Assembly: GCA_045863395.1 (NCBI GenBank)
Contig: BTVJ01000022.1
Location: forward strand, 35,443 to 99,442
Direction: 5' to 3'
Origin: Myxococcales bacterium
GTDB lineage: Bacteria > Myxococcota_A > UBA9042 > JABWCM01 > BTVJ01
DNA length: 64,000 nucleotides
Shown here: positions 1 to 64,000 of the stretch, one piece after another
How the letters are laid out: each line of letters begins with the position of its first letter
How positions within the stretch are numbered: the stretch's first letter is position 1
Program-made: the position numbers and the translations under genes
The notes under the pieces: generated by a model
What the model was told of the DNA's origin: nothing
Database searches by the model: none
What the model saw: the letters and a program-made list of their open reading frames with translations, nothing else

Positions 1-3000
1 TTGCCCGCGTCGTACACATAGCCGCCGTAGGTGGCCGTGTAGATGGAGTTGCCGTCGTTGGTGGTCACGATGCCCGACGCGGCCGTCCCATCCGGGTTGA
101 GTCGGCGCATGTACCCCGCCCCGCCCGCGATGACCCACTCGCCGCCCGTCCACAGGACCCCGTAGATCGGCTGGCCGCCGAGCATGACCACCGGGCTCCC
201 AATGAACATGCCGTCGGTGCCCACGAACTGGATGTAGCCCGAGTCGCCGCCGACCAGCCACTGGGTGCCGTTCCAACCCACGGCGCGGATGGTGAAGTTG
301 AGCATTCCTGATTGGTAGGAGCCTACGGCGGCGCCGGACGCGTTGACACGGTGAACGCGCCCGGTGTCGCCCACGACCAGCCAGTGCACGCCGTTCCACG
401 CCGCCGCGCGGCCGACCGCGCCACCGAGCAGCGTGACGTTGGAGCCGAGCTGGGTGCCGGAGGCGTTGAGCGTGCGGAACACGCCGCCAGAACCGCCTAC
501 GAGCCAGCTCGTGCCGTTCCAGACGGACACATACAGGGTGGGCGATGAGGTGACGACGGTCGTGCCCTGCTGGACGTAGCTCCCGTTGAGGAACGCGTAG
601 CGCCCGGAGTCACCCGCCGTCAGGACCTTTGTGCCGTCGTGGCCGGCGGAGCGGACGCCGTAGCCCCCCGACAGGGTGTAGGAGCTCGACGTGTACGGGT
701 AGACGACCTTGCCCGCAGTGTCGTAGGCCTCGTGGTAGGCGCTGCCGACGACCACGTAGTTCGTGCCGTCGAAGGTGCTCCCCTCGATGGTGCTCCCCCC
801 CATTCCCACGGCGTAAGGCACGATGGGGACGCCCGTGGAGGTCACGAGCTGCACGCGGCCGCTGGCCCCGCCGACGAGGAAGTTGGTCCCGTTCCAGGCG
901 GCCGCGTAGGCGTGGGACCCGAGGATCGACGTGCGGATGGTCAAGCTCGACGCCCCCGACTTGGGGACATAGGCGGTCTGGCCACTGTTACCGACGAGGA
1001 GCACGCCGTTTGGCGACGCAACCGAGCCTTGCCACGTGGTCCCCTGGATCTTGTACGTGGCGGCCGCGACGCTGCCGTCTGCCGAGACGAGCTGCCACCG
1101 CCCGCTGTCTCCCGCGACGATGAAGGACTGGCCGCTCCAGGCCACGGTGCGGGCGATGCCGCCGGCCAGGGCCGGCTCCCAATCGCTGGCGAGGGCCCCA
1201 TCCGCGGCAATGAGCTGCACGCGGCCCACGTCACCTGCCACGAGCCAGTGAGTGCCGCTCCAGGCAGCCCCGTAGATGGTGGAGCCGCCGATGGCCGTGA
1301 TCTGGGAGCCGCTGGCGGTCCCCGTCAGGGTCAGACGCTGCGCGCGCCCGGAGGCGCCCGCCGCGAGGATCTGCCCGTCGCCCATGGACAGCGCCTGGAC
1401 GGCGGACCCTTGGAGGATCTGCGCGTAGCTACCGATCGCCACGCCGTCCGCGCCGATGCGCTGGATGCGCCCGCTGGCGCCGCCGACGAGCCACGCGTCG
1501 CCGGTCCACACGATGGCGTTGACCGTCGACCCGCCCAGGAGCTGCACGTTGCTCCCGAAGGGCACTCCGTTGGTGCCGACGCGCTGCACGTAGCCGCCTC
1601 CACCACCGACGAGCGTCACGCCGTCGGGGTTCGCGGCCGCCGCCACGACGGTGTTGGTGCCGATGGCGGTCTGGGTGGACACGGGCGGCACGCTGAGTGT
1701 GGCCGGGACGATGGCCACGGTGCCCCCCTGGCCAGCGACGACGATGTTCGCGCACCCAGGGGTGGCCGGGCCGTCCATGCACTGGCCGTCGAGGCAGGCG
1801 TCGTGGTCATTGCACGGCGCGCCGTCGGAGCAGGGGGTCCCGTTCGCGACCGCAGCGCCGGCGAGGCATGCGCCCTCGGAGCAGAGGCCGTCGCCCGAGC
1901 AGGGGTTGCCGTCGTCGCAGGCAGCCTCGTTGGGCGTGCTGTGACAGCCGAGGAGCTCGTCGCACGCGTCGTCGGTGCAGGGGTTGCCGTCGTCGCAGTC
2001 AGTGGGCTCGTCGCCGGCGCAGAGGCCTTCCACGCAGACGTCGCCCGTAGTGCAGGGGTTGCTGTCGTCACAGCCCTCGGTGTTGACCGTGTAGGAGCAG
2101 GCCCCGGTCTCCGAGTCGCAGTGGTCGTCGGTGCAGGGATCCTGGTCGCTGCAGTCCACGCTGGGAGCTGCGACGCACACTCCGGCCGCGCAGGAGCCGT
2201 CGCCGGTGCAAGCGTCGCCGTCGTCGCAGACCAGGCCGTCCGCCCGCGCCGTCCAGGCCTTGCGGTCGGCTTGCGGGTCGCACACCTGGCAGGGGTCCTC
2301 GGGGTTCTCTGCGCCCTCGGCCACGCACGCGCCACCGACCGCACAGCCGCCACCGCAGTCACAGGTGCCCTCGTCGCAGAAGGCCGTGGGGCACTCCAGG
2401 TCACTTCCGCAGGGAGAGCCAGCGACCAGCGCCGCGCCGACCATGCTGCTCGTGTAGACCGCGAGGCCGTCGAGCACGGTGAACGTGGGCCCCACCGGAG
2501 CGCCGCTCGCGTCGACCTTCTGCAGGAGACCCTGGTCCCCAGCGATCACCCAGTTGGAGCCGGTCCACGCGATGCTGCGGATCGACTTGCCGCCCAGAGC
2601 GACCACCGGCTTGCCCACGGGCTTGCCGAGGGCATCGATTCGCTGGATGTAGCCGCTGTCGCCGCCGATGAGCCAGTCAGTGCCGCTCCAAGACGCGGCG
2701 AGGGCCGTCAGGTTGAACAGCGCCGACTGGTAGGCTCCCTGGCTGGTGCCCGACTTGCTCACGCGCTGCACGCGGCCCAGGTCGCCGACCACGAGCCAGC
2801 CGTTGCCCCCGGCGGAGATGGCGCGCACGACCTGGCCGCCCAGGGTCGTGAGGCCGTTGGACGCCGTAGCGCCGGTCTCGTCGATGACCCGCACGTAGCC
2901 GGCGGCACCGCCGACGAGCCAGCTCGACCCGCCCCACGCCGCCGCGAGCAGGTTGTTTCCGGCGCCAACGTTGGAGTCCGCTCCCGGAGCGCCCGCGGCG

Positions 3001-6000
3001 CTGATCAGCGAGAGTCGTCCGGCGTCGCCCACGGCGATCCAGGCCTTCTTGCCCCAGGCGACCGCGCGCACGGCCTGCGAGCCCAGGAATGGGACGAGAG
3101 TCCCCGTCTGAGGCGCCAGCGACTGGTCGATCACCTGAACGAGCGTGCCGCCGCCCAAGAGCCATCCACTGCCGCTCCAGGCGGCGCTGACGATGGCCGT
3201 GCCACCGAGCAGGGTCTGGAACGGTCGCACCAGCGTCGCGTCGAAGGCCACGCGCTGAATTCGGCCGCTCTGCCCCACGACCAGCCAGTTGACGCCGGCG
3301 TTGGTGACCGCGTAGGCCTCCAGGCCCTGCAGCGCGGTGCCGGTCTTGATGGTGCTTCCGGTGGGAGACAGGCGCGTGTAGGCGCCGGCGTTGCCCACCG
3401 CCAGCCAGCCGTCGGTGGTCGGCGCCACGCCGTAGACCGTGTGGCCCAAGGTCTGGAAGGTGCCGGCGATGGGCGCGCCCGCGGCGTCCACCGCCTGGAT
3501 ACGGCTTGCGTCTCCGCCCACCAGGAAGCGGGTGCCGTCCCAAGCGGCCGCGCGGATCAGTGATCCGGCGATCGCGGCCTGGTAGCCACCCGCGAGCGTG
3601 CCGTCAGGGTTGACGAGCTGGACGCGGCCCGAGGCACCACCGACCAGCCAGTGGGTGCCGCTCCATGCCACGGCAAGAATCTGGACTCCGTCGATGGCAG
3701 TGACGTGCGTGCCAATGGGGACGCCGTCGGCGCCCACGACCTGAATGCGGCCGGTGTCGCCGCCGACGAGCCACGCGTCGGCCCCCCATGCCATGGCGTT
3801 GATGCGGGTGCCGCCAAGGGCCGTGGCGTAGGAGCCCACCGGCACCCCATCGGCGCCGACCAGGTGGACGCGCCCCGAGTCTCCGCCGACCAGCCACTCG
3901 GTGCCGCTCCAGGCGGCCGCCCGAGCGATGCTCCCGCCATTGACCACGCCCACGGCAGAGCTCGTCAGGCCGTCGGCGCCGACCCGCTGCACCTTGCCTG
4001 CCGCGCCCACGACCAGGCTGTCCGTCCCGTTCCAGGACGTGGCAAGCGCATCGCTGCCCCCAAGGGTGGTCTGGAAGGACAGCGGGGGAACGGTCAGGTC
4101 AGACCCGACCAACATGGCGGCGCCGGAGGCCCCGGCCACCAGGAGCTGGGACGGGCACGAGCCGCCTCCGACATAGATGTGTCCGCAGGATCCGGTCTGC
4201 TGGTCGCAGGAGTCGACGGTGCACTCAGAGCCGTCGCCGCAGTCCTTGGGCGCTCCCGAGGCGCAGAGCCCCTGCTGGCAGGTGTCGCCGACGGTGCACA
4301 GGTCACCGTCCTCGCACGATGCGCCCGCCGCCAGGGGCGACCAGTCGCTGGTGTTCTGATCCGGGTCACACACGAGGCAGGGGTTGTCGGGGTTGGTCTG
4401 GCCCCGGACGAGCTGCGAGCCACCGATGCTGCAGTCCGCGAGACAATAGCCGGCGACGCAGGCGCCCGAGGTGCAGTCCGTGCCCAGGGTGCATGCGGAG
4501 CCTGGGGTCAGCGAGGGACCACCGTAGGAGACGTAGCGGACCGTCGTGCCATTGAGCACGGTGACCACGGCGCCAACGGGCGCGCCCGAAGGCAAGAGCC
4601 GCTGCATGGTGCCGCCATTGCCACCGACCACCCAGTCCGTGCCGGTCCAGGCAGCGCCATAGATGTGGTTGCCGGCGAGGACCGTCTGCTCCGCACCGGC
4701 TACTGCGCCTGCTGCGTCGATCAGGCGCACCTTGCCGCTGTCGCCAGCGACGAGCCACCGGTTGCCGTCCCACGCGATGGCGCGGATGGGGGTCGACAGC
4801 GCGGTGATGTAGCTCCCGATGGCCCCGCCTGCCGCATCGACGAGCTGGGTGCGACCGCTGTCTCCACCGGTGATCCACAAGGCGCCGTTGGAAGACACGG
4901 CTCGCACCGCGACTCCACCGAGTACGGTGCTCGACGCGGTGAGGGTTCCGTTCTTGTCGATGCGGCGGCACAGGCCCGAGTCTCCGCAGGAGAGCCAGTT
5001 GGTGCCGTTCCAGGCTGCCGCCTTCATGTTCGGCGTGCTCCCGCTGAGCACCTTGGTCCCACCCGTGGCGTTCCCATTGGGCAGGAAGAGGTTGTACCGG
5101 CCGCTGTCGCCGCTCACCAGCCAGTGGGCGCCGTTCCACGAGGCCGTGTAGACGCCGTAGCTGGAGAGTGCCGTGCCAACCGCAGAGAGGGAGTTCCCCG
5201 CGACACCGATCACGTGGTCGTAGATGTACCCGACCAGCATCCAACGGTCGCCGGCCCAGCCGCCACCGTAGGTCTGGTTGCCACTGAGGGCCGTGCCATA
5301 AGGGAGGACCGGGACGCCGTTCGAAGCCACCGGCTGCACTCGCCCGTAGTAGCCGGAGACCAAGTAGCGGGTGCCCGTCCACGTCACGCCCATGATCTGG
5401 GCACCGTCGAGGGCGGTGCGCAGGCTCCCGCCGGACGTGCCATTGGGGTTGAGCAGGCGGTTGTACCCACTGTTGCCGCCGGCCAGGCACTTCGTCCCGT
5501 TGCACACCACGGCCTGCCAGTGGCTACCGCCGGAGTGGAACAGGGTGTCGGGATTGACGAGACCGTCAGCGCCGACGATCTGGCTGTAGGAGTTGTTGCC
5601 GACCACCAGGTAGCCCTGGCCGGTCCAGGCCACCGCGTTGGCGGTCTGGCCGCCCAGGCCGTGCTGCGCCGCGGCCAGCGGCGCGCCGTTGGGGCCGAGG
5701 AGGCGCAACCAACCCGAGTCGCCTACCACCAGGAAGTTGGTGCCGTCCGTGGCGATGCCGCGGATGGTGACGCCGCTCATCACCGTGGTCGGCGACGACA
5801 CGGGCACGCCGTAGGCGTCGAGCAGGCAGACGAGGCCAGCGCCGCCGCCGACCAGGTAGTTGGTGCCGTTCCAGGCGCCCGCCAGGATCTGGTTGCTGCT
5901 GAGCACGTTGGACGCCGCCGCGCCAATCAGGCTCCCGTCGGCGGCAACCCGCCGGATTCGCCCCGAGTCGCCTCCGACGAGCCACTCCTCGCCGTTGGTG

Positions 6001-9000
6001 ATCACCATGTAATCGGCGCTGCCCTGGAGCGGCTGCACGCGAGTGCCCACGGGGACGCCGTCGTCGTCCACCTGCTGCATCCAGGAGTCGCCGATCACCA
6101 GAGATCCGGTCGGGCCGGCCGCGATGCCATAGGAGTAGGCCCCGCTCATCGCCACCTGGATGGAGGGCTTGGGGACACTCAGGTCCGATGGCACGATCTG
6201 GAAGCGGCCGCTGTCTCCCGACGCGATGAGCTTGTTGCACGCCGGGACGACGCCACCGCCGGTGCATGTGCCCGCCACGCAGCGATCACCGATGGTGCAT
6301 GCCTCGCCGTCGCTGCACGCCGCCCCGTCAGCGAGGACGGTGCCCGCACAGGAGCCGGCGCCGTCGCAGGTGTCTCCGTCGGTGCAGGGGTTGCCGTCAC
6401 TGCAGGACGCGTAGGACGGGATGTTCAGGCACCCGTCCTCGGGTGTGCAGGAGTCGTCGGTGCACGGGTTGCTGTCATTGCACGTCACGGCCGCGCCGGA
6501 GCAGACCATGTTGGCGCAGGCATCGCCCGATGTGCATGGGTTGCCATCGTTGCAGGAGCCCGCCGCGGCCGCGTAGACGCAGGCGCCGGTGCCCGGATCG
6601 CAGGAGTCCGCCGTGCACGGGTTTCCATCGTCGCAGGACACGATGGCGGGCTCACTGCACGTGCCGCCCGAGCAGACGCCGGCCTCGACACAGGGGGACC
6701 CGTCTGAGCAGCTCGTCCCATCCACCACGTCGCTCCAGCCCATGGGGTTGACGGCCTCGTTGCAAACCTCGCACGGGTTCTGGGGGTTCGGCGTGCCGTC
6801 GGCCACGCAGACACCGTCGGCGGCGCACCCGGACTCGCAGGCGCAGGTGCCCGCGACGCACTGATGGGTCGCACAGTCGGCGTGGGTGACGCACGCGCCA
6901 GCGGCGGGGATCGTCGGTCCGGCGGCGCTCAGCGCGTAGATGTGGAGATCGTCCAAGGCAATCTTGACCGCACCGATGGGCGTCAGGTTCGAGCTGACGC
7001 GCCGCACGCGCCCGGAGTCTCCAGCGACGATCCACTCGGTGCCCGTCCACGCGATGGCGCGAATCGGCGTTCCGAGCACCGTCACGGGGTAGCCCTGCGG
7101 CACACCGTCCGCGTCCACGAGCTGCACCTGCCCGGTGCCGAGGCCACCCACGAGCACGCGCTCGCCGTCGGTCGCGGCCGCGTAGATGGGCTGGTTGAGC
7201 ACCGCGGACTTGTGCGTGCCGACCGGGACGCCGTTTGCGCCGACGATCTGAACGCGCCCGAGATCGCCCGCCACCAGGAAGCGACCCTTGATGGGCACAC
7301 AGACTCGAGCGTTGGCGCCGCCGAGCGCCGTCTCATTGGCGCCCGGGGTGCTCGTATCGGGCAGGATGCGCCGCACGAGGCCGCTCGCCCCGACGGCGAG
7401 ATGGGTCGTCCCGTTCCAGCAGGCGCCATACATGGTCGGGCTCGAGGAGATCACCTTGGTCGCCTGGATGGCGCCGTCCTTGTTGACGAAGGCGTAGCGG
7501 CCGCTGTCGCCGACGACGAGCCAGCGGTTGCCTTCGAACGAGAGGCCCTGCACCCCATAGCCGCCGGAGAGCGTATAGACGCCGCTCGTCACCGTGGACC
7601 CGGCGGTGCCGTTTTTGTTGACCACCTGCGTGTAGGCGCTGCCGCCGACGAGCCAGCGGTCGCCGCCCCAGGACGCCACATTCACGTGGTTGCCGAGCAG
7701 GGTCGTGATGTAGGACACCTTGGGGATGCCGTTTGTGGCGACCGCCTGGACGCGCCCGCTGTCGCCGCCAACGAGCCAGCCGTTGCCCGTCCAGGCGATG
7801 CCCCGCACGGTGCTCCCGAGCAGCGCCTGGGCGACGCCCCCCTGGAGCCCGCCGGACGCGTTGGAGCGCCGCACGTAGCCGGACGAACCGCCCAGCAGCA
7901 AGCTGGACCCGTTGGTGGCCACCGTGTACCAGGTCGCGCCGCCGCTGGGGTTGTACGAGTCCTGGATGATGGTCCCGTCGGTCGCGATCAGGTGGGACCG
8001 CTGGGATGCACCCACCACCAGGAAGCCGGTGCCGGTCCAGACGACGTCGTTGATGGCCGCAGCAACGAGGGCGGTGCGCCACTTGGGGTTCAGGGTCCCG
8101 TCGGCGGCCACGAGCTGGACGCGGCCAGCATCACCACCGACCAGCCACGTCCCGCCGCTCCAGGCGACGCCATAGACTGCGGCGCCGCTCAAGGCCGTCA
8201 CGTAGCTGCCGATGGCGGTGCCGTCTGCTGCCACGCGCTGCACACGGCCGCTGTCACCGACCACGAGGTACTCGATGCCGTTCCACGCGAGGGCGCGGAC
8301 GACGCTGCCGCCGAGCATCGTCGCGTAGCTCCCGATGGGGACGCCATCGGCGCCGACCCGCTGCACGCGACCTCCATTGCCACCTACCAGCCACTCCGTG
8401 CCGTTCCACGCGGCGTCATAGATGGCGTAGCCCGCAAGGGCCGTTGCGTAGCTGTTCTGGGCGACCCCCTGCTCATTGGAGAGCTGCACGCGACCGGAGT
8501 CTCCGGCCACCAGATGGTGGGGGCTGCCCGCAGAGACGGCGTAGATGGTGCTGCCACCGATCAGCGTCTGCACAGACTTGGGCGCGAGGTTGAGGGCGGG
8601 ATCGATGAGCCCCGCCGCGCCGTTCTGGCCCGCAGCCAGCAAGGACGGGCACCCGAGCAGGCCGCTGCCCGTGCCGCACGAGCCGGCCACGCAGGCCCCG
8701 TCGCCGGTGCAGGCGTCCCCGTCGTCGCAGGCGGCTCCGTCCGCGACGGGCACGCCGCCGCAGACGCCCGTGGGACCGCACACGTCGTCCTCGGTGCAGG
8801 CCTTGCCGTCATCGCAGGGGGCCTCGGTCGAGGTGAAGATGCACGCGGCGAGTGGCTCGGTGCCTTGCCCGGTCGGCGTCGACGGCTTGCGGCTCCGCAC
8901 GCCCACGCTCATGAGCTTGTTGGCGACGTTGGTGTGGCCGTTCTCGTTGAACGCCACGCCGTTGTAGCTGCCGCCGTCGTCTCCGTCCATGCGGAAGTAG

Positions 9001-11873
9001 GCGCTGCTGGTGTCGCCGCACCAGGAGTTGCACTGCTTCCAACACCCACCCGTGTAGCCGCTGACCATCAGGCCGGTCCACATCCACGAGGAGCCGCAGA
9101 CGTTCACCTGGTACTTGATGCCCGCGCTGGCGACGCCGTTGGCGGTCCACTCGCCGAGCACCTCGCCGCTCGAGAAGTAGCCAGCCTCGGTCATGCGGAA
9201 GGTGGCCCCGCCGTCCCGGGTGAACCACGCCTTCTGGCTGTTGTCGTGCCGGACGTACAGGATCTGGGCGATGTCCACGTTCCTGCAGTCGGTGCGGTAG
9301 CCATCCTGTCCGTAGGGCTTCGCGGCGTCGTAGGTGACCTCCGACTGGATCTGGACCTCCAGGTCGTCCGAGTAGCACATGGTCCAGCCGCCGCCGTCCG
9401 TCTCCATGTCGCAGTAGACTCGGTATGCGTCAGCGGGGTCCCCACCGTTCGGGTCGATCCAATACTCGCCGCTCGCCGTGACCCCCTTCTCGTAGGCGTC
9501 CACGCAGTCCGTGTAGTAGTTGCCGACGATGCCGCAGGTGTCGACGGTGCACGCGTTGTTGTCGTTGCACACCTTGGGCGTGCCCAGGCACGTGCCTGCC
9601 GCGCACTTGTCGTTGATCGTGCACCCGTCCCCGTCGGAGCACGCCTTCGTGTTGTTGGTGTACGCGCAGTCGCCGGTCCCGGCCACGCACGCGTCGTCCG
9701 TGCAGGGGTTCTGGTCGTCACAGTCCACCAGGGGCTGCGCGTCGCACACACCCGCCGTGCAGGTGCCAGGTCCCTCGCAGGCGTCGTCCGCCCCACAGAC
9801 CGTTCCGTCGGTAGCCGGGGTCCACCCGAGCTCGTTCGAGAGCGGATCGCACACGAGACATGGGTTGGACGGGCTGGGATCGCCCGGCGCGACGCAGGCC
9901 CCGTCGATGAGGCACGCGCCATCGCAGGAGCAGCGACCGCCGAGGCACGACGCGGTGTCGCAGTCCAGGTTCTTTGCGCAGATCTGCGACTCGGTGAGCC
10001 ACGGTCCCGCGTACACGATGTCCATGACGGTGAGGTCGTCGAGCACCCGCTTGGTCGTGCTGGCAGCCGTCCCGTTCGCGTTGAGGCGCTGGATGCGCCC
10101 GCCGTCCCCTGCGATGACCCACTCAAGGCCCGTCCACACGATGCCTCGAATGGTGACCCCCTCCAACGCCTGGAAAGGCTCGCCGATCACCTGGCCGTCG
10201 AGGCCGATTCGGTGCAGGAAGCCCGCCCATCCTCCGACCAGGAACTCGGTGCCGTTGAAGGCTGCGGCGAGGATCTGACCGCCGGACATGGCGCCCTTCC
10301 AGCCGCCTATGGCGGTGAGGTTGTTGTCGAACTGCTGGTAGCGGCCGTAATCGCCGAAGACCCAGATGGACTGTCCCGTGGCCACGACCTTCTGGATGTT
10401 GCTGCCCCCGATGCCGGTCTGCGACACCTGCGTCGTGTTGCCGTCGGAGCTGATCAGCCGGATTGCGCCGCTTGCTCCGGCGGTCACCCAGCGCGTCCCC
10501 GTCCATGCGACGCTGTATTGAGTCGGGCTCCCGGTAGATACCTTGGTGGCGCCGACAGTGCCATTTGACTGGATGAGAGCGTAGCGGCCGCTGTCACCCG
10601 CCACCAGGAACCGATCCCCGTCGGAAGCAACGGCGCGCGCTCCATACCCACCGGAGAGCACATAGGTGCTCCCGTTGTAGGCGGTGAGCTGCTGCCCCGT
10701 GGGGCTGATGAGCTGCCCATAAGCCGAGCCGACGATGTAGAAGTTCGTGCCGTTCCAGGCAACGCGCTCGATCTGGTTGGTCCCGAACACCGATGTGTAA
10801 GGCGTGATGGGGACGGAGTTGGTTCCAATCCGCTGTACCCGGCCGCTGCCGCCGCCATACAGCCAGGACGTGCCCAGGAACGTGGTGGCGTAGGCAGTCT
10901 GGTTGTCCAGCGCCTGGCGCACCCCGGGAACCGAGGAGAGGTTGGACGGGAGGATCAGATACTGGCCGGACGCGCCCACCAGCATCCACTTGCCGTCGCC
11001 GGGGGCGATGTCGTACCAGGTGGGGCCGCTGATCTTGTACGTGGCGGCGTCGGGGATGCCGCTGTTGTCGATGATCTGGAAGCGCCCGCTGACGCCGGCG
11101 ACGATGAACCGCGTGCCGTCCCACGAGACCGCCTCGATCTGGCCACCAGCCAGCGCGGGCGTGTAGGTGCCCACGGGCGCCCCGTCGGCGTCGACGAGCT
11201 GGACGCGGCCGCTGTCTCCGCCAGCGAGCCAGTGGGTGCCGTTCCAAGCAACGCCCATGATGCGCGCGCCGCCCAGCGCAATGCCATAGGTGCCCACCAA
11301 GGTGCCATCCGAGGCCACGCGCTGTACACGCCCCGCGTCGCCCGCGACGAGCCACACATCGCCGTTCCAAGAGATGCTCTGGACCGCGTTGCCCTGGATC
11401 ACCGTCTGGTAGGTGCCGAGGGTGGCGCCAGCCCCATCGACCATCTGGATGCGGCCGCTGTCGCTGCCGACGAGCCAGTTCGTACCATTCCAGGAGATGG
11501 CCCGCACGGCCGAGCCCCCGTTGACCGTCTTGACGGTCCCCGTGGGCATGCCTTGCCCATCGACGAGCTGGACCCGCCCTGCCCCTCCACCGACGAGGGA
11601 GTAGGTGCCATTCCAGCTCGCGGCGAAGAGGGTCTGGCCCTCGATTGCCGACTGGATGGACCGCGGTGGCACGTTCAGGTCCGGTGAGACCGACTGCACG
11701 GCGCCGCTCTGACCGACGGCCATGAGGTTCGAGTCCCCGAAGCCGCTGAGGAGCGTCCACGCGCCGCCCAGCAGCACCGCGCTGGCCAGGACGCGCCCCA
11801 GCCTTCCCACTCCGTTCTTGGTTTCCATGTGTCGTTCCGTGCCCCCGCGGGGGGCCTGCGTGTCCATGTTCAT
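1..11873 (-). CDS. Giant secreted repeat protein (>3940 aa, C-terminus beyond left edge): >=5 modules of 14 WNGTxWLVxGDSGRVQ repeats (predicted beta-propellers), Cys-rich linkers, one fibrinogen C-terminal-like domain
   Basis: Manual translation of the minus frame is open from ATG 11873 (ATGA overlap with the upstream stop; alternative ATGs 11867 and 11828) to position 3. N-terminus METKNGVGRLGRVLASAVLLGGAWTLLSG is signal-peptide-like. Absent from the ORF track because it has no stop in the window. SGEYWIDPNGG...VYCDMETDGGGWT at ~9380-9480. Confidence 0.9.
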   Translation of the reverse strand, partial: MNMDTQAPRGGTERHMETKNGVGRLGRVLASAVLLGGAWTLLSGFGDSNLMAVGQSGAVQSVSPDLNVPPRSIQSAIEGQTLFAASWNGTYSLVGGGAGRVQLVDGQGMPTGTVKTVNGGSAVRAISWNGTNWLVGSDSGRIQMVDGAGATLGTYQTVIQGNAVQSISWNGDVWLVAGDAGRVQRVASDGTLVGTYGIALGGARIMGVAWNGTHWLAGGDSGRVQLVDADGAPVGTYTPALAGGQIEAVSWDGTRFIVAGVSGRFQIIDNSGIPDAATYKISGPTWYDIAPGDGKWMLVGASGQYLILPSNLSSVPGVRQALDNQTAYATTFLGTSWLYGGGSGRVQRIGTNSVPITPYTSVFGTNQIERVAWNGTNFYIVGSAYGQLISPTGQQLTAYNGSTYVLSGGYGARAVASDGDRFLVAGDSGRYALIQSNGTVGATKVSTGSPTQYSVAWTGTRWVTAGASGAIRLISSDGNTTQVSQTGIGGSNIQKVVATGQSIWVFGDYGRYQQFDNNLTAIGGWKGAMSGGQILAAAFNGTEFLVGGWAGFLHRIGLDGQVIGEPFQALEGVTIRGIVWTGLEWVIAGDGGRIQRLNANGTAASTTKRVLDDLTVMDIVYAGPWLTESQICAKNLDCDTASCLGGRCSCDGACLIDGACVAPGDPSPSNPCLVCDPLSNELGWTPATDGTVCGADDACEGPGTCTAGVCDAQPLVDCDDQNPCTDDACVAGTGDCAYTNNTKACSDGDGCTINDKCAAGTCLGTPKVCNDNNACTVDTCGIVGNYYTDCVDAYEKGVTASGEYWIDPNGGDPADAYRVYCDMETDGGGWTMCYSDDLEVQIQSEVTYDAAKPYGQDGYRTDCRNVDIAQILYVRHDNSQKAWFTRDGGATFRMTEAGYFSSGEVLGEWTANGVASAGIKYQVNVCGSSWMWTGLMVSGYTGGCWKQCNSWCGDTSSAYFRMDGDDGGSYNGVAFNENGHTNVANKLMSVGVRSRKPSTPTGQGTEPLAACIFTSTEAPCDDGKACTEDDVCGPTGVCGGVPVADGAACDDGDACTGDGACVAGSCGTGSGLLGCPSLLAAGQNGAAGLIDPALNLAPKSVQTLIGGSTIYAVSAGSPHHLVAGDSGRVQLSNEQGVAQNSYATALAGYAIYDAAWNGTEWLVGGNGGRVQRVGADGVPIGSYATMLGGSVVRALAWNGIEYLVVGDSGRVQRVAADGTAIGSYVTALSGAAVYGVAWSGGTWLVGGDAGRVQLVAADGTLNPKWRTALVAAAINDVVWTGTGFLVVGASQRSHLIATDGTIIQDSYNPSGGATWYTVATNGSSLLLGGSSGYVRRSNASGGLQGGVAQALLGSTVRGIAWTGNGWLVGGDSGRVQAVATNGIPKVSYITTLLGNHVNVASWGGDRWLVGGSAYTQVVNKNGTAGSTVTSGVYTLSGGYGVQGLSFEGNRWLVVGDSGRYAFVNKDGAIQATKVISSSPTMYGACWNGTTHLAVGASGLVRRILPDTSTPGANETALGGANARVCVPIKGRFLVAGDLGRVQIVGANGVPVGTHKSAVLNQPIYAAATDGERVLVGGLGTGQVQLVDADGVPQGYPVTVLGTPIRAIAWTGTEWIVAGDSGRVRRVSSNLTPIGAVKIALDDLHIYALSAAGPTIPAAGACVTHADCATHQCVAGTCACESGCAADGVCVADGTPNPQNPCEVCNEAVNPMGWSDVVDGTSCSDGSPCVEAGVCSGGTCSEPAIVSCDDGNPCTADSCDPGTGACVYAAAAGSCNDGNPCTSGDACANMVCSGAAVTCNDSNPCTDDSCTPEDGCLNIPSYASCSDGNPCTDGDTCDGAGSCAGTVLADGAACSDGEACTIGDRCVAGTCTGGGVVPACNKLIASGDSGRFQIVPSDLSVPKPSIQVAMSGAYSYGIAAGPTGSLVIGDSWMQQVDDDGVPVGTRVQPLQGSADYMVITNGEEWLVGGDSGRIRRVAADGSLIGAAASNVLSSNQILAGAWNGTNYLVGGGAGLVCLLDAYGVPVSSPTTVMSGVTIRGIATDGTNFLVVGDSGWLRLLGPNGAPLAAAQHGLGGQTANAVAWTGQGYLVVGNNSYSQIVGADGLVNPDTLFHSGGSHWQAVVCNGTKCLAGGNSGYNRLLNPNGTSGGSLRTALDGAQIMGVTWTGTRYLVSGYYGRVQPVASNGVPVLPYGTALSGNQTYGGGWAGDRWMLVGYIYDHVIGVAGNSLSAVGTALSSYGVYTASWNGAHWLVSGDSGRYNLFLPNGNATGGTKVLSGSTPNMKAAAWNGTNWLSCGDSGLCRRIDKNGTLTASSTVLGGVAVRAVSSNGALWITGGDSGRTQLVDAAGGAIGSYITALSTPIRAIAWDGNRWLVAGDSGKVRLIDAAGAVAGAEQTVLAGNHIYGAAWTGTDWVVGGNGGTMQRLLPSGAPVGAVVTVLNGTTVRYVSYGGPSLTPGSACTLGTDCTSGACVAGYCLADCSIGGSQLVRGQTNPDNPCLVCDPDQNTSDWSPLAAGASCEDGDLCTVGDTCQQGLCASGAPKDCGDGSECTVDSCDQQTGSCGHIYVGGGSCPSQLLVAGASGAAMLVGSDLTVPPLSFQTTLGGSDALATSWNGTDSLVVGAAGKVQRVGADGLTSSAVGVVNGGSIARAAAWSGTEWLVGGDSGRVHLVGADGVPVGSYATALGGTRINAMAWGADAWLVGGDTGRIQVVGADGVPIGTHVTAIDGVQILAVAWSGTHWLVGGASGRVQLVNPDGTLAGGYQAAIAGSLIRAAAWDGTRFLVGGDASRIQAVDAAGAPIAGTFQTLGHTVYGVAPTTDGWLAVGNAGAYTRLSPTGSTIKTGTALQGLEAYAVTNAGVNWLVVGQSGRIQRVAFDATLVRPFQTLLGGTAIVSAAWSGSGWLLGGGTLVQVIDQSLAPQTGTLVPFLGSQAVRAVAWGKKAWIAVGDAGRLSLISAAGAPGADSNVGAGNNLLAAAWGGSSWLVGGAAGYVRVIDETGATASNGLTTLGGQVVRAISAGGNGWLVVGDLGRVQRVSKSGTSQGAYQSALFNLTALAASWSGTDWLIGGDSGYIQRIDALGKPVGKPVVALGGKSIRSIAWTGSNWVIAGDQGLLQKVDASGAPVGPTFTVLDGLAVYTSSMVGAALVAGSPCGSDLECPTAFCDEGTCDCGGGCAVGGACVAEGAENPEDPCQVCDPQADRKAWTARADGLVCDDGDACTGDGSCAAGVCVAAPSVDCSDQDPCTDDHCDSETGACSYTVNTEGCDDSNPCTTGDVCVEGLCAGDEPTDCDDGNPCTDDACDELLGCHSTPNEAACDDGNPCSGDGLCSEGACLAGAAVANGTPCSDGAPCNDHDACLDGQCMDGPATPGCANIVVAGQGGTVAIVPATLSVPPVSTQTAIGTNTVVAAAANPDGVTLVGGGGGYVQRVGTNGVPFGSNVQLLGGSTVNAIVWTGDAWLVGGASGRIQRIGADGVAIGSYAQILQGSAVQALSMGDGQILAAGASGRAQRLTLTGTASGSQITAIGGSTIYGAAWSGTHWLVAGDVGRVQLIAADGALASDWEPALAGGIARTVAWSGQSFIVAGDSGRWQLVSADGSVAAATYKIQGTTWQGSVASPNGVLLVGNSGQTAYVPKSGASSLTIRTSILGSHAYAAAWNGTNFLVGGASGRVQLVTSTGVPIVPYAVGMGGSTIEGSTFDGTNYVVVGSAYHEAYDTAGKVVYPYTSSSYTLSGGYGVRSAGHDGTKVLTAGDSGRYAFLNGSYVQQGTTVVTSSPTLYVSVWNGTSWLVGGSGGVFRTLNASGTQLGSNVTLLGGAVGRAAAWNGVHWLVVGDTGRVHRVNASGAAVGSYQSGMLNFTIRAVGWNGTQWLVGGDSGYIQFVGTDGMFIGSPVVMLGGQPIYGVLWTGGEWVIAGGAGYMRRLNPDGTAASGIVTTNDGNSIYTATYGGYVYDAG

Positions 11874-14800
11874 TGGCCGGCGACCGCGTCAGCCTGCGCC
11901 TTGCTCCATGCCTGAGCGTGGATCATCGTGATGATCCCCTCCTCGTAGCCGGAGCCCGTGATCCATGCAGCGTCGGGGTGGTAGAGCCCGTAACGGTCGG
12001 CCAGGTAGACCTCGACCGAGGCCCTGTCCTCGTCGCCCAGGGCCCTGTCGTAGATCAGCAGCTCCGCGAGATCGCCCGTCAGGTGCCCCGCGACTCCGGC
12101 GCCTACCCGCGATCCGTCGCGCCAGGCCAGGGGCGGCAGGGTCGCCGACCCCGTCGCGCCGTCGAGGCCGTGCTGCCGGAGGGCCACCGTCCCATCGATG
12201 GCGTGAACCACCGAGAGCACCCGCCAGGAGGTCCCGCCAAGCAGGGCGGCGCCGTCGGCAGCCACGTTGCCACTGCGATAGCGGAGCGTGGTCGTCGTCC
12301 CCTTGCGGGACAGGGAGATCGGCGCGGCACCGCCGCTCGTCGCCAGCTCCACGATGTGACCCCACCGGTCACCGGCGGCCGGTCGCAGCACGACGAAAGC
12401 GGAGACTCCCCGATCGAAGTCCACGAAGCCGGGCGGCAGCTCCAGGGCATCGTCCAAGCCATCGAAGCGCACCGCGGGGGCGCCGCCGATGCCCACCTCG
12501 CTCGGGAGCACGAGGGGCTGGGCCCCCTCCACCGTCTGGCTCGCGTCGGCCGGCGAGGGCACGGGGGCGAGATCCGCCCACAGGGCCACGGCCCCGTCGG
12601 GCCCCGCGACCACCTGGTCGCCGCGCAGCCAGACCGATACGCCGGCGCCGGGGATCCCCGCGTCCGACGCGACTCCGCCAAACGCCACGAAGGCGTCGGC
12701 CTCGGCCTGGGACCAGCGCTCCGCATGAATCCTGGCAACGACGTCCTCCGCGTACCCGTCGACCCACGTGGCCGCCGGGTGGTAGAGGCCGTGCCGGTCG
12801 GCGAGCCAGGCGGCGACGGCCTGGTGCTCCGCAGCGGAGAGGGCGCGGGTGTAGACCAGCAGCTCGGACAGCTCTCCGACGAAGGGGGGGCCGCCAATGG
12901 CGTTCTCGGTGCGCAGGACGGCGACCGGGAGCGGCATGGCGCTCGCCTTGAGCACCTGCCCGTCGCGGGACAGGGTGACGCCCGACGCACCGTGGACCGC
13001 GGAGAGCACCTGCCAGCGACCAGGGAGCAGGCCCTTCGGGCCCGTGGCGAAGGCGGCCCCAGCGCCGTAGCGGACCGAGCCCGTCGCGCCGTCCGCGCCC
13101 AGGGACACCATCTGCTGCCCCGCCGCGTTGCCGAGGCGGAGAAGGGGCGCGCCAGGCGCCGGGCGGGCCGGGCGGGCGACGGTGAAGACCGTGACGCCCT
13201 GGTCGAGGCCCGCGAAACCGGCAGGGAGGGGCAGCACGTCGTCCACGCCGTCGAAGGACACGGCGGGGTGGTCGCCCCCGAGCAGCACGGGGCGCCGCGA
13301 AGAGTCAGCCTGAGCCGCGTCCATGCCGGCTGGAGAGCGGTCCTCCCAGCCCTGGACGGCGCCCCCGGCCGCATCCACGCCGGTGGTGGCGTCCAGCCAC
13401 AGGGCGAGCCCAGGCGCGGGGATTGGCAGGTCCGGGTTCTGCGCCATGAACTCCCCGAGCGCCACCGTCTCGGCCTTGCCGAGCCCGTAGGTGTGCGCCG
13501 CGTCCACCGCCTCGGCGGCGAGGTCCTGGTCAAGCAGCCACGTAGCGTCCGGGTGGTACACTCCGTGCCGGTCCGCAAGGTAGACCTCCACCGCGTGGCG
13601 CTCGTCGGCGCCCAGGGCCCGATCCCAGACGAGCAGCTCGGCGATGTCCCCCGCGAAGGCCGGGAGCCCCGCGACCGGCGACAGGGCGATGCGGCTGCCG
13701 TCTCGCACGGCCGCCCTCGGCACCGCCACGGCGCCCGAGGCCGTGACCTCGCCGCCACGGACGATCTGGGTCTGGCCGTCCGGCTGCTGGATGGCGCCGA
13801 GCAGCCGCAGCTCAGGCACGGCGAGCCCCCCGTCGCCAGTGAGGGCCGTATCGCCGGACCGGAGCACGACGCCAGGGCCGGTCGCATCTCGCGTCAGGGC
13901 CAGCCTGCTCGCGGCGGTCGCCCCCGTCAGGTCGAGCAGCGTCCCCCAGCGGGCCGGCCCCGAAGCGCGCGCAACGGCGTAGGCGGTGAAGCCGCCGTCG
14001 AGGTGGGCCATGCCGGCGGGCAGGCGCAGCCCGTCGTTGAGGCCATCGAAGCGGACGACGGAGGTGCCCCCCTGGGAGGCCGCGGTCGGCCGAGCCGTCG
14101 CGTCCGTCTGGGTGGCGTCATCGGCCCAGGGGTCGGCCCCCTGGTCCGCCCAGGCGGCAACGACGCCTTCGGTCGCCGTCACCCCCTCGTCGGCGCGCAG
14201 CCACAGCCGCAGCGCGATCCCGGGGACTGGGGAGGCCGGGTGGGCCGCCGTCCAGGCGACCAGCGCGTCGGCCTGCGCCGCGCTCCAGCGGCGGGCGTGG
14301 ATGGTCGCCTCCACCGTGGGCGGGTAGGCGGCGATCCACGACGCGCTCGGGTGGTAGAGCCCGTGGCGCTCGGCCAGGAAGAGCTCCACGTCGACGCGCT
14401 CCGCCTCGGTCAGCGCCCGGGTGTAGACCAGCAGCTCGGCGACCGCGCCGCCCAGTGGAGCTCCCGCCCCGCCGCAGATCAGGTTGGCCGTGCGGGTAGC
14501 CACGCTTGGGAGCCGGACGTTGCCGATGCCCGTGACGGCGCCATCACGCCGGAGCGTCGCGGCCTCGCCCGGCACATGGACCACGGACAGGGCCTGGAGC
14601 TCCAGCAGGCGGGCGCCATGAGAGGCCTCCGCCATACGCTTTGCCACCTGATAGCGGAGGCCATCCGCGCTGCCCGCGCCCCCCAGGGTCACGCGGTCGG
14701 CCCCGGCGCCGCCCAGATCCAGGAGCAGGCCGGCGCCGGCGTCCCGGTCTGGTCTGACCACCGCGAACACCGTCAGCCCTTGTGAGAAGTCCGCGTAGCC

Positions 14801-17800
14801 GCTGCCAAGGACGAGCGCGTCGTCCTGGCCGTCGCAGCGCACCAGCGCCGCGCCGTAGACGGGGTCTGCGATGAGCTGCGGCTGGAGCCCCGCCGTCCCC
14901 TGCGCCGCGCCCGCGCCTTGCGCCGAGCGGTCGGCCCAGGCCTGCACGCGGCCCTCGGCGTCCGTCGTGACGCCCTGGGAGGCATCGAGCCACAGAGCGA
15001 GCCCCGCGAGGAGCGGCGCCGGCTTCGACACGTCGACGGCGATGCTCACCTGGTCGTTGCCCGGCTGCGCGTCCTGGAATCCAGGCCCCAGCGCGAGGGT
15101 CACCGTCCAGGCGCCAGCTCGCGGTGGCGTCCACGTCGCCTTCAGGTGCAGGGTGCCGTTCAGGTAGAACCAGGTGGTCGGCGCGACGACGTGCGTCCCG
15201 AGGCCGTCGGTGGCGCGCCAGGTGACCGGCAGGCCGTAGTAGGAGTCGTTGCCGCCGACCGCGCCCGTCAGGGTGACGGTGCCGCCCACCTCCACGTGGT
15301 TCGGGCTCGCCATGACCGACGCCGCGAGGACCGCCGCATCGAACGGGTCACCGCTCAAGCCGCCGGCCCCCAGCGCCCCGAGGGGCGGGCCGCCCAGGGG
15401 CACCTGATCCGTGGTGCCCGTGCCCGTGACGCCACCGCCGGTGCCGCTCCCCACCGGGCCCACGCCGGGGACTGGCGTCCCCGGGTGCACGACCCATGGC
15501 GCCGAGGCAGCGCCGTCCATGAACGACACGACGGCGGGGGCGCCGTTCGGCCCGGTGTAGGGCGGCGCCGCCACCATGGGCGCCGGCGAGCCAGCGCCGC
15601 AGTCCACGAGCACCACCTGCCGCTTCGTCACGTCCTGCTCATCGCCCGCCGAAGCCGTGACCGTCAGGTCCAGCAAGGCCCCCACCTGCTGGGGCATGGG
15701 AACGTCCAGGCGCCAGGCGCCATTGCGATCCGCGCGCCCCTCGCCGCTGGACAGGGGGGCCCCGGCCGACGCCAGGGACCAGGAGACCTGCGCCCCCTCC
15801 GCCGCCACGTCGTGGCACCACTGCGCGCCGTCGGACAGGCCCCATGACGAGCGGCCACCCGCCGACAGCGTTGCGCCAGCGCACACCTTGCGCGCCTCGG
15901 CGGCGGCGGTGCCCAACGACAGCCACTCGGGCGACGCAGCGCCGAGCAGCACGCCCACGCTGGCGCCATTGTTGAGCTCGTTGGGCTCGGGCAGCTCCCC
16001 GGCCGCATCGACGGTCGCCACCAGCGCGAAGGCGCCGAGGGCCAGCGCAGAGTCCGTGAGATCAAGCCCGAGGTGAAGAGGGGTCACGCCCGCGTCCAGG
16101 GCCGTCTCGACCGTCGCGACCACCTTGTCGACGCCGCAGCCCACCGCGCGCACGTCGACCCGCACCGGGGCCACCGTCGGCGCCGTGCCCGTGTTCTCCA
16201 CCGTCACGATGGCCGCGACCGGCACGCCCGCCGCGTCGCGCTCGAGCGTGAGGCCGGAGACCAGCAGGTCGTCCGCCCCGATGACGAGCACGGCGGCGGT
16301 GCCGATGACGGAGTCGCCGAGCTTGTCCGTTGCGCGGAACAGGAAGGAGTCGGGGCCCATGTACCCCGGGTCCGGGACGTAGACGAGCTGCTGGCCGGCG
16401 GTGACGAAGGCGTCGCCGTGCGCCGGCGCCAGCTCGATGGTGAACCAGTGGGCGTCCCCCTCGTCCGCGTCGACCACGGTCGGGGTGACGGGCGCGCTCG
16501 GCGTGTCCCGCTGGGTCACGATCTCGGCGCTGGCGGAGCTGGGCGCCTCGTTGGGCGTATCCGCGGGAACGACCTCGATGATCGCGCTACCCGAGGTGCT
16601 CGCCTTGCCGTCCGAAGCGTCGAAGTAGAGGGTATAGACGCCGAGCTGGTTCTCGCCGGGGGTCCAGGTCAGGACGGCCGTCCCGTTGCCCGCGTCTGCG
16701 AAGGACGCGCCCGCGGGCAGCGGCGTCGCCGCGATGGCGGGCGTCGTGCCGTCCGGGTCGGTGGCCGTGACCACGTACTCCAGGGTCTCGCCCACGCGGA
16801 TGCTGCGGCTCGGGGTCGGGCCGAGGACCGGAGCCGCGTTGTCGGCCACCACCTGGCCCATGGTCAGGGTGTAGGACAGCCCGAGCGGGTTGCCCGTGTC
16901 GAACACGTTTATCTTATATAGATAGGACTGGCTGAGCTTCTGCCACTCGCGGGACGCCCACGCGTTGCGGGAGGACAGCACCTTCCCGTCGCTGCGCACG
17001 GCCTTGACGACGTCCTGGGTGCCAAAGAAGGGGTCCGCGAGCTTCAGGTACGAGAAGCCGGCCGTCGGAGGCACGGTGACCGTCACCGCGCCACCGGCGA
17101 GGGAGATGGCAGAGGCGCTCGACACGTCGAGGACCGCCGTGTCCACCAGCTCAGACTCGTAGACCTTCAGCGCCGTGCCGTCCTGCGCCAGGAAGTCGAC
17201 GATGGCGTCCCGCCCGGGCAGGTCGACCTGGATGTCCCGGACCAGGGTGTGGGTGTTGACCTCCTCGAGCAGCGAGGTCAGCGCCCCGCCCAGGTCGTCC
17301 GAGTGGGTGAAGGTGGCGCTGAACTCGATGAACTTGCCCTGGAGCGTGGCGGTCATGATCCACTTGGCGATGCGCGCCTCGTTGGCGGGCACGGTCCCGA
17401 AGTCCACGAGCAGGCTCGGCGTGGACGGCTTGCCATGCACCTCGCTGCCGATGATCTGGAACGCGATGAGCAGCCCCAGCTCGTTCTCGACGATCTTGGG
17501 CTGGCTGGACTCGATGGCCAGCTTGTTCGCCGCGCCATAGCCCTTGTTGGCGACACGCACGCCCAGAGGGAACGGCTCGGGGGGCTCGATGGGGTCGGTG
17601 TACGGGTTGTCGCCATGCACCTCGTAGGGCAGGAAGTAGTCCAGGAAGAGCTTGGGCATGGGCTTGACGTAGATGCTGTCCGGGACGACCGCCACTTCGC
17701 TGAGCTCCCCGCCGATGCGATAGCTCACGTTGGCGCCCACGAGGTAGAGGGTGCCCTCCTTGGCGGGCCCCGCCGCCCCCGGCGCCGGGATGATCAGCCA

Positions 17801-18250
17801 ATGGATCTCGGCGGCGGTCTGGGGCGCGATGGTGCCCGCTCCCGCCACGTCGCCGATGCCCTCCATGGAGTCGAGCACGATGAAGAAGCTCGCCTGCGTG
17901 TCGTTGGGGTCGGAGGTGGCGAGCACGGGCTCACCCGCGGCGTTCTGGAACACCACGGAGACCGCCACGTCGTCGACCGCCAGGCTGGTCAGGCCGTTGT
18001 TGATGCGCATGCGCGCATCGAAGGCCTGCCGCTCCAGCGTCACCTCCTGCTCGATCTCGATGTAGACCTTGGCGCACACCTGAGCGGACGCGCTGGTGGT
18101 CCAGAGCGAGGTCGCGAGGAGCACCAGGCTCGTGAGTCCCGCCGCTCGCCATGCCACGGGGACGCGGTAGCGTGGTCGCCGCCCCTCGACAACGCCGAGC
18201 GTGGCAGATCCCCGGGGCCCCGCAACAGACAACGGACTCGAGTCCATCAT
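11870..18250 (-). CDS. Large secreted multidomain protein (~2126 aa): N-terminal beta-rich domain, cadherin/Ig-like and CARDB-like domains, four C-terminal LamG/ConA-like repeats
   Basis: Track ORF 11870..18442; start moved to ATG 18250 (GAGG RBS, just after upstream stop 18259). Signal-like ...LVLLATSLWTTSASA|Q; ATDPDG and ELNN motifs; 4x LxLWL(D/R)Axx...W.D...FDG.DD.L...ELLVY.RAL. Confidence 0.85.
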   Translation of the reverse strand: MMDSSPLSVAGPRGSATLGVVEGRRPRYRVPVAWRAAGLTSLVLLATSLWTTSASAQVCAKVYIEIEQEVTLERQAFDARMRINNGLTSLAVDDVAVSVVFQNAAGEPVLATSDPNDTQASFFIVLDSMEGIGDVAGAGTIAPQTAAEIHWLIIPAPGAAGPAKEGTLYLVGANVSYRIGGELSEVAVVPDSIYVKPMPKLFLDYFLPYEVHGDNPYTDPIEPPEPFPLGVRVANKGYGAANKLAIESSQPKIVENELGLLIAFQIIGSEVHGKPSTPSLLVDFGTVPANEARIAKWIMTATLQGKFIEFSATFTHSDDLGGALTSLLEEVNTHTLVRDIQVDLPGRDAIVDFLAQDGTALKVYESELVDTAVLDVSSASAISLAGGAVTVTVPPTAGFSYLKLADPFFGTQDVVKAVRSDGKVLSSRNAWASREWQKLSQSYLYKINVFDTGNPLGLSYTLTMGQVVADNAAPVLGPTPSRSIRVGETLEYVVTATDPDGTTPAIAATPLPAGASFADAGNGTAVLTWTPGENQLGVYTLYFDASDGKASTSGSAIIEVVPADTPNEAPSSASAEIVTQRDTPSAPVTPTVVDADEGDAHWFTIELAPAHGDAFVTAGQQLVYVPDPGYMGPDSFLFRATDKLGDSVIGTAAVLVIGADDLLVSGLTLERDAAGVPVAAIVTVENTGTAPTVAPVRVDVRAVGCGVDKVVATVETALDAGVTPLHLGLDLTDSALALGAFALVATVDAAGELPEPNELNNGASVGVLLGAASPEWLSLGTAAAEARKVCAGATLSAGGRSSWGLSDGAQWCHDVAAEGAQVSWSLASAGAPLSSGEGRADRNGAWRLDVPMPQQVGALLDLTVTASAGDEQDVTKRQVVLVDCGAGSPAPMVAAPPYTGPNGAPAVVSFMDGAASAPWVVHPGTPVPGVGPVGSGTGGGVTGTGTTDQVPLGGPPLGALGAGGLSGDPFDAAVLAASVMASPNHVEVGGTVTLTGAVGGNDSYYGLPVTWRATDGLGTHVVAPTTWFYLNGTLHLKATWTPPRAGAWTVTLALGPGFQDAQPGNDQVSIAVDVSKPAPLLAGLALWLDASQGVTTDAEGRVQAWADRSAQGAGAAQGTAGLQPQLIADPVYGAALVRCDGQDDALVLGSGYADFSQGLTVFAVVRPDRDAGAGLLLDLGGAGADRVTLGGAGSADGLRYQVAKRMAEASHGARLLELQALSVVHVPGEAATLRRDGAVTGIGNVRLPSVATRTANLICGGAGAPLGGAVAELLVYTRALTEAERVDVELFLAERHGLYHPSASWIAAYPPTVEATIHARRWSAAQADALVAWTAAHPASPVPGIALRLWLRADEGVTATEGVVAAWADQGADPWADDATQTDATARPTAASQGGTSVVRFDGLNDGLRLPAGMAHLDGGFTAYAVARASGPARWGTLLDLTGATAASRLALTRDATGPGVVLRSGDTALTGDGGLAVPELRLLGAIQQPDGQTQIVRGGEVTASGAVAVPRAAVRDGSRIALSPVAGLPAFAGDIAELLVWDRALGADERHAVEVYLADRHGVYHPDATWLLDQDLAAEAVDAAHTYGLGKAETVALGEFMAQNPDLPIPAPGLALWLDATTGVDAAGGAVQGWEDRSPAGMDAAQADSSRRPVLLGGDHPAVSFDGVDDVLPLPAGFAGLDQGVTVFTVARPARPAPGAPLLRLGNAAGQQMVSLGADGATGSVRYGAGAAFATGPKGLLPGRWQVLSAVHGASGVTLSRDGQVLKASAMPLPVAVLRTENAIGGPPFVGELSELLVYTRALSAAEHQAVAAWLADRHGLYHPAATWVDGYAEDVVARIHAERWSQAEADAFVAFGGVASDAGIPGAGVSVWLRGDQVVAGPDGAVALWADLAPVPSPADASQTVEGAQPLVLPSEVGIGGAPAVRFDGLDDALELPPGFVDFDRGVSAFVVLRPAAGDRWGHIVELATSGGAAPISLSRKGTTTTLRYRSGNVAADGAALLGGTSWRVLSVVHAIDGTVALRQHGLDGATGSATLPPLAWRDGSRVGAGVAGHLTGDLAELLIYDRALGDEDRASVEVYLADRYGLYHPDAAWITGSGYEEGIITMIHAQAWSKAQADAVAGQ

Positions 18251-18258
18251 GACAAACC

Positions 18259-19809
18259 TCACGGCCCGCAAGCCGCGCCACAGAGGCCCTCGGCCTCGGC
18301 GGCGCACAGCGCGTCCCACTCGCCGATGCAGCACCAGGGGTCGGCGCCACATACACAGTCCTGGATCGTGGAGTCGGCGCAGCCGAGCCCACCATGATCG
18401 TCGCAGCAGCTCCCCTCGCAGGGCCCGCAGTCGGCGCCACAAGAGACGCAGTCCTCGTCCCCGTCACACGCGCCATCTCCGCACGACGGCGGGCAGACCC
18501 CACAGTCGGCGGCGCAGCTCGCGCAGGACTCCCCAAGGGTGCAGCTCCCGTCCCCGCAGACGTCGGTGCAGGTGAGGCCGCATCCGATGGCCTCCTCGAC
18601 GCAGAGGACGTCCCACGCCGTGGCGCAGCAGAAGGGATCGATGGAGCAGACGCAGCCGGCGACGCTGCCGTCCCCGCAGCCCGGCTCCTCGGCCGGCGCG
18701 CAGCAGTCGCCGGTGCAGGGGCCGCAGTCCGCTGGGCAGCCCTGGCAGGTCTCCGCCCCGCCGCAGGTACCGTCCCCGCAGCCGGCGCAGGCGCCGCAGT
18801 CGGACGGGCACGTGTCGCAACCCTCGCTGCCGTTGCACGCGCCGTCGCCGCACGCCGGGCAGGCTCCGCAGTCGGCAGGGCAGAGGGCGCAGGTCTCGCC
18901 GCCCTCGCAGGCCCCGTCGCCGCACTCGGGGCCGCAGCCGCCACACGCCACGGCCTCGTCGACGCACGCTGCGTCCCAGGCGATGGAGCAGCAGAAGCCG
19001 TCGGCGGCGCAGACGCAGGCAGTGATGTCCGGGTCGTCGCAGCCGGGGGGCCCCTCCGCGCAGCAGTCGCCCTCGCAGTCGCCACAATCCGCAGGGCAGG
19101 AGAGGCAGCCCTCGTCCAGGTCGCACTGGCCGTCGCCGCAGCCGGGGCAGAGACCGCAGTCCTGGGGACAGGTGCCGCAGGTCTCGCCAGGCACGCATGC
19201 GCCGTCACCACAAAGGCCCGGGCAGTCCGCGCCGCAGAACAGGGCGGCCTGCTCGACGCACAGGGCGTCCCAGCCGGTCGTACAGCAGAAGGCGTCCGTC
19301 GCGCATACGCAGTCGGCCACCGCCGCGTCGTTGCAGGAGGGGCGGTCGTGGCCCTCGCAGCAGCCCTCGGTGCAGTCGACGGTCGGGTCCTTGGGCTTGC
19401 AGTCGTCGACGTCAGGTACGCCGTCGTCGTCGTCGTCGGGGTCACAGGCGTCGATGGTGCCGTCGCCGTCGTTGTCGAGCGCTTGGGAGAAGGGCTCCTT
19501 CAAGGCGAGCAGGATCAGCGCCTGGACGTCGATGACATTGCGGACGCCGTCGCAGTTGAGGTCCGCCTCCGCCTGGGTCACCTTGAGGCACGCGGGCGTG
19601 GGGGTCCCGCCGGCGTTGGAGAGGACGAGCAGGATCATGCACTGCACGTCCACGACGTTGGTCAGCTCGTCGTCGTTGATGTCGCCCGGAGGCACCAGGA
19701 CCGCCGAGGACAGCGGTCGCGGCACAAGGACGAGCAGGGCGAACAGTAGCAGGAACGCGCACGTGCCGCGTGAGGCTCGGGGCGCGCCCTGGGGGAGCGG
19801 TAAGCTCAT
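18259..19809 (-). CDS. Secreted dockerin-like / TSP3-like Ca-binding, Cys-rich repeat protein
   Basis: Paired GDINDDELTNVVDVQ / ADLNCDGVRNVIDVQ motifs; DNDGDGTIDACDPDDDDDGVPDVDDC; CGDGxC repeats and 4 CCxxxWDxxC repeats; hydrophobic N-terminus. Confidence 0.85.
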   Translation of the reverse strand: MSLPLPQGAPRASRGTCAFLLLFALLVLVPRPLSSAVLVPPGDINDDELTNVVDVQCMILLVLSNAGGTPTPACLKVTQAEADLNCDGVRNVIDVQALILLALKEPFSQALDNDGDGTIDACDPDDDDDGVPDVDDCKPKDPTVDCTEGCCEGHDRPSCNDAAVADCVCATDAFCCTTGWDALCVEQAALFCGADCPGLCGDGACVPGETCGTCPQDCGLCPGCGDGQCDLDEGCLSCPADCGDCEGDCCAEGPPGCDDPDITACVCAADGFCCSIAWDAACVDEAVACGGCGPECGDGACEGGETCALCPADCGACPACGDGACNGSEGCDTCPSDCGACAGCGDGTCGGAETCQGCPADCGPCTGDCCAPAEEPGCGDGSVAGCVCSIDPFCCATAWDVLCVEEAIGCGLTCTDVCGDGSCTLGESCASCAADCGVCPPSCGDGACDGDEDCVSCGADCGPCEGSCCDDHGGLGCADSTIQDCVCGADPWCCIGEWDALCAAEAEGLCGAACGP

Positions 19810-20119
19810 CGATCCCGTCCAGGTGTGACCGCAGCGCGCAAGACCCCTCCTGGATCATCGCGCAGCCGCTCGTCGGGCAATGCAGCCCAGCCTATGCCGG
19901 GGCCCGGGCGCATGCAATCACTATTTCCATTGGACGAGGGCCGCCGCGGCCTGACGCGACGGAGCCGTGCGTAACCCACACTGGGCCTGCCCCCTCTTCG
20001 GTGACAGGCACGCCGGGGAAGCTGTGTCGGCGAGAATTCGCGGGTTTCCATCCGCGGCAGGGGGGCGTATGCTCGCGCGCGTTCGACGGTTGGCCAAGAC
20101 CACCACAGGAGACGAGAAC

Positions 20120-22090
20120 ATGGCAAGACACTGTGCGTGCGCCCTCCTGGCGCTTGTGCTCGCCGCCGCGTGCGGCGACGACTCCGTCACTCCGAGCGCG
20201 GGTGGCGACGACTCGGGCGGCACACCGTCCTTCGACAGCGGCCAGCTCCCGTCCGTGGACGCCGGGCCCACGGACACCGGCACGCCCGACACCGGAGGGC
20301 CCGACGTGGCCGAGGTGCCCGACGTCGTACCGGACGCCGGCAAGCCCGACGTCAGCGCCCCCGTCGACACGGGACCGGCCGACACGGGCCCGCTCCAGGG
20401 GATCTGCCTGCTCAACAACTGCAAGTCCGACCAGGAGTGCGCGGGCTGCACGGCGGGCCGCACCACCTGCAAGATCGACGAGGGCCGGTGCATCGCCTGC
20501 GACCCGACCACGCAGACCGGCTGCAAGGACGGCGAGACCTGCACGAGCTTCGGCATCTGCGCGCCCGTCGTGCAGACCTGCGCGACGGACGGCGGCGGCA
20601 ACCCCCTCGTGTCCTGCGAGAAGAACTCGGACTGCGCGGCGTGCAGTCCGCAGCACCAGGTCTGCGATCCGGCGGACGGCCAGTGCAAGGCGTGCACCGC
20701 CACGAACACGAGCCACTGCCTCCAGACGCAGATCTGCGTCGAGGGGCGCTGCGCCGACAAGTGCCCGAAGGCCTGCCTCGTCGATGGCGACTGCCAGTGG
20801 TGCGGCACGGCGGAGAAGCCGGCCAAGGGGTGCTTCCAGCACCAGTGCGCCCAGTGCTCGGAGACCTGGCCCTGCCCCCAGGGTCAGGTGTGCGAGGCGG
20901 GCAACTGCATCAAGCCCTGCGGAATCTATGGCTCGCCCGGAGCGTGCCAGACTGCGGCCGAGTGTGCCTGGTGTGGGGGCAACGAGGGCGATCCCGGGGC
21001 CAAGGACGCCTGGGACTGCAAGTTCCCAATCAACGGTGCCACATATGGCGTCTGCACGGCCAAGGCAGCGGGGTGCAGCGATCTCGGCGCCGGTGTGGCC
21101 GTGCTGCCGGAGCCCTGGTCACAGGGGACGAACCTCTGCTCCGGCGACGGTGACTGCGCTGGGGTCGGGATCCAGTACAACGTGGGCAAGCTGGTCAAGG
21201 ACCTGATCGGCTCGGACACGCTGGACCTGGGCTTCGCGGAGCTGACGGTCCAGGACGCCAACGTCGAGTACGGCATGAACGCCTGCGCCTCGGTCAACAT
21301 CCTCGGAGACATCGACTGCGGCGTCTGCGTGCCCTGCCGCGTGGACCAGGACTGCAAGCCCATCGGGGTCGACAAGCTGGCCTTCGACCTCTTCAAGGGG
21401 GAGGCGCTGGCGCAGATCGCGGCGGCCTTCCTGCTGGACCTCTTGTACGGCAAGGAGGCGGACCAGAACCTCAACTTCCGGTGCCAGTCCGTGGCGGCCG
21501 GCTACGGCGTATGCATCCCGTGCGGCAACCCCCTCAAGGCCTGCGGCAAGAGCGACGAGCCGCCTCCAGGCAGCGGGAAGTGCGAGCACGAGGTGTGCGC
21601 CACGGGGACCCCGCTGGACCCGAGCTGCGGCGCCTGCGCCAAGGCCGTGTGCAGCGCGGACGCGTACTGCTGCACGACGGAGTGGGACAACGTGTGCGTC
21701 AAGGCCGTGGATCAGCTCTGCACGACGACCTGCGGCGGCGGCGGCGGCAGCAAGTGCGATCACGGCCCCTGCGAGCAGGGCGGACCCATGAGCCCGCAGT
21801 GCAGCCCCTGCGTCGAGGTCGTGTGCAAGGAGGACCCGTACTGCTGCAACCAGGCGTCAGGGGCATGGGACAACCTCTGCGTCGACCGCGCGGCGAGCAA
21901 GGCCGAGTGCGCGAGCCAGTGCCAGGGCGCCTGCGCCCATGACGAGTGCAGCGCTGGCGCGGCGCTGGTCTCGAGCTGCTCGACCTGCGCGACCAAGGTG
22001 TGCGCCGGCGACCCCTTCTGCTGCTCCACGGAGTGGGACTCGTGGTGCGTCGACGGCGCCAAGGGGGTCGTGGAGTGCGGCTGCCAGTAG
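20120..22090 (+). CDS. Cys-rich lipoprotein with three C-terminal CC..WDxxC repeats
   Basis: AGGAGA RBS before ATG 20120; lipobox LAAAC; D/G/P/T linker; very Cys-rich. Confidence 0.85.
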   Translation: MARHCACALLALVLAAACGDDSVTPSAGGDDSGGTPSFDSGQLPSVDAGPTDTGTPDTGGPDVAEVPDVVPDAGKPDVSAPVDTGPADTGPLQGICLLNNCKSDQECAGCTAGRTTCKIDEGRCIACDPTTQTGCKDGETCTSFGICAPVVQTCATDGGGNPLVSCEKNSDCAACSPQHQVCDPADGQCKACTATNTSHCLQTQICVEGRCADKCPKACLVDGDCQWCGTAEKPAKGCFQHQCAQCSETWPCPQGQVCEAGNCIKPCGIYGSPGACQTAAECAWCGGNEGDPGAKDAWDCKFPINGATYGVCTAKAAGCSDLGAGVAVLPEPWSQGTNLCSGDGDCAGVGIQYNVGKLVKDLIGSDTLDLGFAELTVQDANVEYGMNACASVNILGDIDCGVCVPCRVDQDCKPIGVDKLAFDLFKGEALAQIAAAFLLDLLYGKEADQNLNFRCQSVAAGYGVCIPCGNPLKACGKSDEPPPGSGKCEHEVCATGTPLDPSCGACAKAVCSADAYCCTTEWDNVCVKAVDQLCTTTCGGGGGSKCDHGPCEQGGPMSPQCSPCVEVVCKEDPYCCNQASGAWDNLCVDRAASKAECASQCQGACAHDECSAGAALVSSCSTCATKVCAGDPFCCSTEWDSWCVDGAKGVVECGCQ

Positions 22091-22402
22091 GCTCATCGCT
22101 CGCGGACGGCGCGACTCCTCCACCCCCACGCTCCCTTCCACGTCGCGGTCCCCCGACGATCTCCGGACCAATGTAGCCGAAGGTCATCATCCCCCCCTTG
22201 CGGGTCTCGACGCCTGACCTGATCAGCGGTAGGGTCGGTGCCCATGTCTGGCGCACACCCAGGCCAGCGTGCGGGCAGCATTCGGGCACTCCCCGCGCCG
22301 GGCCTCTGGCCCTGGCTGCCTCCCGCGCGCCCCCGGACGTGCCGCTCCACGGCGGAGCGCCATTGCCCGGAGAACTTACCGTGCGCCGAGGGAGTGAACG
22401 GG

Positions 22403-23080
22403 ATGAGACGCACACTGCTCGTAGGAGTCCTGGCCCTGGCGATGGGCATCGCAGGCTGCAAGAAGGAGGAGGCGCCCGCCCCCAAGGGCGGCGCGAAGGC
22501 GGCCACCAAGGAGGCGCCCAAGGAGACACCGAAGGGGGAGGCGACCGCGCCGGACATCGCGTCGAAGAAGGCGGCCCTCGTCGAGGAGAAGGCGCCGGAG
22601 GCCACGCCCGAGGAGAAGGCGCCCGAGGCCGTGCCCGAAGAAGCAAAGGCCCCTGAGGCAGCACCGGCAGAGGCTCCAAAGGCCCCCGAGGCCGCGCCCG
22701 AGGAGGCGAAGGCACCCGAGGCCGCACCGGCGGAGGCCCCCAAGGCACCCGAGGAGGCGAAGGCACCCGAGGCCGCACCCGCGCAGGTCGCCCAGGCCGA
22801 GCCGGCGGCACCCGCCGAGGAGAAGGCCCCTGCCGAGGAGGCGAAGCCCGCCGCGGCGCCGCCCAAGTCCGTGACCCTGAAGGCCAAGAAGGGCGACGTG
22901 ACCTTCGACCACGGGTCCCACTCCGACGGCTACAAGTGCACCCAGTGCCACGGCGAGGGCACGCCGGCCAGGATCGGCCTGGACAAGAAGAAAGCCCACG
23001 ACCTCTGTATCGGCTGCCACAAGAAGGAGGAATCGGGCCCGACCAAGTGCAAGGAGTGCCACGGCGGCGCTGACGAGTAA
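22403..23080 (+). CDS. Lipoprotein triheme cytochrome c7 (PpcA/c3-family) with long Pro/Glu/Ala/Lys linker
   Basis: Lipobox IAGC; CTQCH, CIGCH and CKECH heme motifs; VTLKAKKGDVTFDH...GPTKC closely resembles Geobacter PpcA. Confidence 0.9.
   Translation: MRRTLLVGVLALAMGIAGCKKEEAPAPKGGAKAATKEAPKETPKGEATAPDIASKKAALVEEKAPEATPEEKAPEAVPEEAKAPEAAPAEAPKAPEAAPEEAKAPEAAPAEAPKAPEEAKAPEAAPAQVAQAEPAAPAEEKAPAEEAKPAAAPPKSVTLKAKKGDVTFDHGSHSDGYKCTQCHGEGTPARIGLDKKKAHDLCIGCHKKEESGPTKCKECHGGADE
22585..22785 (+). repeat. Imperfect coding tandem repeats (E[A/E]KAPEAAP) in the cytochrome linker
   Basis: Recurrent gaggcgaaggcacccgaggccgcacc-like units. Confidence 0.75.
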
Positions 23081-23098
23081 GCCCCAGCCCAACTGCCC

Positions 23099-23614
23099 TC
23101 AGGGAGCGGGACGTCTGAGCATCGCCAGCGGGTCCAGATAGCCCGCCAGCCTTGGGTCCTTTGCCGTGAGCCCGCCGTCGGGGGAGCGCCCCAACCTGGC
23201 GGCCAGGTGGAGGTGGCAGGGTCTCTCCGGCGCGTCCGACCCCACGCGACCGAGCACGGCGCCGGCCTCTATGGGGCCCTCCACCGCCTGGACCTCCGAC
23301 AGGTGGTCGAAAGCCACGAAGAGGGCGCCGTCTGGGCCCTCCACCCGCAGAACGAGCCGGCCGTCGCCGCGCCGGGCCGAGGTGACGACGCCTCGCGCGG
23401 GGGCCAGGACCGGTGCGCCGCACGACGCAGCCAGATCGACCCCCGCGTGATATCCGCCGCTCGGGCGGCGAGCGGCGAAGGGCTGAGTGACCTGGGCGCA
23501 GGACTGCGCGCCGGCGCCAAAGGGGCAGAGCCACGAGGGCTCCGCCCACGAGGTCGACGCGACGCACGAGAGCGCCATGAGCAGCCCCCACCTCACGGCG
23601 CGCCGACGCAACAT
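23099..23614 (-). CDS. Secreted M23 family (LytM) metallopeptidase
   Basis: HAGVD (HxxxD) and HLH motifs, G.PVLAPARG, signal peptide. Start uncertain (23614 or 23579). Confidence 0.8.
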   Translation of the reverse strand: MLRRRAVRWGLLMALSCVASTSWAEPSWLCPFGAGAQSCAQVTQPFAARRPSGGYHAGVDLAASCGAPVLAPARGVVTSARRGDGRLVLRVEGPDGALFVAFDHLSEVQAVEGPIEAGAVLGRVGSDAPERPCHLHLAARLGRSPDGGLTAKDPRLAGYLDPLAMLRRPAP

Positions 23615-26600
23615 GCGGGGGCGGCCTCCGTGCTGAGGACGGGCCACAGCGGGTAGCCGGTCTCCGTGGCCAGCACCACGGCGCCGGGGGCCGGCATGGC
23701 GGGGGCCACCGCCTTGCGGGCAAGCAGGAGGAGAGGCGGATCTGCGGGCACCCACGCTGGCGCGCGGTCATCGCAGCCGCCCGGCGTGAGCGGGCTCTCC
23801 GCGCCCGTCGCCAGATCCCGCAGGACGACACGGCAGCGCCCCTTCTCACACCGGGCAAAGGCGACGCGGTCGCCGCCGGGGTGCCACGCGGGCGTGCGCT
23901 CGTCTGCTGCCGTGTCGATCACGGAGGTCACCGCACCATCCAGCCGAGAGACACCGAAGACTGCCTTGCCGACGGGTCGGCGCGCAAAGACGAGGGCGCC
24001 ACCCGGTCCAAAGGACGGCTCCCGGTCCTCGTCGGCGCCCGCCGTCAGCGAAGCGGGAGTACCACCGCTCGTGGGTACCGCGAAGAGGTCGTAGGTCCCC
24101 TCCCGATCCGACGCGAAGGCCAGCGTCTGGCAGTCCCAAGAGAAGGCGGGGTCCGTGTCCGTGCCCGGAGCGCTGGTCACGGTCTGTGTGACGCCGACGA
24201 CCAGGTCACGCAGGTACAGATCCTGACCGCCGATGCCAGGCGCAGCGAAGGCCACGAGGTCTCCACAGGCTGCGGCGCGCCCGACGCCGTCGAGGTCCGC
24301 CAGGACCGCGGAGACCCCGGTCCCGATGGTGGTCGCAGCCCCCGAGCCCGCCAGCGTCACCACGCGCAGCGCCAGAGCGTCCGCGCCGCCCGTCAAATCT
24401 CCGGGTGGAGCGCCGCCCAGGTCGCACGAGCCGACCGGAACGGCGGCCTCCGGGTCGTCCAGCACCACCGGCCCCAGCTCCGAGGTGTTGCCGGCGGGGT
24501 CCGTGACGGTCGCGTGCAGGAACAGGGAGGCCAGCGAGCCGGCGGGAGCCAGATCGGCCGCGGGCGGCCCCAGCACGCCGGTCATTGACCAGAGCCCTCC
24601 GACGACGATGGCGCTCGCCACGGGGACCCGGGCCTCGTCGGCCTCATCCGCGTACAGCTCGACCAGGGACCCGTCGGGGACGGAAGGGTGCACCGTCCCC
24701 GCGAAGGACCAGCCGCCCGGGGACGGGAGCGCCGCAGTCACGACCGGCGCCGGGATGCCGGCGTTACCGCCTCCCTCGAGGGCGATGGCGGAGCCCGCGT
24801 GTGCGGTGATGCGGTTCTGGGACAGCGTGTTCCGCAACGATCCGGGGCCGACCATGACCCCGGCGCCGCCGCCGGCGCTCCCGTCGATGCGGTTCGCGTG
24901 GAGGCGGTTGTCCGAGGAGCCGACGAGCGCCACCTGCGTGTCGCCTTGGGCGCGCAAGACGTTGGCGTCCATCACACAGTCGTGGGACCCCGTCAGGAGG
25001 ACCCCCGCTCCCGGCCCCGCCACCTGGTTGCCACGCAGGAGCGCCCCCTCCGCGTCCTCTAGTGCGACGCCAGCAAACCCGTTGCCCAGGGGAATGTTGG
25101 GGCCGGCGAAGGGCGGGTTCAGCTCGCCGACGAGGTTGTCTGTAAGCCGCAGCGGGCCGACGCAGGACGCTACGCCGATTCCGGCGCCCGCGTTGCCCGA
25201 CACCATGCAGCCCGTGACCTGTGGTGCCGCTCCGTCACAGCCCTGCACGCGGATACCGTCGCCCTCGTTGGGGAGCGCTGCCGTCCCGGACGAATCCACC
25301 CCGGCATAGACGTTGTGTACGCGGGCCGCGACTGCTACGCCTGAGGCGTCCACCTGAACACCGTGGGCGCCGTTTCCGCTGACCAGGACGGCCCCGCGCC
25401 CGCCCGGCGCCCCCAGCGAGAGCCCCTCCGCGCCGGCCGCGACGACGCCGCTGCCCCCGTTGGGCACGGCGACGGTGCCCGTGTCGTCCGTGCCGACGAA
25501 GCTCGCCTCGATGCGAACGCCCGAGGCGCCGTCGATGACGACTCCGTCGGCCCCGTTACCCGACACCACCAGGCCGCGCCCCGGCGCGCCGAGCCGCACG
25601 CCAGAGGTGCCCTTGACCCGCACGCCCGCGCCCTCGTTCGGGTGCACTGCGTCCGCACCGGGACCCGCAAGCAGCCCGAAGGCCGACGAGATGACCTCGA
25701 CGGGGCCGTCGTAGGACTCCACCCGGAGGCCGTCCCCCCCGTTGCCGATGGAGGTCGCCCCGGCGAGCGCCACGGGGACCGAGCCGGTGTGGGCGTGGAC
25801 GCCGTGGGTCGCGTTGGCGTGGAGGAGCAGAGTCCCGGCGCCGAGGGGGAGCCGCGGCGCGAGGTGAGCGAAGAGCGTCCCCTTGGGCTCCTGGGGCGCC
25901 GACGACGACGGCACGGGGAGGTCCCGCCCGGCACGTGGCCCCCCGGGCCCCACGGGGGCTCCCGTGATCTCGAGGCCCGCGGCCCCGTTGCCGCCGAGGC
26001 ACCCGGTCACCGCCACGTCGTCCGTGCCGTCGAGCCAGACTCCCGACTGGGCGGCGCCCTCGACCACGACCTGCTCCAGCGTTGCAGATGCCCCTTGGAC
26101 GTAGACTCCGGGGCCCGCCGTGTTGGCGACCCGGGTCCCGACGACCGAGACGTCCGTGGAGTCGAGGATCGCCACTCCCGCCCCCACCATGGCCCCGCCC
26201 TCGATGCGCACGTCCTGCGCGTCGCCGACCAGGACGGCCACGCCGCTCGCCGACCCGGCGAAGCCCGCCGTCACGGTCACCGGAGCTCCGGGTGCATTGT
26301 CAGGTCCGCAGGGCCCTGGCGACAGACCGGCGTCCATCGTCGGGAAGGGGTGCTTTTTGGTCCATGTCTCCAGGTTCCGCCCCGCGTGGAGGTTTCCTGC
26401 GAGCCGGACCCCGGTGGCGCCGTCCACCTCCACGTCCGCGATGACGTTGTCGCCGAGGTGAGACCCCTCGACGCGCACGCCTGTCGCGCCGTCGAGGATC
26501 TGGATGCCCACGTGATTGCCGGCGCTCGTCCACGGCGGCGAGAGCCCCACGTAGGCGCGGGTGATCACGACGTCGGCGGCCTCCCCCACGCGGATCCCCG

Positions 26601-29600
26601 CCCCGTCAGAGAGGCGGCCGTTGTTTGCGATGACCGTGATCTTGGGTGGAAAGACGGTCCCGCCTGGCAGGACGATGGGCGTGTCGTCGGCGAAGATGTT
26701 GCCCCCGATGACGACGCCGGAGACGGGGCCCGCGAGGTCGATGCCCACATGGTTGCCCCAGAGTGGGTTTGCCGAGGCGCCCCCGATGGGGGGCGGGGCG
26801 CCCACCGTGCCCCGAATCACCACGTCGGTGGCATCCAACACCTCGATCCCCACCTCGTTGGACGTGACGTACTCGTTGTGGAGGGTGACCCCCTCGGCAC
26901 CGTCGCGGATGCGGACACCGCGAGACCCCGCCGTGATGGACGATGGCGGCGCCGAGGCGCTCGCACCACCCCGAATCTCCATGGACTGGGTCTGGATCTG
27001 TCTGCTGCCGCCGTGAATGTCGAGGCCCGCGCCCCCGCCGTAGCCCCGAATGGAGCCGGCGATTGAGATGGCCTCCGAGCCGTCGATGTCCAGACCCGTG
27101 CGACAGCCCGTGATGACCACGTTCAGAAGAACGGCGCGGCAGTTCACCAGCCGAATTCCGGTGTGACACGTGTCCGGGGTGCCTTTGATATTGGCGATCA
27201 CTACGGCGTCCTCGATGTCCACCAGCTCGAGCACGGGCATCTCCGGGTCGTCGAGCTGCACCGACGCCACGGAGAGGCTGATGGAGGAGTGAGCCGGCTT
27301 CGCGGAGATCCCCTTGAGCAGGAGTCCTCCGCCGGTCTGGACCGAGATTGCCACGTCCGTCCAAAGCAGCCCGTCGATGGTCAGCGGCGGCAAGTGGGTG
27401 ACCCCTGGTCCGTTCGTCAGAGTGTCGCGGATATCGCCGGCGGTGACCCCCTCCCAGGTGTTCGGGCAGGGGCTCGTGGGGAGCCCGAGCAGCTGGTTGA
27501 ACGAGTTCGGCTCGGTGTACGTGCACTTCGCCGGGCAATGCACGCCATCCCCCGCCCGGGCCGGCGGGTACGTCGAGGTGATGGGTGGGGGCGGCGAAGC
27601 CTGGATGTCGTAGGCCCACTCCCCGAGGGGAGGCACGAGCTCGCAACTGTAGACGGGGGGTTCGCCCTCGGGGGCCACATTCACCGCCTGATAGGAGAAG
27701 TGCCCCTCCGGCTGACTCAATCCGGTGACGAACGAGACTCCGGTCTGCCATGCGCTCGGAGAGTTCACGGAGATCGTCCGCCCATGGATGGGCCAGGGCT
27801 CCTCGCCGATCGGAATCTCGAAGGTCGTCTCGCCAGACGGGGTCCGCAGCTTTGCAGTCATCGACGCGGGAAACGGAGGGACGAGCTTCAGCCCGAGGCG
27901 GGTCGTCAGCTTCGATGCCTGGACATCGCCGCCCGGGAGCGCCTCCAGCGCCAAGATGGGCAGCACCGTGGTCGCCGCTCCGTCGGCCTCCTGCAGCACG
28001 AGGCGCAGCGCGTCCCTGCGCTCGCCCAGGTTGAAGCCGCCGATGGTGAACACCTCGTTTCCTCCGACGGACTCGGGCTGGAGCGCGCCCTCGGCAGGGA
28101 TCACCGGCGCCGGGAGCACGGTCAGGGTGCGCCCCGTGTCCACCCGGCCCCCTGGGTGCAGCGCGGCGAAGGCGGGGGAGTCGATGCCCGTGTCGATGAG
28201 GAGGGCAAATGTCCCCGGTGGCGTCGTGGGCTCGGTCGCGGCCACCAGCTCCGTGTCGCTGGAGAAGCCCGGATCGTGGAACAGCGTCACGGGGCCTGAC
28301 GGGGTCTCCAGCAGCACGGTCATTGTCTCTGGGTCGAAGCCCGCCCCGCTCAAGCGCACCGCCGGGTCGTAGTTTCCGCCGACCTGGATCAGGGGGATGA
28401 AGGTCGTGCCTGGACTGACTGCCGAGACCGTGGGGACGATGACCAGAACCTCGCCCAGCTCGGCCCCTTGCGGGGGGTGGAGGATACTCACCGAGACTGC
28501 GCCCGCCAGCCCGGTCGGCACCGCGAAGGTCAGCTCCGCGCCGGCGAGATTACCCGAGACCGTGCGGCGGCGGCCAGAGCGGTCAGTGAGCCCCAGGGGC
28601 ACCTTGCCCGGGCTGTCGGGGTGGGGCCTGAAGTCCGCACCGACGAGGGTGACAACGGCGCCTTGGGCAACGGGGCGGGGATCCTCCTGCGCAATCTCGA
28701 TGGGCGTGAGGTCTCCCCCGATGTCGATGGCGACGACGGTCGGCGAGAACGGGTTCCCAACCCGCAGGAGGAGCGTGTCCATGGGCGAGGTGAACGGGGT
28801 CGCGGGGCTGAGCCCGGTGTTTCCAAGCATGGTGGCGACGCGGTCGAGCATCGACCCGACGGCCGCAGCGACCCCCAACGGGTTGAAGAGCTTGTCGATC
28901 GTGCTCCACGAGATCTTCTTGCCCAGCAGGCGCACGCTCTTGACCGCCTTGGACAGCTTGGAGAGCACCTTGGCCGACGCGATGTCCTGCGCGTCCTCGG
29001 CGGCCTGCCCGAGGGCCTGCTCGATGCACCCGGCCAGCGCGTCGGTCCCCACGTCCACGGCGTCGAAGAGGGCGCCCCTCGTGGCCTCGGACGGGGTCTG
29101 GTCCCCGGTCACGGGGATGGACGCCACCGCCGGGCCGAGGGCCTGGACGACGCCGTCGGTGCAGGCCTCCGCGTAGTCCGAGACGTCGACGACCAGCGAG
29201 ACGACCTCCAGCAGGAAGCTCACCACATTGAACGCGATTGCGGCGCGGTGCTCGTCGGGGAACCGGGACGCGACGAACTCCAGCTCGCCGCACTCGGCGC
29301 CAGTGTGCAGCTTGCCGGTGAACACGCGCATCACGTAGACGCCCGGCTGAGACGGCGCGTAGGCAAAACCCTGTGCCGGCTCCGCGACGCCGAGCAGATC
29401 GTGGACCAGGCCGACACCGTAGGAGGCCGCCGCGTCGATGACGATGCCGAGCACGTCGAGGTAGCCGTAGAGGCTGTCGGCGTGGACGTAGCCGGTCTGG
29501 ACGTTCAGGGTCTCGAACATCGGGTAGAATGAGGCGCCAGGCTCACAGATCCTGCGGTTGGTCAGCCCCTCGAGCTGCCCCTCGGAGACGAGCAGCGTCG

Positions 29601-31062
29601 GCTCATTGGGGGCATACCACGCGATGGGGTGCGCCGCGTCCAGGTCCACGCGGGCGAAGCGCACCACGCCCGAGAGCGGCATCCCGGGCTCCGCCTCCAC
29701 CAGCACCGTACCCTCCTCGGGGATGACGTCCGCACGAAACTGGCGGAAGTGGTCGAGGGGATGCCACGCCGCCCCGTGCAGGTTGCCTGGCGGGGCCCCG
29801 GTGGCCGGACGGGTCAGCGGCGCGGGCAGGAGCGCGAGACAGTCTGCGACGGCCGCCAGATAGAGCGCCTGGAAGTCAGGGTCACCGAAGGGGTCCGGGG
29901 TCGCCGCGTAGCTCTGGGTGATCCAGTCCTCCAGATCGTCGATGGCCGGGACGTGCTCCGCGAGATCGAGGAGCGCCCGGGCGACGGTCGGGCTCGGCGT
30001 CGCGAACGCCGGGTGCAGGAACACGAGCGCGACGGCAGTGCTTCGGGGGCTGACGACCAGCGAGGCGGGCGGAGCACTGACGTCTCCGGCGACGAGCGCG
30101 CTCAGCGCGAACAGGTCGTTGGTGGTGTCGCCCTCGGCGTCCAGCGTGGCGATGGTCAGCGTCACGCCGGGCGCCTGGACGGGCAGCGCGAAGGCGCCGG
30201 ACGCGGCGGGCTCGACCGCGCCGGCCCGGTTGCCGAGCTCGTAGCCGGCGGGAGCCCCCGCCGGCGGAACGAGGAGCCCGCCGACGACCGCGGTGCCCGG
30301 CGCGGCGCCGCCAGCGAGGGTCACCGGGACCTCCACGCTGGTGAACGGCCCGGCACCGTCGCGGGCCACGGCGACCAGGACATGGGGCCCGGGCGGCAAT
30401 GCACCCACCTCGATGATACACGTCCACCCCGCTGCCTGGCTCGCCGTGCATGCCCGCAGCCCCAAGTCCTTCCAGTGGAAGGACACCTCCTCGATCTCGC
30501 CGTAGGGAGACCCAGCCTCGGCGAGGAGCTCCACGGCGCCCGCGAGGCTCGCCCCGGGCGGGGGCTCCAGGACCACCAGCGTGCGCTCCGCGGGGGGAGT
30601 GACATCGGCCCCCGAATCAGCCGAGTCTGCATCGGGGGCCTCGGTGTCAGACGAATCGCCAGCTTTGGTGTCGTCGGTGTCTCCCGTTTCGCTGGAGTCA
30701 TCGCTCGCGTCCTGCGGCACCACCGAGTCTCCCCCGTCCTGGCCATCGGCCGAGCCTCCGCTCGCGGAGTCTCCGCTGGCCGCGTCTCCGCTGGCGTCCA
30801 GCGGGACTTCTCCGCCGTCGGTCTCACCGACCGCGTCCGCCCCGGAGACCTCGGGGGCGTTGGAATCCGCTGCCTCCCCGTCGCCTGGCGTGTCGGACGC
30901 TGGTCCCCCGTCAACCGCAACACCCACGTCCGCACCAGAGTCGACAGTCGCACCCACCGAGTCGTCGTCAGGGCAACCTGCGCAGAGGATGGAGACGAAG
31001 AGGGCGACTGCGCCCCAGCCGGTGCCAAGGCGCCGGGCGTGAGAGAATGTCGCGCACTGCAT
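23593..31062 (-). CDS. Giant lipoprotein (~2490 aa): D/S/G linker, Ig-like domains, right-handed parallel beta-helix, C-terminal TolB-like PD40 repeats
   Basis: Lipobox-like LCAGC; many VSGNGxxGV / GTDxTGTxAxPN beta-helix repeats; DPAFSWD..LAFASDR and PAWHP PD40 motifs. Start chosen at MQCATF. Confidence 0.85.
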   Translation of the reverse strand: MQCATFSHARRLGTGWGAVALFVSILCAGCPDDDSVGATVDSGADVGVAVDGGPASDTPGDGEAADSNAPEVSGADAVGETDGGEVPLDASGDAASGDSASGGSADGQDGGDSVVPQDASDDSSETGDTDDTKAGDSSDTEAPDADSADSGADVTPPAERTLVVLEPPPGASLAGAVELLAEAGSPYGEIEEVSFHWKDLGLRACTASQAAGWTCIIEVGALPPGPHVLVAVARDGAGPFTSVEVPVTLAGGAAPGTAVVGGLLVPPAGAPAGYELGNRAGAVEPAASGAFALPVQAPGVTLTIATLDAEGDTTNDLFALSALVAGDVSAPPASLVVSPRSTAVALVFLHPAFATPSPTVARALLDLAEHVPAIDDLEDWITQSYAATPDPFGDPDFQALYLAAVADCLALLPAPLTRPATGAPPGNLHGAAWHPLDHFRQFRADVIPEEGTVLVEAEPGMPLSGVVRFARVDLDAAHPIAWYAPNEPTLLVSEGQLEGLTNRRICEPGASFYPMFETLNVQTGYVHADSLYGYLDVLGIVIDAAASYGVGLVHDLLGVAEPAQGFAYAPSQPGVYVMRVFTGKLHTGAECGELEFVASRFPDEHRAAIAFNVVSFLLEVVSLVVDVSDYAEACTDGVVQALGPAVASIPVTGDQTPSEATRGALFDAVDVGTDALAGCIEQALGQAAEDAQDIASAKVLSKLSKAVKSVRLLGKKISWSTIDKLFNPLGVAAAVGSMLDRVATMLGNTGLSPATPFTSPMDTLLLRVGNPFSPTVVAIDIGGDLTPIEIAQEDPRPVAQGAVVTLVGADFRPHPDSPGKVPLGLTDRSGRRRTVSGNLAGAELTFAVPTGLAGAVSVSILHPPQGAELGEVLVIVPTVSAVSPGTTFIPLIQVGGNYDPAVRLSGAGFDPETMTVLLETPSGPVTLFHDPGFSSDTELVAATEPTTPPGTFALLIDTGIDSPAFAALHPGGRVDTGRTLTVLPAPVIPAEGALQPESVGGNEVFTIGGFNLGERRDALRLVLQEADGAATTVLPILALEALPGGDVQASKLTTRLGLKLVPPFPASMTAKLRTPSGETTFEIPIGEEPWPIHGRTISVNSPSAWQTGVSFVTGLSQPEGHFSYQAVNVAPEGEPPVYSCELVPPLGEWAYDIQASPPPPITSTYPPARAGDGVHCPAKCTYTEPNSFNQLLGLPTSPCPNTWEGVTAGDIRDTLTNGPGVTHLPPLTIDGLLWTDVAISVQTGGGLLLKGISAKPAHSSISLSVASVQLDDPEMPVLELVDIEDAVVIANIKGTPDTCHTGIRLVNCRAVLLNVVITGCRTGLDIDGSEAISIAGSIRGYGGGAGLDIHGGSRQIQTQSMEIRGGASASAPPSSITAGSRGVRIRDGAEGVTLHNEYVTSNEVGIEVLDATDVVIRGTVGAPPPIGGASANPLWGNHVGIDLAGPVSGVVIGGNIFADDTPIVLPGGTVFPPKITVIANNGRLSDGAGIRVGEAADVVITRAYVGLSPPWTSAGNHVGIQILDGATGVRVEGSHLGDNVIADVEVDGATGVRLAGNLHAGRNLETWTKKHPFPTMDAGLSPGPCGPDNAPGAPVTVTAGFAGSASGVAVLVGDAQDVRIEGGAMVGAGVAILDSTDVSVVGTRVANTAGPGVYVQGASATLEQVVVEGAAQSGVWLDGTDDVAVTGCLGGNGAAGLEITGAPVGPGGPRAGRDLPVPSSSAPQEPKGTLFAHLAPRLPLGAGTLLLHANATHGVHAHTGSVPVALAGATSIGNGGDGLRVESYDGPVEVISSAFGLLAGPGADAVHPNEGAGVRVKGTSGVRLGAPGRGLVVSGNGADGVVIDGASGVRIEASFVGTDDTGTVAVPNGGSGVVAAGAEGLSLGAPGGRGAVLVSGNGAHGVQVDASGVAVAARVHNVYAGVDSSGTAALPNEGDGIRVQGCDGAAPQVTGCMVSGNAGAGIGVASCVGPLRLTDNLVGELNPPFAGPNIPLGNGFAGVALEDAEGALLRGNQVAGPGAGVLLTGSHDCVMDANVLRAQGDTQVALVGSSDNRLHANRIDGSAGGGAGVMVGPGSLRNTLSQNRITAHAGSAIALEGGGNAGIPAPVVTAALPSPGGWSFAGTVHPSVPDGSLVELYADEADEARVPVASAIVVGGLWSMTGVLGPPAADLAPAGSLASLFLHATVTDPAGNTSELGPVVLDDPEAAVPVGSCDLGGAPPGDLTGGADALALRVVTLAGSGAATTIGTGVSAVLADLDGVGRAAACGDLVAFAAPGIGGQDLYLRDLVVGVTQTVTSAPGTDTDPAFSWDCQTLAFASDREGTYDLFAVPTSGGTPASLTAGADEDREPSFGPGGALVFARRPVGKAVFGVSRLDGAVTSVIDTAADERTPAWHPGGDRVAFARCEKGRCRVVLRDLATGAESPLTPGGCDDRAPAWVPADPPLLLLARKAVAPAMPAPGAVVLATETGYPLWPVLSTEAAPACCVGAP

Positions 31063-31221
31063 AGGGTGCCTCCCGGGCGAGGAGGCCCGACTCGTGCTGA
31101 GGGGGCCTACCCGCCGTGCATGTCTCCCGCCCGCTTCGAGTACCGACAAGTGGCGAGACCGTAGCACGGACGGGGGGGCTGCGCAACCGGCGTGCCGTTC
31201 ACACCCAATTGCTGCGCCGGA

Positions 31222-32463
31222 TCAGCGCAGCGGAGTGACCCGTACGGCGGGGATCCGCAGCAGGGACTGCCAGTCGTGGGTCCCGACGAGCGGCAGCACG
31301 GCCTCCGGCAGCGGCCCGGACTTCTTCGTGATGACGAGCTTCTTGTGCGTGTCACGCTCCCACGACAGCTCCCACGTCCTGATCCCGAGGCTACCCTTGA
31401 GCTCGTCCTCCACGGGCTCCTCGTCGATCAGGCGGTCCGTGCCACCCTCCGCGAACACGGTGAAGGTCAGACAGGCGGGGCCCGCGTCGTTGGCGCCACA
31501 CAGCCAGACGGACCGGGTCTTGTCGGTGTGGACCAGGTTGACCCCCATGTCCGTGTCCACATTGTCCTGGAGCGCTCTCACCAGCACGCCCTCTCCATGC
31601 GCGGGCGGGTGCGCGCCCTGCACGGAGAACGCCTCCGCCGCCTCCACCTGCCCCGTGTTGTTGATGCCGAAGGCGCCCGGAGTCCAGTCGGTGGCAACGG
31701 AGCCCACGAGCTGCCAGCCGCCGCTGCCGGTCTCGACGGCCAGGGCGCGGTCGAGGAGCGCTCCCATGCCCTGCCCCGCGACCTCGAGGATCGCGGCCCG
31801 CAGCACGACCTTGGGGTTCACCTGCCGGGTCCCCTCGGCGTCGGTGACGACGGCACCGCCCCAGCTCGCCTGCTCCGTCTCCACGGTGCGGACCACCTTG
31901 CAGGTACACTGGAGGAGGGCATCCTCGTCGCCGGACCCGCAGTACCACCCCGACTTCGCCTCGGGGCACAGCGCCTCGGCGGTCTTGTGGGACGTCACCG
32001 CGCGCCCTCCGGGCAGCTTCTCCAGGCGCTTGCTCACGGTCTCGTTGGGCCGCAGCGCGATGGAGCGGCGGTAGTGATCGCTCGCCATCGTGAAGTCGCC
32101 GCGGTCCTCCGCGATGCGGCCGAGGTTGTAGTAGAGCGCCCCGAGGCTCGCCCCGGTCGTCGCCGTGCGGATGGCCTGGCGGGTCGCCTTCTCCGCGGGA
32201 TCGAGGGACCCGCCCAGGTAGAGCACCCAGCCCAGCTCCCCGAGGAGCGCCGGGTCGTTGGGGTCGAGCTCCACGGCCTTGCGCAGCTCGTCCGCCGCCT
32301 TCGTGTAGTCCTTGGCCTTGGCCGCCGCCCGCCCGGCCTTCTTGGCGGCCGCGAGGCGCGTCGCCATGTCCTTCACGGCCGCCGCGTCCACCTTCTTTGG
32401 CGTCTCTGCGGACACGCCGCTCGCTCCCAGCGCGACGACCAGCGCCACACACCACCTTCGCAT
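31222..32463 (-). CDS. Secreted tetratricopeptide-repeat protein
   Basis: GAGGGAGG RBS before ATG 32463; signal peptide; TPR motifs KAVELDPND...LG and YYNLGRIAE...YRRSIALRPN. Confidence 0.85.
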   Translation of the reverse strand: MRRWCVALVVALGASGVSAETPKKVDAAAVKDMATRLAAAKKAGRAAAKAKDYTKAADELRKAVELDPNDPALLGELGWVLYLGGSLDPAEKATRQAIRTATTGASLGALYYNLGRIAEDRGDFTMASDHYRRSIALRPNETVSKRLEKLPGGRAVTSHKTAEALCPEAKSGWYCGSGDEDALLQCTCKVVRTVETEQASWGGAVVTDAEGTRQVNPKVVLRAAILEVAGQGMGALLDRALAVETGSGGWQLVGSVATDWTPGAFGINNTGQVEAAEAFSVQGAHPPAHGEGVLVRALQDNVDTDMGVNLVHTDKTRSVWLCGANDAGPACLTFTVFAEGGTDRLIDEEPVEDELKGSLGIRTWELSWERDTHKKLVITKKSGPLPEAVLPLVGTHDWQSLLRIPAVRVTPLR

Positions 32464-32586
32464 GTCACTCCTCCCTCGTCCTCTCGGGTACAGCCCCTGC
32501 AACCACCCGGTGAGCGCACACCTTGACGCGCCCGCCGCGCGATGGCAACACCTCGGGGTAACGCACGCCCCACCGAGGAGGCCCCC

Positions 32587-35163
32587 ATGCACGCCGGAAG
32601 GCTCCTGCTCGCCCTCGCGCTCCTGGCGCCGCCCGCCTCGGCCGCCCCGCTGGATCGGACCGTCCAGGTCCAGGGGACACTGCTGACCAGCTCGGGCGTG
32701 CCTGCCAGCGGGACCTTTGCCGTGACGCTGCGGCTGTTCCCGTCGGCGTCCGGCGGCTCAGCGGTGTTCACGCAGCCGGAGGCGCCCGTGACGGTAGCGG
32801 GCGGCGTGTTCGACGCGGCGCTCGGGCCCCTCCCGCCCGGCGTGCTCGAGGCGGCCTCCGCCCTGTGGCTCGAGGCCCAGGTCGGCGGCGACCTGCTCCC
32901 CCGACAGCGCCTGCACGCGGTCCCTTACGCGCTGGTCGCGGAGACCGCCAACACGGCGGCGACCGCGGCCTCGCTGACGTGCCAGGGCTGCGTCGCCCCG
33001 GACCAGGTGAGCTTCGGCTACGCGGCCGCGACCAGCAAGGGCGGCGCCGCGGCAGCGCTGGATTGTGCAGGCTGCGTGGACCCGACGGACCTGGCCAGCG
33101 GCGCCATCGCGACGGTCCACCTGCAGGCAGGTGCAGTGACGGATGCCAAGGTGGCCTTCAACTACGCGGGCTCACCATCAAAAGGAGGGCCGGCGGCGGA
33201 CCTCCAGTGCTCGGGCTGCGTGGAGGGCGCCGAGATCGTGGCAAACGCAGCCCTGGCGGGGAACGTGACCGTGGGCGGAACCCTGGCGACCTGCATCGGA
33301 GGCGGAGCGTGCCAGGTGAAGATCGGCACGCCGGTCCTGCGCGACGCGGGCGACGCCCGGCTGACCATCCAGGCAGCGAGCGGGCTCAGGGTACGCGACG
33401 CGGCGGGCGCCGGCTGGGCTGCGCTGGAGGCGGGCTCGACGACCGTGACCGGGGCGCTCGGGGTGACCGGCGACGTGGCTGTCAGCGGCGTCGCCTCGCT
33501 GGGCGGCGCGCCGGTGACCCAGGGCGCGCGCCTCGACGTGCAGGGGACGTCGCTGGTGCGAGGCGCATTGGTCGCCACCGGGGGCACAGGGACCCTGGAG
33601 CTCAACGAGAACCAGGTGCCCATGTACGCGGAGCTCCCCTTCATCAACCCGAACCCCCAGATGTCCCTGTGGCCCGACGGCCAGACCCTCCCGACCGGCT
33701 ACGACCAGACGGAGCGCCTTACCGTGGCGCGCACCAGCACCGACGTGTACGCGGGCACCTACGCCGCGGACCTGACCGTCGCGGCGGGCCAGTCCAACGG
33801 CTACATCGCCCAGGACTTCCTCATCCCGCGCATGCTCCAGGGGCGCCGCATCCGCCTGTCCGTGGCAGCGAAGCCGGTGGGAGGAGCCACGAGCATCATC
33901 CTCTACGTGTGGCAGAAGCCGCTCTCCGGCGCGACGACGACGGTGTTCAACGTGACCATCCCCATCGCCGACGGCTGGCACGAGTACCAGGCGGAGGGCG
34001 TAGTGGCGGCGGACACGGAGCAGCTCCGCGCCCATGTCTATGTGGCGGGCGGCGCGGGCAAGCGGGCGGTGGTGGACGCCTTTACGCTGTACCCCGTCGA
34101 CGTGCGTGGCCCGGTGAACCTGGCGACGGAGGCCGGCCGCGTCGGCGTGGGTACGACGACCCCCGCGGTCAAGCTCGACGTGGCGGGCGCCATCAGGCTC
34201 GGCTCCGAAGGCACGTGCAGCTCGGCCACCGAGGGAGCGCTGCGCTACAACGCGGCGTCCAAGTCCCTGGAGCTCTGCGACGGAGCGTCCTGGACGACGG
34301 CGATCACCGGCGGCGACGCCCCCAACGACCTGATCACGTGCCGGTTCCAGAGCAGCACGTACATGGCGATCAATGGCAGCAACACGATCTCGTTCACGGC
34401 TCAGCAGTGCGGCGGGACCCTGCCTGACTCCACGTACCGCGGAGTCTTCGCCAAGACCGTCCAGTGCGGCCGGGACGAGGACTGGACCATCCTTCAGCCC
34501 GGCGACGCCGGAGGCCCTGGCGTCACCTACTGGCTAGCGAGCGCCTGCGCGGCGTCCACGTATGCCACGGACATCGAGGTGGTCTTCATCAAGGCTCAGA
34601 CCCAGGTGCCCAACGACGTCATCACGTGCAGATACCTGAACAGCGCGTTCAATCAGGGCGCCGGCTCGCAATCGCGTGCCTTCCTGGCTGCGGACTGCGG
34701 CGGAATCCTGCCCGACTCGGGCTATTTGGGGATGTTGAGCCACGCCAGCCAGTGCGGCTCCGACGAGGACTGGGAGGTCCGGTGGGCGGGCGAGCCGAGC
34801 GGCCCCGGCATCGGGTGGTGGATGGGCTCCGCCTGCGCCTACCTGCACGTGGGCGCCGTGTTTGCCCGGACCACCAGCCAGGCGCTGAAGAACGCCATCG
34901 TCTGCGAGTTCAAGAACACCGGCTACACTGCCCCCAACAGCCCCGGAAACGCGCCCACCGTGCGCCAGTGGCAGATCAGCGAGTGTGGCGGCAAGCTCCC
35001 GGACGCCTCGTACCAGGGAGTCCAGGTCAAGGGCGTCCAGTGCGGCGCGGACGAAGACTGGGCGATCCTCGACGCCGACGAGCCGGGCGGCCCGGGAATC
35101 TCGCTGTGGATCTCGTCGAGCTGCGCCGGAGCTCACTACAAGGCGGTCTACCTGAAGCGGTGA
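32587..35163 (+). CDS. Secreted fibre/adhesin-like protein 1 (CxGC stalk repeats, CBM-like domain, three novel C-terminal repeats)
   Basis: GAGGAGG RBS; signal peptide; QG.L...FD..LG...WLE..VGG..LPRQRL.AVPYA N-domain; VGVGTTTP and EGALRYN...LELCDG motifs typical of trimeric fibres. Confidence 0.8.
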   Translation: MHAGRLLLALALLAPPASAAPLDRTVQVQGTLLTSSGVPASGTFAVTLRLFPSASGGSAVFTQPEAPVTVAGGVFDAALGPLPPGVLEAASALWLEAQVGGDLLPRQRLHAVPYALVAETANTAATAASLTCQGCVAPDQVSFGYAAATSKGGAAAALDCAGCVDPTDLASGAIATVHLQAGAVTDAKVAFNYAGSPSKGGPAADLQCSGCVEGAEIVANAALAGNVTVGGTLATCIGGGACQVKIGTPVLRDAGDARLTIQAASGLRVRDAAGAGWAALEAGSTTVTGALGVTGDVAVSGVASLGGAPVTQGARLDVQGTSLVRGALVATGGTGTLELNENQVPMYAELPFINPNPQMSLWPDGQTLPTGYDQTERLTVARTSTDVYAGTYAADLTVAAGQSNGYIAQDFLIPRMLQGRRIRLSVAAKPVGGATSIILYVWQKPLSGATTTVFNVTIPIADGWHEYQAEGVVAADTEQLRAHVYVAGGAGKRAVVDAFTLYPVDVRGPVNLATEAGRVGVGTTTPAVKLDVAGAIRLGSEGTCSSATEGALRYNAASKSLELCDGASWTTAITGGDAPNDLITCRFQSSTYMAINGSNTISFTAQQCGGTLPDSTYRGVFAKTVQCGRDEDWTILQPGDAGGPGVTYWLASACAASTYATDIEVVFIKAQTQVPNDVITCRYLNSAFNQGAGSQSRAFLAADCGGILPDSGYLGMLSHASQCGSDEDWEVRWAGEPSGPGIGWWMGSACAYLHVGAVFARTTSQALKNAIVCEFKNTGYTAPNSPGNAPTVRQWQISECGGKLPDASYQGVQVKGVQCGADEDWAILDADEPGGPGISLWISSSCAGAHYKAVYLKR

Positions 35164-35320
35164 GCCCGGCGGGGCCACCGCAGACGCACCGTCGTCGAGC
35201 CTGGCCGAATTTGCGCACATCCCTTGCCCCCCTGTCGCTCCTGGTGCAAGGCTACCGGGACGAAGCCTCTCTCCAACCAGCTCCTCGCCGTCACCGCCGA
35301 CCCCTGGGCGAGACACCGTC

Positions 35321-35845
35321 TCAGCGGCCCAGCTCAGGAGGCAGGCGCTCCAGCCACCCGGCCTCCAGCACCCCCCACAGCCCGATGAGGATCGCCTCGG
35401 CGGCGTCGTGACGCAGTGACGTCGGGCTCGGCGCACCGGACCACGCAATGACCCGCCGTGCCAGCCGGTCCGCCGCGCGCTTCGCATCCTCACCCGCCCG
35501 CTGCTCCCGCGCATGTAGCAGGCGCCTCCGCCAGACCTCGGCCCCGATCACGTGCACGGTCGCCCCTTGTCGCTTGGCCTCCCGCCCCCAGATCTCGGCC
35601 AATGCCCGGTCTCCCTCCGCGACGAGCCAGGCCAGCGCCGGGAGCCCGCGGACGACCGCCAGCACCCCCCTCCGCAATGTCGCCGCCGATCCGAAGTGCT
35701 GGGACCGGTACCAGATCAGCCGGCCGTCGCCGCCATACAGAGCGAGCCCCGTTCGCAACCCGAGGTCCACGGCGAGCCCCGACACCTCCCCGCCATCCCG
35801 GGGGAGGTCGCCACGCTCGTCGGTGCTGGAGCGGTCCGGACCCAT
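35321..35845 (-). CDS. Hypothetical protein, possible RNase H/RuvC-like fold
   Basis: LAVDLGLRTGLA N-terminal motif, conserved-looking E, and C-terminal HDAAEAILIG. Start uncertain (35845 or GTG 35785). Confidence 0.6.
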   Translation of the reverse strand: MGPDRSSTDERGDLPRDGGEVSGLAVDLGLRTGLALYGGDGRLIWYRSQHFGSAATLRRGVLAVVRGLPALAWLVAEGDRALAEIWGREAKRQGATVHVIGAEVWRRRLLHAREQRAGEDAKRAADRLARRVIAWSGAPSPTSLRHDAAEAILIGLWGVLEAGWLERLPPELGR

Positions 35846-35968
35846 GGGTAGGGACAGTACCCGATCAGAAGGCTCACGGCACCTCGCCTCACGTGCGGCC
35901 GTGTCGAGCACCAGCCCGTGGGACCCGGCTTCGTCCCGCGCACTCGCCCGCAGCGAAGGGAGACTCCC

Positions 35969-36709
35969 CTACTTGCAGACGGCCGGGCTCTCCGCGGCGG
36001 GATTGACGGTGACGGTCAAGACCGGCTGGGCATAGTCGTCGGGGTTCGGGACATGGAGGGTCCAGGAGGGCTCGCCGGGGGTGCAGTTGTGATTGCCGTC
36101 CGTATCGATCTGGACCGTGATGTCCACGCCGCCACCATCCACGTGCACGACGTCGCTCCAGGTGTGGGCGAAGGAAGCCCCGGCGAGCTCGAAGCTCGTG
36201 GACCCCACCTGGGCGCCCATCGGGTCCCACGCCTGTGCCAGCACTCGCTGCCCAACCCACGCGCCAAAGCCCGCGCCCTGCAGCGTGACGTGGTGGTGGA
36301 CGAAGGGGGCCGCCGGGTCGCAGGCGCCCGACTGGAGGGACTGCCACGACCGGTCGTCGCGGTAGGCGTAGCGCTCTTCGGGGCAGCCCGCGGCGAGCTG
36401 GCGCCACGCCCCGGCGCAGGTGCAGGCAGTGAACGGGGCGGCGGCGCTGCAGGGAATCTCGTCGGTGCAAGCCCACACCGCGTCACAGCCGGCCGCGCCG
36501 CTGCACCACCAGCCGGCGGGGCAGTCCGCGTTGGTCTTGCACCCGCCGGCGGGATCCGCGGTGGCGTCACCGGCATCGACGGGCGCGCCGTCCTGCCCCC
36601 CGACGCCTTCGTCACCACCACCATCGCCACCGGCATTGCCACCCACCGCCGCGTCACCGCACGCCAGGAGGAGGCACGCGAGGAGGGGAGCAGCCTTCAT
36701 CGATCGCAT
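35969..36709 (-). CDS. Hypothetical lipoprotein
   Basis: GGGAGG RBS before ATG 36709; lipobox LLAC; small Cys-rich domain then beta-rich C-terminus. Confidence 0.75.
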   Translation of the reverse strand: MRSMKAAPLLACLLLACGDAAVGGNAGGDGGGDEGVGGQDGAPVDAGDATADPAGGCKTNADCPAGWWCSGAAGCDAVWACTDEIPCSAAAPFTACTCAGAWRQLAAGCPEERYAYRDDRSWQSLQSGACDPAAPFVHHHVTLQGAGFGAWVGQRVLAQAWDPMGAQVGSTSFELAGASFAHTWSDVVHVDGGGVDITVQIDTDGNHNCTPGEPSWTLHVPNPDDYAQPVLTVTVNPAAESPAVCK

Positions 36710-36907
36710 TCGGCCTCCCTTCAGGACCAACCGCGCTTGCTGTCGTCGAGGAGCGCCCAGTATAGCAGCGGCTCTGGTGGATGACCAACGGGGCGCGCGC
36801 CAGCGCCAGCCGTCGTGGAGGCACCGCGCCCTCCCGGGGGGGCGCTGCCACGGCCCTCGCCCACGCTGGGGGTTGCAGGCCCGGTGCGGAGACGACACAC
36901 TGCCGGA

Positions 36908-39900
36908 ATGGACAAGAACTGGGTCCTGGGGGTCATGGCGGCGGTCGTGGTAGCTTGCGGAGGCTCCAAGTCACCGCAGGACGCTGGATCCGACCAAGTG
37001 AGCGCCGCACGGCAGGCCGCCGCGACGCTGATCGTGCCCCCGGACGAGGCGGTCGGCGAAGGGCACGTCCTCTACCGCTACCCAGACAGCCTCCCCGCAG
37101 GCACCGTCGTGCGGGACAGCGCTGGCGACGACGTCCTGGTCAACGCTCCCTCGACGCTGTTCTGGCTCGACCCCACCCCCGAGGTGCGCTTCATCAAGCG
37201 GTCGTGGCTCCTGCTCGTGGACGACGCCGGCGCCGTCACCCAGGTGGAGCTGCGAGGCTGGCCGGTGGTCGAGGGCGGCGCCTGGGGCACCGACACGCTG
37301 GTCATCCCGGCCGGCGACGTCGTCGACGACCCCGCGGGCATGACCACCCGCACCTACGGCTCCGAGACAGGGGCGCTCGCGGTCCTCCGCGCACCGCTCG
37401 GAGACGGCTGCACCCGCCGCCTGCTCATCGTGCGGGGCCCGCCGGGGGCCAACGCCAAGGAGATCGAGGCAGAGGCGCAGGGAGTCCGCGCCATGGCCTC
37501 GAACCCCAAGATGGGCATCGGCGCGGTCAAGGAGATCGACGTGGCGGCCCTCCAGGCGTCCGGCGAGGGCAACGCGTCGGTCAACGTCGCGCTGATGGAG
37601 CTCATCGGCCTCTGGCTCGCCAGCGCGAAGTGCTGCGACGAGGTGATCCTCTGGTATCTGGGTCACGGCGCCCCGGACGACGGCGACACCCCAGGCGGCT
37701 GGATCATCGACGCCGACGGGACCTGGGGCCCGGCGCAGAACGTCATCACGGGCGCTCAGATCGGGGAGGCGATCAAAGGCGCAATCGAGGACGGCAACGG
37801 GGGCAAGTTCCTGGTGGTCAACAACTCCTGCTACGCCGAGGCCTTCACCAACGGCCTGATGGGCGTCGTGGCGGCCCCGGGCGGGATCCCCACCGGGTCC
37901 GTGACGGTCACCCACAGCTCCGGAGCGAAGGAGCCGACCATCGACGGCCGGGCCGGCGCGGCCATCGGCGGGGCGCTGACCGGCGCCGCCAACGGATCAC
38001 TGGAGAACGTCGCCACCTTCGAGGAGCTGAGCGGCGCGGCGGCGACCACGGCCAACGGCTTCACGACGCGCATGTGGAGCTGGAGCGAACTCGGCTTCAT
38101 CAACAACAAGGCGGGAGCACGGACGCACACCGTGGCGGGGGACCCCTGCGACCGCTGCGGCAATGGCGTGGTCGATGCGGGAGAGGACTGCGACGGCCCC
38201 GGCTCGTGCAGCGACGGAGACCCGTGCACCACGGGCGACACCTGCACCGCGCAGTGCAAGTGCGTGGGGAAGCCCCTCCCCTGCGACGCCCCCCCACCCT
38301 GCCACACCACCGCTGGGGCCACGTGCGTGGGCGGCAACTGCACGTACCCACCGGGAGGCCCGGTCGCCTGCGACGACGGCGACCCGTGCACCACCGACGA
38401 CACGTGCGACCCACAGCACGCCTGCAAGGGAACGCCCGTGAGCTGCGACGACTCCAACCCGTGCACCGCGGACTGGTGCATCGACGGCGCCTGCAAGCAC
38501 GCGCCGTCGAACGAAGGCGAGCCATGCGACGACGGCGTGGTCTGCACGAGCGCGTCGGCCTGCAAGGACGGGGCGTGCGCCCCGACCCAGCTCGAGCACC
38601 TGGCGTGCGCGGTGACCCTGAGCGGCGCCGAGGCAGCCTGCACCTCGGCCGCCTGCACGGCGTCCGGCTGTCACTACACCGCGGACGAGGACACCTGCGA
38701 GATGGCCGGCCAGCCCGGAGAGTGCCAGCCGAGCGCCCCCCCGAAGTACGGCACGGGGACCGTCAAGGTCTGCGTCCCGTTGAGCGCCCCCCAGTGCACC
38801 GAGGACAGCGACTGCGCCGCGCTCTCGCAGGCCCTCTTCGGGCTCGCGAGCGGCGCCGACGGCACGCCCCACCCGGCGTGCAGGTCCGTGGTGTGCGCGA
38901 GCTTCACGTGCGTCACCAAGGACGCGCCGAGCGGCACCCCCTGCGAGGTGGGCGAGTGCATGAGCTACGCCTGCAACGGCAGCGGCGCCTGCGAGCCAGT
39001 CAAGGCGAAGTCTCCGCTGCCCGAGGGCTGCGGCTGCGACCCGGCGAGCCCAGGGCCGTGCGCCGCGATGACGGCCGCCTACGCGGGCAACCCCTGCGCC
39101 AAGGTCATCTGCCAGCCCCAGGCGTCCGTGCCCGCCGGCGGCGTCTGCCAGGCGGTGGCCACCTACGGCGAGTGCGACCCAGGCGCCGGCACCTGCTGGA
39201 AGGGCGCCTGCACCAAGTACTTCGCGTGCCTGCCACGCAAGGCGGTGCCGGCGGACCTCCAGAAGGACCCGGCCGCGTGTGACGACGGCGAGCCCTGCAC
39301 CACCGACGGCTGCACGGGCCCCGGGGACCCTTCCGCCGACGCGGCCGGCTGCACCCACACCTGCGACCTCGGCGCCACATGCCCGGAGGACCCGTCCGCG
39401 ACCTGCACGGACGCGGGCGGGGTCTGTGGCTGCCCCGGCGCGTGCCCGGGCACGCCTGGGTGCGCGCAGCCCATCACGGCGGAGTGGTCGCCGGCGACGC
39501 TCCAGGTGGTGCAGCAGGAGGGGGTGCTCCTCGTCACACCGCTCATCCAGCAGCAGCCGCTCACCCTGCAGGGGGCCCCGCCGCTGGCCCAGGCGACCTT
39601 CGACTTCACGGGCGCGGCCAACGACGGCAAGGTGGTGGTCCAGCTCCTCGGCCCCGCGCAGGAGGCGACGGTGCTCGCGATGAACGCGCCGCCCGGGCAG
39701 CCGCGGGTGGTCCGTGTCACCGGCGGGTGCATCCTGGCGGCCGCCGTGCGCATCCACGAGGACCTGCTCAAGCCGGGCACGTTCATCTCCAACATCGGGC
39801 CCCAAGCCCAGATGGTGATAGGCGCCCTGGACGCCCAGGGCACGCTCCTCCCGGGCGCCGCCTCCTACGCCGCGGTCCCGCCCGACGGCCTCCTCCCCTG

Positions 39901-40012
39901 GTCCCTCGGCGGCGAGGCGTCCTGCCCCCAGATGAGCGCCCTCGCCGTCGGCCTCCAGGGCGGCGGCTTCGCGCTCGTCGAGTCCCTCACCCTCACGTTC
40001 CTGGCGCCCTGA
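36908..40012 (+). CDS. Lipoprotein with putative caspase-hemoglobinase-fold (clan CD) Cys peptidase domain and Cys-rich repeats
   Basis: Lipobox VVAC; WYLGHG (~37652) and VVNNSCYA (~37815) His/Cys dyad motifs; CDDGDPCT repeats. Confidence 0.75.
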   Translation: MDKNWVLGVMAAVVVACGGSKSPQDAGSDQVSAARQAAATLIVPPDEAVGEGHVLYRYPDSLPAGTVVRDSAGDDVLVNAPSTLFWLDPTPEVRFIKRSWLLLVDDAGAVTQVELRGWPVVEGGAWGTDTLVIPAGDVVDDPAGMTTRTYGSETGALAVLRAPLGDGCTRRLLIVRGPPGANAKEIEAEAQGVRAMASNPKMGIGAVKEIDVAALQASGEGNASVNVALMELIGLWLASAKCCDEVILWYLGHGAPDDGDTPGGWIIDADGTWGPAQNVITGAQIGEAIKGAIEDGNGGKFLVVNNSCYAEAFTNGLMGVVAAPGGIPTGSVTVTHSSGAKEPTIDGRAGAAIGGALTGAANGSLENVATFEELSGAAATTANGFTTRMWSWSELGFINNKAGARTHTVAGDPCDRCGNGVVDAGEDCDGPGSCSDGDPCTTGDTCTAQCKCVGKPLPCDAPPPCHTTAGATCVGGNCTYPPGGPVACDDGDPCTTDDTCDPQHACKGTPVSCDDSNPCTADWCIDGACKHAPSNEGEPCDDGVVCTSASACKDGACAPTQLEHLACAVTLSGAEAACTSAACTASGCHYTADEDTCEMAGQPGECQPSAPPKYGTGTVKVCVPLSAPQCTEDSDCAALSQALFGLASGADGTPHPACRSVVCASFTCVTKDAPSGTPCEVGECMSYACNGSGACEPVKAKSPLPEGCGCDPASPGPCAAMTAAYAGNPCAKVICQPQASVPAGGVCQAVATYGECDPGAGTCWKGACTKYFACLPRKAVPADLQKDPAACDDGEPCTTDGCTGPGDPSADAAGCTHTCDLGATCPEDPSATCTDAGGVCGCPGACPGTPGCAQPITAEWSPATLQVVQQEGVLLVTPLIQQQPLTLQGAPPLAQATFDFTGAANDGKVVVQLLGPAQEATVLAMNAPPGQPRVVRVTGGCILAAAVRIHEDLLKPGTFISNIGPQAQMVIGALDAQGTLLPGAASYAAVPPDGLLPWSLGGEASCPQMSALAVGLQGGGFALVESLTLTFLAP
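39876..39977 (+). repeat. Direct repeat, copy 1 (3' end of the 36908-40012 gene)
   Basis: gacggcctcct[c/g]ccctggtccctcggcggcgaggcgtcctgccc[c/g]cagatg recurs at ~43571-43621, and similarity continues to gcggcttcgcgctcg. Confidence 0.9.
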
Positions 40013-40075
40013 GCGCTGTCCCACGATGACGCTCTACCCCTTCCTGGCGAAAGAGGGAGAATCGCCCAGGCATGC

Positions 40076-40495
40076 TCACGCCGACGGGGGGAGCGCTTCG
40101 ACGATGGCGGCGCGCGTCTGGCGCAGCTCCGCGGCGAGGGCGTCGAACCCGCCCGCCTCGACGAGCTCGGCGACGTTCCGGTCGATGAACGCGAGCGCGT
40201 CGGAGCGTGAGACGTAGCGCCGGTCCCAGAACCCCGGCACCGTGGGGTGAGAGGCCGCCGCGAGCCCGCGCTCCCCGTCCCGGTGAACGACGACCCGCAC
40301 GTCGAACCTGTCGCCTGGCTCGAAGGATCCGCCGCCCTCCCACTGCGGCCACGCGAAGCCGATCAGCTCGACCGACATGGCCTGCGGCCCGAACGCGTCG
40401 TACGGCAGCACGAGGACCCGGGGAGCGGGGTCGGTGGAGACGGGGAGCGGATTGGAGCAGCAGACGAGCCCGATGAATGTCGTGAGGCGAAGCAT
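40076..40495 (-). CDS. Small hypothetical exported protein (139 aa)
   Basis: C-terminal part of track ORF 40076..42787 from ATG 40495 (MLRLTTFIGLVCC...); protein-like composition and does not overlap other genes. Confidence 0.65.
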   Translation of the reverse strand: MLRLTTFIGLVCCSNPLPVSTDPAPRVLVLPYDAFGPQAMSVELIGFAWPQWEGGGSFEPGDRFDVRVVVHRDGERGLAAASHPTVPGFWDRRYVSRSDALAFIDRNVAELVEAGGFDALAAELRQTRAAIVEALPPSA

Positions 40496-40642
40496 CCCCG
40501 GATTCTGCCGGCTCGGACGGTCCCAAGTCCACAGCGTGGGGAGAGGCCCGGTGCGGGGTTGACAGACCACCCGGCGATATCCGAATCTTCGCCGAAGTTC
40601 CCCAAACACACGTCGCTCGATGCCCCCGGAGGGTGCCGATCC

Positions 40643-40798
40643 ATGAGGATGCCGCGCAAGAACGCTCCCAGCGCCACCCTCGCCCACATCGGCCTCAACC
40701 GTGTCGCCGTCCGCGACACCTTCGGCGGCAAGGCGCTCGTGTCGGCCAGCCTGCACGCCAGCAAACCCGTGCTCGTGACGAGGGGGCCCCGGCCCTGA
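40643..40798 (+). CDS. Putative 51-aa basic small protein upstream of the subtilase
   Basis: GGAGG RBS; nearly all third codon positions are G/C; stop 21 nt before the subtilase ATG. Confidence 0.45.
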   Translation: MRMPRKNAPSATLAHIGLNRVAVRDTFGGKALVSASLHASKPVLVTRGPRP

Positions 40799-40819
40799 CA
40801 GCAACTTCAAGGAGTACAC

Positions 40820-43519
40820 ATGAGGATCCTCAGATGGAGTGCCGTGTGCGTGGTCTCGCTGGCGCTCGCGGCGTGTGGCGATAGCGACGGGACGGAGGGG
40901 GGCGCCGGCGACACCGCCGGTGCCGACGGTTCCGCCGAGCAGGACTCGGGCGGCGGGGACCCGGGGGGAGACGACGGCGGCTCCGGGGACACCGGATCCA
41001 GCGACGCAGGCCCCAGCGATGCAGGCCCCAGCGACGCAGGCCCCAGCGATGCAGGCCCCGAGGATGCCGGCACGCCGGACGGCGGTCCCGGTGACGCGGG
41101 CGGTGACCCCGATCCCTTCGGCGACGTCGTGACGGAGCTGCCCCTGTCCATCGCGGTGGACGAGACCATCGAGCCACAGGTCGAGACCTGGCCAGCGCTC
41201 ACCGAGGACGGCGAGCCGCGGCCCGTGGCCGGCATCGTCGGGCACGGCGGGCGGGTATCGAGCTTCGTCGCCGACGAGCTGATCCTGCTCTACACCGACC
41301 CTGCGGAGCGCGACGCCTTCGTGGCGAAGTGGTCCGGCGAGATCCTCCTGGAGTTGGACCCAGCCGCCAAGGGGCTGCCCGACGTCCCGAACATGGCGCT
41401 GGTGCGCGTGGACGCCTCGGCGGCCGACATCGACGACTTCATCCCCGCCGTCCGGGAGCTGGAGCCGTCGGCGTCCGGCGCCTACGCCGTGTCGAGCGAG
41501 CCCGCCCTCCGGCTGCTGACCGCCGCCGTGACGGAGAACGCGGCCGGCGCCATCGTCGGGGTCAACTGGATTGGGGAGTCCACGGCCATCCTGAACCGCG
41601 ACGTCGAGGAGTCGGCGACCAGCATGTCCATCGGGAGCTACAGCCCGAACCCGTTCAACTGGAACTACATGCGCGCCGGGAGCACGCAGAACATCGGCGT
41701 CACGGAGGCCTGGCGCGCCTTGATCCTCGAGGAGAAGCTCGGCAACCGGGTCAAGCTGGCCGTCCTCGATGGCGGCTTCGCGCCGGACGCCGACTTCCCG
41801 CCAGACTACCAGGCCGACTCGGTCATCGCGTGGAAGTCCCCGACCAACTCGACGAACCCGACCTGGTGCAGCGGCGGCGCGACGTGCGACTACCACGGCA
41901 CGAGCGTGATGCACACGGCGGCCGCCCAGGTGGACAACGGCTTCGGGACGGCGGGCACCGGCGGCCCGGTCGTGGACGGCATCTCGGTCGTCACCATCCC
42001 CGACTCGATCACCTCCACGGCGGCGCTGATCGAGGCCCGCGACCGGGGCGCGCAGATCATCAACATGAGCTTCTCGATGACCGTGCCGAGCATCCTCGGC
42101 GGCACCATCGCGCCGCAAGAGATCACGACCAAGGCGCTGGCCAAGGCGGGCATCATGATCTTCGCCGCGGCGGGGAATGACGGCGAGAGCGTCGACTCGG
42201 AGGAGTGCTTCTCCGTCTGCGTGCCCTTCACGTCGTACTGCTGGAAGGAGTGCTTCGAGACGTACTGGCACGCGCCCTGCGAGAACGAAGGCGTGGTCTG
42301 CATCGGCGGGCTCGCCTCGAACCAGAAGACCCGCGCGACCAACTCCAACTTCGGCCTGGAGCACGTCCGCCTGTTCGCCCCCTACACGGTCTTCGTCGGC
42401 GCCGTCCCGGACAACAGCGACCCCATCCGGGCCATCAACGGCACGAGCTTCTCTTCGCCCTTCGTGGCTGGCGTCGCCGCTCTCGTCAAGGCGGCCGACC
42501 CGGATCTGACGGCGAAGCAGGTCATCGACATCCTGGTCGAGACGGCCCACGGCAGCCCCGACCCGGTCGTGCCGGGCTACGTGAACGCGCTGGGGGCCGT
42601 GCAGGCGGCGCTGGGCAACGTCCGGCCGACGATCCGCATCCTGGCTCCCGCCGACGGCACCACCTATGGGGCGATGGGCCCCGAGGGCATCACGCTCGTC
42701 GCCACCAGCGAGGACTACGAGGACGGCATCGACGCGGTCAGTGTGGAGTGGGAGGCGATCCCGGGTGGCTCCCTGGGCGCGGGTCACGTGCGCAACGTGC
42801 TCTTCACGACCCCCGGGTTTCGGACCGTCAACGCCATCGCCACGGACAGCGGCGGCAAGAAGTCGGTGGCCTCGATCCAGATCGAGGTCATGAACGAGCC
42901 GCCCTCCCTGGCGATCAGCGGACCGTTCTGGCCCGAGACCGTCACGGTGGGCGTGCCGTTCTCAGTCGCCGCCAACACCTGGGATCCCGAGTCGTTCTCG
43001 GAGCTCCCGTGTGGCAGCGTGTCCTGGGAGTTTCAGAAGGCCAACGCGCCCGTCTGGGACAGCCTCGGCACCGGCTGCTCGAAGTCCCTGACCCTCCCGA
43101 CCCCCGAGTCCTACAGCGTGAGAGTGACGGCGACCGATGGCGCGGGCGCGAAGGCCGTGAAGGTTGGTCAGATGAAGGCGAACCCGCTGCCCGCCAGCGG
43201 ACCGCCGTTCGTGGCGATCATCGCGCCCACCGGGGGGATCAGCGTCGAGCCGCTGAAGGTGCTCACCCTCGTCGGCACGGCCGTGGACCCGGATGACCCG
43301 CAGGGGCTGGCGCCGCTCACCTTCGAGTGGACGGGGAAGCAGACCGGCGGCTCGACCTTCCCCATCGGCAGCCTGCCCATCGTCCAGTGGACGCCCGTGA
43401 ACGACGTCTCGTCCTCGTGCGGCCCCAAGAGCGTGGAGCTGACCCTGACCGTCACCGATGCCGGGGGAGAGATCACCACGAAGAAGGTGTCCGTCTCCGT
43501 GTTCTATCCCCCCTGCTGA
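40820..43519 (+). CDS. Subtilisin-like S8 serine peptidase lipoprotein with C-terminal PKD/Ig-like domains
   Basis: AAGGAG RBS; lipobox LAAC; catalytic motifs AVLDGG, YHGT, AAAGN and GTSFSSP. Confidence 0.92.
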   Translation: MRILRWSAVCVVSLALAACGDSDGTEGGAGDTAGADGSAEQDSGGGDPGGDDGGSGDTGSSDAGPSDAGPSDAGPSDAGPEDAGTPDGGPGDAGGDPDPFGDVVTELPLSIAVDETIEPQVETWPALTEDGEPRPVAGIVGHGGRVSSFVADELILLYTDPAERDAFVAKWSGEILLELDPAAKGLPDVPNMALVRVDASAADIDDFIPAVRELEPSASGAYAVSSEPALRLLTAAVTENAAGAIVGVNWIGESTAILNRDVEESATSMSIGSYSPNPFNWNYMRAGSTQNIGVTEAWRALILEEKLGNRVKLAVLDGGFAPDADFPPDYQADSVIAWKSPTNSTNPTWCSGGATCDYHGTSVMHTAAAQVDNGFGTAGTGGPVVDGISVVTIPDSITSTAALIEARDRGAQIINMSFSMTVPSILGGTIAPQEITTKALAKAGIMIFAAAGNDGESVDSEECFSVCVPFTSYCWKECFETYWHAPCENEGVVCIGGLASNQKTRATNSNFGLEHVRLFAPYTVFVGAVPDNSDPIRAINGTSFSSPFVAGVAALVKAADPDLTAKQVIDILVETAHGSPDPVVPGYVNALGAVQAALGNVRPTIRILAPADGTTYGAMGPEGITLVATSEDYEDGIDAVSVEWEAIPGGSLGAGHVRNVLFTTPGFRTVNAIATDSGGKKSVASIQIEVMNEPPSLAISGPFWPETVTVGVPFSVAANTWDPESFSELPCGSVSWEFQKANAPVWDSLGTGCSKSLTLPTPESYSVRVTATDGAGAKAVKVGQMKANPLPASGPPFVAIIAPTGGISVEPLKVLTLVGTAVDPDDPQGLAPLTFEWTGKQTGGSTFPIGSLPIVQWTPVNDVSSSCGPKSVELTLTVTDAGGEITTKKVSVSVFYPPC
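40998..41059 (+). repeat. 15-bp tandem repeat x4 encoding (SDAGP)n
   Basis: ccagcga[c/t]gcaggcc repeated in tandem. Confidence 0.9.
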
Positions 43520-43563
43520 GCCCTCGCAGGGAGTCGAAGAGGGTGTGAGACGAGTCGGAATCC

Positions 43564-43661
43564 CCCGCTCGACGGCCTCCTGCCCTGGTCCCTCGGCGGC
43601 GAGGCGTCCTGCCCGCAGATGCCCCCCGCCGTGAAGCTCCGAGGCTGCGGCTTCGCGCTCG
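43564..43661 (+). repeat. Direct repeat, copy 2 (degenerate duplicate of 39876-39977)
   Basis: Near-identical over the first ~55 bp, then diverged. Confidence 0.9.
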
Positions 43662-43669
43662 CGTGGCGG

Positions 43670-43940
43670 CAGGTGGACGCCATCCTCGTGATCCACGCGC
43701 ACTCGGATCATACGGAGACCCTCCCCATCGTTCACCACGCGTTCCCGAGCGCGCCGATCCACCTCACCCCACCGACGGCGGTCCTGGTGGCCATCCTGCA
43801 GCGGGGTGCGCTCCGCCTGATGGACTCGCCGGATCGCAAGGAGGAGCTGCCGCTCGACACCGAGCGCCAGGTGGAGGCGATGCGCGAGGCGCTCGTGCCG
43901 GTCCCCCACGGCGAGTCGGTGACCATCGGCGACTTGGATG
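43670..43940 (+). pseudogene. Fragment of an MBL-fold (beta-CASP-type) metallo-hydrolase
   Basis: VDAILVIHAHSDHT..LP...APIHLTPPT matches the HxHxDH motif region. The N-terminal motif and all downstream motifs are missing. Confidence 0.6.
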
Positions 43941-44084
43941 CCCCGTCGAAGAGGAAGGTCAACACCAAGCCGCCGACCTCCTCCTCCTGCTCATGGAGCG
44001 CCGGATCGATGAAGCGCCCGCCAGTCCAGCGCCCGGACCGATTCGTGGCTGACCCGGCACCCTGGGTCAGGGTATGCTACCCCC

Positions 44085-44324
44085 ATGGGTGAGCGGGCAC
44101 AGACCCTGCGCGAGCAGCTCCAGCGCGTAGGCGCAGCCAAGGATGCCACGCGCGTGAGGGACGATTCCGCCTGGCTCTCGCTGAGCCTGGAGGAGCGCCT
44201 GCTCGGAGCGGTTCGGCACAGCGACTCCCTGCTGCGCCTGTGTGCGCCGCAGGCGGACTCTCCAGACGCGGAGCACGAGGTGTGGGAGCACGTCCGCCGC
44301 CACCTGGAAGCGCACCGCGACTGA
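44085..44324 (+). CDS. Small hypothetical protein (putative antitoxin-like partner)
   Basis: 79-aa helical-looking ORF (WLSLSLEERL) directly upstream of, and overlapping, a nucleotidyltransferase gene. Confidence 0.6.
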   Translation: MGERAQTLREQLQRVGAAKDATRVRDDSAWLSLSLEERLLGAVRHSDSLLRLCAPQADSPDAEHEVWEHVRRHLEAHRD

Positions 44325-44853
44325 CGACATCGAGCGGCTGGTCGAGGCAGCCCGCGCCCTTGCGGAGCGAACGGGGCATGCCGTCGTGATCATCGGCGGC
44401 GTGGCGCGCAGCGTGTGGGCCTCGCCGCGAGCGACCCAGGACCTGGACGTGATCTACAGCGGACCGCTCCCTGAAGCAGTGGCGGCGGCACCTCACATCG
44501 GGCACGTCGCCCTCCCCAACGAGGTGGCCGCGCTGGCGGACGCGCTCATGACCCGGCTCCGGCTCCCGCAGAGGCTCACGGGGCCCGTACGCATGGACGT
44601 GATCGCGGCCAGCCACCCCTACTACGACCGGCTCATCGCACGGAGCAGGCGGCTGGGACAGGGCGGGCTGCGCGTCGCAGCGCCAGAGGACATCATCCTC
44701 CTCAAGCTCATCGCCGACCGGCCCCAGGACCGGGCGGACGTGCGCGCCATCATCGCTGCCCAGGGTGGGCTCCTCGACCGCGCGCTCCTTGCGGAGGAGG
44801 CCGCGACGCAGGAGCTGGTCCTGCCGGACGACCTGGAAACCCCGACGATCTGA
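44242..44853 (+). CDS. Pol-beta-superfamily nucleotidyltransferase (AbiEii/DUF6036-like)
   Basis: IIGGVA...PRATQDLDV and PEDIILLKLIADRPQDRADV motifs. True start is unclear, probably nearer 44300-44340. Confidence 0.75.
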   Translation: MRRRRTLQTRSTRCGSTSAATWKRTATDDIERLVEAARALAERTGHAVVIIGGVARSVWASPRATQDLDVIYSGPLPEAVAAAPHIGHVALPNEVAALADALMTRLRLPQRLTGPVRMDVIAASHPYYDRLIARSRRLGQGGLRVAAPEDIILLKLIADRPQDRADVRAIIAAQGGLLDRALLAEEAATQELVLPDDLETPTI

Positions 44854-44935
44854 CCGCCAATCAACGAACATATCGCCATCCGCCGCCGTAGGCGACGGCC
44901 GCCAGATATCACAAGACACATCGAATCAAAGCGGG

Positions 44936-45011
44936 TTGACGCGCAAGTAACGAACGTGATACCGAGCACACGGTTCGCCTTGTGACGAACTTGGTTCGAC
45001 TCGCGACGAGA
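44936..45011 (+). promoter_or_regulatory. Putative ars promoter/ArsR operator
   Basis: TTGACG at 44936; inverted repeat GTTCG-N8-CGAAC at 44973-44990, followed by a degenerate copy at 44994-45011, upstream of acr3. Confidence 0.5.
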
Positions 45012-45067
45012 GGGCTGCGCGCTCCTGGCAAGGTCCGCAGGCACGCGCGCCCCGCACGGAGGTTGCG

Positions 45068-46204
<1,137 letters not shown>

Positions 46205-46205
46205 G

Positions 46206-46619
46206 ATGTCACGTGACGCGGTCCTGTTCCTCTGCGTGGCGAACTCGTCGCGCAGCCAGATGGCGGAGGGGCTCCTGCGGGTGCTCGCCCCCGAGATCCC
46301 GGTCTACAGCGCCGGCTCCGCTCCTGCGGTCCTGAACCCCTACGCCGTCCGCGCGATGGAGGAGGCGGGCATCGACATCGGCTCGCACACCTCCAAGGGC
46401 TTCGACGACGTCCCGAGAGATCACGTCGGGACGGTGATCACCCTCTGCGCCGAGGAGGTCTGCCCGTACTTCCCCGGCGACGTGGAGCGCCTCCACTGGC
46501 CCTTCGAGGACCCGGCGGCGGCCATGGGGGACGATGGGGCGATCCTGGAGGCCTTCATCCGGGTACGCGACCAGATCCGCGTCCGGTTGATGGCGTGGCT
46601 CGCGGAGCGCTCGCTGTGA
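46206..46619 (+). CDS. arsC: Arsenate reductase, LMW-PTPase / thioredoxin type
   Basis: [17 protein letters not shown]-loop; TLCAEEVCP Cys pair; HWPFEDP. Confidence 0.93.
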
Positions 46620-46948
46620 GCGACGACGCCAAGGGCTGTACGGCCCCCCTGCCGCCCGACGAGCGCCCTCTGTTCGGCGCGCAGGCGGACGAGGACCTGG
46701 CGACCCTCGCCAAGGCCCTCGGGCACCCCGTGCGCGTGCAGATCGTCCGCATGTTGGCGAGCCGCACCACCTGCATGTACGGGGACATCGCCGACAGCCT
46801 CCCGCTCGCTCAGTCCACCGTCTCGCAGCACTTGAAGATCCTGAAGGAGGCGGGCCTCGTGCAGGGCACCATCGACGGCCCCCGCGTCTGCTACTGCATC
46901 GCCCCTGTCGCCATGCGACGGCTGCGCATGCTGATCGCGGCGCTGTGA
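46616..46948 (+). CDS. arsR: ArsR/SmtB family repressor
   Basis: [11 protein letters not shown]...[22 protein letters not shown] start overlaps the arsC stop (GTGA). Confidence 0.9.
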
Positions 46949-46973
46949 CGCCTGGCCCTCACACCCCGGCGAC

Positions 46974-46987
46974 TTGACGCCGATCAA
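46974..46987. promoter_or_regulatory. FNR/Crp-family-like box
   Basis: TTGAC-GCCG-ATCAA, one mismatch to TTGAT-N4-ATCAA, ~200 bp upstream of icl. Confidence 0.4.
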
Positions 46988-47084
46988 CCCTCAGGAACCC
47001 ACCATCACCGTCCCCTGGAACAGACCACGGCCCCAGGCAACGACGCGGTGGCGGGGGCCGCTCCCCCCAATGCCGCGCCATCTC

Positions 47085-47108
47085 TCGACGCAGTGCGCCA
47101 TGCGTCGA
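47085..47108. promoter_or_regulatory. Palindromic operator candidate upstream of isocitrate lyase
   Basis: TCGACGCA-N8-TGCGTCGA perfect inverted repeat. Confidence 0.4.
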
Positions 47109-47193
47109 CAACCAGGACCTTCGTTGTTAGCATGCGCCCGAGAGTGGGCCGCTGCTGTGCGGCCCGGCAGCGATGATCGGGATGGAGGGCATC

Positions 47194-49470
47194 ATGACGG
47201 AGCCAGGGAGCACACACGAGCGGGAGTCCTTCGAGCGGGAGGTGGAGGAGACGAAGCGGTGGTTCGCCGAGCCCCGCTTCAAGGGGGTGACGCGGCTCTA
47301 CTCGGCGCGTCAGGTGGTCGAGCAGCGGGGCACCGTGCAGAGCGACTACGTCGTGGCGCGGACCGCGTCGGAGGCCTTCCACGCACGCCTGCGTGAGCTC
47401 TTCGGACGACGCGAGTCCATCACCACCTTCGGGCCCTACTCGCCCGGCCAGGCAGTGATGATGAAGCGCATCGGCATCGAGGGCATCTACCTGGGCGGCT
47501 GGGCGACCTCCGCCAAGGGCTCCACCACGGAGGACCCGGGACCGGACCTGGCCAGCTACCCGCTCAGCCAGGTCCCGGACGAGGCTGCGACCCTGGTGCG
47601 CGCGCTGCTGGCGGCCGACAAGAACCAGCGGTTCCAGCGCTCCCGGATGACCGACGAGCAGCGCGCCAACGCGCCGGCCTTCGACTTCCGCCCCTTCATC
47701 ATCGCGGACGCGGACACGGGCCACGGCGGCGAGGCCCACGTGCGAAACCTCGTGCGCCGCTTCGTGGAGGCCGGGGTCGCGGGCTACCACATCGAGGACC
47801 AGAAGCCTGGCGTCAAGAAGTGCGGACACCAGGCGGGAAAGGTGCTCGTGCCCCAGGACGAGCAGATCAAGCGCCTGAACTCGGCGCGGTTCCAGCTCGA
47901 CATCATGAAGGTGCCGGGCCTGGTGGTCGCGCGCACGGACGCGGAGGCCGCCACCTTCCTGGACAGCCGAGGCGACGAGCGGGACCACGCCTTCCTGCTC
48001 GGGGCGACCAACGTGGTGCTGCCGAGCTACAAGGTCGCGTCGCTGGCCATCCAGAAGCGCTTCTTCGACGCCGGGCTGGAGGAGGTCAACGGCCACCTGC
48101 TCTACAAGGTGTCCGACGCCGCCTACGACGCCGCCAACAAGTGGCTGAAGAAGGCGGGCATCCTCGACTTCCTGGACCAGAGCATCGCGACGTACAAGAA
48201 GCGCGGCGACAGCCTCATCGACACGCCGGTCGACATGGTCATGGACAAGCTGGTGGACGTCTGGCAGATGGAGGCGGGGCTCAAGACCTACGCCAACGCC
48301 GTGGCCGACGTCATGCGCTTCCACGTGGAGGAGGGCGCCCGCTTCGAGCTGAGCGTCGACGAGTGGCTCGACTTCGCGAGAGGGGTGTCCTTCGCCGAGG
48401 CCCGGGACCGCGCCCAGAGCATGGGCATCAAGATCATCTGGGACCCGGAGATCGCCAAGACCCCGGAGGGCTACTACCAGATCCAGGGCGGCATCGAGTA
48501 CGCCATCGCGCGCTCGCTGGCGTGCGCTCCGTTCGCCGACCTCCTGTGGATGGAGACCAAGACCGCGGACCTCCACGACGCCAAGGTGTTCGCCGAGGCC
48601 ATCCACGCCCAGTTCCCCGACGCCATGCTGGCCTACAACCTGTCGCCGTCCTTCAACTGGGACACGACGGGCATGAACGACGAGCAGATGCGCGAGTTCC
48701 CGCGGGAGCTGGGCAAGCTCGGCTACGTGTTCAACTTCATCACCTACGGCGGCCACCAGATCGACGGGCTCGCGGCGGAGGAGTTCGCCTCTGCGCTCCG
48801 GCAAGAGGGGATGCTGGCCCTGGCGCGCCTCCAGCGCAAGCTGCGGCTCCTCGACTCCCCGTACAAGACGGCGCAGACGCACGTCGGCGGGCCGCGCCTC
48901 GACGGGGCGCTCATGGCCTCCACGGGCCGCACCGCGACCACACGCGCCATGGGCAAGGGCTCGACGCAGTTCCAGCACCTCGTCCAGACGGAGGTGCCCA
49001 CCAAGGTCCTCGAGGAGTGGCTGCGCCTCTGGGCGGACACCAACGGCATCGCGGGGCGCTTCAAGGTGGAGCTGCGGCCCCACACCCCGGGGTCGGACGT
49101 GCTGGAGCTCAGCGTCCTGGACGCCGAGCGCCAGAAGGTGGCGAACGTGGTGTTCGCGTCCATCTACGACCGCCGCAACCGCAACTTCCTGTCGATCCGC
49201 GACCAGACGACCCACGCGGAGCCCCTCCGCCGGAAGCGCCTGATGACGCTGATGCACCTGTTCCTCATCCACCGCTACAAGAGCATGTCCATCCACTTCG
49301 TGACGCCCACGGAGGACAACACGCTCCAGGCGCAGCAGATGAAGCGCATGGGCATCTTCGCAGAGGTCCACGACGAGGTCGGGCAGATGATCGTGGCGAC
49401 GGTGAACGCCGAGGGCGTCGAGGCGCTGATCAAGCCGGAGGGGCTGCGGTCCCTGATCGAGAAGCGGTAG
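47194..49470 (+). CDS. aceA: Isocitrate lyase, long ICL2-type with C-terminal extension
   Basis: [19 protein letters not shown] catalytic loop, [11 protein letters not shown]; ~760 aa with C-terminal [19 protein letters not shown] domain as in mycobacterial Icl2. Confidence 0.93.
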
Positions 49471-49472
49471 GG

Positions 49473-51152
49473 TCAGGCGTCCTCGGGGGCGCCCACCCAG
49501 TGGGCCCCCCTCCCCTCCAGGAACGCGCGCACCTCGGCGCGCTGCACGTGCATCATCGCCAGGATCAGGTCGCCGGGCTCGGAGTGCGCAAGGGCCGCAG
49601 CCAGCGACTCCGCCTCGGAGCCTGCCCGCTCGATGTCGGTGGGAGCGACGCCGAGACCCCGCAAGAACCCGTCGAGCAGGTCAGGCACCTCCCACAGCTC
49701 CCGACCCCGCAGATGGTCGGGCATGGGGCGCAGCACGAAGCGCGAGACGCCTCCGGCCACCAGCGTGCGCGCCAGCTCGCGCAGTGCGTCGTCGCTGCGA
49801 TCCCCCGCCTGCCCGATCAGCGCGACGCGACGACCGGTGGGCTGCCACTCACGCGCGAACTGCAGGAGCGCCGCCACCCCGTGGGGGTTGTGCCCGAAGT
49901 CGAGCAGCACGGTCACCCCGCCGACCACTGCCACGTTCTGGCGGCCCGGGCTGTCGTCGGCGGTGGTGTGGAGGCTCGCGAGGCCCTCGGCGATGTGGGG
50001 AACGGAGACGCCCAAGCCCAGAGCAGCGGCGGCGGCGGCCAGGGCGTTCTCCACGTTGAACCGCGCGGCCCCACCCCAGGTCACCGGGACCGCGTCCAGC
50101 GCCACGATGGGGGTCTCCGCCGAGCCGCCCGTGATTGCCCCCACCCCGACGATCCACCCGTCGCGGACGGTGACCGCCATGTCGTCCACCCCGCGGGCTG
50201 CGAGCGCGAGGGCGGGCGTGGGAGAGAACCACGCGACGGGTCCCGTCAATCGCAGCCCGCGCAGGTGGGGGTCCTCGGCGTTGAGCACCACCCACCCGGT
50301 GGGGGGCACCACGGAGGCGACCGCGCCCTTGACCCGCGCGAGCTCCGCCAGGTCGTGGACCCCCCACTCCCCCAGGTGATCCTCCGCCACGTTGGTGATC
50401 ACCGCGACGTCTGCCCGGCTCACGGCGAGGCCCCGGCGCAAGAGCCCCCCGCGCGCAGTCTCCAGGACCGCCGCCTCCACCGCCGGATCACGCAGGATTC
50501 GCCGCGCCGCCCCGGGGCCCGTCCAATCGCCCCGCTCCACCACCACCCCACCGATGCGGATGTCGTCGGTGGTGCAGCTCCCCACGCTGAGCCCGCTCGC
50601 CGCCACGCACCGCGCGAGCAGCCGCGTGGTGGTGCTCTTGCCGTTGGTGCCGGTCACCAGCGCCACCGGGACGCGGCGCCGCTCCTCCCACTCCACCTCG
50701 GCAGGGTCCGGCAGCGCGGCCCGAGGCCACACACGCGCGTGGACACCGAGCCCCAGCGAGAGCGCGTCGTCGTCCACCAGCGCCTCCACCCCTCGACGGG
50801 CGGCCTCATCGAGCAGCGCCCGCAGCGCGGGGTCCGCCTCGGCGTCCACCGCCGCCCGCAGCCGCCCCAGCTCGAGCGCCTCCCCAGACGCCGCCCACTC
50901 GTTGATCTCGGTGGACGCGAGCAGCCGGTCCCACGGGGCGCGGAACCCGAGAGTGGCGCCCCCCGCCACCCGCCGCACGAGCCAGCCCGTCACGGTCACG
51001 CCCAAGGCCGCGTGGGCCTCCTCCACCCGCACACGCCAGCGGGCAATCGCTTCTTCAGGGTCCTCGGCGTCCCACACCGCCTCCAGCGCCGCGCCGGGCC
51101 CGTCGAGCAGCGGCCCGGGCCCCGTGAGGCGCCGCGACTCGCTGACCCGCAT
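49473..51152 (-). CDS. CphA-like Mur-ligase protein lacking the ATP-grasp domain
   Basis: TGTNGKSTT P-loop, AVLETARGGLLRRG, NVAEDHLG, FNVENA, DFGHNP. ATG overlaps the cphA stop (TGATG). Confidence 0.88.
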   Translation of the reverse strand: MRVSESRRLTGPGPLLDGPGAALEAVWDAEDPEEAIARWRVRVEEAHAALGVTVTGWLVRRVAGGATLGFRAPWDRLLASTEINEWAASGEALELGRLRAAVDAEADPALRALLDEAARRGVEALVDDDALSLGLGVHARVWPRAALPDPAEVEWEERRRVPVALVTGTNGKSTTTRLLARCVAASGLSVGSCTTDDIRIGGVVVERGDWTGPGAARRILRDPAVEAAVLETARGGLLRRGLAVSRADVAVITNVAEDHLGEWGVHDLAELARVKGAVASVVPPTGWVVLNAEDPHLRGLRLTGPVAWFSPTPALALAARGVDDMAVTVRDGWIVGVGAITGGSAETPIVALDAVPVTWGGAARFNVENALAAAAAALGLGVSVPHIAEGLASLHTTADDSPGRQNVAVVGGVTVLLDFGHNPHGVAALLQFAREWQPTGRRVALIGQAGDRSDDALRELARTLVAGGVSRFVLRPMPDHLRGRELWEVPDLLDGFLRGLGVAPTDIERAGSEAESLAAALAHSEPGDLILAMMHVQRAEVRAFLEGRGAHWVGAPEDA

Positions 51153-53929
51153 CAGTCGTCGCTCTCGCGAGACAGCCGCACGCCCCGCTCATCGACCACC
51201 ACCGCCTGGCCCTCGGTGTCCGGCGCGTCGATGAAGCGCTCCACCTCCGCTCGCAGCACCTCGGGCGCCACCGGCGCGTCGCCTCCGGGACGGAACCGGA
51301 TGATCTGCTTCCAACACCGCGTGATCTGGTCGCCGAAGATCAGCAGGAGATCGCCCGCCACCGCCCTGTGCAGCGCCGCATCCACGGCCTCCACCTCGCC
51401 GGGGATCACCTCGATGCGCTCCGGCGGGACCCCCCGCGAGACCAGCGCGTCCCGCAGCATCAGCGGCACCTCGTCGTGCTCGCGCCCTCTCGCGCGATCA
51501 TCCCTGTGGCACACGTAGTGGTCGAAGTGGCCGGCAGCCTCCCCGGCAATGTTGACGATGTCCTGGTCACGACGGTCCCCAGGGGCCCCGAGCACGACGA
51601 TGCGCCGCCCCCGCACGTCCAGCGCGTCGCTGAGCTGCACCATGGCGCGCACCGCCGCCGGGTTGTGCCCATAGTCCAGGATGACGCGGAACGGGTGCTG
51701 GTCGTAGATGTTGAGGCGCCCGGGCGCCTGGAAGAAGCTCGTGTCGAAGGTGCGGAGCCCCGCGCGGACGTCGTCGAGCCTCACGCCCATCGCGACCGCC
51801 ATGCCGGCGGCGAACATGGCGTTCTGCACGTTGTGCAGCGCCTTGCCCTCCAGGGTGGCGGGAATCAGGTGCGTCCACAGGAGCGGCATCTGGGCCCCCC
51901 CGTGGTAGAGGGTGATCATGTGCCCGTTGATGCCGGCCTCCAGCACCACCGCGCCGCCCCCAGCCTGGATGTGCGCGCGCACGAGGTTGTGGACCGGCGA
52001 CAGGGTCACGTACCAGATGCTCGAGGCGCTCGTGTGGTCCGCCATGCGCAGGCAGTGGGGGTCGTCGGCGTTCAGGAAGGCGGCGTCCTTGGCCACCTCC
52101 ACGACGATTCGTTTCACCTCGGCGAGCTGCTCCAGCGTGTCGATGCCGCGCAGCCCCAGGTGGTCCTCGGCGATGTTGAGCACCGCGCCCACGTTGCACC
52201 GACGATACCCCATGCCAGCCCGCAGGAGGCCGCCCCGCGCCGTCTCCAGAACGGCCGTGTCCACCGTCGGATCGCGCAGCACCATGCGCGCCGCTTGAGG
52301 GCCCGTCAGGTCGCCGTCCACCTGCTTGCGCCCGTCGATGTAGACCCCGTCGGTGGTCGCCAGCCCCACCGTCCGCCCCGCCATCTTGTGGATGTGGGCC
52401 AGCATCCGCGCCGTGGTGGTCTTGCCGTTGGTCCCGGTGATCGCCGCGATGGGGATCCGCGACGGCGCACCCTTCGGGAAGAGCATGTCCATGACGGGGC
52501 CCGCCACGTCGCGGGGCGTGCCCTCGGTCGGAGCCACGTGCATGCGGAAGCCCGGGGCCGCATTGATCTCGCAGATGCCACCGCCCGCGTCCTTCCACGA
52601 GCGCGAGATGTCCGGCGTCAGGAAGTCCACCCCGGCCACGTCGAGGCCGATGGCCGCGACCGCCCGCACCGCCATCTCCCGGTTGTCGGGGTGTACGGAG
52701 TCGGTCACGTCGATGGCCGTCCCGCCGGTCGACAGGTTGCCCGTGGACCGGAGGTAGAGCACCCGCCCCTCCTCGAGCACCGAGTCGAGGCTGACACCGG
52801 CCTGCAGCATCAGCCGCTCCGCCTGGTGGTCCACCTCGATGCGCGTCAGGATCTTCTCGTGGCCGATGCCCCGGTTGGGGTCGGCGTTGACGAGGTCGAT
52901 GAGCTGGCCCACCGTGTGCTGCCCGTCGCCCCGCACGTGCCCTGGCACCCGCTTCGCCACTGCGATCAGCTCTCCGTTGACCACCAGCATCCGGTGGTCG
53001 TCCCCGGCCAGGTACGTCTCCACGATGATGGTCCGGGCGTGCTCCCGCGCCTGCGCGAAGCCGTGGCGCACCGCCTCGTCGTCCGTCAGGTTGATGCCCA
53101 CGCCGCGCCCGTGGTTGGCGTCGAGGGGCTTGACCACCACGGGGTAGCCGAGGCCACGTGCCGCGCGCACGGCCTCCTCGGGAGTGCGCACCAGACGCTG
53201 GCGTGGCACGGGAAGACCCAGGTCACCCAGGATCCGATTCGTCTCCTCCTTGTCCGACGCGATCTGCACGGCGATGTGCGTCGTCTCGCTGGTGACCGTC
53301 GCCTGGATGCGCCGCTGGTACTTGCCGTGCCCGAGCTGCACGAGGCTGTAGTCGTTGAGCCGCAGCCAGGGGATGTCCCGCGCCTGCGCGGCGCGCACCA
53401 GGGACATGGTGGACGGGCCGAGCGCCCGCCGCTGGGTGAGGCGGATGAAGTCGTCCAGCTCCTCCTGGAAGGGGAGCTCCACCTCCGCCCCGGGGATCTG
53501 CGCGCGCAGCTCACCGGGCAGCAGGCTCAGGATCAGCCACTTCGCCAGCTTGCCGGCCTGCTCGCCGCAGCGCGCCTCCTCGTACTCGTAGATCACGTTG
53601 TAGCGCCCGGGCTCGCCCGTCCCCCGGGTCTTCCCGAACGTCACCGACGCCCCGGCCAGGTTCTGGAGCTCGATGGCCACGTGCTCCAGCACGTGCCCGA
53701 GCCAGGTGCCCTCCCCCTCGGTCATCCGCCGCACGAAGCCGCCAGGCTCCCCATAGGAGCACCCGTGCTGCCGCAGCGTGGGCACCGCGGCGAGCAGGCG
53801 ATCCACGAAGCCGCCGAGGCGCCCCGTCGGCCAGTCCTCGAGGACGCCGAGGTCCACGACGAGCTGCATCACCGGGAAGTGGGCCCACAGGCTGGGCCCC
53901 ACGAACGTACGAGACTCCAGGACCTTCAT
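51152..53929 (-). CDS. cphA: Cyanophycin synthetase CphA1
   Basis: N domain HGCSYGEPGGF...GHVLEH; ATP-grasp VVKPLDANHGRG...NLSTGG...EINAAPG; Mur domain TGTNGKTT, ETARGG, DYGHNP; 925 aa. Confidence 0.96.
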   Translation of the reverse strand: MKVLESRTFVGPSLWAHFPVMQLVVDLGVLEDWPTGRLGGFVDRLLAAVPTLRQHGCSYGEPGGFVRRMTEGEGTWLGHVLEHVAIELQNLAGASVTFGKTRGTGEPGRYNVIYEYEEARCGEQAGKLAKWLILSLLPGELRAQIPGAEVELPFQEELDDFIRLTQRRALGPSTMSLVRAAQARDIPWLRLNDYSLVQLGHGKYQRRIQATVTSETTHIAVQIASDKEETNRILGDLGLPVPRQRLVRTPEEAVRAARGLGYPVVVKPLDANHGRGVGINLTDDEAVRHGFAQAREHARTIIVETYLAGDDHRMLVVNGELIAVAKRVPGHVRGDGQHTVGQLIDLVNADPNRGIGHEKILTRIEVDHQAERLMLQAGVSLDSVLEEGRVLYLRSTGNLSTGGTAIDVTDSVHPDNREMAVRAVAAIGLDVAGVDFLTPDISRSWKDAGGGICEINAAPGFRMHVAPTEGTPRDVAGPVMDMLFPKGAPSRIPIAAITGTNGKTTTARMLAHIHKMAGRTVGLATTDGVYIDGRKQVDGDLTGPQAARMVLRDPTVDTAVLETARGGLLRAGMGYRRCNVGAVLNIAEDHLGLRGIDTLEQLAEVKRIVVEVAKDAAFLNADDPHCLRMADHTSASSIWYVTLSPVHNLVRAHIQAGGGAVVLEAGINGHMITLYHGGAQMPLLWTHLIPATLEGKALHNVQNAMFAAGMAVAMGVRLDDVRAGLRTFDTSFFQAPGRLNIYDQHPFRVILDYGHNPAAVRAMVQLSDALDVRGRRIVVLGAPGDRRDQDIVNIAGEAAGHFDHYVCHRDDRARGREHDEVPLMLRDALVSRGVPPERIEVIPGEVEAVDAALHRAVAGDLLLIFGDQITRCWKQIIRFRPGGDAPVAPEVLRAEVERFIDAPDTEGQAVVVDERGVRLSRESDD

Positions 53930-53961
53930 CCGTCGACTCCCATCGGCTCACGCGGGAAGCG

Positions 53962-54801
53962 TCACGCCGGCTCACGGGGTGGTGGTGGACTCGCCTTGCG
54001 GCGGTGCAGATCATACACGGCTCCGTCGACGAGCACATGCAGCTTGACGTTGGTGATGCACACGGGCTTGCCGGCCTCGATGAGGCCCATGGACGAGTGC
54101 TCGATGGCCGAGCCGTCCACGACCGTCACGGCGCCGGAGCCGACCACCTCCAGGCAGTCGTCGGGGCCGATGAAGGCGGCGGTGTCCTCGTCGAGCCCGA
54201 GGCCGACCATGAACGGGTTGTAGGAGATCGCGGTCAGGAGCCGCCCGATGCGGTCGCGCTGCCGGAAGTGCTGGTCGACCACGACCCGGTTGGTCAGCCC
54301 CAGGCCTGGCGCCAGGGTCACCATGCCCACGTGGGGAGTGGCGCCGCCCTTGCCGCCCGCGATCATGTGCTCCGAGACGAAGCCCGCTCCTGCGGACGTC
54401 CCCGCGATGGGCACGCCACGGGCGTTGAGCCGCCGCAGGGCCCGCGCGGCGTCCGTCCCGCCCAGGATGGTGCTCAGCCGGAGCTGGTTGCCCCCCGACA
54501 GGAACACCCCGGTCGCCTCGTCGAGGCGCCCCACCAGCGCCTCGGCGGAGGCGTCGGCCCGCGCCTCGAACGGCACCGAGCGCGCCTCCCTGACGCCGAG
54601 GTCCAGGAACACCCGCTCGTAGCGCTCGCCGGTGTCCGCCTGCTCCGACGCCGTGGGGATGATCGCGACCCGCGCGGCGGCTCCTCCGCACAGCTCCACG
54701 AACCGCTGCAGGATGCGCGAGTCGGGCGTCCGCCGCTCGGCACCGCCCACCGGGATGATGAACCCGCGGGTGTGGCCCTGCGGGATGGGAGCCGGGCTCA
54801 T
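53962..54801 (-). CDS. cphB: Cyanophycinase (S51 peptidase)
   Basis: GGAE, IIPTAS, GGNQLRL, GTSAGA nucleophile, DQHF, GLDEDT. Confidence 0.95.
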   Translation of the reverse strand: MSPAPIPQGHTRGFIIPVGGAERRTPDSRILQRFVELCGGAAARVAIIPTASEQADTGERYERVFLDLGVREARSVPFEARADASAEALVGRLDEATGVFLSGGNQLRLSTILGGTDAARALRRLNARGVPIAGTSAGAGFVSEHMIAGGKGGATPHVGMVTLAPGLGLTNRVVVDQHFRQRDRIGRLLTAISYNPFMVGLGLDEDTAAFIGPDDCLEVVGSGAVTVVDGSAIEHSSMGLIEAGKPVCITNVKLHVLVDGAVYDLHRRKASPPPPREPA

Positions 54802-55967
54802 GGCGTGTCTCTCCCTTCGAACGGTCCGACGACGACCGCGTTCCCCTCACGCACGAGCCAGCGTCCGCGCGCCATCACCCAGGAGGCTGCGCCCGCGCTG
54901 TCCAGCGCCACGAGATCCGCGTCGAAGCCGAGGGCGATGCGCCCCTTGCGCGGCAAGCGCAGCGCATCGGCGACATTGCACGTGAAGGGCGGCAGCGCGC
55001 GGTGGAGGTCGACACCGCGCTCCAGGAGCTCGCGCAGCGCCCGCAGCAGCGCTGCGCTGCGGCCCACGTCCATGTGGGTCACGCGGCCGTCGGGACCGAA
55101 TGTGGGGATGCAGCCCCCTCCGTCAGAGCTGCACGTGATGCGCTCCGGCGGAAGCCCAAGGCCCAGATGCTCCGCGATGGCGTCAGCCGCAGAGACCCCG
55201 TCGTCCTCGCCGTCATAGGCCGTGACGTCGACGGTGACTCCTCGCGACGCCAGCTCCTGGGCCTCGGTGAGCAGCCTCCGCTGGCGGTTCACGTGGGTCG
55301 GGTGAAACACGCGCGGTGGAAGCTCGGTCTCGTCCAAGGCGCGGCGCACCAGCGACAGGCCCCGCGGCCCGTCCCCGAGATGCAGGTGCAGCACACCGGC
55401 CTTCCCGGTCATCAGGCCGCCGACGTGGGCGTCGGCGGCGAGGCGCACCAGCTCGTCAAACGTGGGCTGCGAGCTCCGTTGGTCGCTCAGCGCCACCTCG
55501 CCGACGCCGATCACCGGCTCGATGAAGGCGATGTCGTCCCGCACGGCCCCCGTCAGGGTGACGGGCGGCACTTGGTAGGACCCCGTCCAGCACCAGGCGG
55601 AGAGCCCCTCTTCCCGAAGACCGTAGGTGCGCGCAACGAGCTCCCGCATGGTGCGCGTCGTGCCGTCGGTGCCCAGCAGGCCCACGACGGAGGTCACCCC
55701 GGCGCGGGCGATGGTGGACATCCCGAGGGGCGGGACGCGCGTAGACGGGCCGGCCTCGCCTCCGCCGCCGGTCACGTGCACGTGGGCGTCGACCAGGCCG
55801 GGGATCACGCGCGCCCCCTGCAGATCGACCACGTCGCAGGGCCAGCCGCCGGGGGGCTCGGGCAAGCTCGGGGCGAGGGCCGCGACCCGCCCGCCGGCGA
55901 CGAGGAGGTCACAGACCCCGGCCGGCGCGGGCGTGAACACATCGACGTTCCGCAGGAGCGTAAGCAT
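54798..55967 (-). CDS. iadA: Isoaspartyl dipeptidase (beta-aspartyl peptidase, amidohydrolase family)
   Basis: DAHVHVTGGGGE, GLLGTDG, ALSDQRSSQP, HLHLGDG, PTHVNR, SSDGGG. Start at MLTLLRN; stop overlaps the cphB start (ATGA). Confidence 0.93.
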   Translation of the reverse strand: MLTLLRNVDVFTPAPAGVCDLLVAGGRVAALAPSLPEPPGGWPCDVVDLQGARVIPGLVDAHVHVTGGGGEAGPSTRVPPLGMSTIARAGVTSVVGLLGTDGTTRTMRELVARTYGLREEGLSAWCWTGSYQVPPVTLTGAVRDDIAFIEPVIGVGEVALSDQRSSQPTFDELVRLAADAHVGGLMTGKAGVLHLHLGDGPRGLSLVRRALDETELPPRVFHPTHVNRQRRLLTEAQELASRGVTVDVTAYDGEDDGVSAADAIAEHLGLGLPPERITCSSDGGGCIPTFGPDGRVTHMDVGRSAALLRALRELLERGVDLHRALPPFTCNVADALRLPRKGRIALGFDADLVALDSAGAASWVMARGRWLVREGNAVVVGPFEGRDTP

Positions 55968-56118
55968 GGCGCGCTCTTTACCAGCGACGGGGTCAAGCCG
56001 CAAGGGCCGCGAGGGGTGTAAAGGAGACCGCCGCCTCCGCTTCAGTGAACGGGGGCCGCTGGTGGCGGCGCTGCACCACGCTCGGCAGACGCGGTCGGAC
56101 CCAGCGACCTCGCCCGGA

Positions 56119-59100
56119 CTACAGACAGGACGCGAGCACCTCGTGGGCGCAGCCGCCCGGACCGCAGGAGTCCGCGGTGCACACGAGCCCGTCGTCGCAG
56201 CTCGACTCGAAGTGGATGCACTCCCCCGACGGCAGGCACACGTCCGTCGTGCATGGATCGCCATCGCCGCACGGCACGGGCACGCTCGCGCACTCCCCCG
56301 ATGGCAGGCAGGCGTCCGCGGTGCAGGGGTCCCCGTCCGTGCAGTCCAGCGCGTCCTTGCAGATGACGCAGGGCACCGCCGGCACGTGGACGCACCCGCC
56401 CAGGGCCCCGTGGCAGAAGTCGACGGTGCACGGGTTGCCGTCCTTGCACGGCAGCGGCGCGGCGAGGCAGCCGCCCGCGCCCCCGCAGGCGTCGGCGGTG
56501 CACGGGTCACCGTCGTCGCACCCCGCAAAAGCGCACGTACCGGACGCTGGGTCGCACCGGTCTGCCGTACACGGGTCACCATCCCAGCAGGTGCTCACGG
56601 CCTGGCAGCCCGCGACCGGGTCACACAGGTCGACGGTGCAGAGGAGGCCGTCGTCGCAGTCGGGCGCGCTGTGGGCGCAGTCCCCCCCGTCGCAGGAGTC
56701 CGACGTGCACGGGTCGCCGTCGTCGCAGGTCTTGGGCAAGGCGGTGCAGCCGGTGGCTGGTTCGCACGCGGCAACGAGGCACGACCCACCAGCGCAAAGG
56801 ATCGGCGAGTGCGCGCAGTCTCCGGCGCCGTCACACAGATCCTCCGTGCAGGCGTCGCCATCGTCGCACGAGTACGGCCAGGCGACGCACCCTCCGTCAC
56901 AGACGTCTACGGAGCAGGGGTCCCCGTCATCGCACGCGATCCTGGTCGTCCGGCAGGCTCCGTCGACGCACCCATCGGCGGTGCAGGGGTCCCCGTCATC
57001 GCAATCGCCGTCCCCGGTGCAGTCGCACACCGCGCCGGGGATGGGCGCGCTCTGGCATCCGGCTCCAGGAGCGCACGTGTCGGCGGTGCAGGGATCCCCG
57101 TCATCACAGTCGGCGGGCGCCGCCGTGCACCCCGCGAGGGAGTGGCACCCATCATCGGTGCAGGGGTCCCCGTCGTCGCACGTGGCTGGAGTGGCATCGC
57201 ACCCCAGGAGCGGGACGCACCCATCGTCGGTGCACGCGTCGCCATCGTCGCAGACGACCGGGGTCTGCGCGCAGGAGCCCGCCTCGCACCGCTCGACCGT
57301 GCATGGGTCCCCGTCGGCGCAGGCGGCGTCGTGGGTGCACGCCAGGCAGGGCGACACGGCGATATGGGTGCACGCCCCCCCGTTGCACAGATCCGCCGAG
57401 CAGGGGTCCCCATCGTCGCAGGCGGGGGCGTAGACACACGCATGCGACACCGGGTCGCACGCACCGAGCGTGCACGGGTCCCCGTCGTCGCAGGAGCTCG
57501 CCGTGGTGCAGACGGCGCAGTCCGGCACGGGCGCATGGGCGCAGCCAGCCGCAGAGCAGGTGTCGAGGGTGCAGGGGTCGCCGTCTCCACACGCTGCGCC
57601 ATGGATGCAGCCGACCAGCGCCGCACACCCGTCCGTCGTGCAGGGGTCCCCGTCGTCGCAGGTCGCAGGGCCATGGCTGCACACCCCGCCAGCACAGGCG
57701 TCCGCGGTGCAGGCGTCTCCGTCGTCGCAGAGCGGCGCGTGCTTGCACCCGCCGGCGCAGGAGTCGGTGGTGCACGGGTCGCCGTCGTCGCAGTCCAGGG
57801 GGCCCCCGACGCAGCCGGAGGCCGGGTCGCAGCCACCGGAAGCGCAGGGATCCCCGTCCCCGCAGGACACAGCCGAGGTGACGCACCCCACGTCGGGGGC
57901 GCAGGCGTCGACCGTGCAGGCGTCGGCGTCGTCGCACGGGAGAGGTGCGTAGCTACAGGCACCGCCGATGCAGGCGTCCGTGGTGCAGGGGTCCAGGTCG
58001 TCACAGGCGATGCCCGCCCCCTTGCAGCCCACCCCCGGCGCGCACACCTCGACCGTGCAGGGGTCTCCGTCGTCGCAGTAGAGGGCCCCCTGCTGGCACC
58101 CGGCGAGCGCATCGCAGCCATCGACCGTGCAAGGGTCCCCGTCGTCACAAGGGACGACGGTGGCGATGCACCCGGTCACGGCGTCGCAGAACTCGGCCGT
58201 ACAGGCGTCCCCGTCGTCACAGGACCAGGGCGCGAACACGCAGCCGCCGAGTGGGTCGCACCCGTCGTCGGTGCAGACGTTGGCGTCGTCACACACCTCG
58301 GCGTACCCGCCGCACGTGCCGCTCACCGCGTCGCACAGATCGACGGTACACACGTTGGAGTCGTCGCAGTCGGCGTGGCCCTGGCACTCCACGCACCCCG
58401 CGACCGGCGTCGCGATACACTCGCCCCCGTCGCAGCTCGTGGCGTAGCAGGGCCCGGGCGCCTCGCAGAGCTTCGACGGGTGGACACAGACGGCGACCCC
58501 CGTCCAGCCCTGGCAGGCGTCGACCGTGCAGGGGTCTCCATCGTCGCACGAGTAGAGCGAGGACACACAGGCGCCGTCGGCCACGCACGCGTCGATGGTG
58601 CAGGGGTCCCCGTCATTGCAGAGCACGGGCTCGAAGAGGCAGCCCGAGGTGGGGTCGCAGGAGTCCACGGTGCATCCGTCGCCGTCTTCGCAGGGGATCA
58701 GCACGCGGGTACACTCGCCCGTGAGCGGGTCGCACAGGTCCTCGGTGCAGGCGTCTCCGTCATCGCAGTCGGCGCCAACGGCGCAGCCGGTCACGTCGGG
58801 GGCCGTGTCCGTGTGGGAGTCCGCCGAGTCGCCCCCATCGGGCTCGCCTCCCCCGTCGCCGCCGGTGTCGGCGCCAGAGTCCCCGCCCACGTCAGGCGGC
58901 GACCCACCCGCATCGCCGCCCCCGACGTCCCCGCTCCCCGTGTCAGATGGCACGTCGGCCGCGTCCGCCGGTCCCGTGTCGCCAGCAACGTCCCCCGAGC
59001 CACCTTCGTAGGTGACGTCGGTCCCCGCGGTACTCCCCGCATCGACCGGCGCCAGGGGCTCGGGGTCCGCGCAGGCACACACCATGAGGGCGAGCAGGCT

Positions 59101-59130
59101 GACGCGACCGATGATGCCTGGTCCACGCAT
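56119..59130 (-). CDS. Lipoprotein built from ~35 CDDGDPCTxDxC (Dictyostelium CTDC-like) repeats
   Basis: Lipobox-like VCAC, D/G/S/T linker, then continuous ~24-aa four-Cys repeats to the C-terminus. Confidence 0.9.
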   Translation of the reverse strand: MRGPGIIGRVSLLALMVCACADPEPLAPVDAGSTAGTDVTYEGGSGDVAGDTGPADAADVPSDTGSGDVGGGDAGGSPPDVGGDSGADTGGDGGGEPDGGDSADSHTDTAPDVTGCAVGADCDDGDACTEDLCDPLTGECTRVLIPCEDGDGCTVDSCDPTSGCLFEPVLCNDGDPCTIDACVADGACVSSLYSCDDGDPCTVDACQGWTGVAVCVHPSKLCEAPGPCYATSCDGGECIATPVAGCVECQGHADCDDSNVCTVDLCDAVSGTCGGYAEVCDDANVCTDDGCDPLGGCVFAPWSCDDGDACTAEFCDAVTGCIATVVPCDDGDPCTVDGCDALAGCQQGALYCDDGDPCTVEVCAPGVGCKGAGIACDDLDPCTTDACIGGACSYAPLPCDDADACTVDACAPDVGCVTSAVSCGDGDPCASGGCDPASGCVGGPLDCDDGDPCTTDSCAGGCKHAPLCDDGDACTADACAGGVCSHGPATCDDGDPCTTDGCAALVGCIHGAACGDGDPCTLDTCSAAGCAHAPVPDCAVCTTASSCDDGDPCTLGACDPVSHACVYAPACDDGDPCSADLCNGGACTHIAVSPCLACTHDAACADGDPCTVERCEAGSCAQTPVVCDDGDACTDDGCVPLLGCDATPATCDDGDPCTDDGCHSLAGCTAAPADCDDGDPCTADTCAPGAGCQSAPIPGAVCDCTGDGDCDDGDPCTADGCVDGACRTTRIACDDGDPCSVDVCDGGCVAWPYSCDDGDACTEDLCDGAGDCAHSPILCAGGSCLVAACEPATGCTALPKTCDDGDPCTSDSCDGGDCAHSAPDCDDGLLCTVDLCDPVAGCQAVSTCWDGDPCTADRCDPASGTCAFAGCDDGDPCTADACGGAGGCLAAPLPCKDGNPCTVDFCHGALGGCVHVPAVPCVICKDALDCTDGDPCTADACLPSGECASVPVPCGDGDPCTTDVCLPSGECIHFESSCDDGLVCTADSCGPGGCAHEVLASCL

Positions 59131-59263
59131 GGGGCGAACCTACCACACAGATGGCTGCGACGGCAGAATTCACCGGAGCAGCGGCTGGCAGGAGCGGCGT
59201 CCCGCAACGCAGGTTCGGGAGGACGGCGTGCCACGGCCGGGGGAGAGCCACCAGACGAGCGCG

Positions 59264-60343
59264 TCATGCCTGGACGTCCCCCAGCTCAGGGCAGCACACC
59301 TCGCGGGGTGGGACACCCGCGCGCCGCTCGTACCACCGGCGCGAGCGATTCACGACGGCCACTGCCCCCAGCATCACCGGGACCTCCACGAGCACTCCGA
59401 CGACGGTCGCCAGGGCTGCCCCCGAGCCGAAGCCGAAGAGCACGATGGCGGTCGCAACGGCCAGCTCGAAGAAGTTGGAGGCCCCGATGAGGGCCGACGG
59501 CCCGGCCACGCAGTGTGGGGAGCGGACGGCCCGGTTCAGCAGGTACGCAAGCCCCGCGTTGAAGAACGTCTGCACCAGGATCGGCGCGGCCAGCAGGGCG
59601 ATGACCAACGGCTGCGACGTGATCCGCTCCCCCTGGAAGCCGAACAGCAGCACGAGCGTGCCGAGCAGGGCAACGAGTGACACGGGCCGCAGCCGCTTCG
59701 CCGTGCGACGGAGGGCTGCATCGCCCGCCTCGCGACGCACCAGGCCTCGCCTCCAGATGGTCGCGACGATCAGAGGGGCGACGATGTAGAGCAGCACCGA
59801 CAACAGCAACGTGGTCCACGGGACGGAGATCGACGTGAGCCCCAGGAGGAGGCCCACGATCGGGGCGAACGCAACGACCATGATGAGATCGTTGAGGGCC
59901 ACCTGGGAGAGGGTGAAGTTGGGTTCCCCTCGCATCAGGTGGCTCCACACGAACACCATGGCGGTGCACGGAGCCGCAGCGAGGATGATCAGTCCGGCGA
60001 CGTACGAGTCGATCTGGTCAGAGGGGAGCAGGGGACGGAACAGCGTCCCGATGAACAGCCAGCCCAGGAACGCCATCGTGAAGGGCTTGACGCCCCAGTT
60101 CACGAACAGAGTGACGGCTACACCCCTCCAGTGCCGTCGCACGTCGCCGATCCTCGCCAGGTCGACCTCGAGGAGCATCGGGAGGATCATGAGCCAGATG
60201 AGCACCGCCACAGGCAGGTTGACCTGCGCCACCTCGAGACCGCCGATGGTGAGGAAGGCCGCCGGAGCAGCCTGGCCGAGCAGCACCCCACCCACGATGC
60301 ATAGCCCGACCCACACGCTGAGGAATCGCTCGAACGTGCCCAT
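59264..60343 (-). CDS. acr3: Second Acr3-family arsenite efflux pump (subfamily 2)
   Basis: FERFLSVWV, AAAPCTAMVFVW, GASNFFELAVATA, GVLVEVPVML; AAGGAGG RBS. Confidence 0.93.
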   Translation of the reverse strand: MGTFERFLSVWVGLCIVGGVLLGQAAPAAFLTIGGLEVAQVNLPVAVLIWLMILPMLLEVDLARIGDVRRHWRGVAVTLFVNWGVKPFTMAFLGWLFIGTLFRPLLPSDQIDSYVAGLIILAAAPCTAMVFVWSHLMRGEPNFTLSQVALNDLIMVVAFAPIVGLLLGLTSISVPWTTLLLSVLLYIVAPLIVATIWRRGLVRREAGDAALRRTAKRLRPVSLVALLGTLVLLFGFQGERITSQPLVIALLAAPILVQTFFNAGLAYLLNRAVRSPHCVAGPSALIGASNFFELAVATAIVLFGFGSGAALATVVGVLVEVPVMLGAVAVVNRSRRWYERRAGVPPREVCCPELGDVQA

Positions 60344-60525
60344 GCTGCCCTCCTTGCCCGCATCAGCCCGCGGCTTGCGCGTCGGGGCGCCCGGCGTGGC
60401 TCCAAGGGACGTCCGGGCGACGTCCGCGTAACGGCCCCCGAGCCCAAGCTAGACAGATTGGTGATACTGGTGCAGTGGCCTCCGACGCGGTACAGTGCAC
60501 GAGGACCAACGCCCAAGGAGATGCC

Positions 60526-63500
60526 GTGCGCACTCGGACGATCCTCGTGCCTGCGCTCCTCGCAGCGGGCCTGCTGGGCGCCCTGGAGGCGGGCCTGCGC
60601 GCCGCACCAGTCCCGGCTCGCATCAACGTCCAGGGGAGCCTGCTCACGGGAGCCGGTCAGCCTGTCAGCGGCAGCTTCGACCTGACATTCACGATCTATC
60701 CGTCCTCCGCCCAGGGGGCGACCGTCCTGTGGACGACGACCAAGACGGGCATCTCTGTCACCGGCGGCGTCTTCGACGTCCTCCTCGAAGGGCTCCCACC
60801 GGCCATCGCCGTGGACAACGCCGAGCTGTGGCTGGAGACCAGCGTCGGCGGCCAGGCGCTCCCCCGCCAGCGTCTGGAGCCGGTGGCGACCGCGCTGCAC
60901 GCTGAGCACGCGAACGTGGCGGACGCGGCGGCGAGCGCGGCGGCGGTCTCCTGCGCCGGGTGCGTGAGCCCGAGCCACGTGGGCTTCCCGTGGGCCCGGG
61001 GCGTGGTTGCGGACGGGGCCGCCGCTGACCTGAGCTGCACCGGCTGCGTCTCGGCGAGCGAGATCGCCGCCTCGTCGATCAACACGAGCCACATCCAGGA
61101 CGGCAGCCTCAGCAAGGACGACCTCGCCTTCAACTACGCCGGGTCCTCGTCCAAGGGCGGCGACGCCCTGGGCCTGTCCTGCACCGGGTGCGTCCAGAGC
61201 GCCACGCTGGCCGCCAACCTGGCGCTGAAGGGCGACGTCACCGTCGGCGGGTCCCTGACGGTGTGCAAGGACGGCCTGCTGTCAGGCTGCGGGGTGGGCC
61301 TTGGCGGCACCACAGGGCTCTTCGAGGTCGGTAACGCCGTGGCCGTCACCGGCGCGGGGGGCCTCAGGGTGGTCAGCGGCGGGTCCTGGGCTCCTGCGGA
61401 GGCGGGCCCAACGACGGTCCATGGGGCGCTCTCCCTCACGTCGGGCGACCTGACCGTCGCCACGGGGCGCCTCGGTGTGGGCAAGTCCCCCGCGAAGCCC
61501 CTCGACGTGGCCGGCGACGCGGCCATCAGCGGTGAGCTCACCCTCGCGGGCCCGGTCAAGGGCGCCATGCACTCCGGCTCCCACAACCTGGTTGTGAACG
61601 GCGGCTTCGAGGGCGGCCGCGATGCCCTGAGCTACTGCCCGTCGTGCAGCTACGGAGCCAACGCCGTGGTCGACGAGGCCGGAGCCGCCCACACGGGCAC
61701 CTGGGGACTCAAGCAGGCGGGGGGCAACGGAGAGTACGAGCTCCTGCTCCCTGGCGCCTGGTTCGCCCCGGGCAAGAGCTACACCTACAGCCTCTGGGTC
61801 CGCGTGCTCGCGGGCTGGACGGGCTCCACGCAGACGCTCCACGGGCGCGCCCACTACGCGGACGGCAACCACACCGCCTGGTCGGGCCCCCTCCCCCCAG
61901 CGGACGGCACCTGGACGCGCCTCGCACAGAGCTTCACCGTTCGCACGGACTCCGCATTGCAGCAAGTGTCGCTGTACATCGGCTACCCGGGAGGTACGGG
62001 GACCCGCTACGTCGATGACGTCATGGTCGAGGAGGGGGCGCTGCTCACCGACTACCGCGCGGAGGCCCTGAGCCCCGGCGGCGACGCGCTCATCCCCGGC
62101 GACCTGACTGTCGGAGGCAACCTGAACCTCCAGGGGCAGGCTCTGGCGGCGGCCAAGGTCCAGAGCGCGGCCAGTGACCCGGTGACCTGCAACGGCCAGC
62201 AGGTGGGCGTCATCTATTTCAACACCACTGAGAACGAGCTGCGCGTCTGCGACGGCGCTGCGTTCGTCGCGGTGGCTCTCAAGGGTGGACTCGGGACCGA
62301 GTCCAACCCGGCCCCGAGCTGCTCGGCCATCCTCGCAGCGGGCGCCTCCCTCGGCGACCGGGCCTACTGGATCGACCCGCCGGGAGACGGGGCCGGCCCC
62401 CTGGAGGTCTTCTGCGACATGACGACCCAGGGCGGCGGCTGGACCTTGATCGCCACGGCCACCGCGAGCACGTACCCCTCGTCATGGTCGGCGTCGGGCA
62501 AGTCGCTCGCAGAGCTGACCCTCAGCGGGAGCGACGCCACGAACAGCAAGAACGTGGAGGCCTACATGCCGCAGGCCACCATGGACGCCCTGGCGGCGAC
62601 GGATCTGCGGTTCCGCACCCCGACGCAGCACATGATGACCCGCTCGGATGTCCCCATCCCCAGCATCTGGAACTACTACTTCCGCTGCACCTTCAACCTG
62701 GCCAACTTCGCCACCATGGATACGTGGGTGGAGCAGAACGTCATCGGCTACAACCTCCAGACGGGCTTCGTCTCCTCGGACTACCACTGCTGGGACCTCA
62801 ACGGGAACGCCCACATCGGGTGGAGCGACCCGACGAGCCAGCACATGCTCCTCGGCTCCAACCACGCCACGTCTGCGTCCTGGCCTGGCTTCTGCCTCGA
62901 CGGCACCTGCTGGAGCGAGCGTGGCACCGTGTGGGCCCGCACGGGCGTGAAGGCTCCCGGCACGGCGTTGGGGACCTTCGACAACCCGGGTGCGAGCTGC
63001 AAGGCCATCCGGGATGCGGGCGCGTCGACGGGCAACGGCACGTACTGGATAGACCCCCCGGGCGACAGCGAGAGCAAGCTGCCGGTCTACTGCGACATGT
63101 CCACGAGCGGCGGCGGCTGGACCCTCATCGCCCTGGTCCGCAGCACCACCATGGTCAACGCTTGGGGCGTCGCCGGTGGGCAGCTCAACGAGCTGACCCT
63201 CCCGGGCAACAACGTCACCAACGACAAGAACGTCGAGGCCTGGCTCCCCTCTGCGACCATGGACGCTCTGGCCGGGACCGAGCTGCGCCTGCGCTCCCCC
63301 AGCCAGCACATGCTCGGCTCGTCGGACGCCCCCTTCCCGAGCATCTGGGACTACTACTTCCGCTGCACGTTCAACATCGGCGGGTTCTCTACCCGCGACA
63401 CCTGGGTCGAGGCCCACGTCACCATCAACAACCTGCAGTCGGGCTTCTCGACGCCGAACGCCCACTGCTGGGACCTGAACGGCAACGCCCACATCGGCTG

Positions 63501-63612
63501 GAGCGACGGAAACCAGCACATGCTGCTGTCGACCAACGGCACCTCGAACACACCGGGTTTCTGCCTCGACGGCACCTGCTGGAGCGAACGGGGCAGCGCC
63601 TGGGTTCGCTGA
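60526..63612 (+). CDS. Secreted fibre/adhesin-like protein 2 (paralogue of 32587-35163) with CBM-like domain and two fibrinogen-like C-terminal domains
   Basis: AAGGAG RBS before GTG 60526; same N-domain and CxGC repeats as fibre 1; NLVVNGGFE CBM4/9-like motif; 2x YWIDPPGD...CDMxTxGGGWTLIA. Confidence 0.85.
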   Translation: MRTRTILVPALLAAGLLGALEAGLRAAPVPARINVQGSLLTGAGQPVSGSFDLTFTIYPSSAQGATVLWTTTKTGISVTGGVFDVLLEGLPPAIAVDNAELWLETSVGGQALPRQRLEPVATALHAEHANVADAAASAAAVSCAGCVSPSHVGFPWARGVVADGAAADLSCTGCVSASEIAASSINTSHIQDGSLSKDDLAFNYAGSSSKGGDALGLSCTGCVQSATLAANLALKGDVTVGGSLTVCKDGLLSGCGVGLGGTTGLFEVGNAVAVTGAGGLRVVSGGSWAPAEAGPTTVHGALSLTSGDLTVATGRLGVGKSPAKPLDVAGDAAISGELTLAGPVKGAMHSGSHNLVVNGGFEGGRDALSYCPSCSYGANAVVDEAGAAHTGTWGLKQAGGNGEYELLLPGAWFAPGKSYTYSLWVRVLAGWTGSTQTLHGRAHYADGNHTAWSGPLPPADGTWTRLAQSFTVRTDSALQQVSLYIGYPGGTGTRYVDDVMVEEGALLTDYRAEALSPGGDALIPGDLTVGGNLNLQGQALAAAKVQSAASDPVTCNGQQVGVIYFNTTENELRVCDGAAFVAVALKGGLGTESNPAPSCSAILAAGASLGDRAYWIDPPGDGAGPLEVFCDMTTQGGGWTLIATATASTYPSSWSASGKSLAELTLSGSDATNSKNVEAYMPQATMDALAATDLRFRTPTQHMMTRSDVPIPSIWNYYFRCTFNLANFATMDTWVEQNVIGYNLQTGFVSSDYHCWDLNGNAHIGWSDPTSQHMLLGSNHATSASWPGFCLDGTCWSERGTVWARTGVKAPGTALGTFDNPGASCKAIRDAGASTGNGTYWIDPPGDSESKLPVYCDMSTSGGGWTLIALVRSTTMVNAWGVAGGQLNELTLPGNNVTNDKNVEAWLPSATMDALAGTELRLRSPSQHMLGSSDAPFPSIWDYYFRCTFNIGGFSTRDTWVEAHVTINNLQSGFSTPNAHCWDLNGNAHIGWSDGNQHMLLSTNGTSNTPGFCLDGTCWSERGSAWVR

Positions 63613-63955
63613 ACGTCGGTCACGCCCGCGCCAAGACAAACGAGGGCGCACTGGACTCCCGACGCGCTTCCAGGCGCTCACTGAGCCGCGGCGAGCCACT
63701 CGCTCGTCCTGAGCGGCAGCGGGCCTCTGCGCTCGGCGAGCCGTGACGACCAGGCTCCGGTGCAACCGCCACTGAGAACGAGCCGCATCGCCGCGGGTCG
63801 AGCTCGCAGGCAACGGAGGCCGCAACCGCGTGCGGGAAGCCCCGCATGGGCACACTGTGGTCACGCAGCCCCCCTGGAGTGCCCCGAGCAGTGCGGAGCA
63901 GCGGGCGCTTGGGGGGCTCGAGGGAACGTCTGATGACGGTGGTGCGGCAGAAAGC

Positions 63956-63992
63956 ACGAAGCCCCCGCAGCACAGGGCTGCGGGGGCTTCGT
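63956..63992 (-). terminator. Strong stem-loop, probable intrinsic terminator for a transcript entering from the right edge
   Basis: acgaagcccccgcagc-acagg-gctgcgggggcttcgt: perfect 16-bp stem, followed by gctttc on the minus strand. Confidence 0.65.
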
Positions 63993-64000
63993 AAGGGGGC

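Follow-up and report, generated by a model that had tools for sequence, protein, structure and literature searches.

What protein is encoded by a minus-strand frame that carries five repeated modules and leaves the analysed stretch of DNA at its left edge, and what do these modules do? The stretch (64,000 nucleotides, G000:C22:35443-99442; hereafter the window) holds the first part of a single gene for an Rhs/YD-repeat protein, which we call the giant. We analysed its frame, domains and relatives, its neighbouring genes and its predicted folds. In the reading that we consider probable, the giant is a secreted carrier that delivers a toxin on contact, and its recognition modules are exchangeable.

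Extent of the gene and structure of its repeat modules

The minus-strand frame was open without a stop from window position 11873 to base 3 (3,957 aa), with a GC3 of 0.90; open frames in 200 shuffled sequences did not exceed 626 aa. Re-translation revealed no in-frame stop, in agreement with the uninterrupted frame described in an earlier note on this DNA. Extension by approximately 15 kb to the left of the window, as the note had proposed, led to a stop codon at about G000:C22:20352-20354 and a total of 8,987 aa (about 919 kDa). The size of more than 3,900 aa given previously thus fits the part inside the window, which is 44% of the chain, but falls short of the full protein by more than half, with 5,030 further residues encoded to the left. 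The anchor sought by the same extension did not appear: no hydropathy window of the giant exceeded 1.9, indicating neither a membrane helix nor a membrane anchor. The start codon is M1, within the ATGA overlap with the upstream gene, or M16, and the leader, as judged by eye from hydropathy, is likely a Sec signal peptide.

The features of the giant and of the upstream gene are listed in Table 1. After module 5, four beta domains of roughly 140 aa each, which we take to be MAM-like, lie among myxobacterial Cys repeats, and TIGR02232 repeats were matched in the giant by NCBIfam scan. Together with a GC content of 71%, a genome of 8.8 Mb and the source names given for close homologues, these repeats suggest that the host is likely a myxobacterium. 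Past the FN3/Ig stalk, ASH/choice-of-anchor-D-like Ig domains were detected below the cut-off in the Pfam and NCBIfam scans, followed by a CarboxypepD_reg (transthyretin-like) domain, a Gly/Pro and Cys linker, the YD repeats, the Rhs core and the C-terminal domain (CT). All of these domains lie in this order in one gene.

Table 1. Features of the giant and its upstream partner gene (positions refer to the window)
Feature	Giant residues	Window position	Strand	Basis
Giant, N-terminal 3,957 aa of the 8,987-aa ORF		3..11873	-	translation, domain scans
Leader, basic then hydrophobic stretch without lipobox Cys	1-47	11733..11873	-	hydropathy, by eye
Module 1, 14 repeats, predicted double 7-bladed beta-propeller	48-625	9999..11732	-	repeat alignment, fold
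Linker 1, Dicty_CTDC-type Cys repeats around fibrinogen-like domain		8646..9998	-	Pfam, NCBIfam
Fibrinogen-like YCDxxxxGGGW domain in linker 1	~789-1030	about 9509-8784	-	Pfam, NCBIfam
Module 2, 14 repeats	1077-1655	6909..8645	-	repeat HMM
Linker 2, 34 Cys		6237..6908	-	Cys count
Module 3, 14 repeats	1880-2455	4509..6236	-	repeat HMM
Linker 3, 16 Cys		4152..4508	-	Cys count
Module 4, 14 repeats	2575-3145	2439..4151	-	repeat HMM
Linker 4, 34 Cys		1752..2438	-	Cys count
Module 5, 14 repeats, two predicted 7-bladed propellers	3375-3955	9..1751	-	alignment-based fold
MAM-like (presumed)/Cys repeats	~3956-4945	left of window	-	
FN3/Ig stalk	~4946-6700	left of window	-	
Chassis, with predicted docking hairpin 7350-7380	~6701-7470	left of window	-	
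Gly/Pro/Cys linker	between chassis and YD/Rhs shell	left of window	-	
YD/Rhs shell	~7666-8821	left of window	-	Pfam, NCBIfam
CT, 166 aa	8822-8987	left of window	-	
Partner gene, ~2,090 aa, start uncertain, overlaps giant by ATGA		11870..18124	-	translation, domain scans
Partner N-domain, 410 aa		16853..18082	-	homologue search, docking model

A single-repeat HMM run over the whole giant detected 70 repeats, exactly 14 in each of the five modules and none elsewhere, with inner repeats of 39-43 aa; the equal make-up of the modules was therefore as the earlier note had claimed. The modules showed 36-42% pairwise identity. Comparison of the repeats by position, also suggested there, gave a same-position repeat of another module as the nearest neighbour for 40/70 repeats, against about 5 by chance, which supports the proposal that the whole 14-mer was the duplicated unit. 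The position-specific quirks listed at that time all recurred, namely LxV/AP in 5/5 modules, GDSGRY in 4/5, and TW, GSAY and LSGGYG in 3/5 each, LxV/AP being the only one common to all five.

The structure of one module was then predicted. A single-sequence fold of module 1 reached a pLDDT of only 67 and was replaced by an AlphaFold2 model of module 5 from a 31-row alignment (pLDDT 95.4, pTM 0.87). This model is nearly all beta, with 14 four-stranded blades predicted in two rings, supporting the tandem 7+7-bladed propellers envisaged before. Single 7-bladed structures matched it with Z 28-32.5 and rmsd 2.1-3 A, mostly at residues 25-309, and the two best of them matched 273 and 267 residues over 4-581 and 3-581 (Z 32.5/31.4, rmsd 2.2/2.1 A), indicating that the second ring takes strands from both chain ends. 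The predicted location of both chain ends in one propeller is consistent with the suggested velcro closure by terminal strands. From the model we infer that the termini of each module lie next to each other and that the module closes like a clasp; this would account for duplication of the 14-mer as a unit.

The foremost Foldseek matches of the module 5 model were tandem double propellers. The predicted fold resembles the tandem double 7-bladed propellers of 2ymu (Foldseek E 5e-24, VIA Z 31.2), AIP1, Utp21 and beta'-COP, but the module shares at most 16% identity with these proteins, differs in the inter-propeller angle (rmsd of at least about 9 A over the whole module), lacks an above-cut-off WD40 match in Pfam, is presumably extracellular and stands five in series. 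No characterised family emerged from the recommended family search, as Pfam gave only sub-threshold WD40 matches, and NCBIfam none. An Atlas search gave no match at 0.9, and a PDB sequence search gave three matches (E 0.05-0.6), with no lectin among them (E<=1). Lectins were likewise absent from the top 50 fold matches, of which the foremost were WD40-like scaffolds. The module was not found elsewhere in genome G000.

The linkers contain 16-42 Cys each, compared with 0-5 per module. Linkers of the CDDGNPCT type had been reported before, and in the first 4,060 residues of the giant we found this exact word twice and the looser form C.D.x.CT 15 times; Pfam assigns the linker repeats to Dicty_CTDC. 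The fibrinogen-like domain in linker 1, which the earlier note had overlooked, is 46% identical to a domain of a paralogue encoded on contig C10 of the same genome.

Relatives of the module and of the gene set

The closest relative of the giant was found in G001, a genome of another family of the same order. It is a 5,420-aa protein, collinear with the giant over 3,760 aa at 46%, that stops past a domain resembling, by eye, giant residues ~6,790-6,935 and lacks the Rhs end. Among 11 loci, L004 was the only full-length match and was counted once together with G001. The G001 protein keeps five propeller modules in orthologous order: in a 31-row tree, obtained by quick search and with some flank included in the single-module rows, the modules of the two proteins paired 1-1 to 5-5 with SH-aLRT of 95-98. 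This pairing implies that the five-bead array is older than the split between the two genomes, and the presence of the propellers without a toxin end implies that they are useful without a toxin. In the G001 genome, which is 92% complete, a search for the Rhs half yielded only two unrelated Rhs genes (23-25% identity), and neither partner nor chassis had a match. A frameshift past the G001 stop was considered as the cause of the absent Rhs half and rejected, since tblastn gave no match.

In a profile search of 1.84 billion proteins, 30 matched the module at E<=1e-30. The top match (P0001), together with P0013 and P0025, had only the WNG-type repeat without the 14-mer register and was set aside. 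Twenty-one proteins of 790-1,150 aa, chosen from the top of the list, contained a single module ahead of Cys repeats; in most of them a lipoprotein-like leader and a tail of MYXO-CTERM-like type were recognised by eye and regex. Matches of this type were present in 16/401 genomes of the phylum, 13 of them in one family with 34 sampled genomes; the module represents an unnamed surface-protein domain. In the ~850-aa proteins the module is the sole large globular domain ahead of the Cys stalk and sorting tail. The layout of leader, distal globular domain, Cys repeats and sorting tail is shared with the TraA/MYXO-CTERM receptors (PMC3325183), the differences being a double propeller in place of PA14 and, in the giant, the lack of a MYXO-CTERM tail. 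By analogy, these single-module surface proteins indirectly support a recognition role for the propellers.

Genome G000 carries a second partner copy on C10; downstream of it lie a transglutaminase-like gene and the gene for the ~6,900-aa Rhs paralogue, which shares chassis and Rhs with the giant and has a related CT, a different front part and no propellers. Within the best 80 of 310 confirmed metagenome partner loci, many of them short, Rhs parts were found in 17, the chassis in 7 and any part of the giant in 22, with the propeller module in 0/80; transglutaminase-like genes were present in 48/80 and rhodanese-like genes in 30/80. At C22 neither accessory gene is adjacent, and a rhodanese-like gene lies on C4. 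In the 401 phylum genomes, the partner occurred in seven and the full-length chassis in six, all within those seven; in the seventh, G142, the chassis had no match. Seven weak chassis matches of ~65 aa (E 1e-5 to 1e-3) were excluded from this count. G135 and G388 join the chassis to a Hint-like tail (by eye) without Rhs, and G331:C285 has the partner fused ahead of the stalk. The comparison of sequences from C10 (no propellers), G001 (no Rhs end) and the best partner loci (0/80) suggests that the propellers are an exchangeable payload. The set of giant, partner and accessory genes is widespread and apparently undescribed: we found no description of it or of the module in the main texts of the literature, in which subscription papers were scarce, and a prior listing is possible.

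The Rhs end and the partner protein

The shell of the giant is predicted from its sequence, with above-cut-off matches to PF05593 (RHS_repeat, E 4.6e-65) and TIGR01643 (E 1.6e-43), and the core matched TIGR03696 (Rhs_assc_core) at E 5e-20 (71.7 bits against a cut-off of 32.5). The last 1,335 residues had 24 PDB matches, the best of which were Rhs toxins (8h8a, E 7e-34). The residues of the aspartyl autoprotease motif are intact (R8780, D8793 and P8812-x4-D8817-T-R-G8820, with T instead of P in DPxG), and the R8780-D8793-D8817 spacing of 13/24 equals that of the catalytic R2103-D2116-D2140 of BiTLP given in PMC13018210. These features point to self-cleavage after L8821.

The released CT would have 166 aa. 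It is related to three others, forming a group of C22, C10, L038 and G331:C710 (31-39% conserved), in which Cys are conserved and alternating hydrophobic strands recur. Variable CTs on a conserved scaffold were observed across 17 Rhs ends; similar CTs were shared only within a trio, a pair and a second, weak pair (E 0.006). Among 13 proteins scanned with Pfam, L057 showed Ntox10 followed by Imm27, while PT-HINT with an LHH nuclease was detected in L069 and Ntox50 in L117. Three further small genes downstream were without a Pfam match, and L057 alone unites chassis, shell, toxin and immunity gene. The CT of the giant had no match in Pfam, NCBIfam or PDB and no Atlas match above 0.90. Likewise, it had no match among 7,999 candidates (315-2,000 aa), a result that carries little weight, and its only two matches in 401 genomes were both in the query alignment beforehand. 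No small cognate immunity gene was seen at C22, where the next gene is a ~355-aa MYXO-CTERM-like gene without a homologue in the sets searched, nor at C10, where small lipoprotein-like genes lie past a 375-base gap. At L038 a rhodanese-like gene follows the Rhs/CT gene, and no downstream gene is shared across the four members of the group. The conservation of this CT, together with the lack of a database match and of a shared downstream gene, is the chief argument against its being toxic in this copy.

The partner has a signal-peptide-like leader, with the mature chain predicted to start at 18082, a conserved N-domain, Ig-like domains and four LamG-like repeats (starts 15001, 14212, 13408 and 12640). 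The N-domain had no Pfam or NCBIfam family and no solved relative by sequence search, and 977 of 7,999 scored sequences were homologues at E<=1e-20. The 120 matches listed showed 52-64% identity and came, by source name, from Myxococcota, Desulfobacterales and gammaproteobacterial genera. Docking of chassis residues 7130-7470 with the N-domain gave an ipSAE of 0.90 in three runs, compared with 0.00 for the best of three controls; contacts agreed by at least 91% between runs, and the partner pLDDT was 89. The predicted interface lies between the giant hairpin 7350-7380 and partner residues 1-31 and 247-261. This docking mark was reached by 116/157 solved complexes and 2/215 mismatched pairs, counts that are only roughly valid here because custom alignments were used. 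The hairpin is the best conserved stretch of the chassis segment (mean identity 0.61 against 0.37), and in G212 hairpin and partner domain are fused in one chain. The model, backed by this natural fusion, supports binding of the partner through the chassis beta-hairpin; the two proteins may contribute two halves of one split domain, and such halves can pass the docking test easily.

The giant is an Rhs/YD-repeat protein by its sequence, and we compared it with known systems of this type. Its YD shell, Rhs core with PxxxxDxxG and N-terminal binding repeats are common to Rhs/WapA toxins, and variable C-terminal domains and immunity genes are also found across its family. WapA proteins are likely Sec-exported and have 2,200-3,600 aa, according to PMC3967940. 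In contrast, the giant has 8,987 aa, of which the front part makes up ~7,660, and its host is likely a diderm; it has a dedicated partner with predicted strand-complementation docking, transglutaminase-like and rhodanese-like accessory genes in the family, and no immunity gene seen for its CT. Bacterial teneurin-like proteins (TLPs), described as common in Myxococcota in PMC13018210, share with the giant variable N-terminal adhesion domains, a transthyretin-like domain ahead of the YD shell, the Arg-Asp-Asp spacing and a CT of ~15-17 kDa. Unlike the TLPs as described there, the giant has no NHL propeller between transthyretin-like domain and shell, where only ~320 residues (hairpin, Ig-like domain and Gly/Pro/Cys linker) lie, and its own 7+7-bladed propellers are ~3,700 residues away. 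Assignment as a TLP was rejected, as the row of FN-plug, six-bladed NHL propeller and YD shell was absent, with no NHL match in Pfam over residues 6606-8987. In the PDB sequence search BiTLP matched the giant in the shell only, and BiTLP chains did not match the chassis or partner profile. A T6SS-delivered Rhs effector was rejected on the lack of any PAAR/VgrG family in Pfam or NCBIfam (all three thirds) and the presence of a hydrophobic leader, and an umbrella toxin on the lack of ALF-repeat, UmbB or inactive-trypsin Pfam matches in giant or partner. The Streptomyces umbrella toxins (PMC13274773) follow a similar logic, being secreted multi-protein particles with propeller/LamG-type recognition domains joined to a polymorphic toxin, but the recognition modules of the giant are in tandem within the toxin chain, and its toxin would lie behind an Rhs shell. 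By analogy, the giant may work like WapA-type or teneurin-like toxins, toxicity of this particular CT being presumed.

Possible mode of action and competing explanations

How signal-peptide Rhs toxins find their targets without an injection machine is called open in the discussion of PMC13018210. For the giant, the following sequence of events may be proposed. Judging from the leaders, Sec would export both giant and partner. The chassis hairpin is predicted to complete the partner N-domain by strand pairing, as the natural fusion also suggests, so that the LamG/Ig arm of the partner joins the particle. Each 14-repeat module is predicted to fold into a pair of 7-bladed propellers, one of which contains both chain ends, and would therefore form a bead on a Cys-rich string that can be gained or lost whole. 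Propellers, fibrinogen-like, MAM-like and LamG domains together would provide multivalent binding, with the five predicted double propellers likely binding a surface receptor of target cells. The predicted Rhs shell likely holds the CT as cargo, and R8780/D8793/D8817 would cut after L8821. In the weakest step, the Cys-rich, amphipathic-beta CT may act on the target envelope. The multivalent adhesin proposed in the earlier note therefore survives as a recognition role, indirectly supported by the single-module surface proteins, but not as a stand-alone adhesin, as the chain ends in a YD/Rhs shell and a predicted cleavable CT and belongs to a family with polymorphic tips. More tentatively, we consider it possible that the gene set represents a widespread class of multi-protein toxin particles in diderms. 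A giant arm and a second recognition arm would join via a split beta-domain, and transglutaminase-like and rhodanese-like proteins would mature the particle; the toxins would be exchangeable, with or without an Rhs shell, and the class would include a new family of double-propeller receptors and a new disulfide-rich membrane-active CT. Testable parts are the ~30-residue hairpin predicted to dock in the partner N-domain, the exchangeable recognition modules and the toxin tips.

Several of the observations above fit a giant adhesin that is not toxic, with the Rhs shell and disulfide-rich CT repurposed for structural or signalling use as in animal teneurins, and serving kin recognition or attachment in flocs or biofilms. 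The CT is conserved in four copies, with shared Cys positions and without a shared immunity gene; G001 has propellers without Rhs; the single-module homologues are laid out like TraA; and the public sequencing runs that contain the stretch are labelled bioreactor, sludge, wastewater or aquatic. We nevertheless regard this explanation as less likely, because the autoprotease residues of the giant are intact, whereas mammalian teneurins lack the motif (PMC13018210), and because relatives with the same chassis bear a known toxin and immunity pair. It is still less probable that the propellers play a purely structural part, as spacers or as matrix scaffolds, and that binding is left to the fibrinogen-like, MAM-like and LamG domains. 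The lack of a lectin match by sequence or among the top 50 fold matches, and the orthologous retention of modules between two families without hypervariability, agree with such spacers. However, proteins of the ~850-aa family have no other large globular domain ahead of the Cys stalk and sorting tail, and conserved aromatic quirks lie in loops of the module, on what would be the propeller top face by standard blade geometry.

An assembly artefact, in which repeats or unrelated genes were joined, is largely refuted and very improbable, even though each public contig covers only part of L001 and coverage by read contigs extends to residue ~6,605. Within giant residues 1-6,605, contigs of four public runs cover 30/30 bins; of the 40 substitutions listed (of 335), 32 were synonymous and none gave a stop, and the six indels formed three compensating pairs. 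The modules, moreover, share only 36-42% identity, the G001 protein is collinear over 3,760 aa at 46%, and the continuity from stalk to Rhs recurs in single ORFs of L053, L057, L112, C10 and G331.

The stretch was contained in 20/24 listed runs from seven studies (bioreactor, sludge, wastewater and aquatic), one of which is possibly the source of this DNA. Seven RNA-library runs contain it, with contigs that are uninformative on transcription. The habitat of the host is wastewater sludge, a community shaped by contact between cells and by predation.

Variants and a second copy of the giant–partner system

The chassis and partner of the giant (the 8,987-aa minus-strand Rhs/YD protein) were also found in other architectures (see the table). 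The Hint-like domain of the variant lacking the Rhs shell carries a very short tail, and genes for the partner and a rhodanese-like protein lie downstream of it. The natural fusion is a single frame of 1,796 aa. In the Rhs protein of the second copy, the front part is unlike that of the giant and the Cys-rich C-terminal domain is related to the giant's; after the gene for this protein come four lipoprotein-like genes, all small, and an ABC transporter.

Features detected in the window, the source genome (G000) and other genomes, loci and proteins
Feature	Location	Strand	Description
Shell-less variant	G135:C78 and G388:C32 (L130-L131, L137)		Stalk and chassis, terminal Hint-like domain
Natural fusion	G212:C14:64493-69880 (L136)		Transthyretin-like domain and hairpin joined to partner N-domain
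~355-aa protein	L002:3585-4652	−	Directly downstream of giant
Second system copy	G000:C10:41284-69004 (L035, L036)		Partner, transglutaminase-like gene, ~6,900-aa Rhs protein
Unnamed ~850-aa family	P0002, P0005-P0023; L143-L152		Lipoprotein-like, MYXO-CTERM, one double-propeller module
Cys-rich secreted-looking protein	Window 18259-19695	+	Dockerin-like start
Cys-rich secreted-looking protein	Window 20156-22090	+	
~2,450-2,520-aa protein	Window 23593-31167	−	

Candidate surface proteins

The ~355-aa protein has a leader and a unique N-domain at one end and a MYXO-CTERM-like tail at the other, with an acidic linker in between, and is possibly a surface immunity or anchor protein; no homologue was detected in the source genome or the fetched loci. 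The ~850-aa family, present in 13 of 34 sampled genomes of family f23, provides candidate receptors resembling TraA (PMC3325183).

Other Rhs loci and the remaining sequence

The five-module giant of G001, a genome from another family of the order (L025:1288-17548), has an additional N-terminal domain (residues ~30-225) ahead of module 1, which has no counterpart in the window giant and no match in Pfam. The same genome encodes a separate 3,191-aa signal-peptide Rhs protein (L030:4141-13713, contig C280), in which PPC-like and Ig repeats and a vWA-like domain were labelled by eye. At L076:5998-8650, the main Rhs gene is followed first by small genes, then by an orphan Hint-toxin-like module and finally by one more small gene, an arrangement resembling polymorphic toxin loci.

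Within the window, positions 45083-46948 (+) hold what we take to be an arsenic-resistance-like cluster (ACR3, ArsC and ArsR), and 49473-55967 (−) presumably cyanophycin synthetase/cyanophycinase-like genes. Several further open frames of 3,700-6,800 codons were observed on source-genome contigs C70, C93, C11, C29 and C36, some of which may be antisense shadows.
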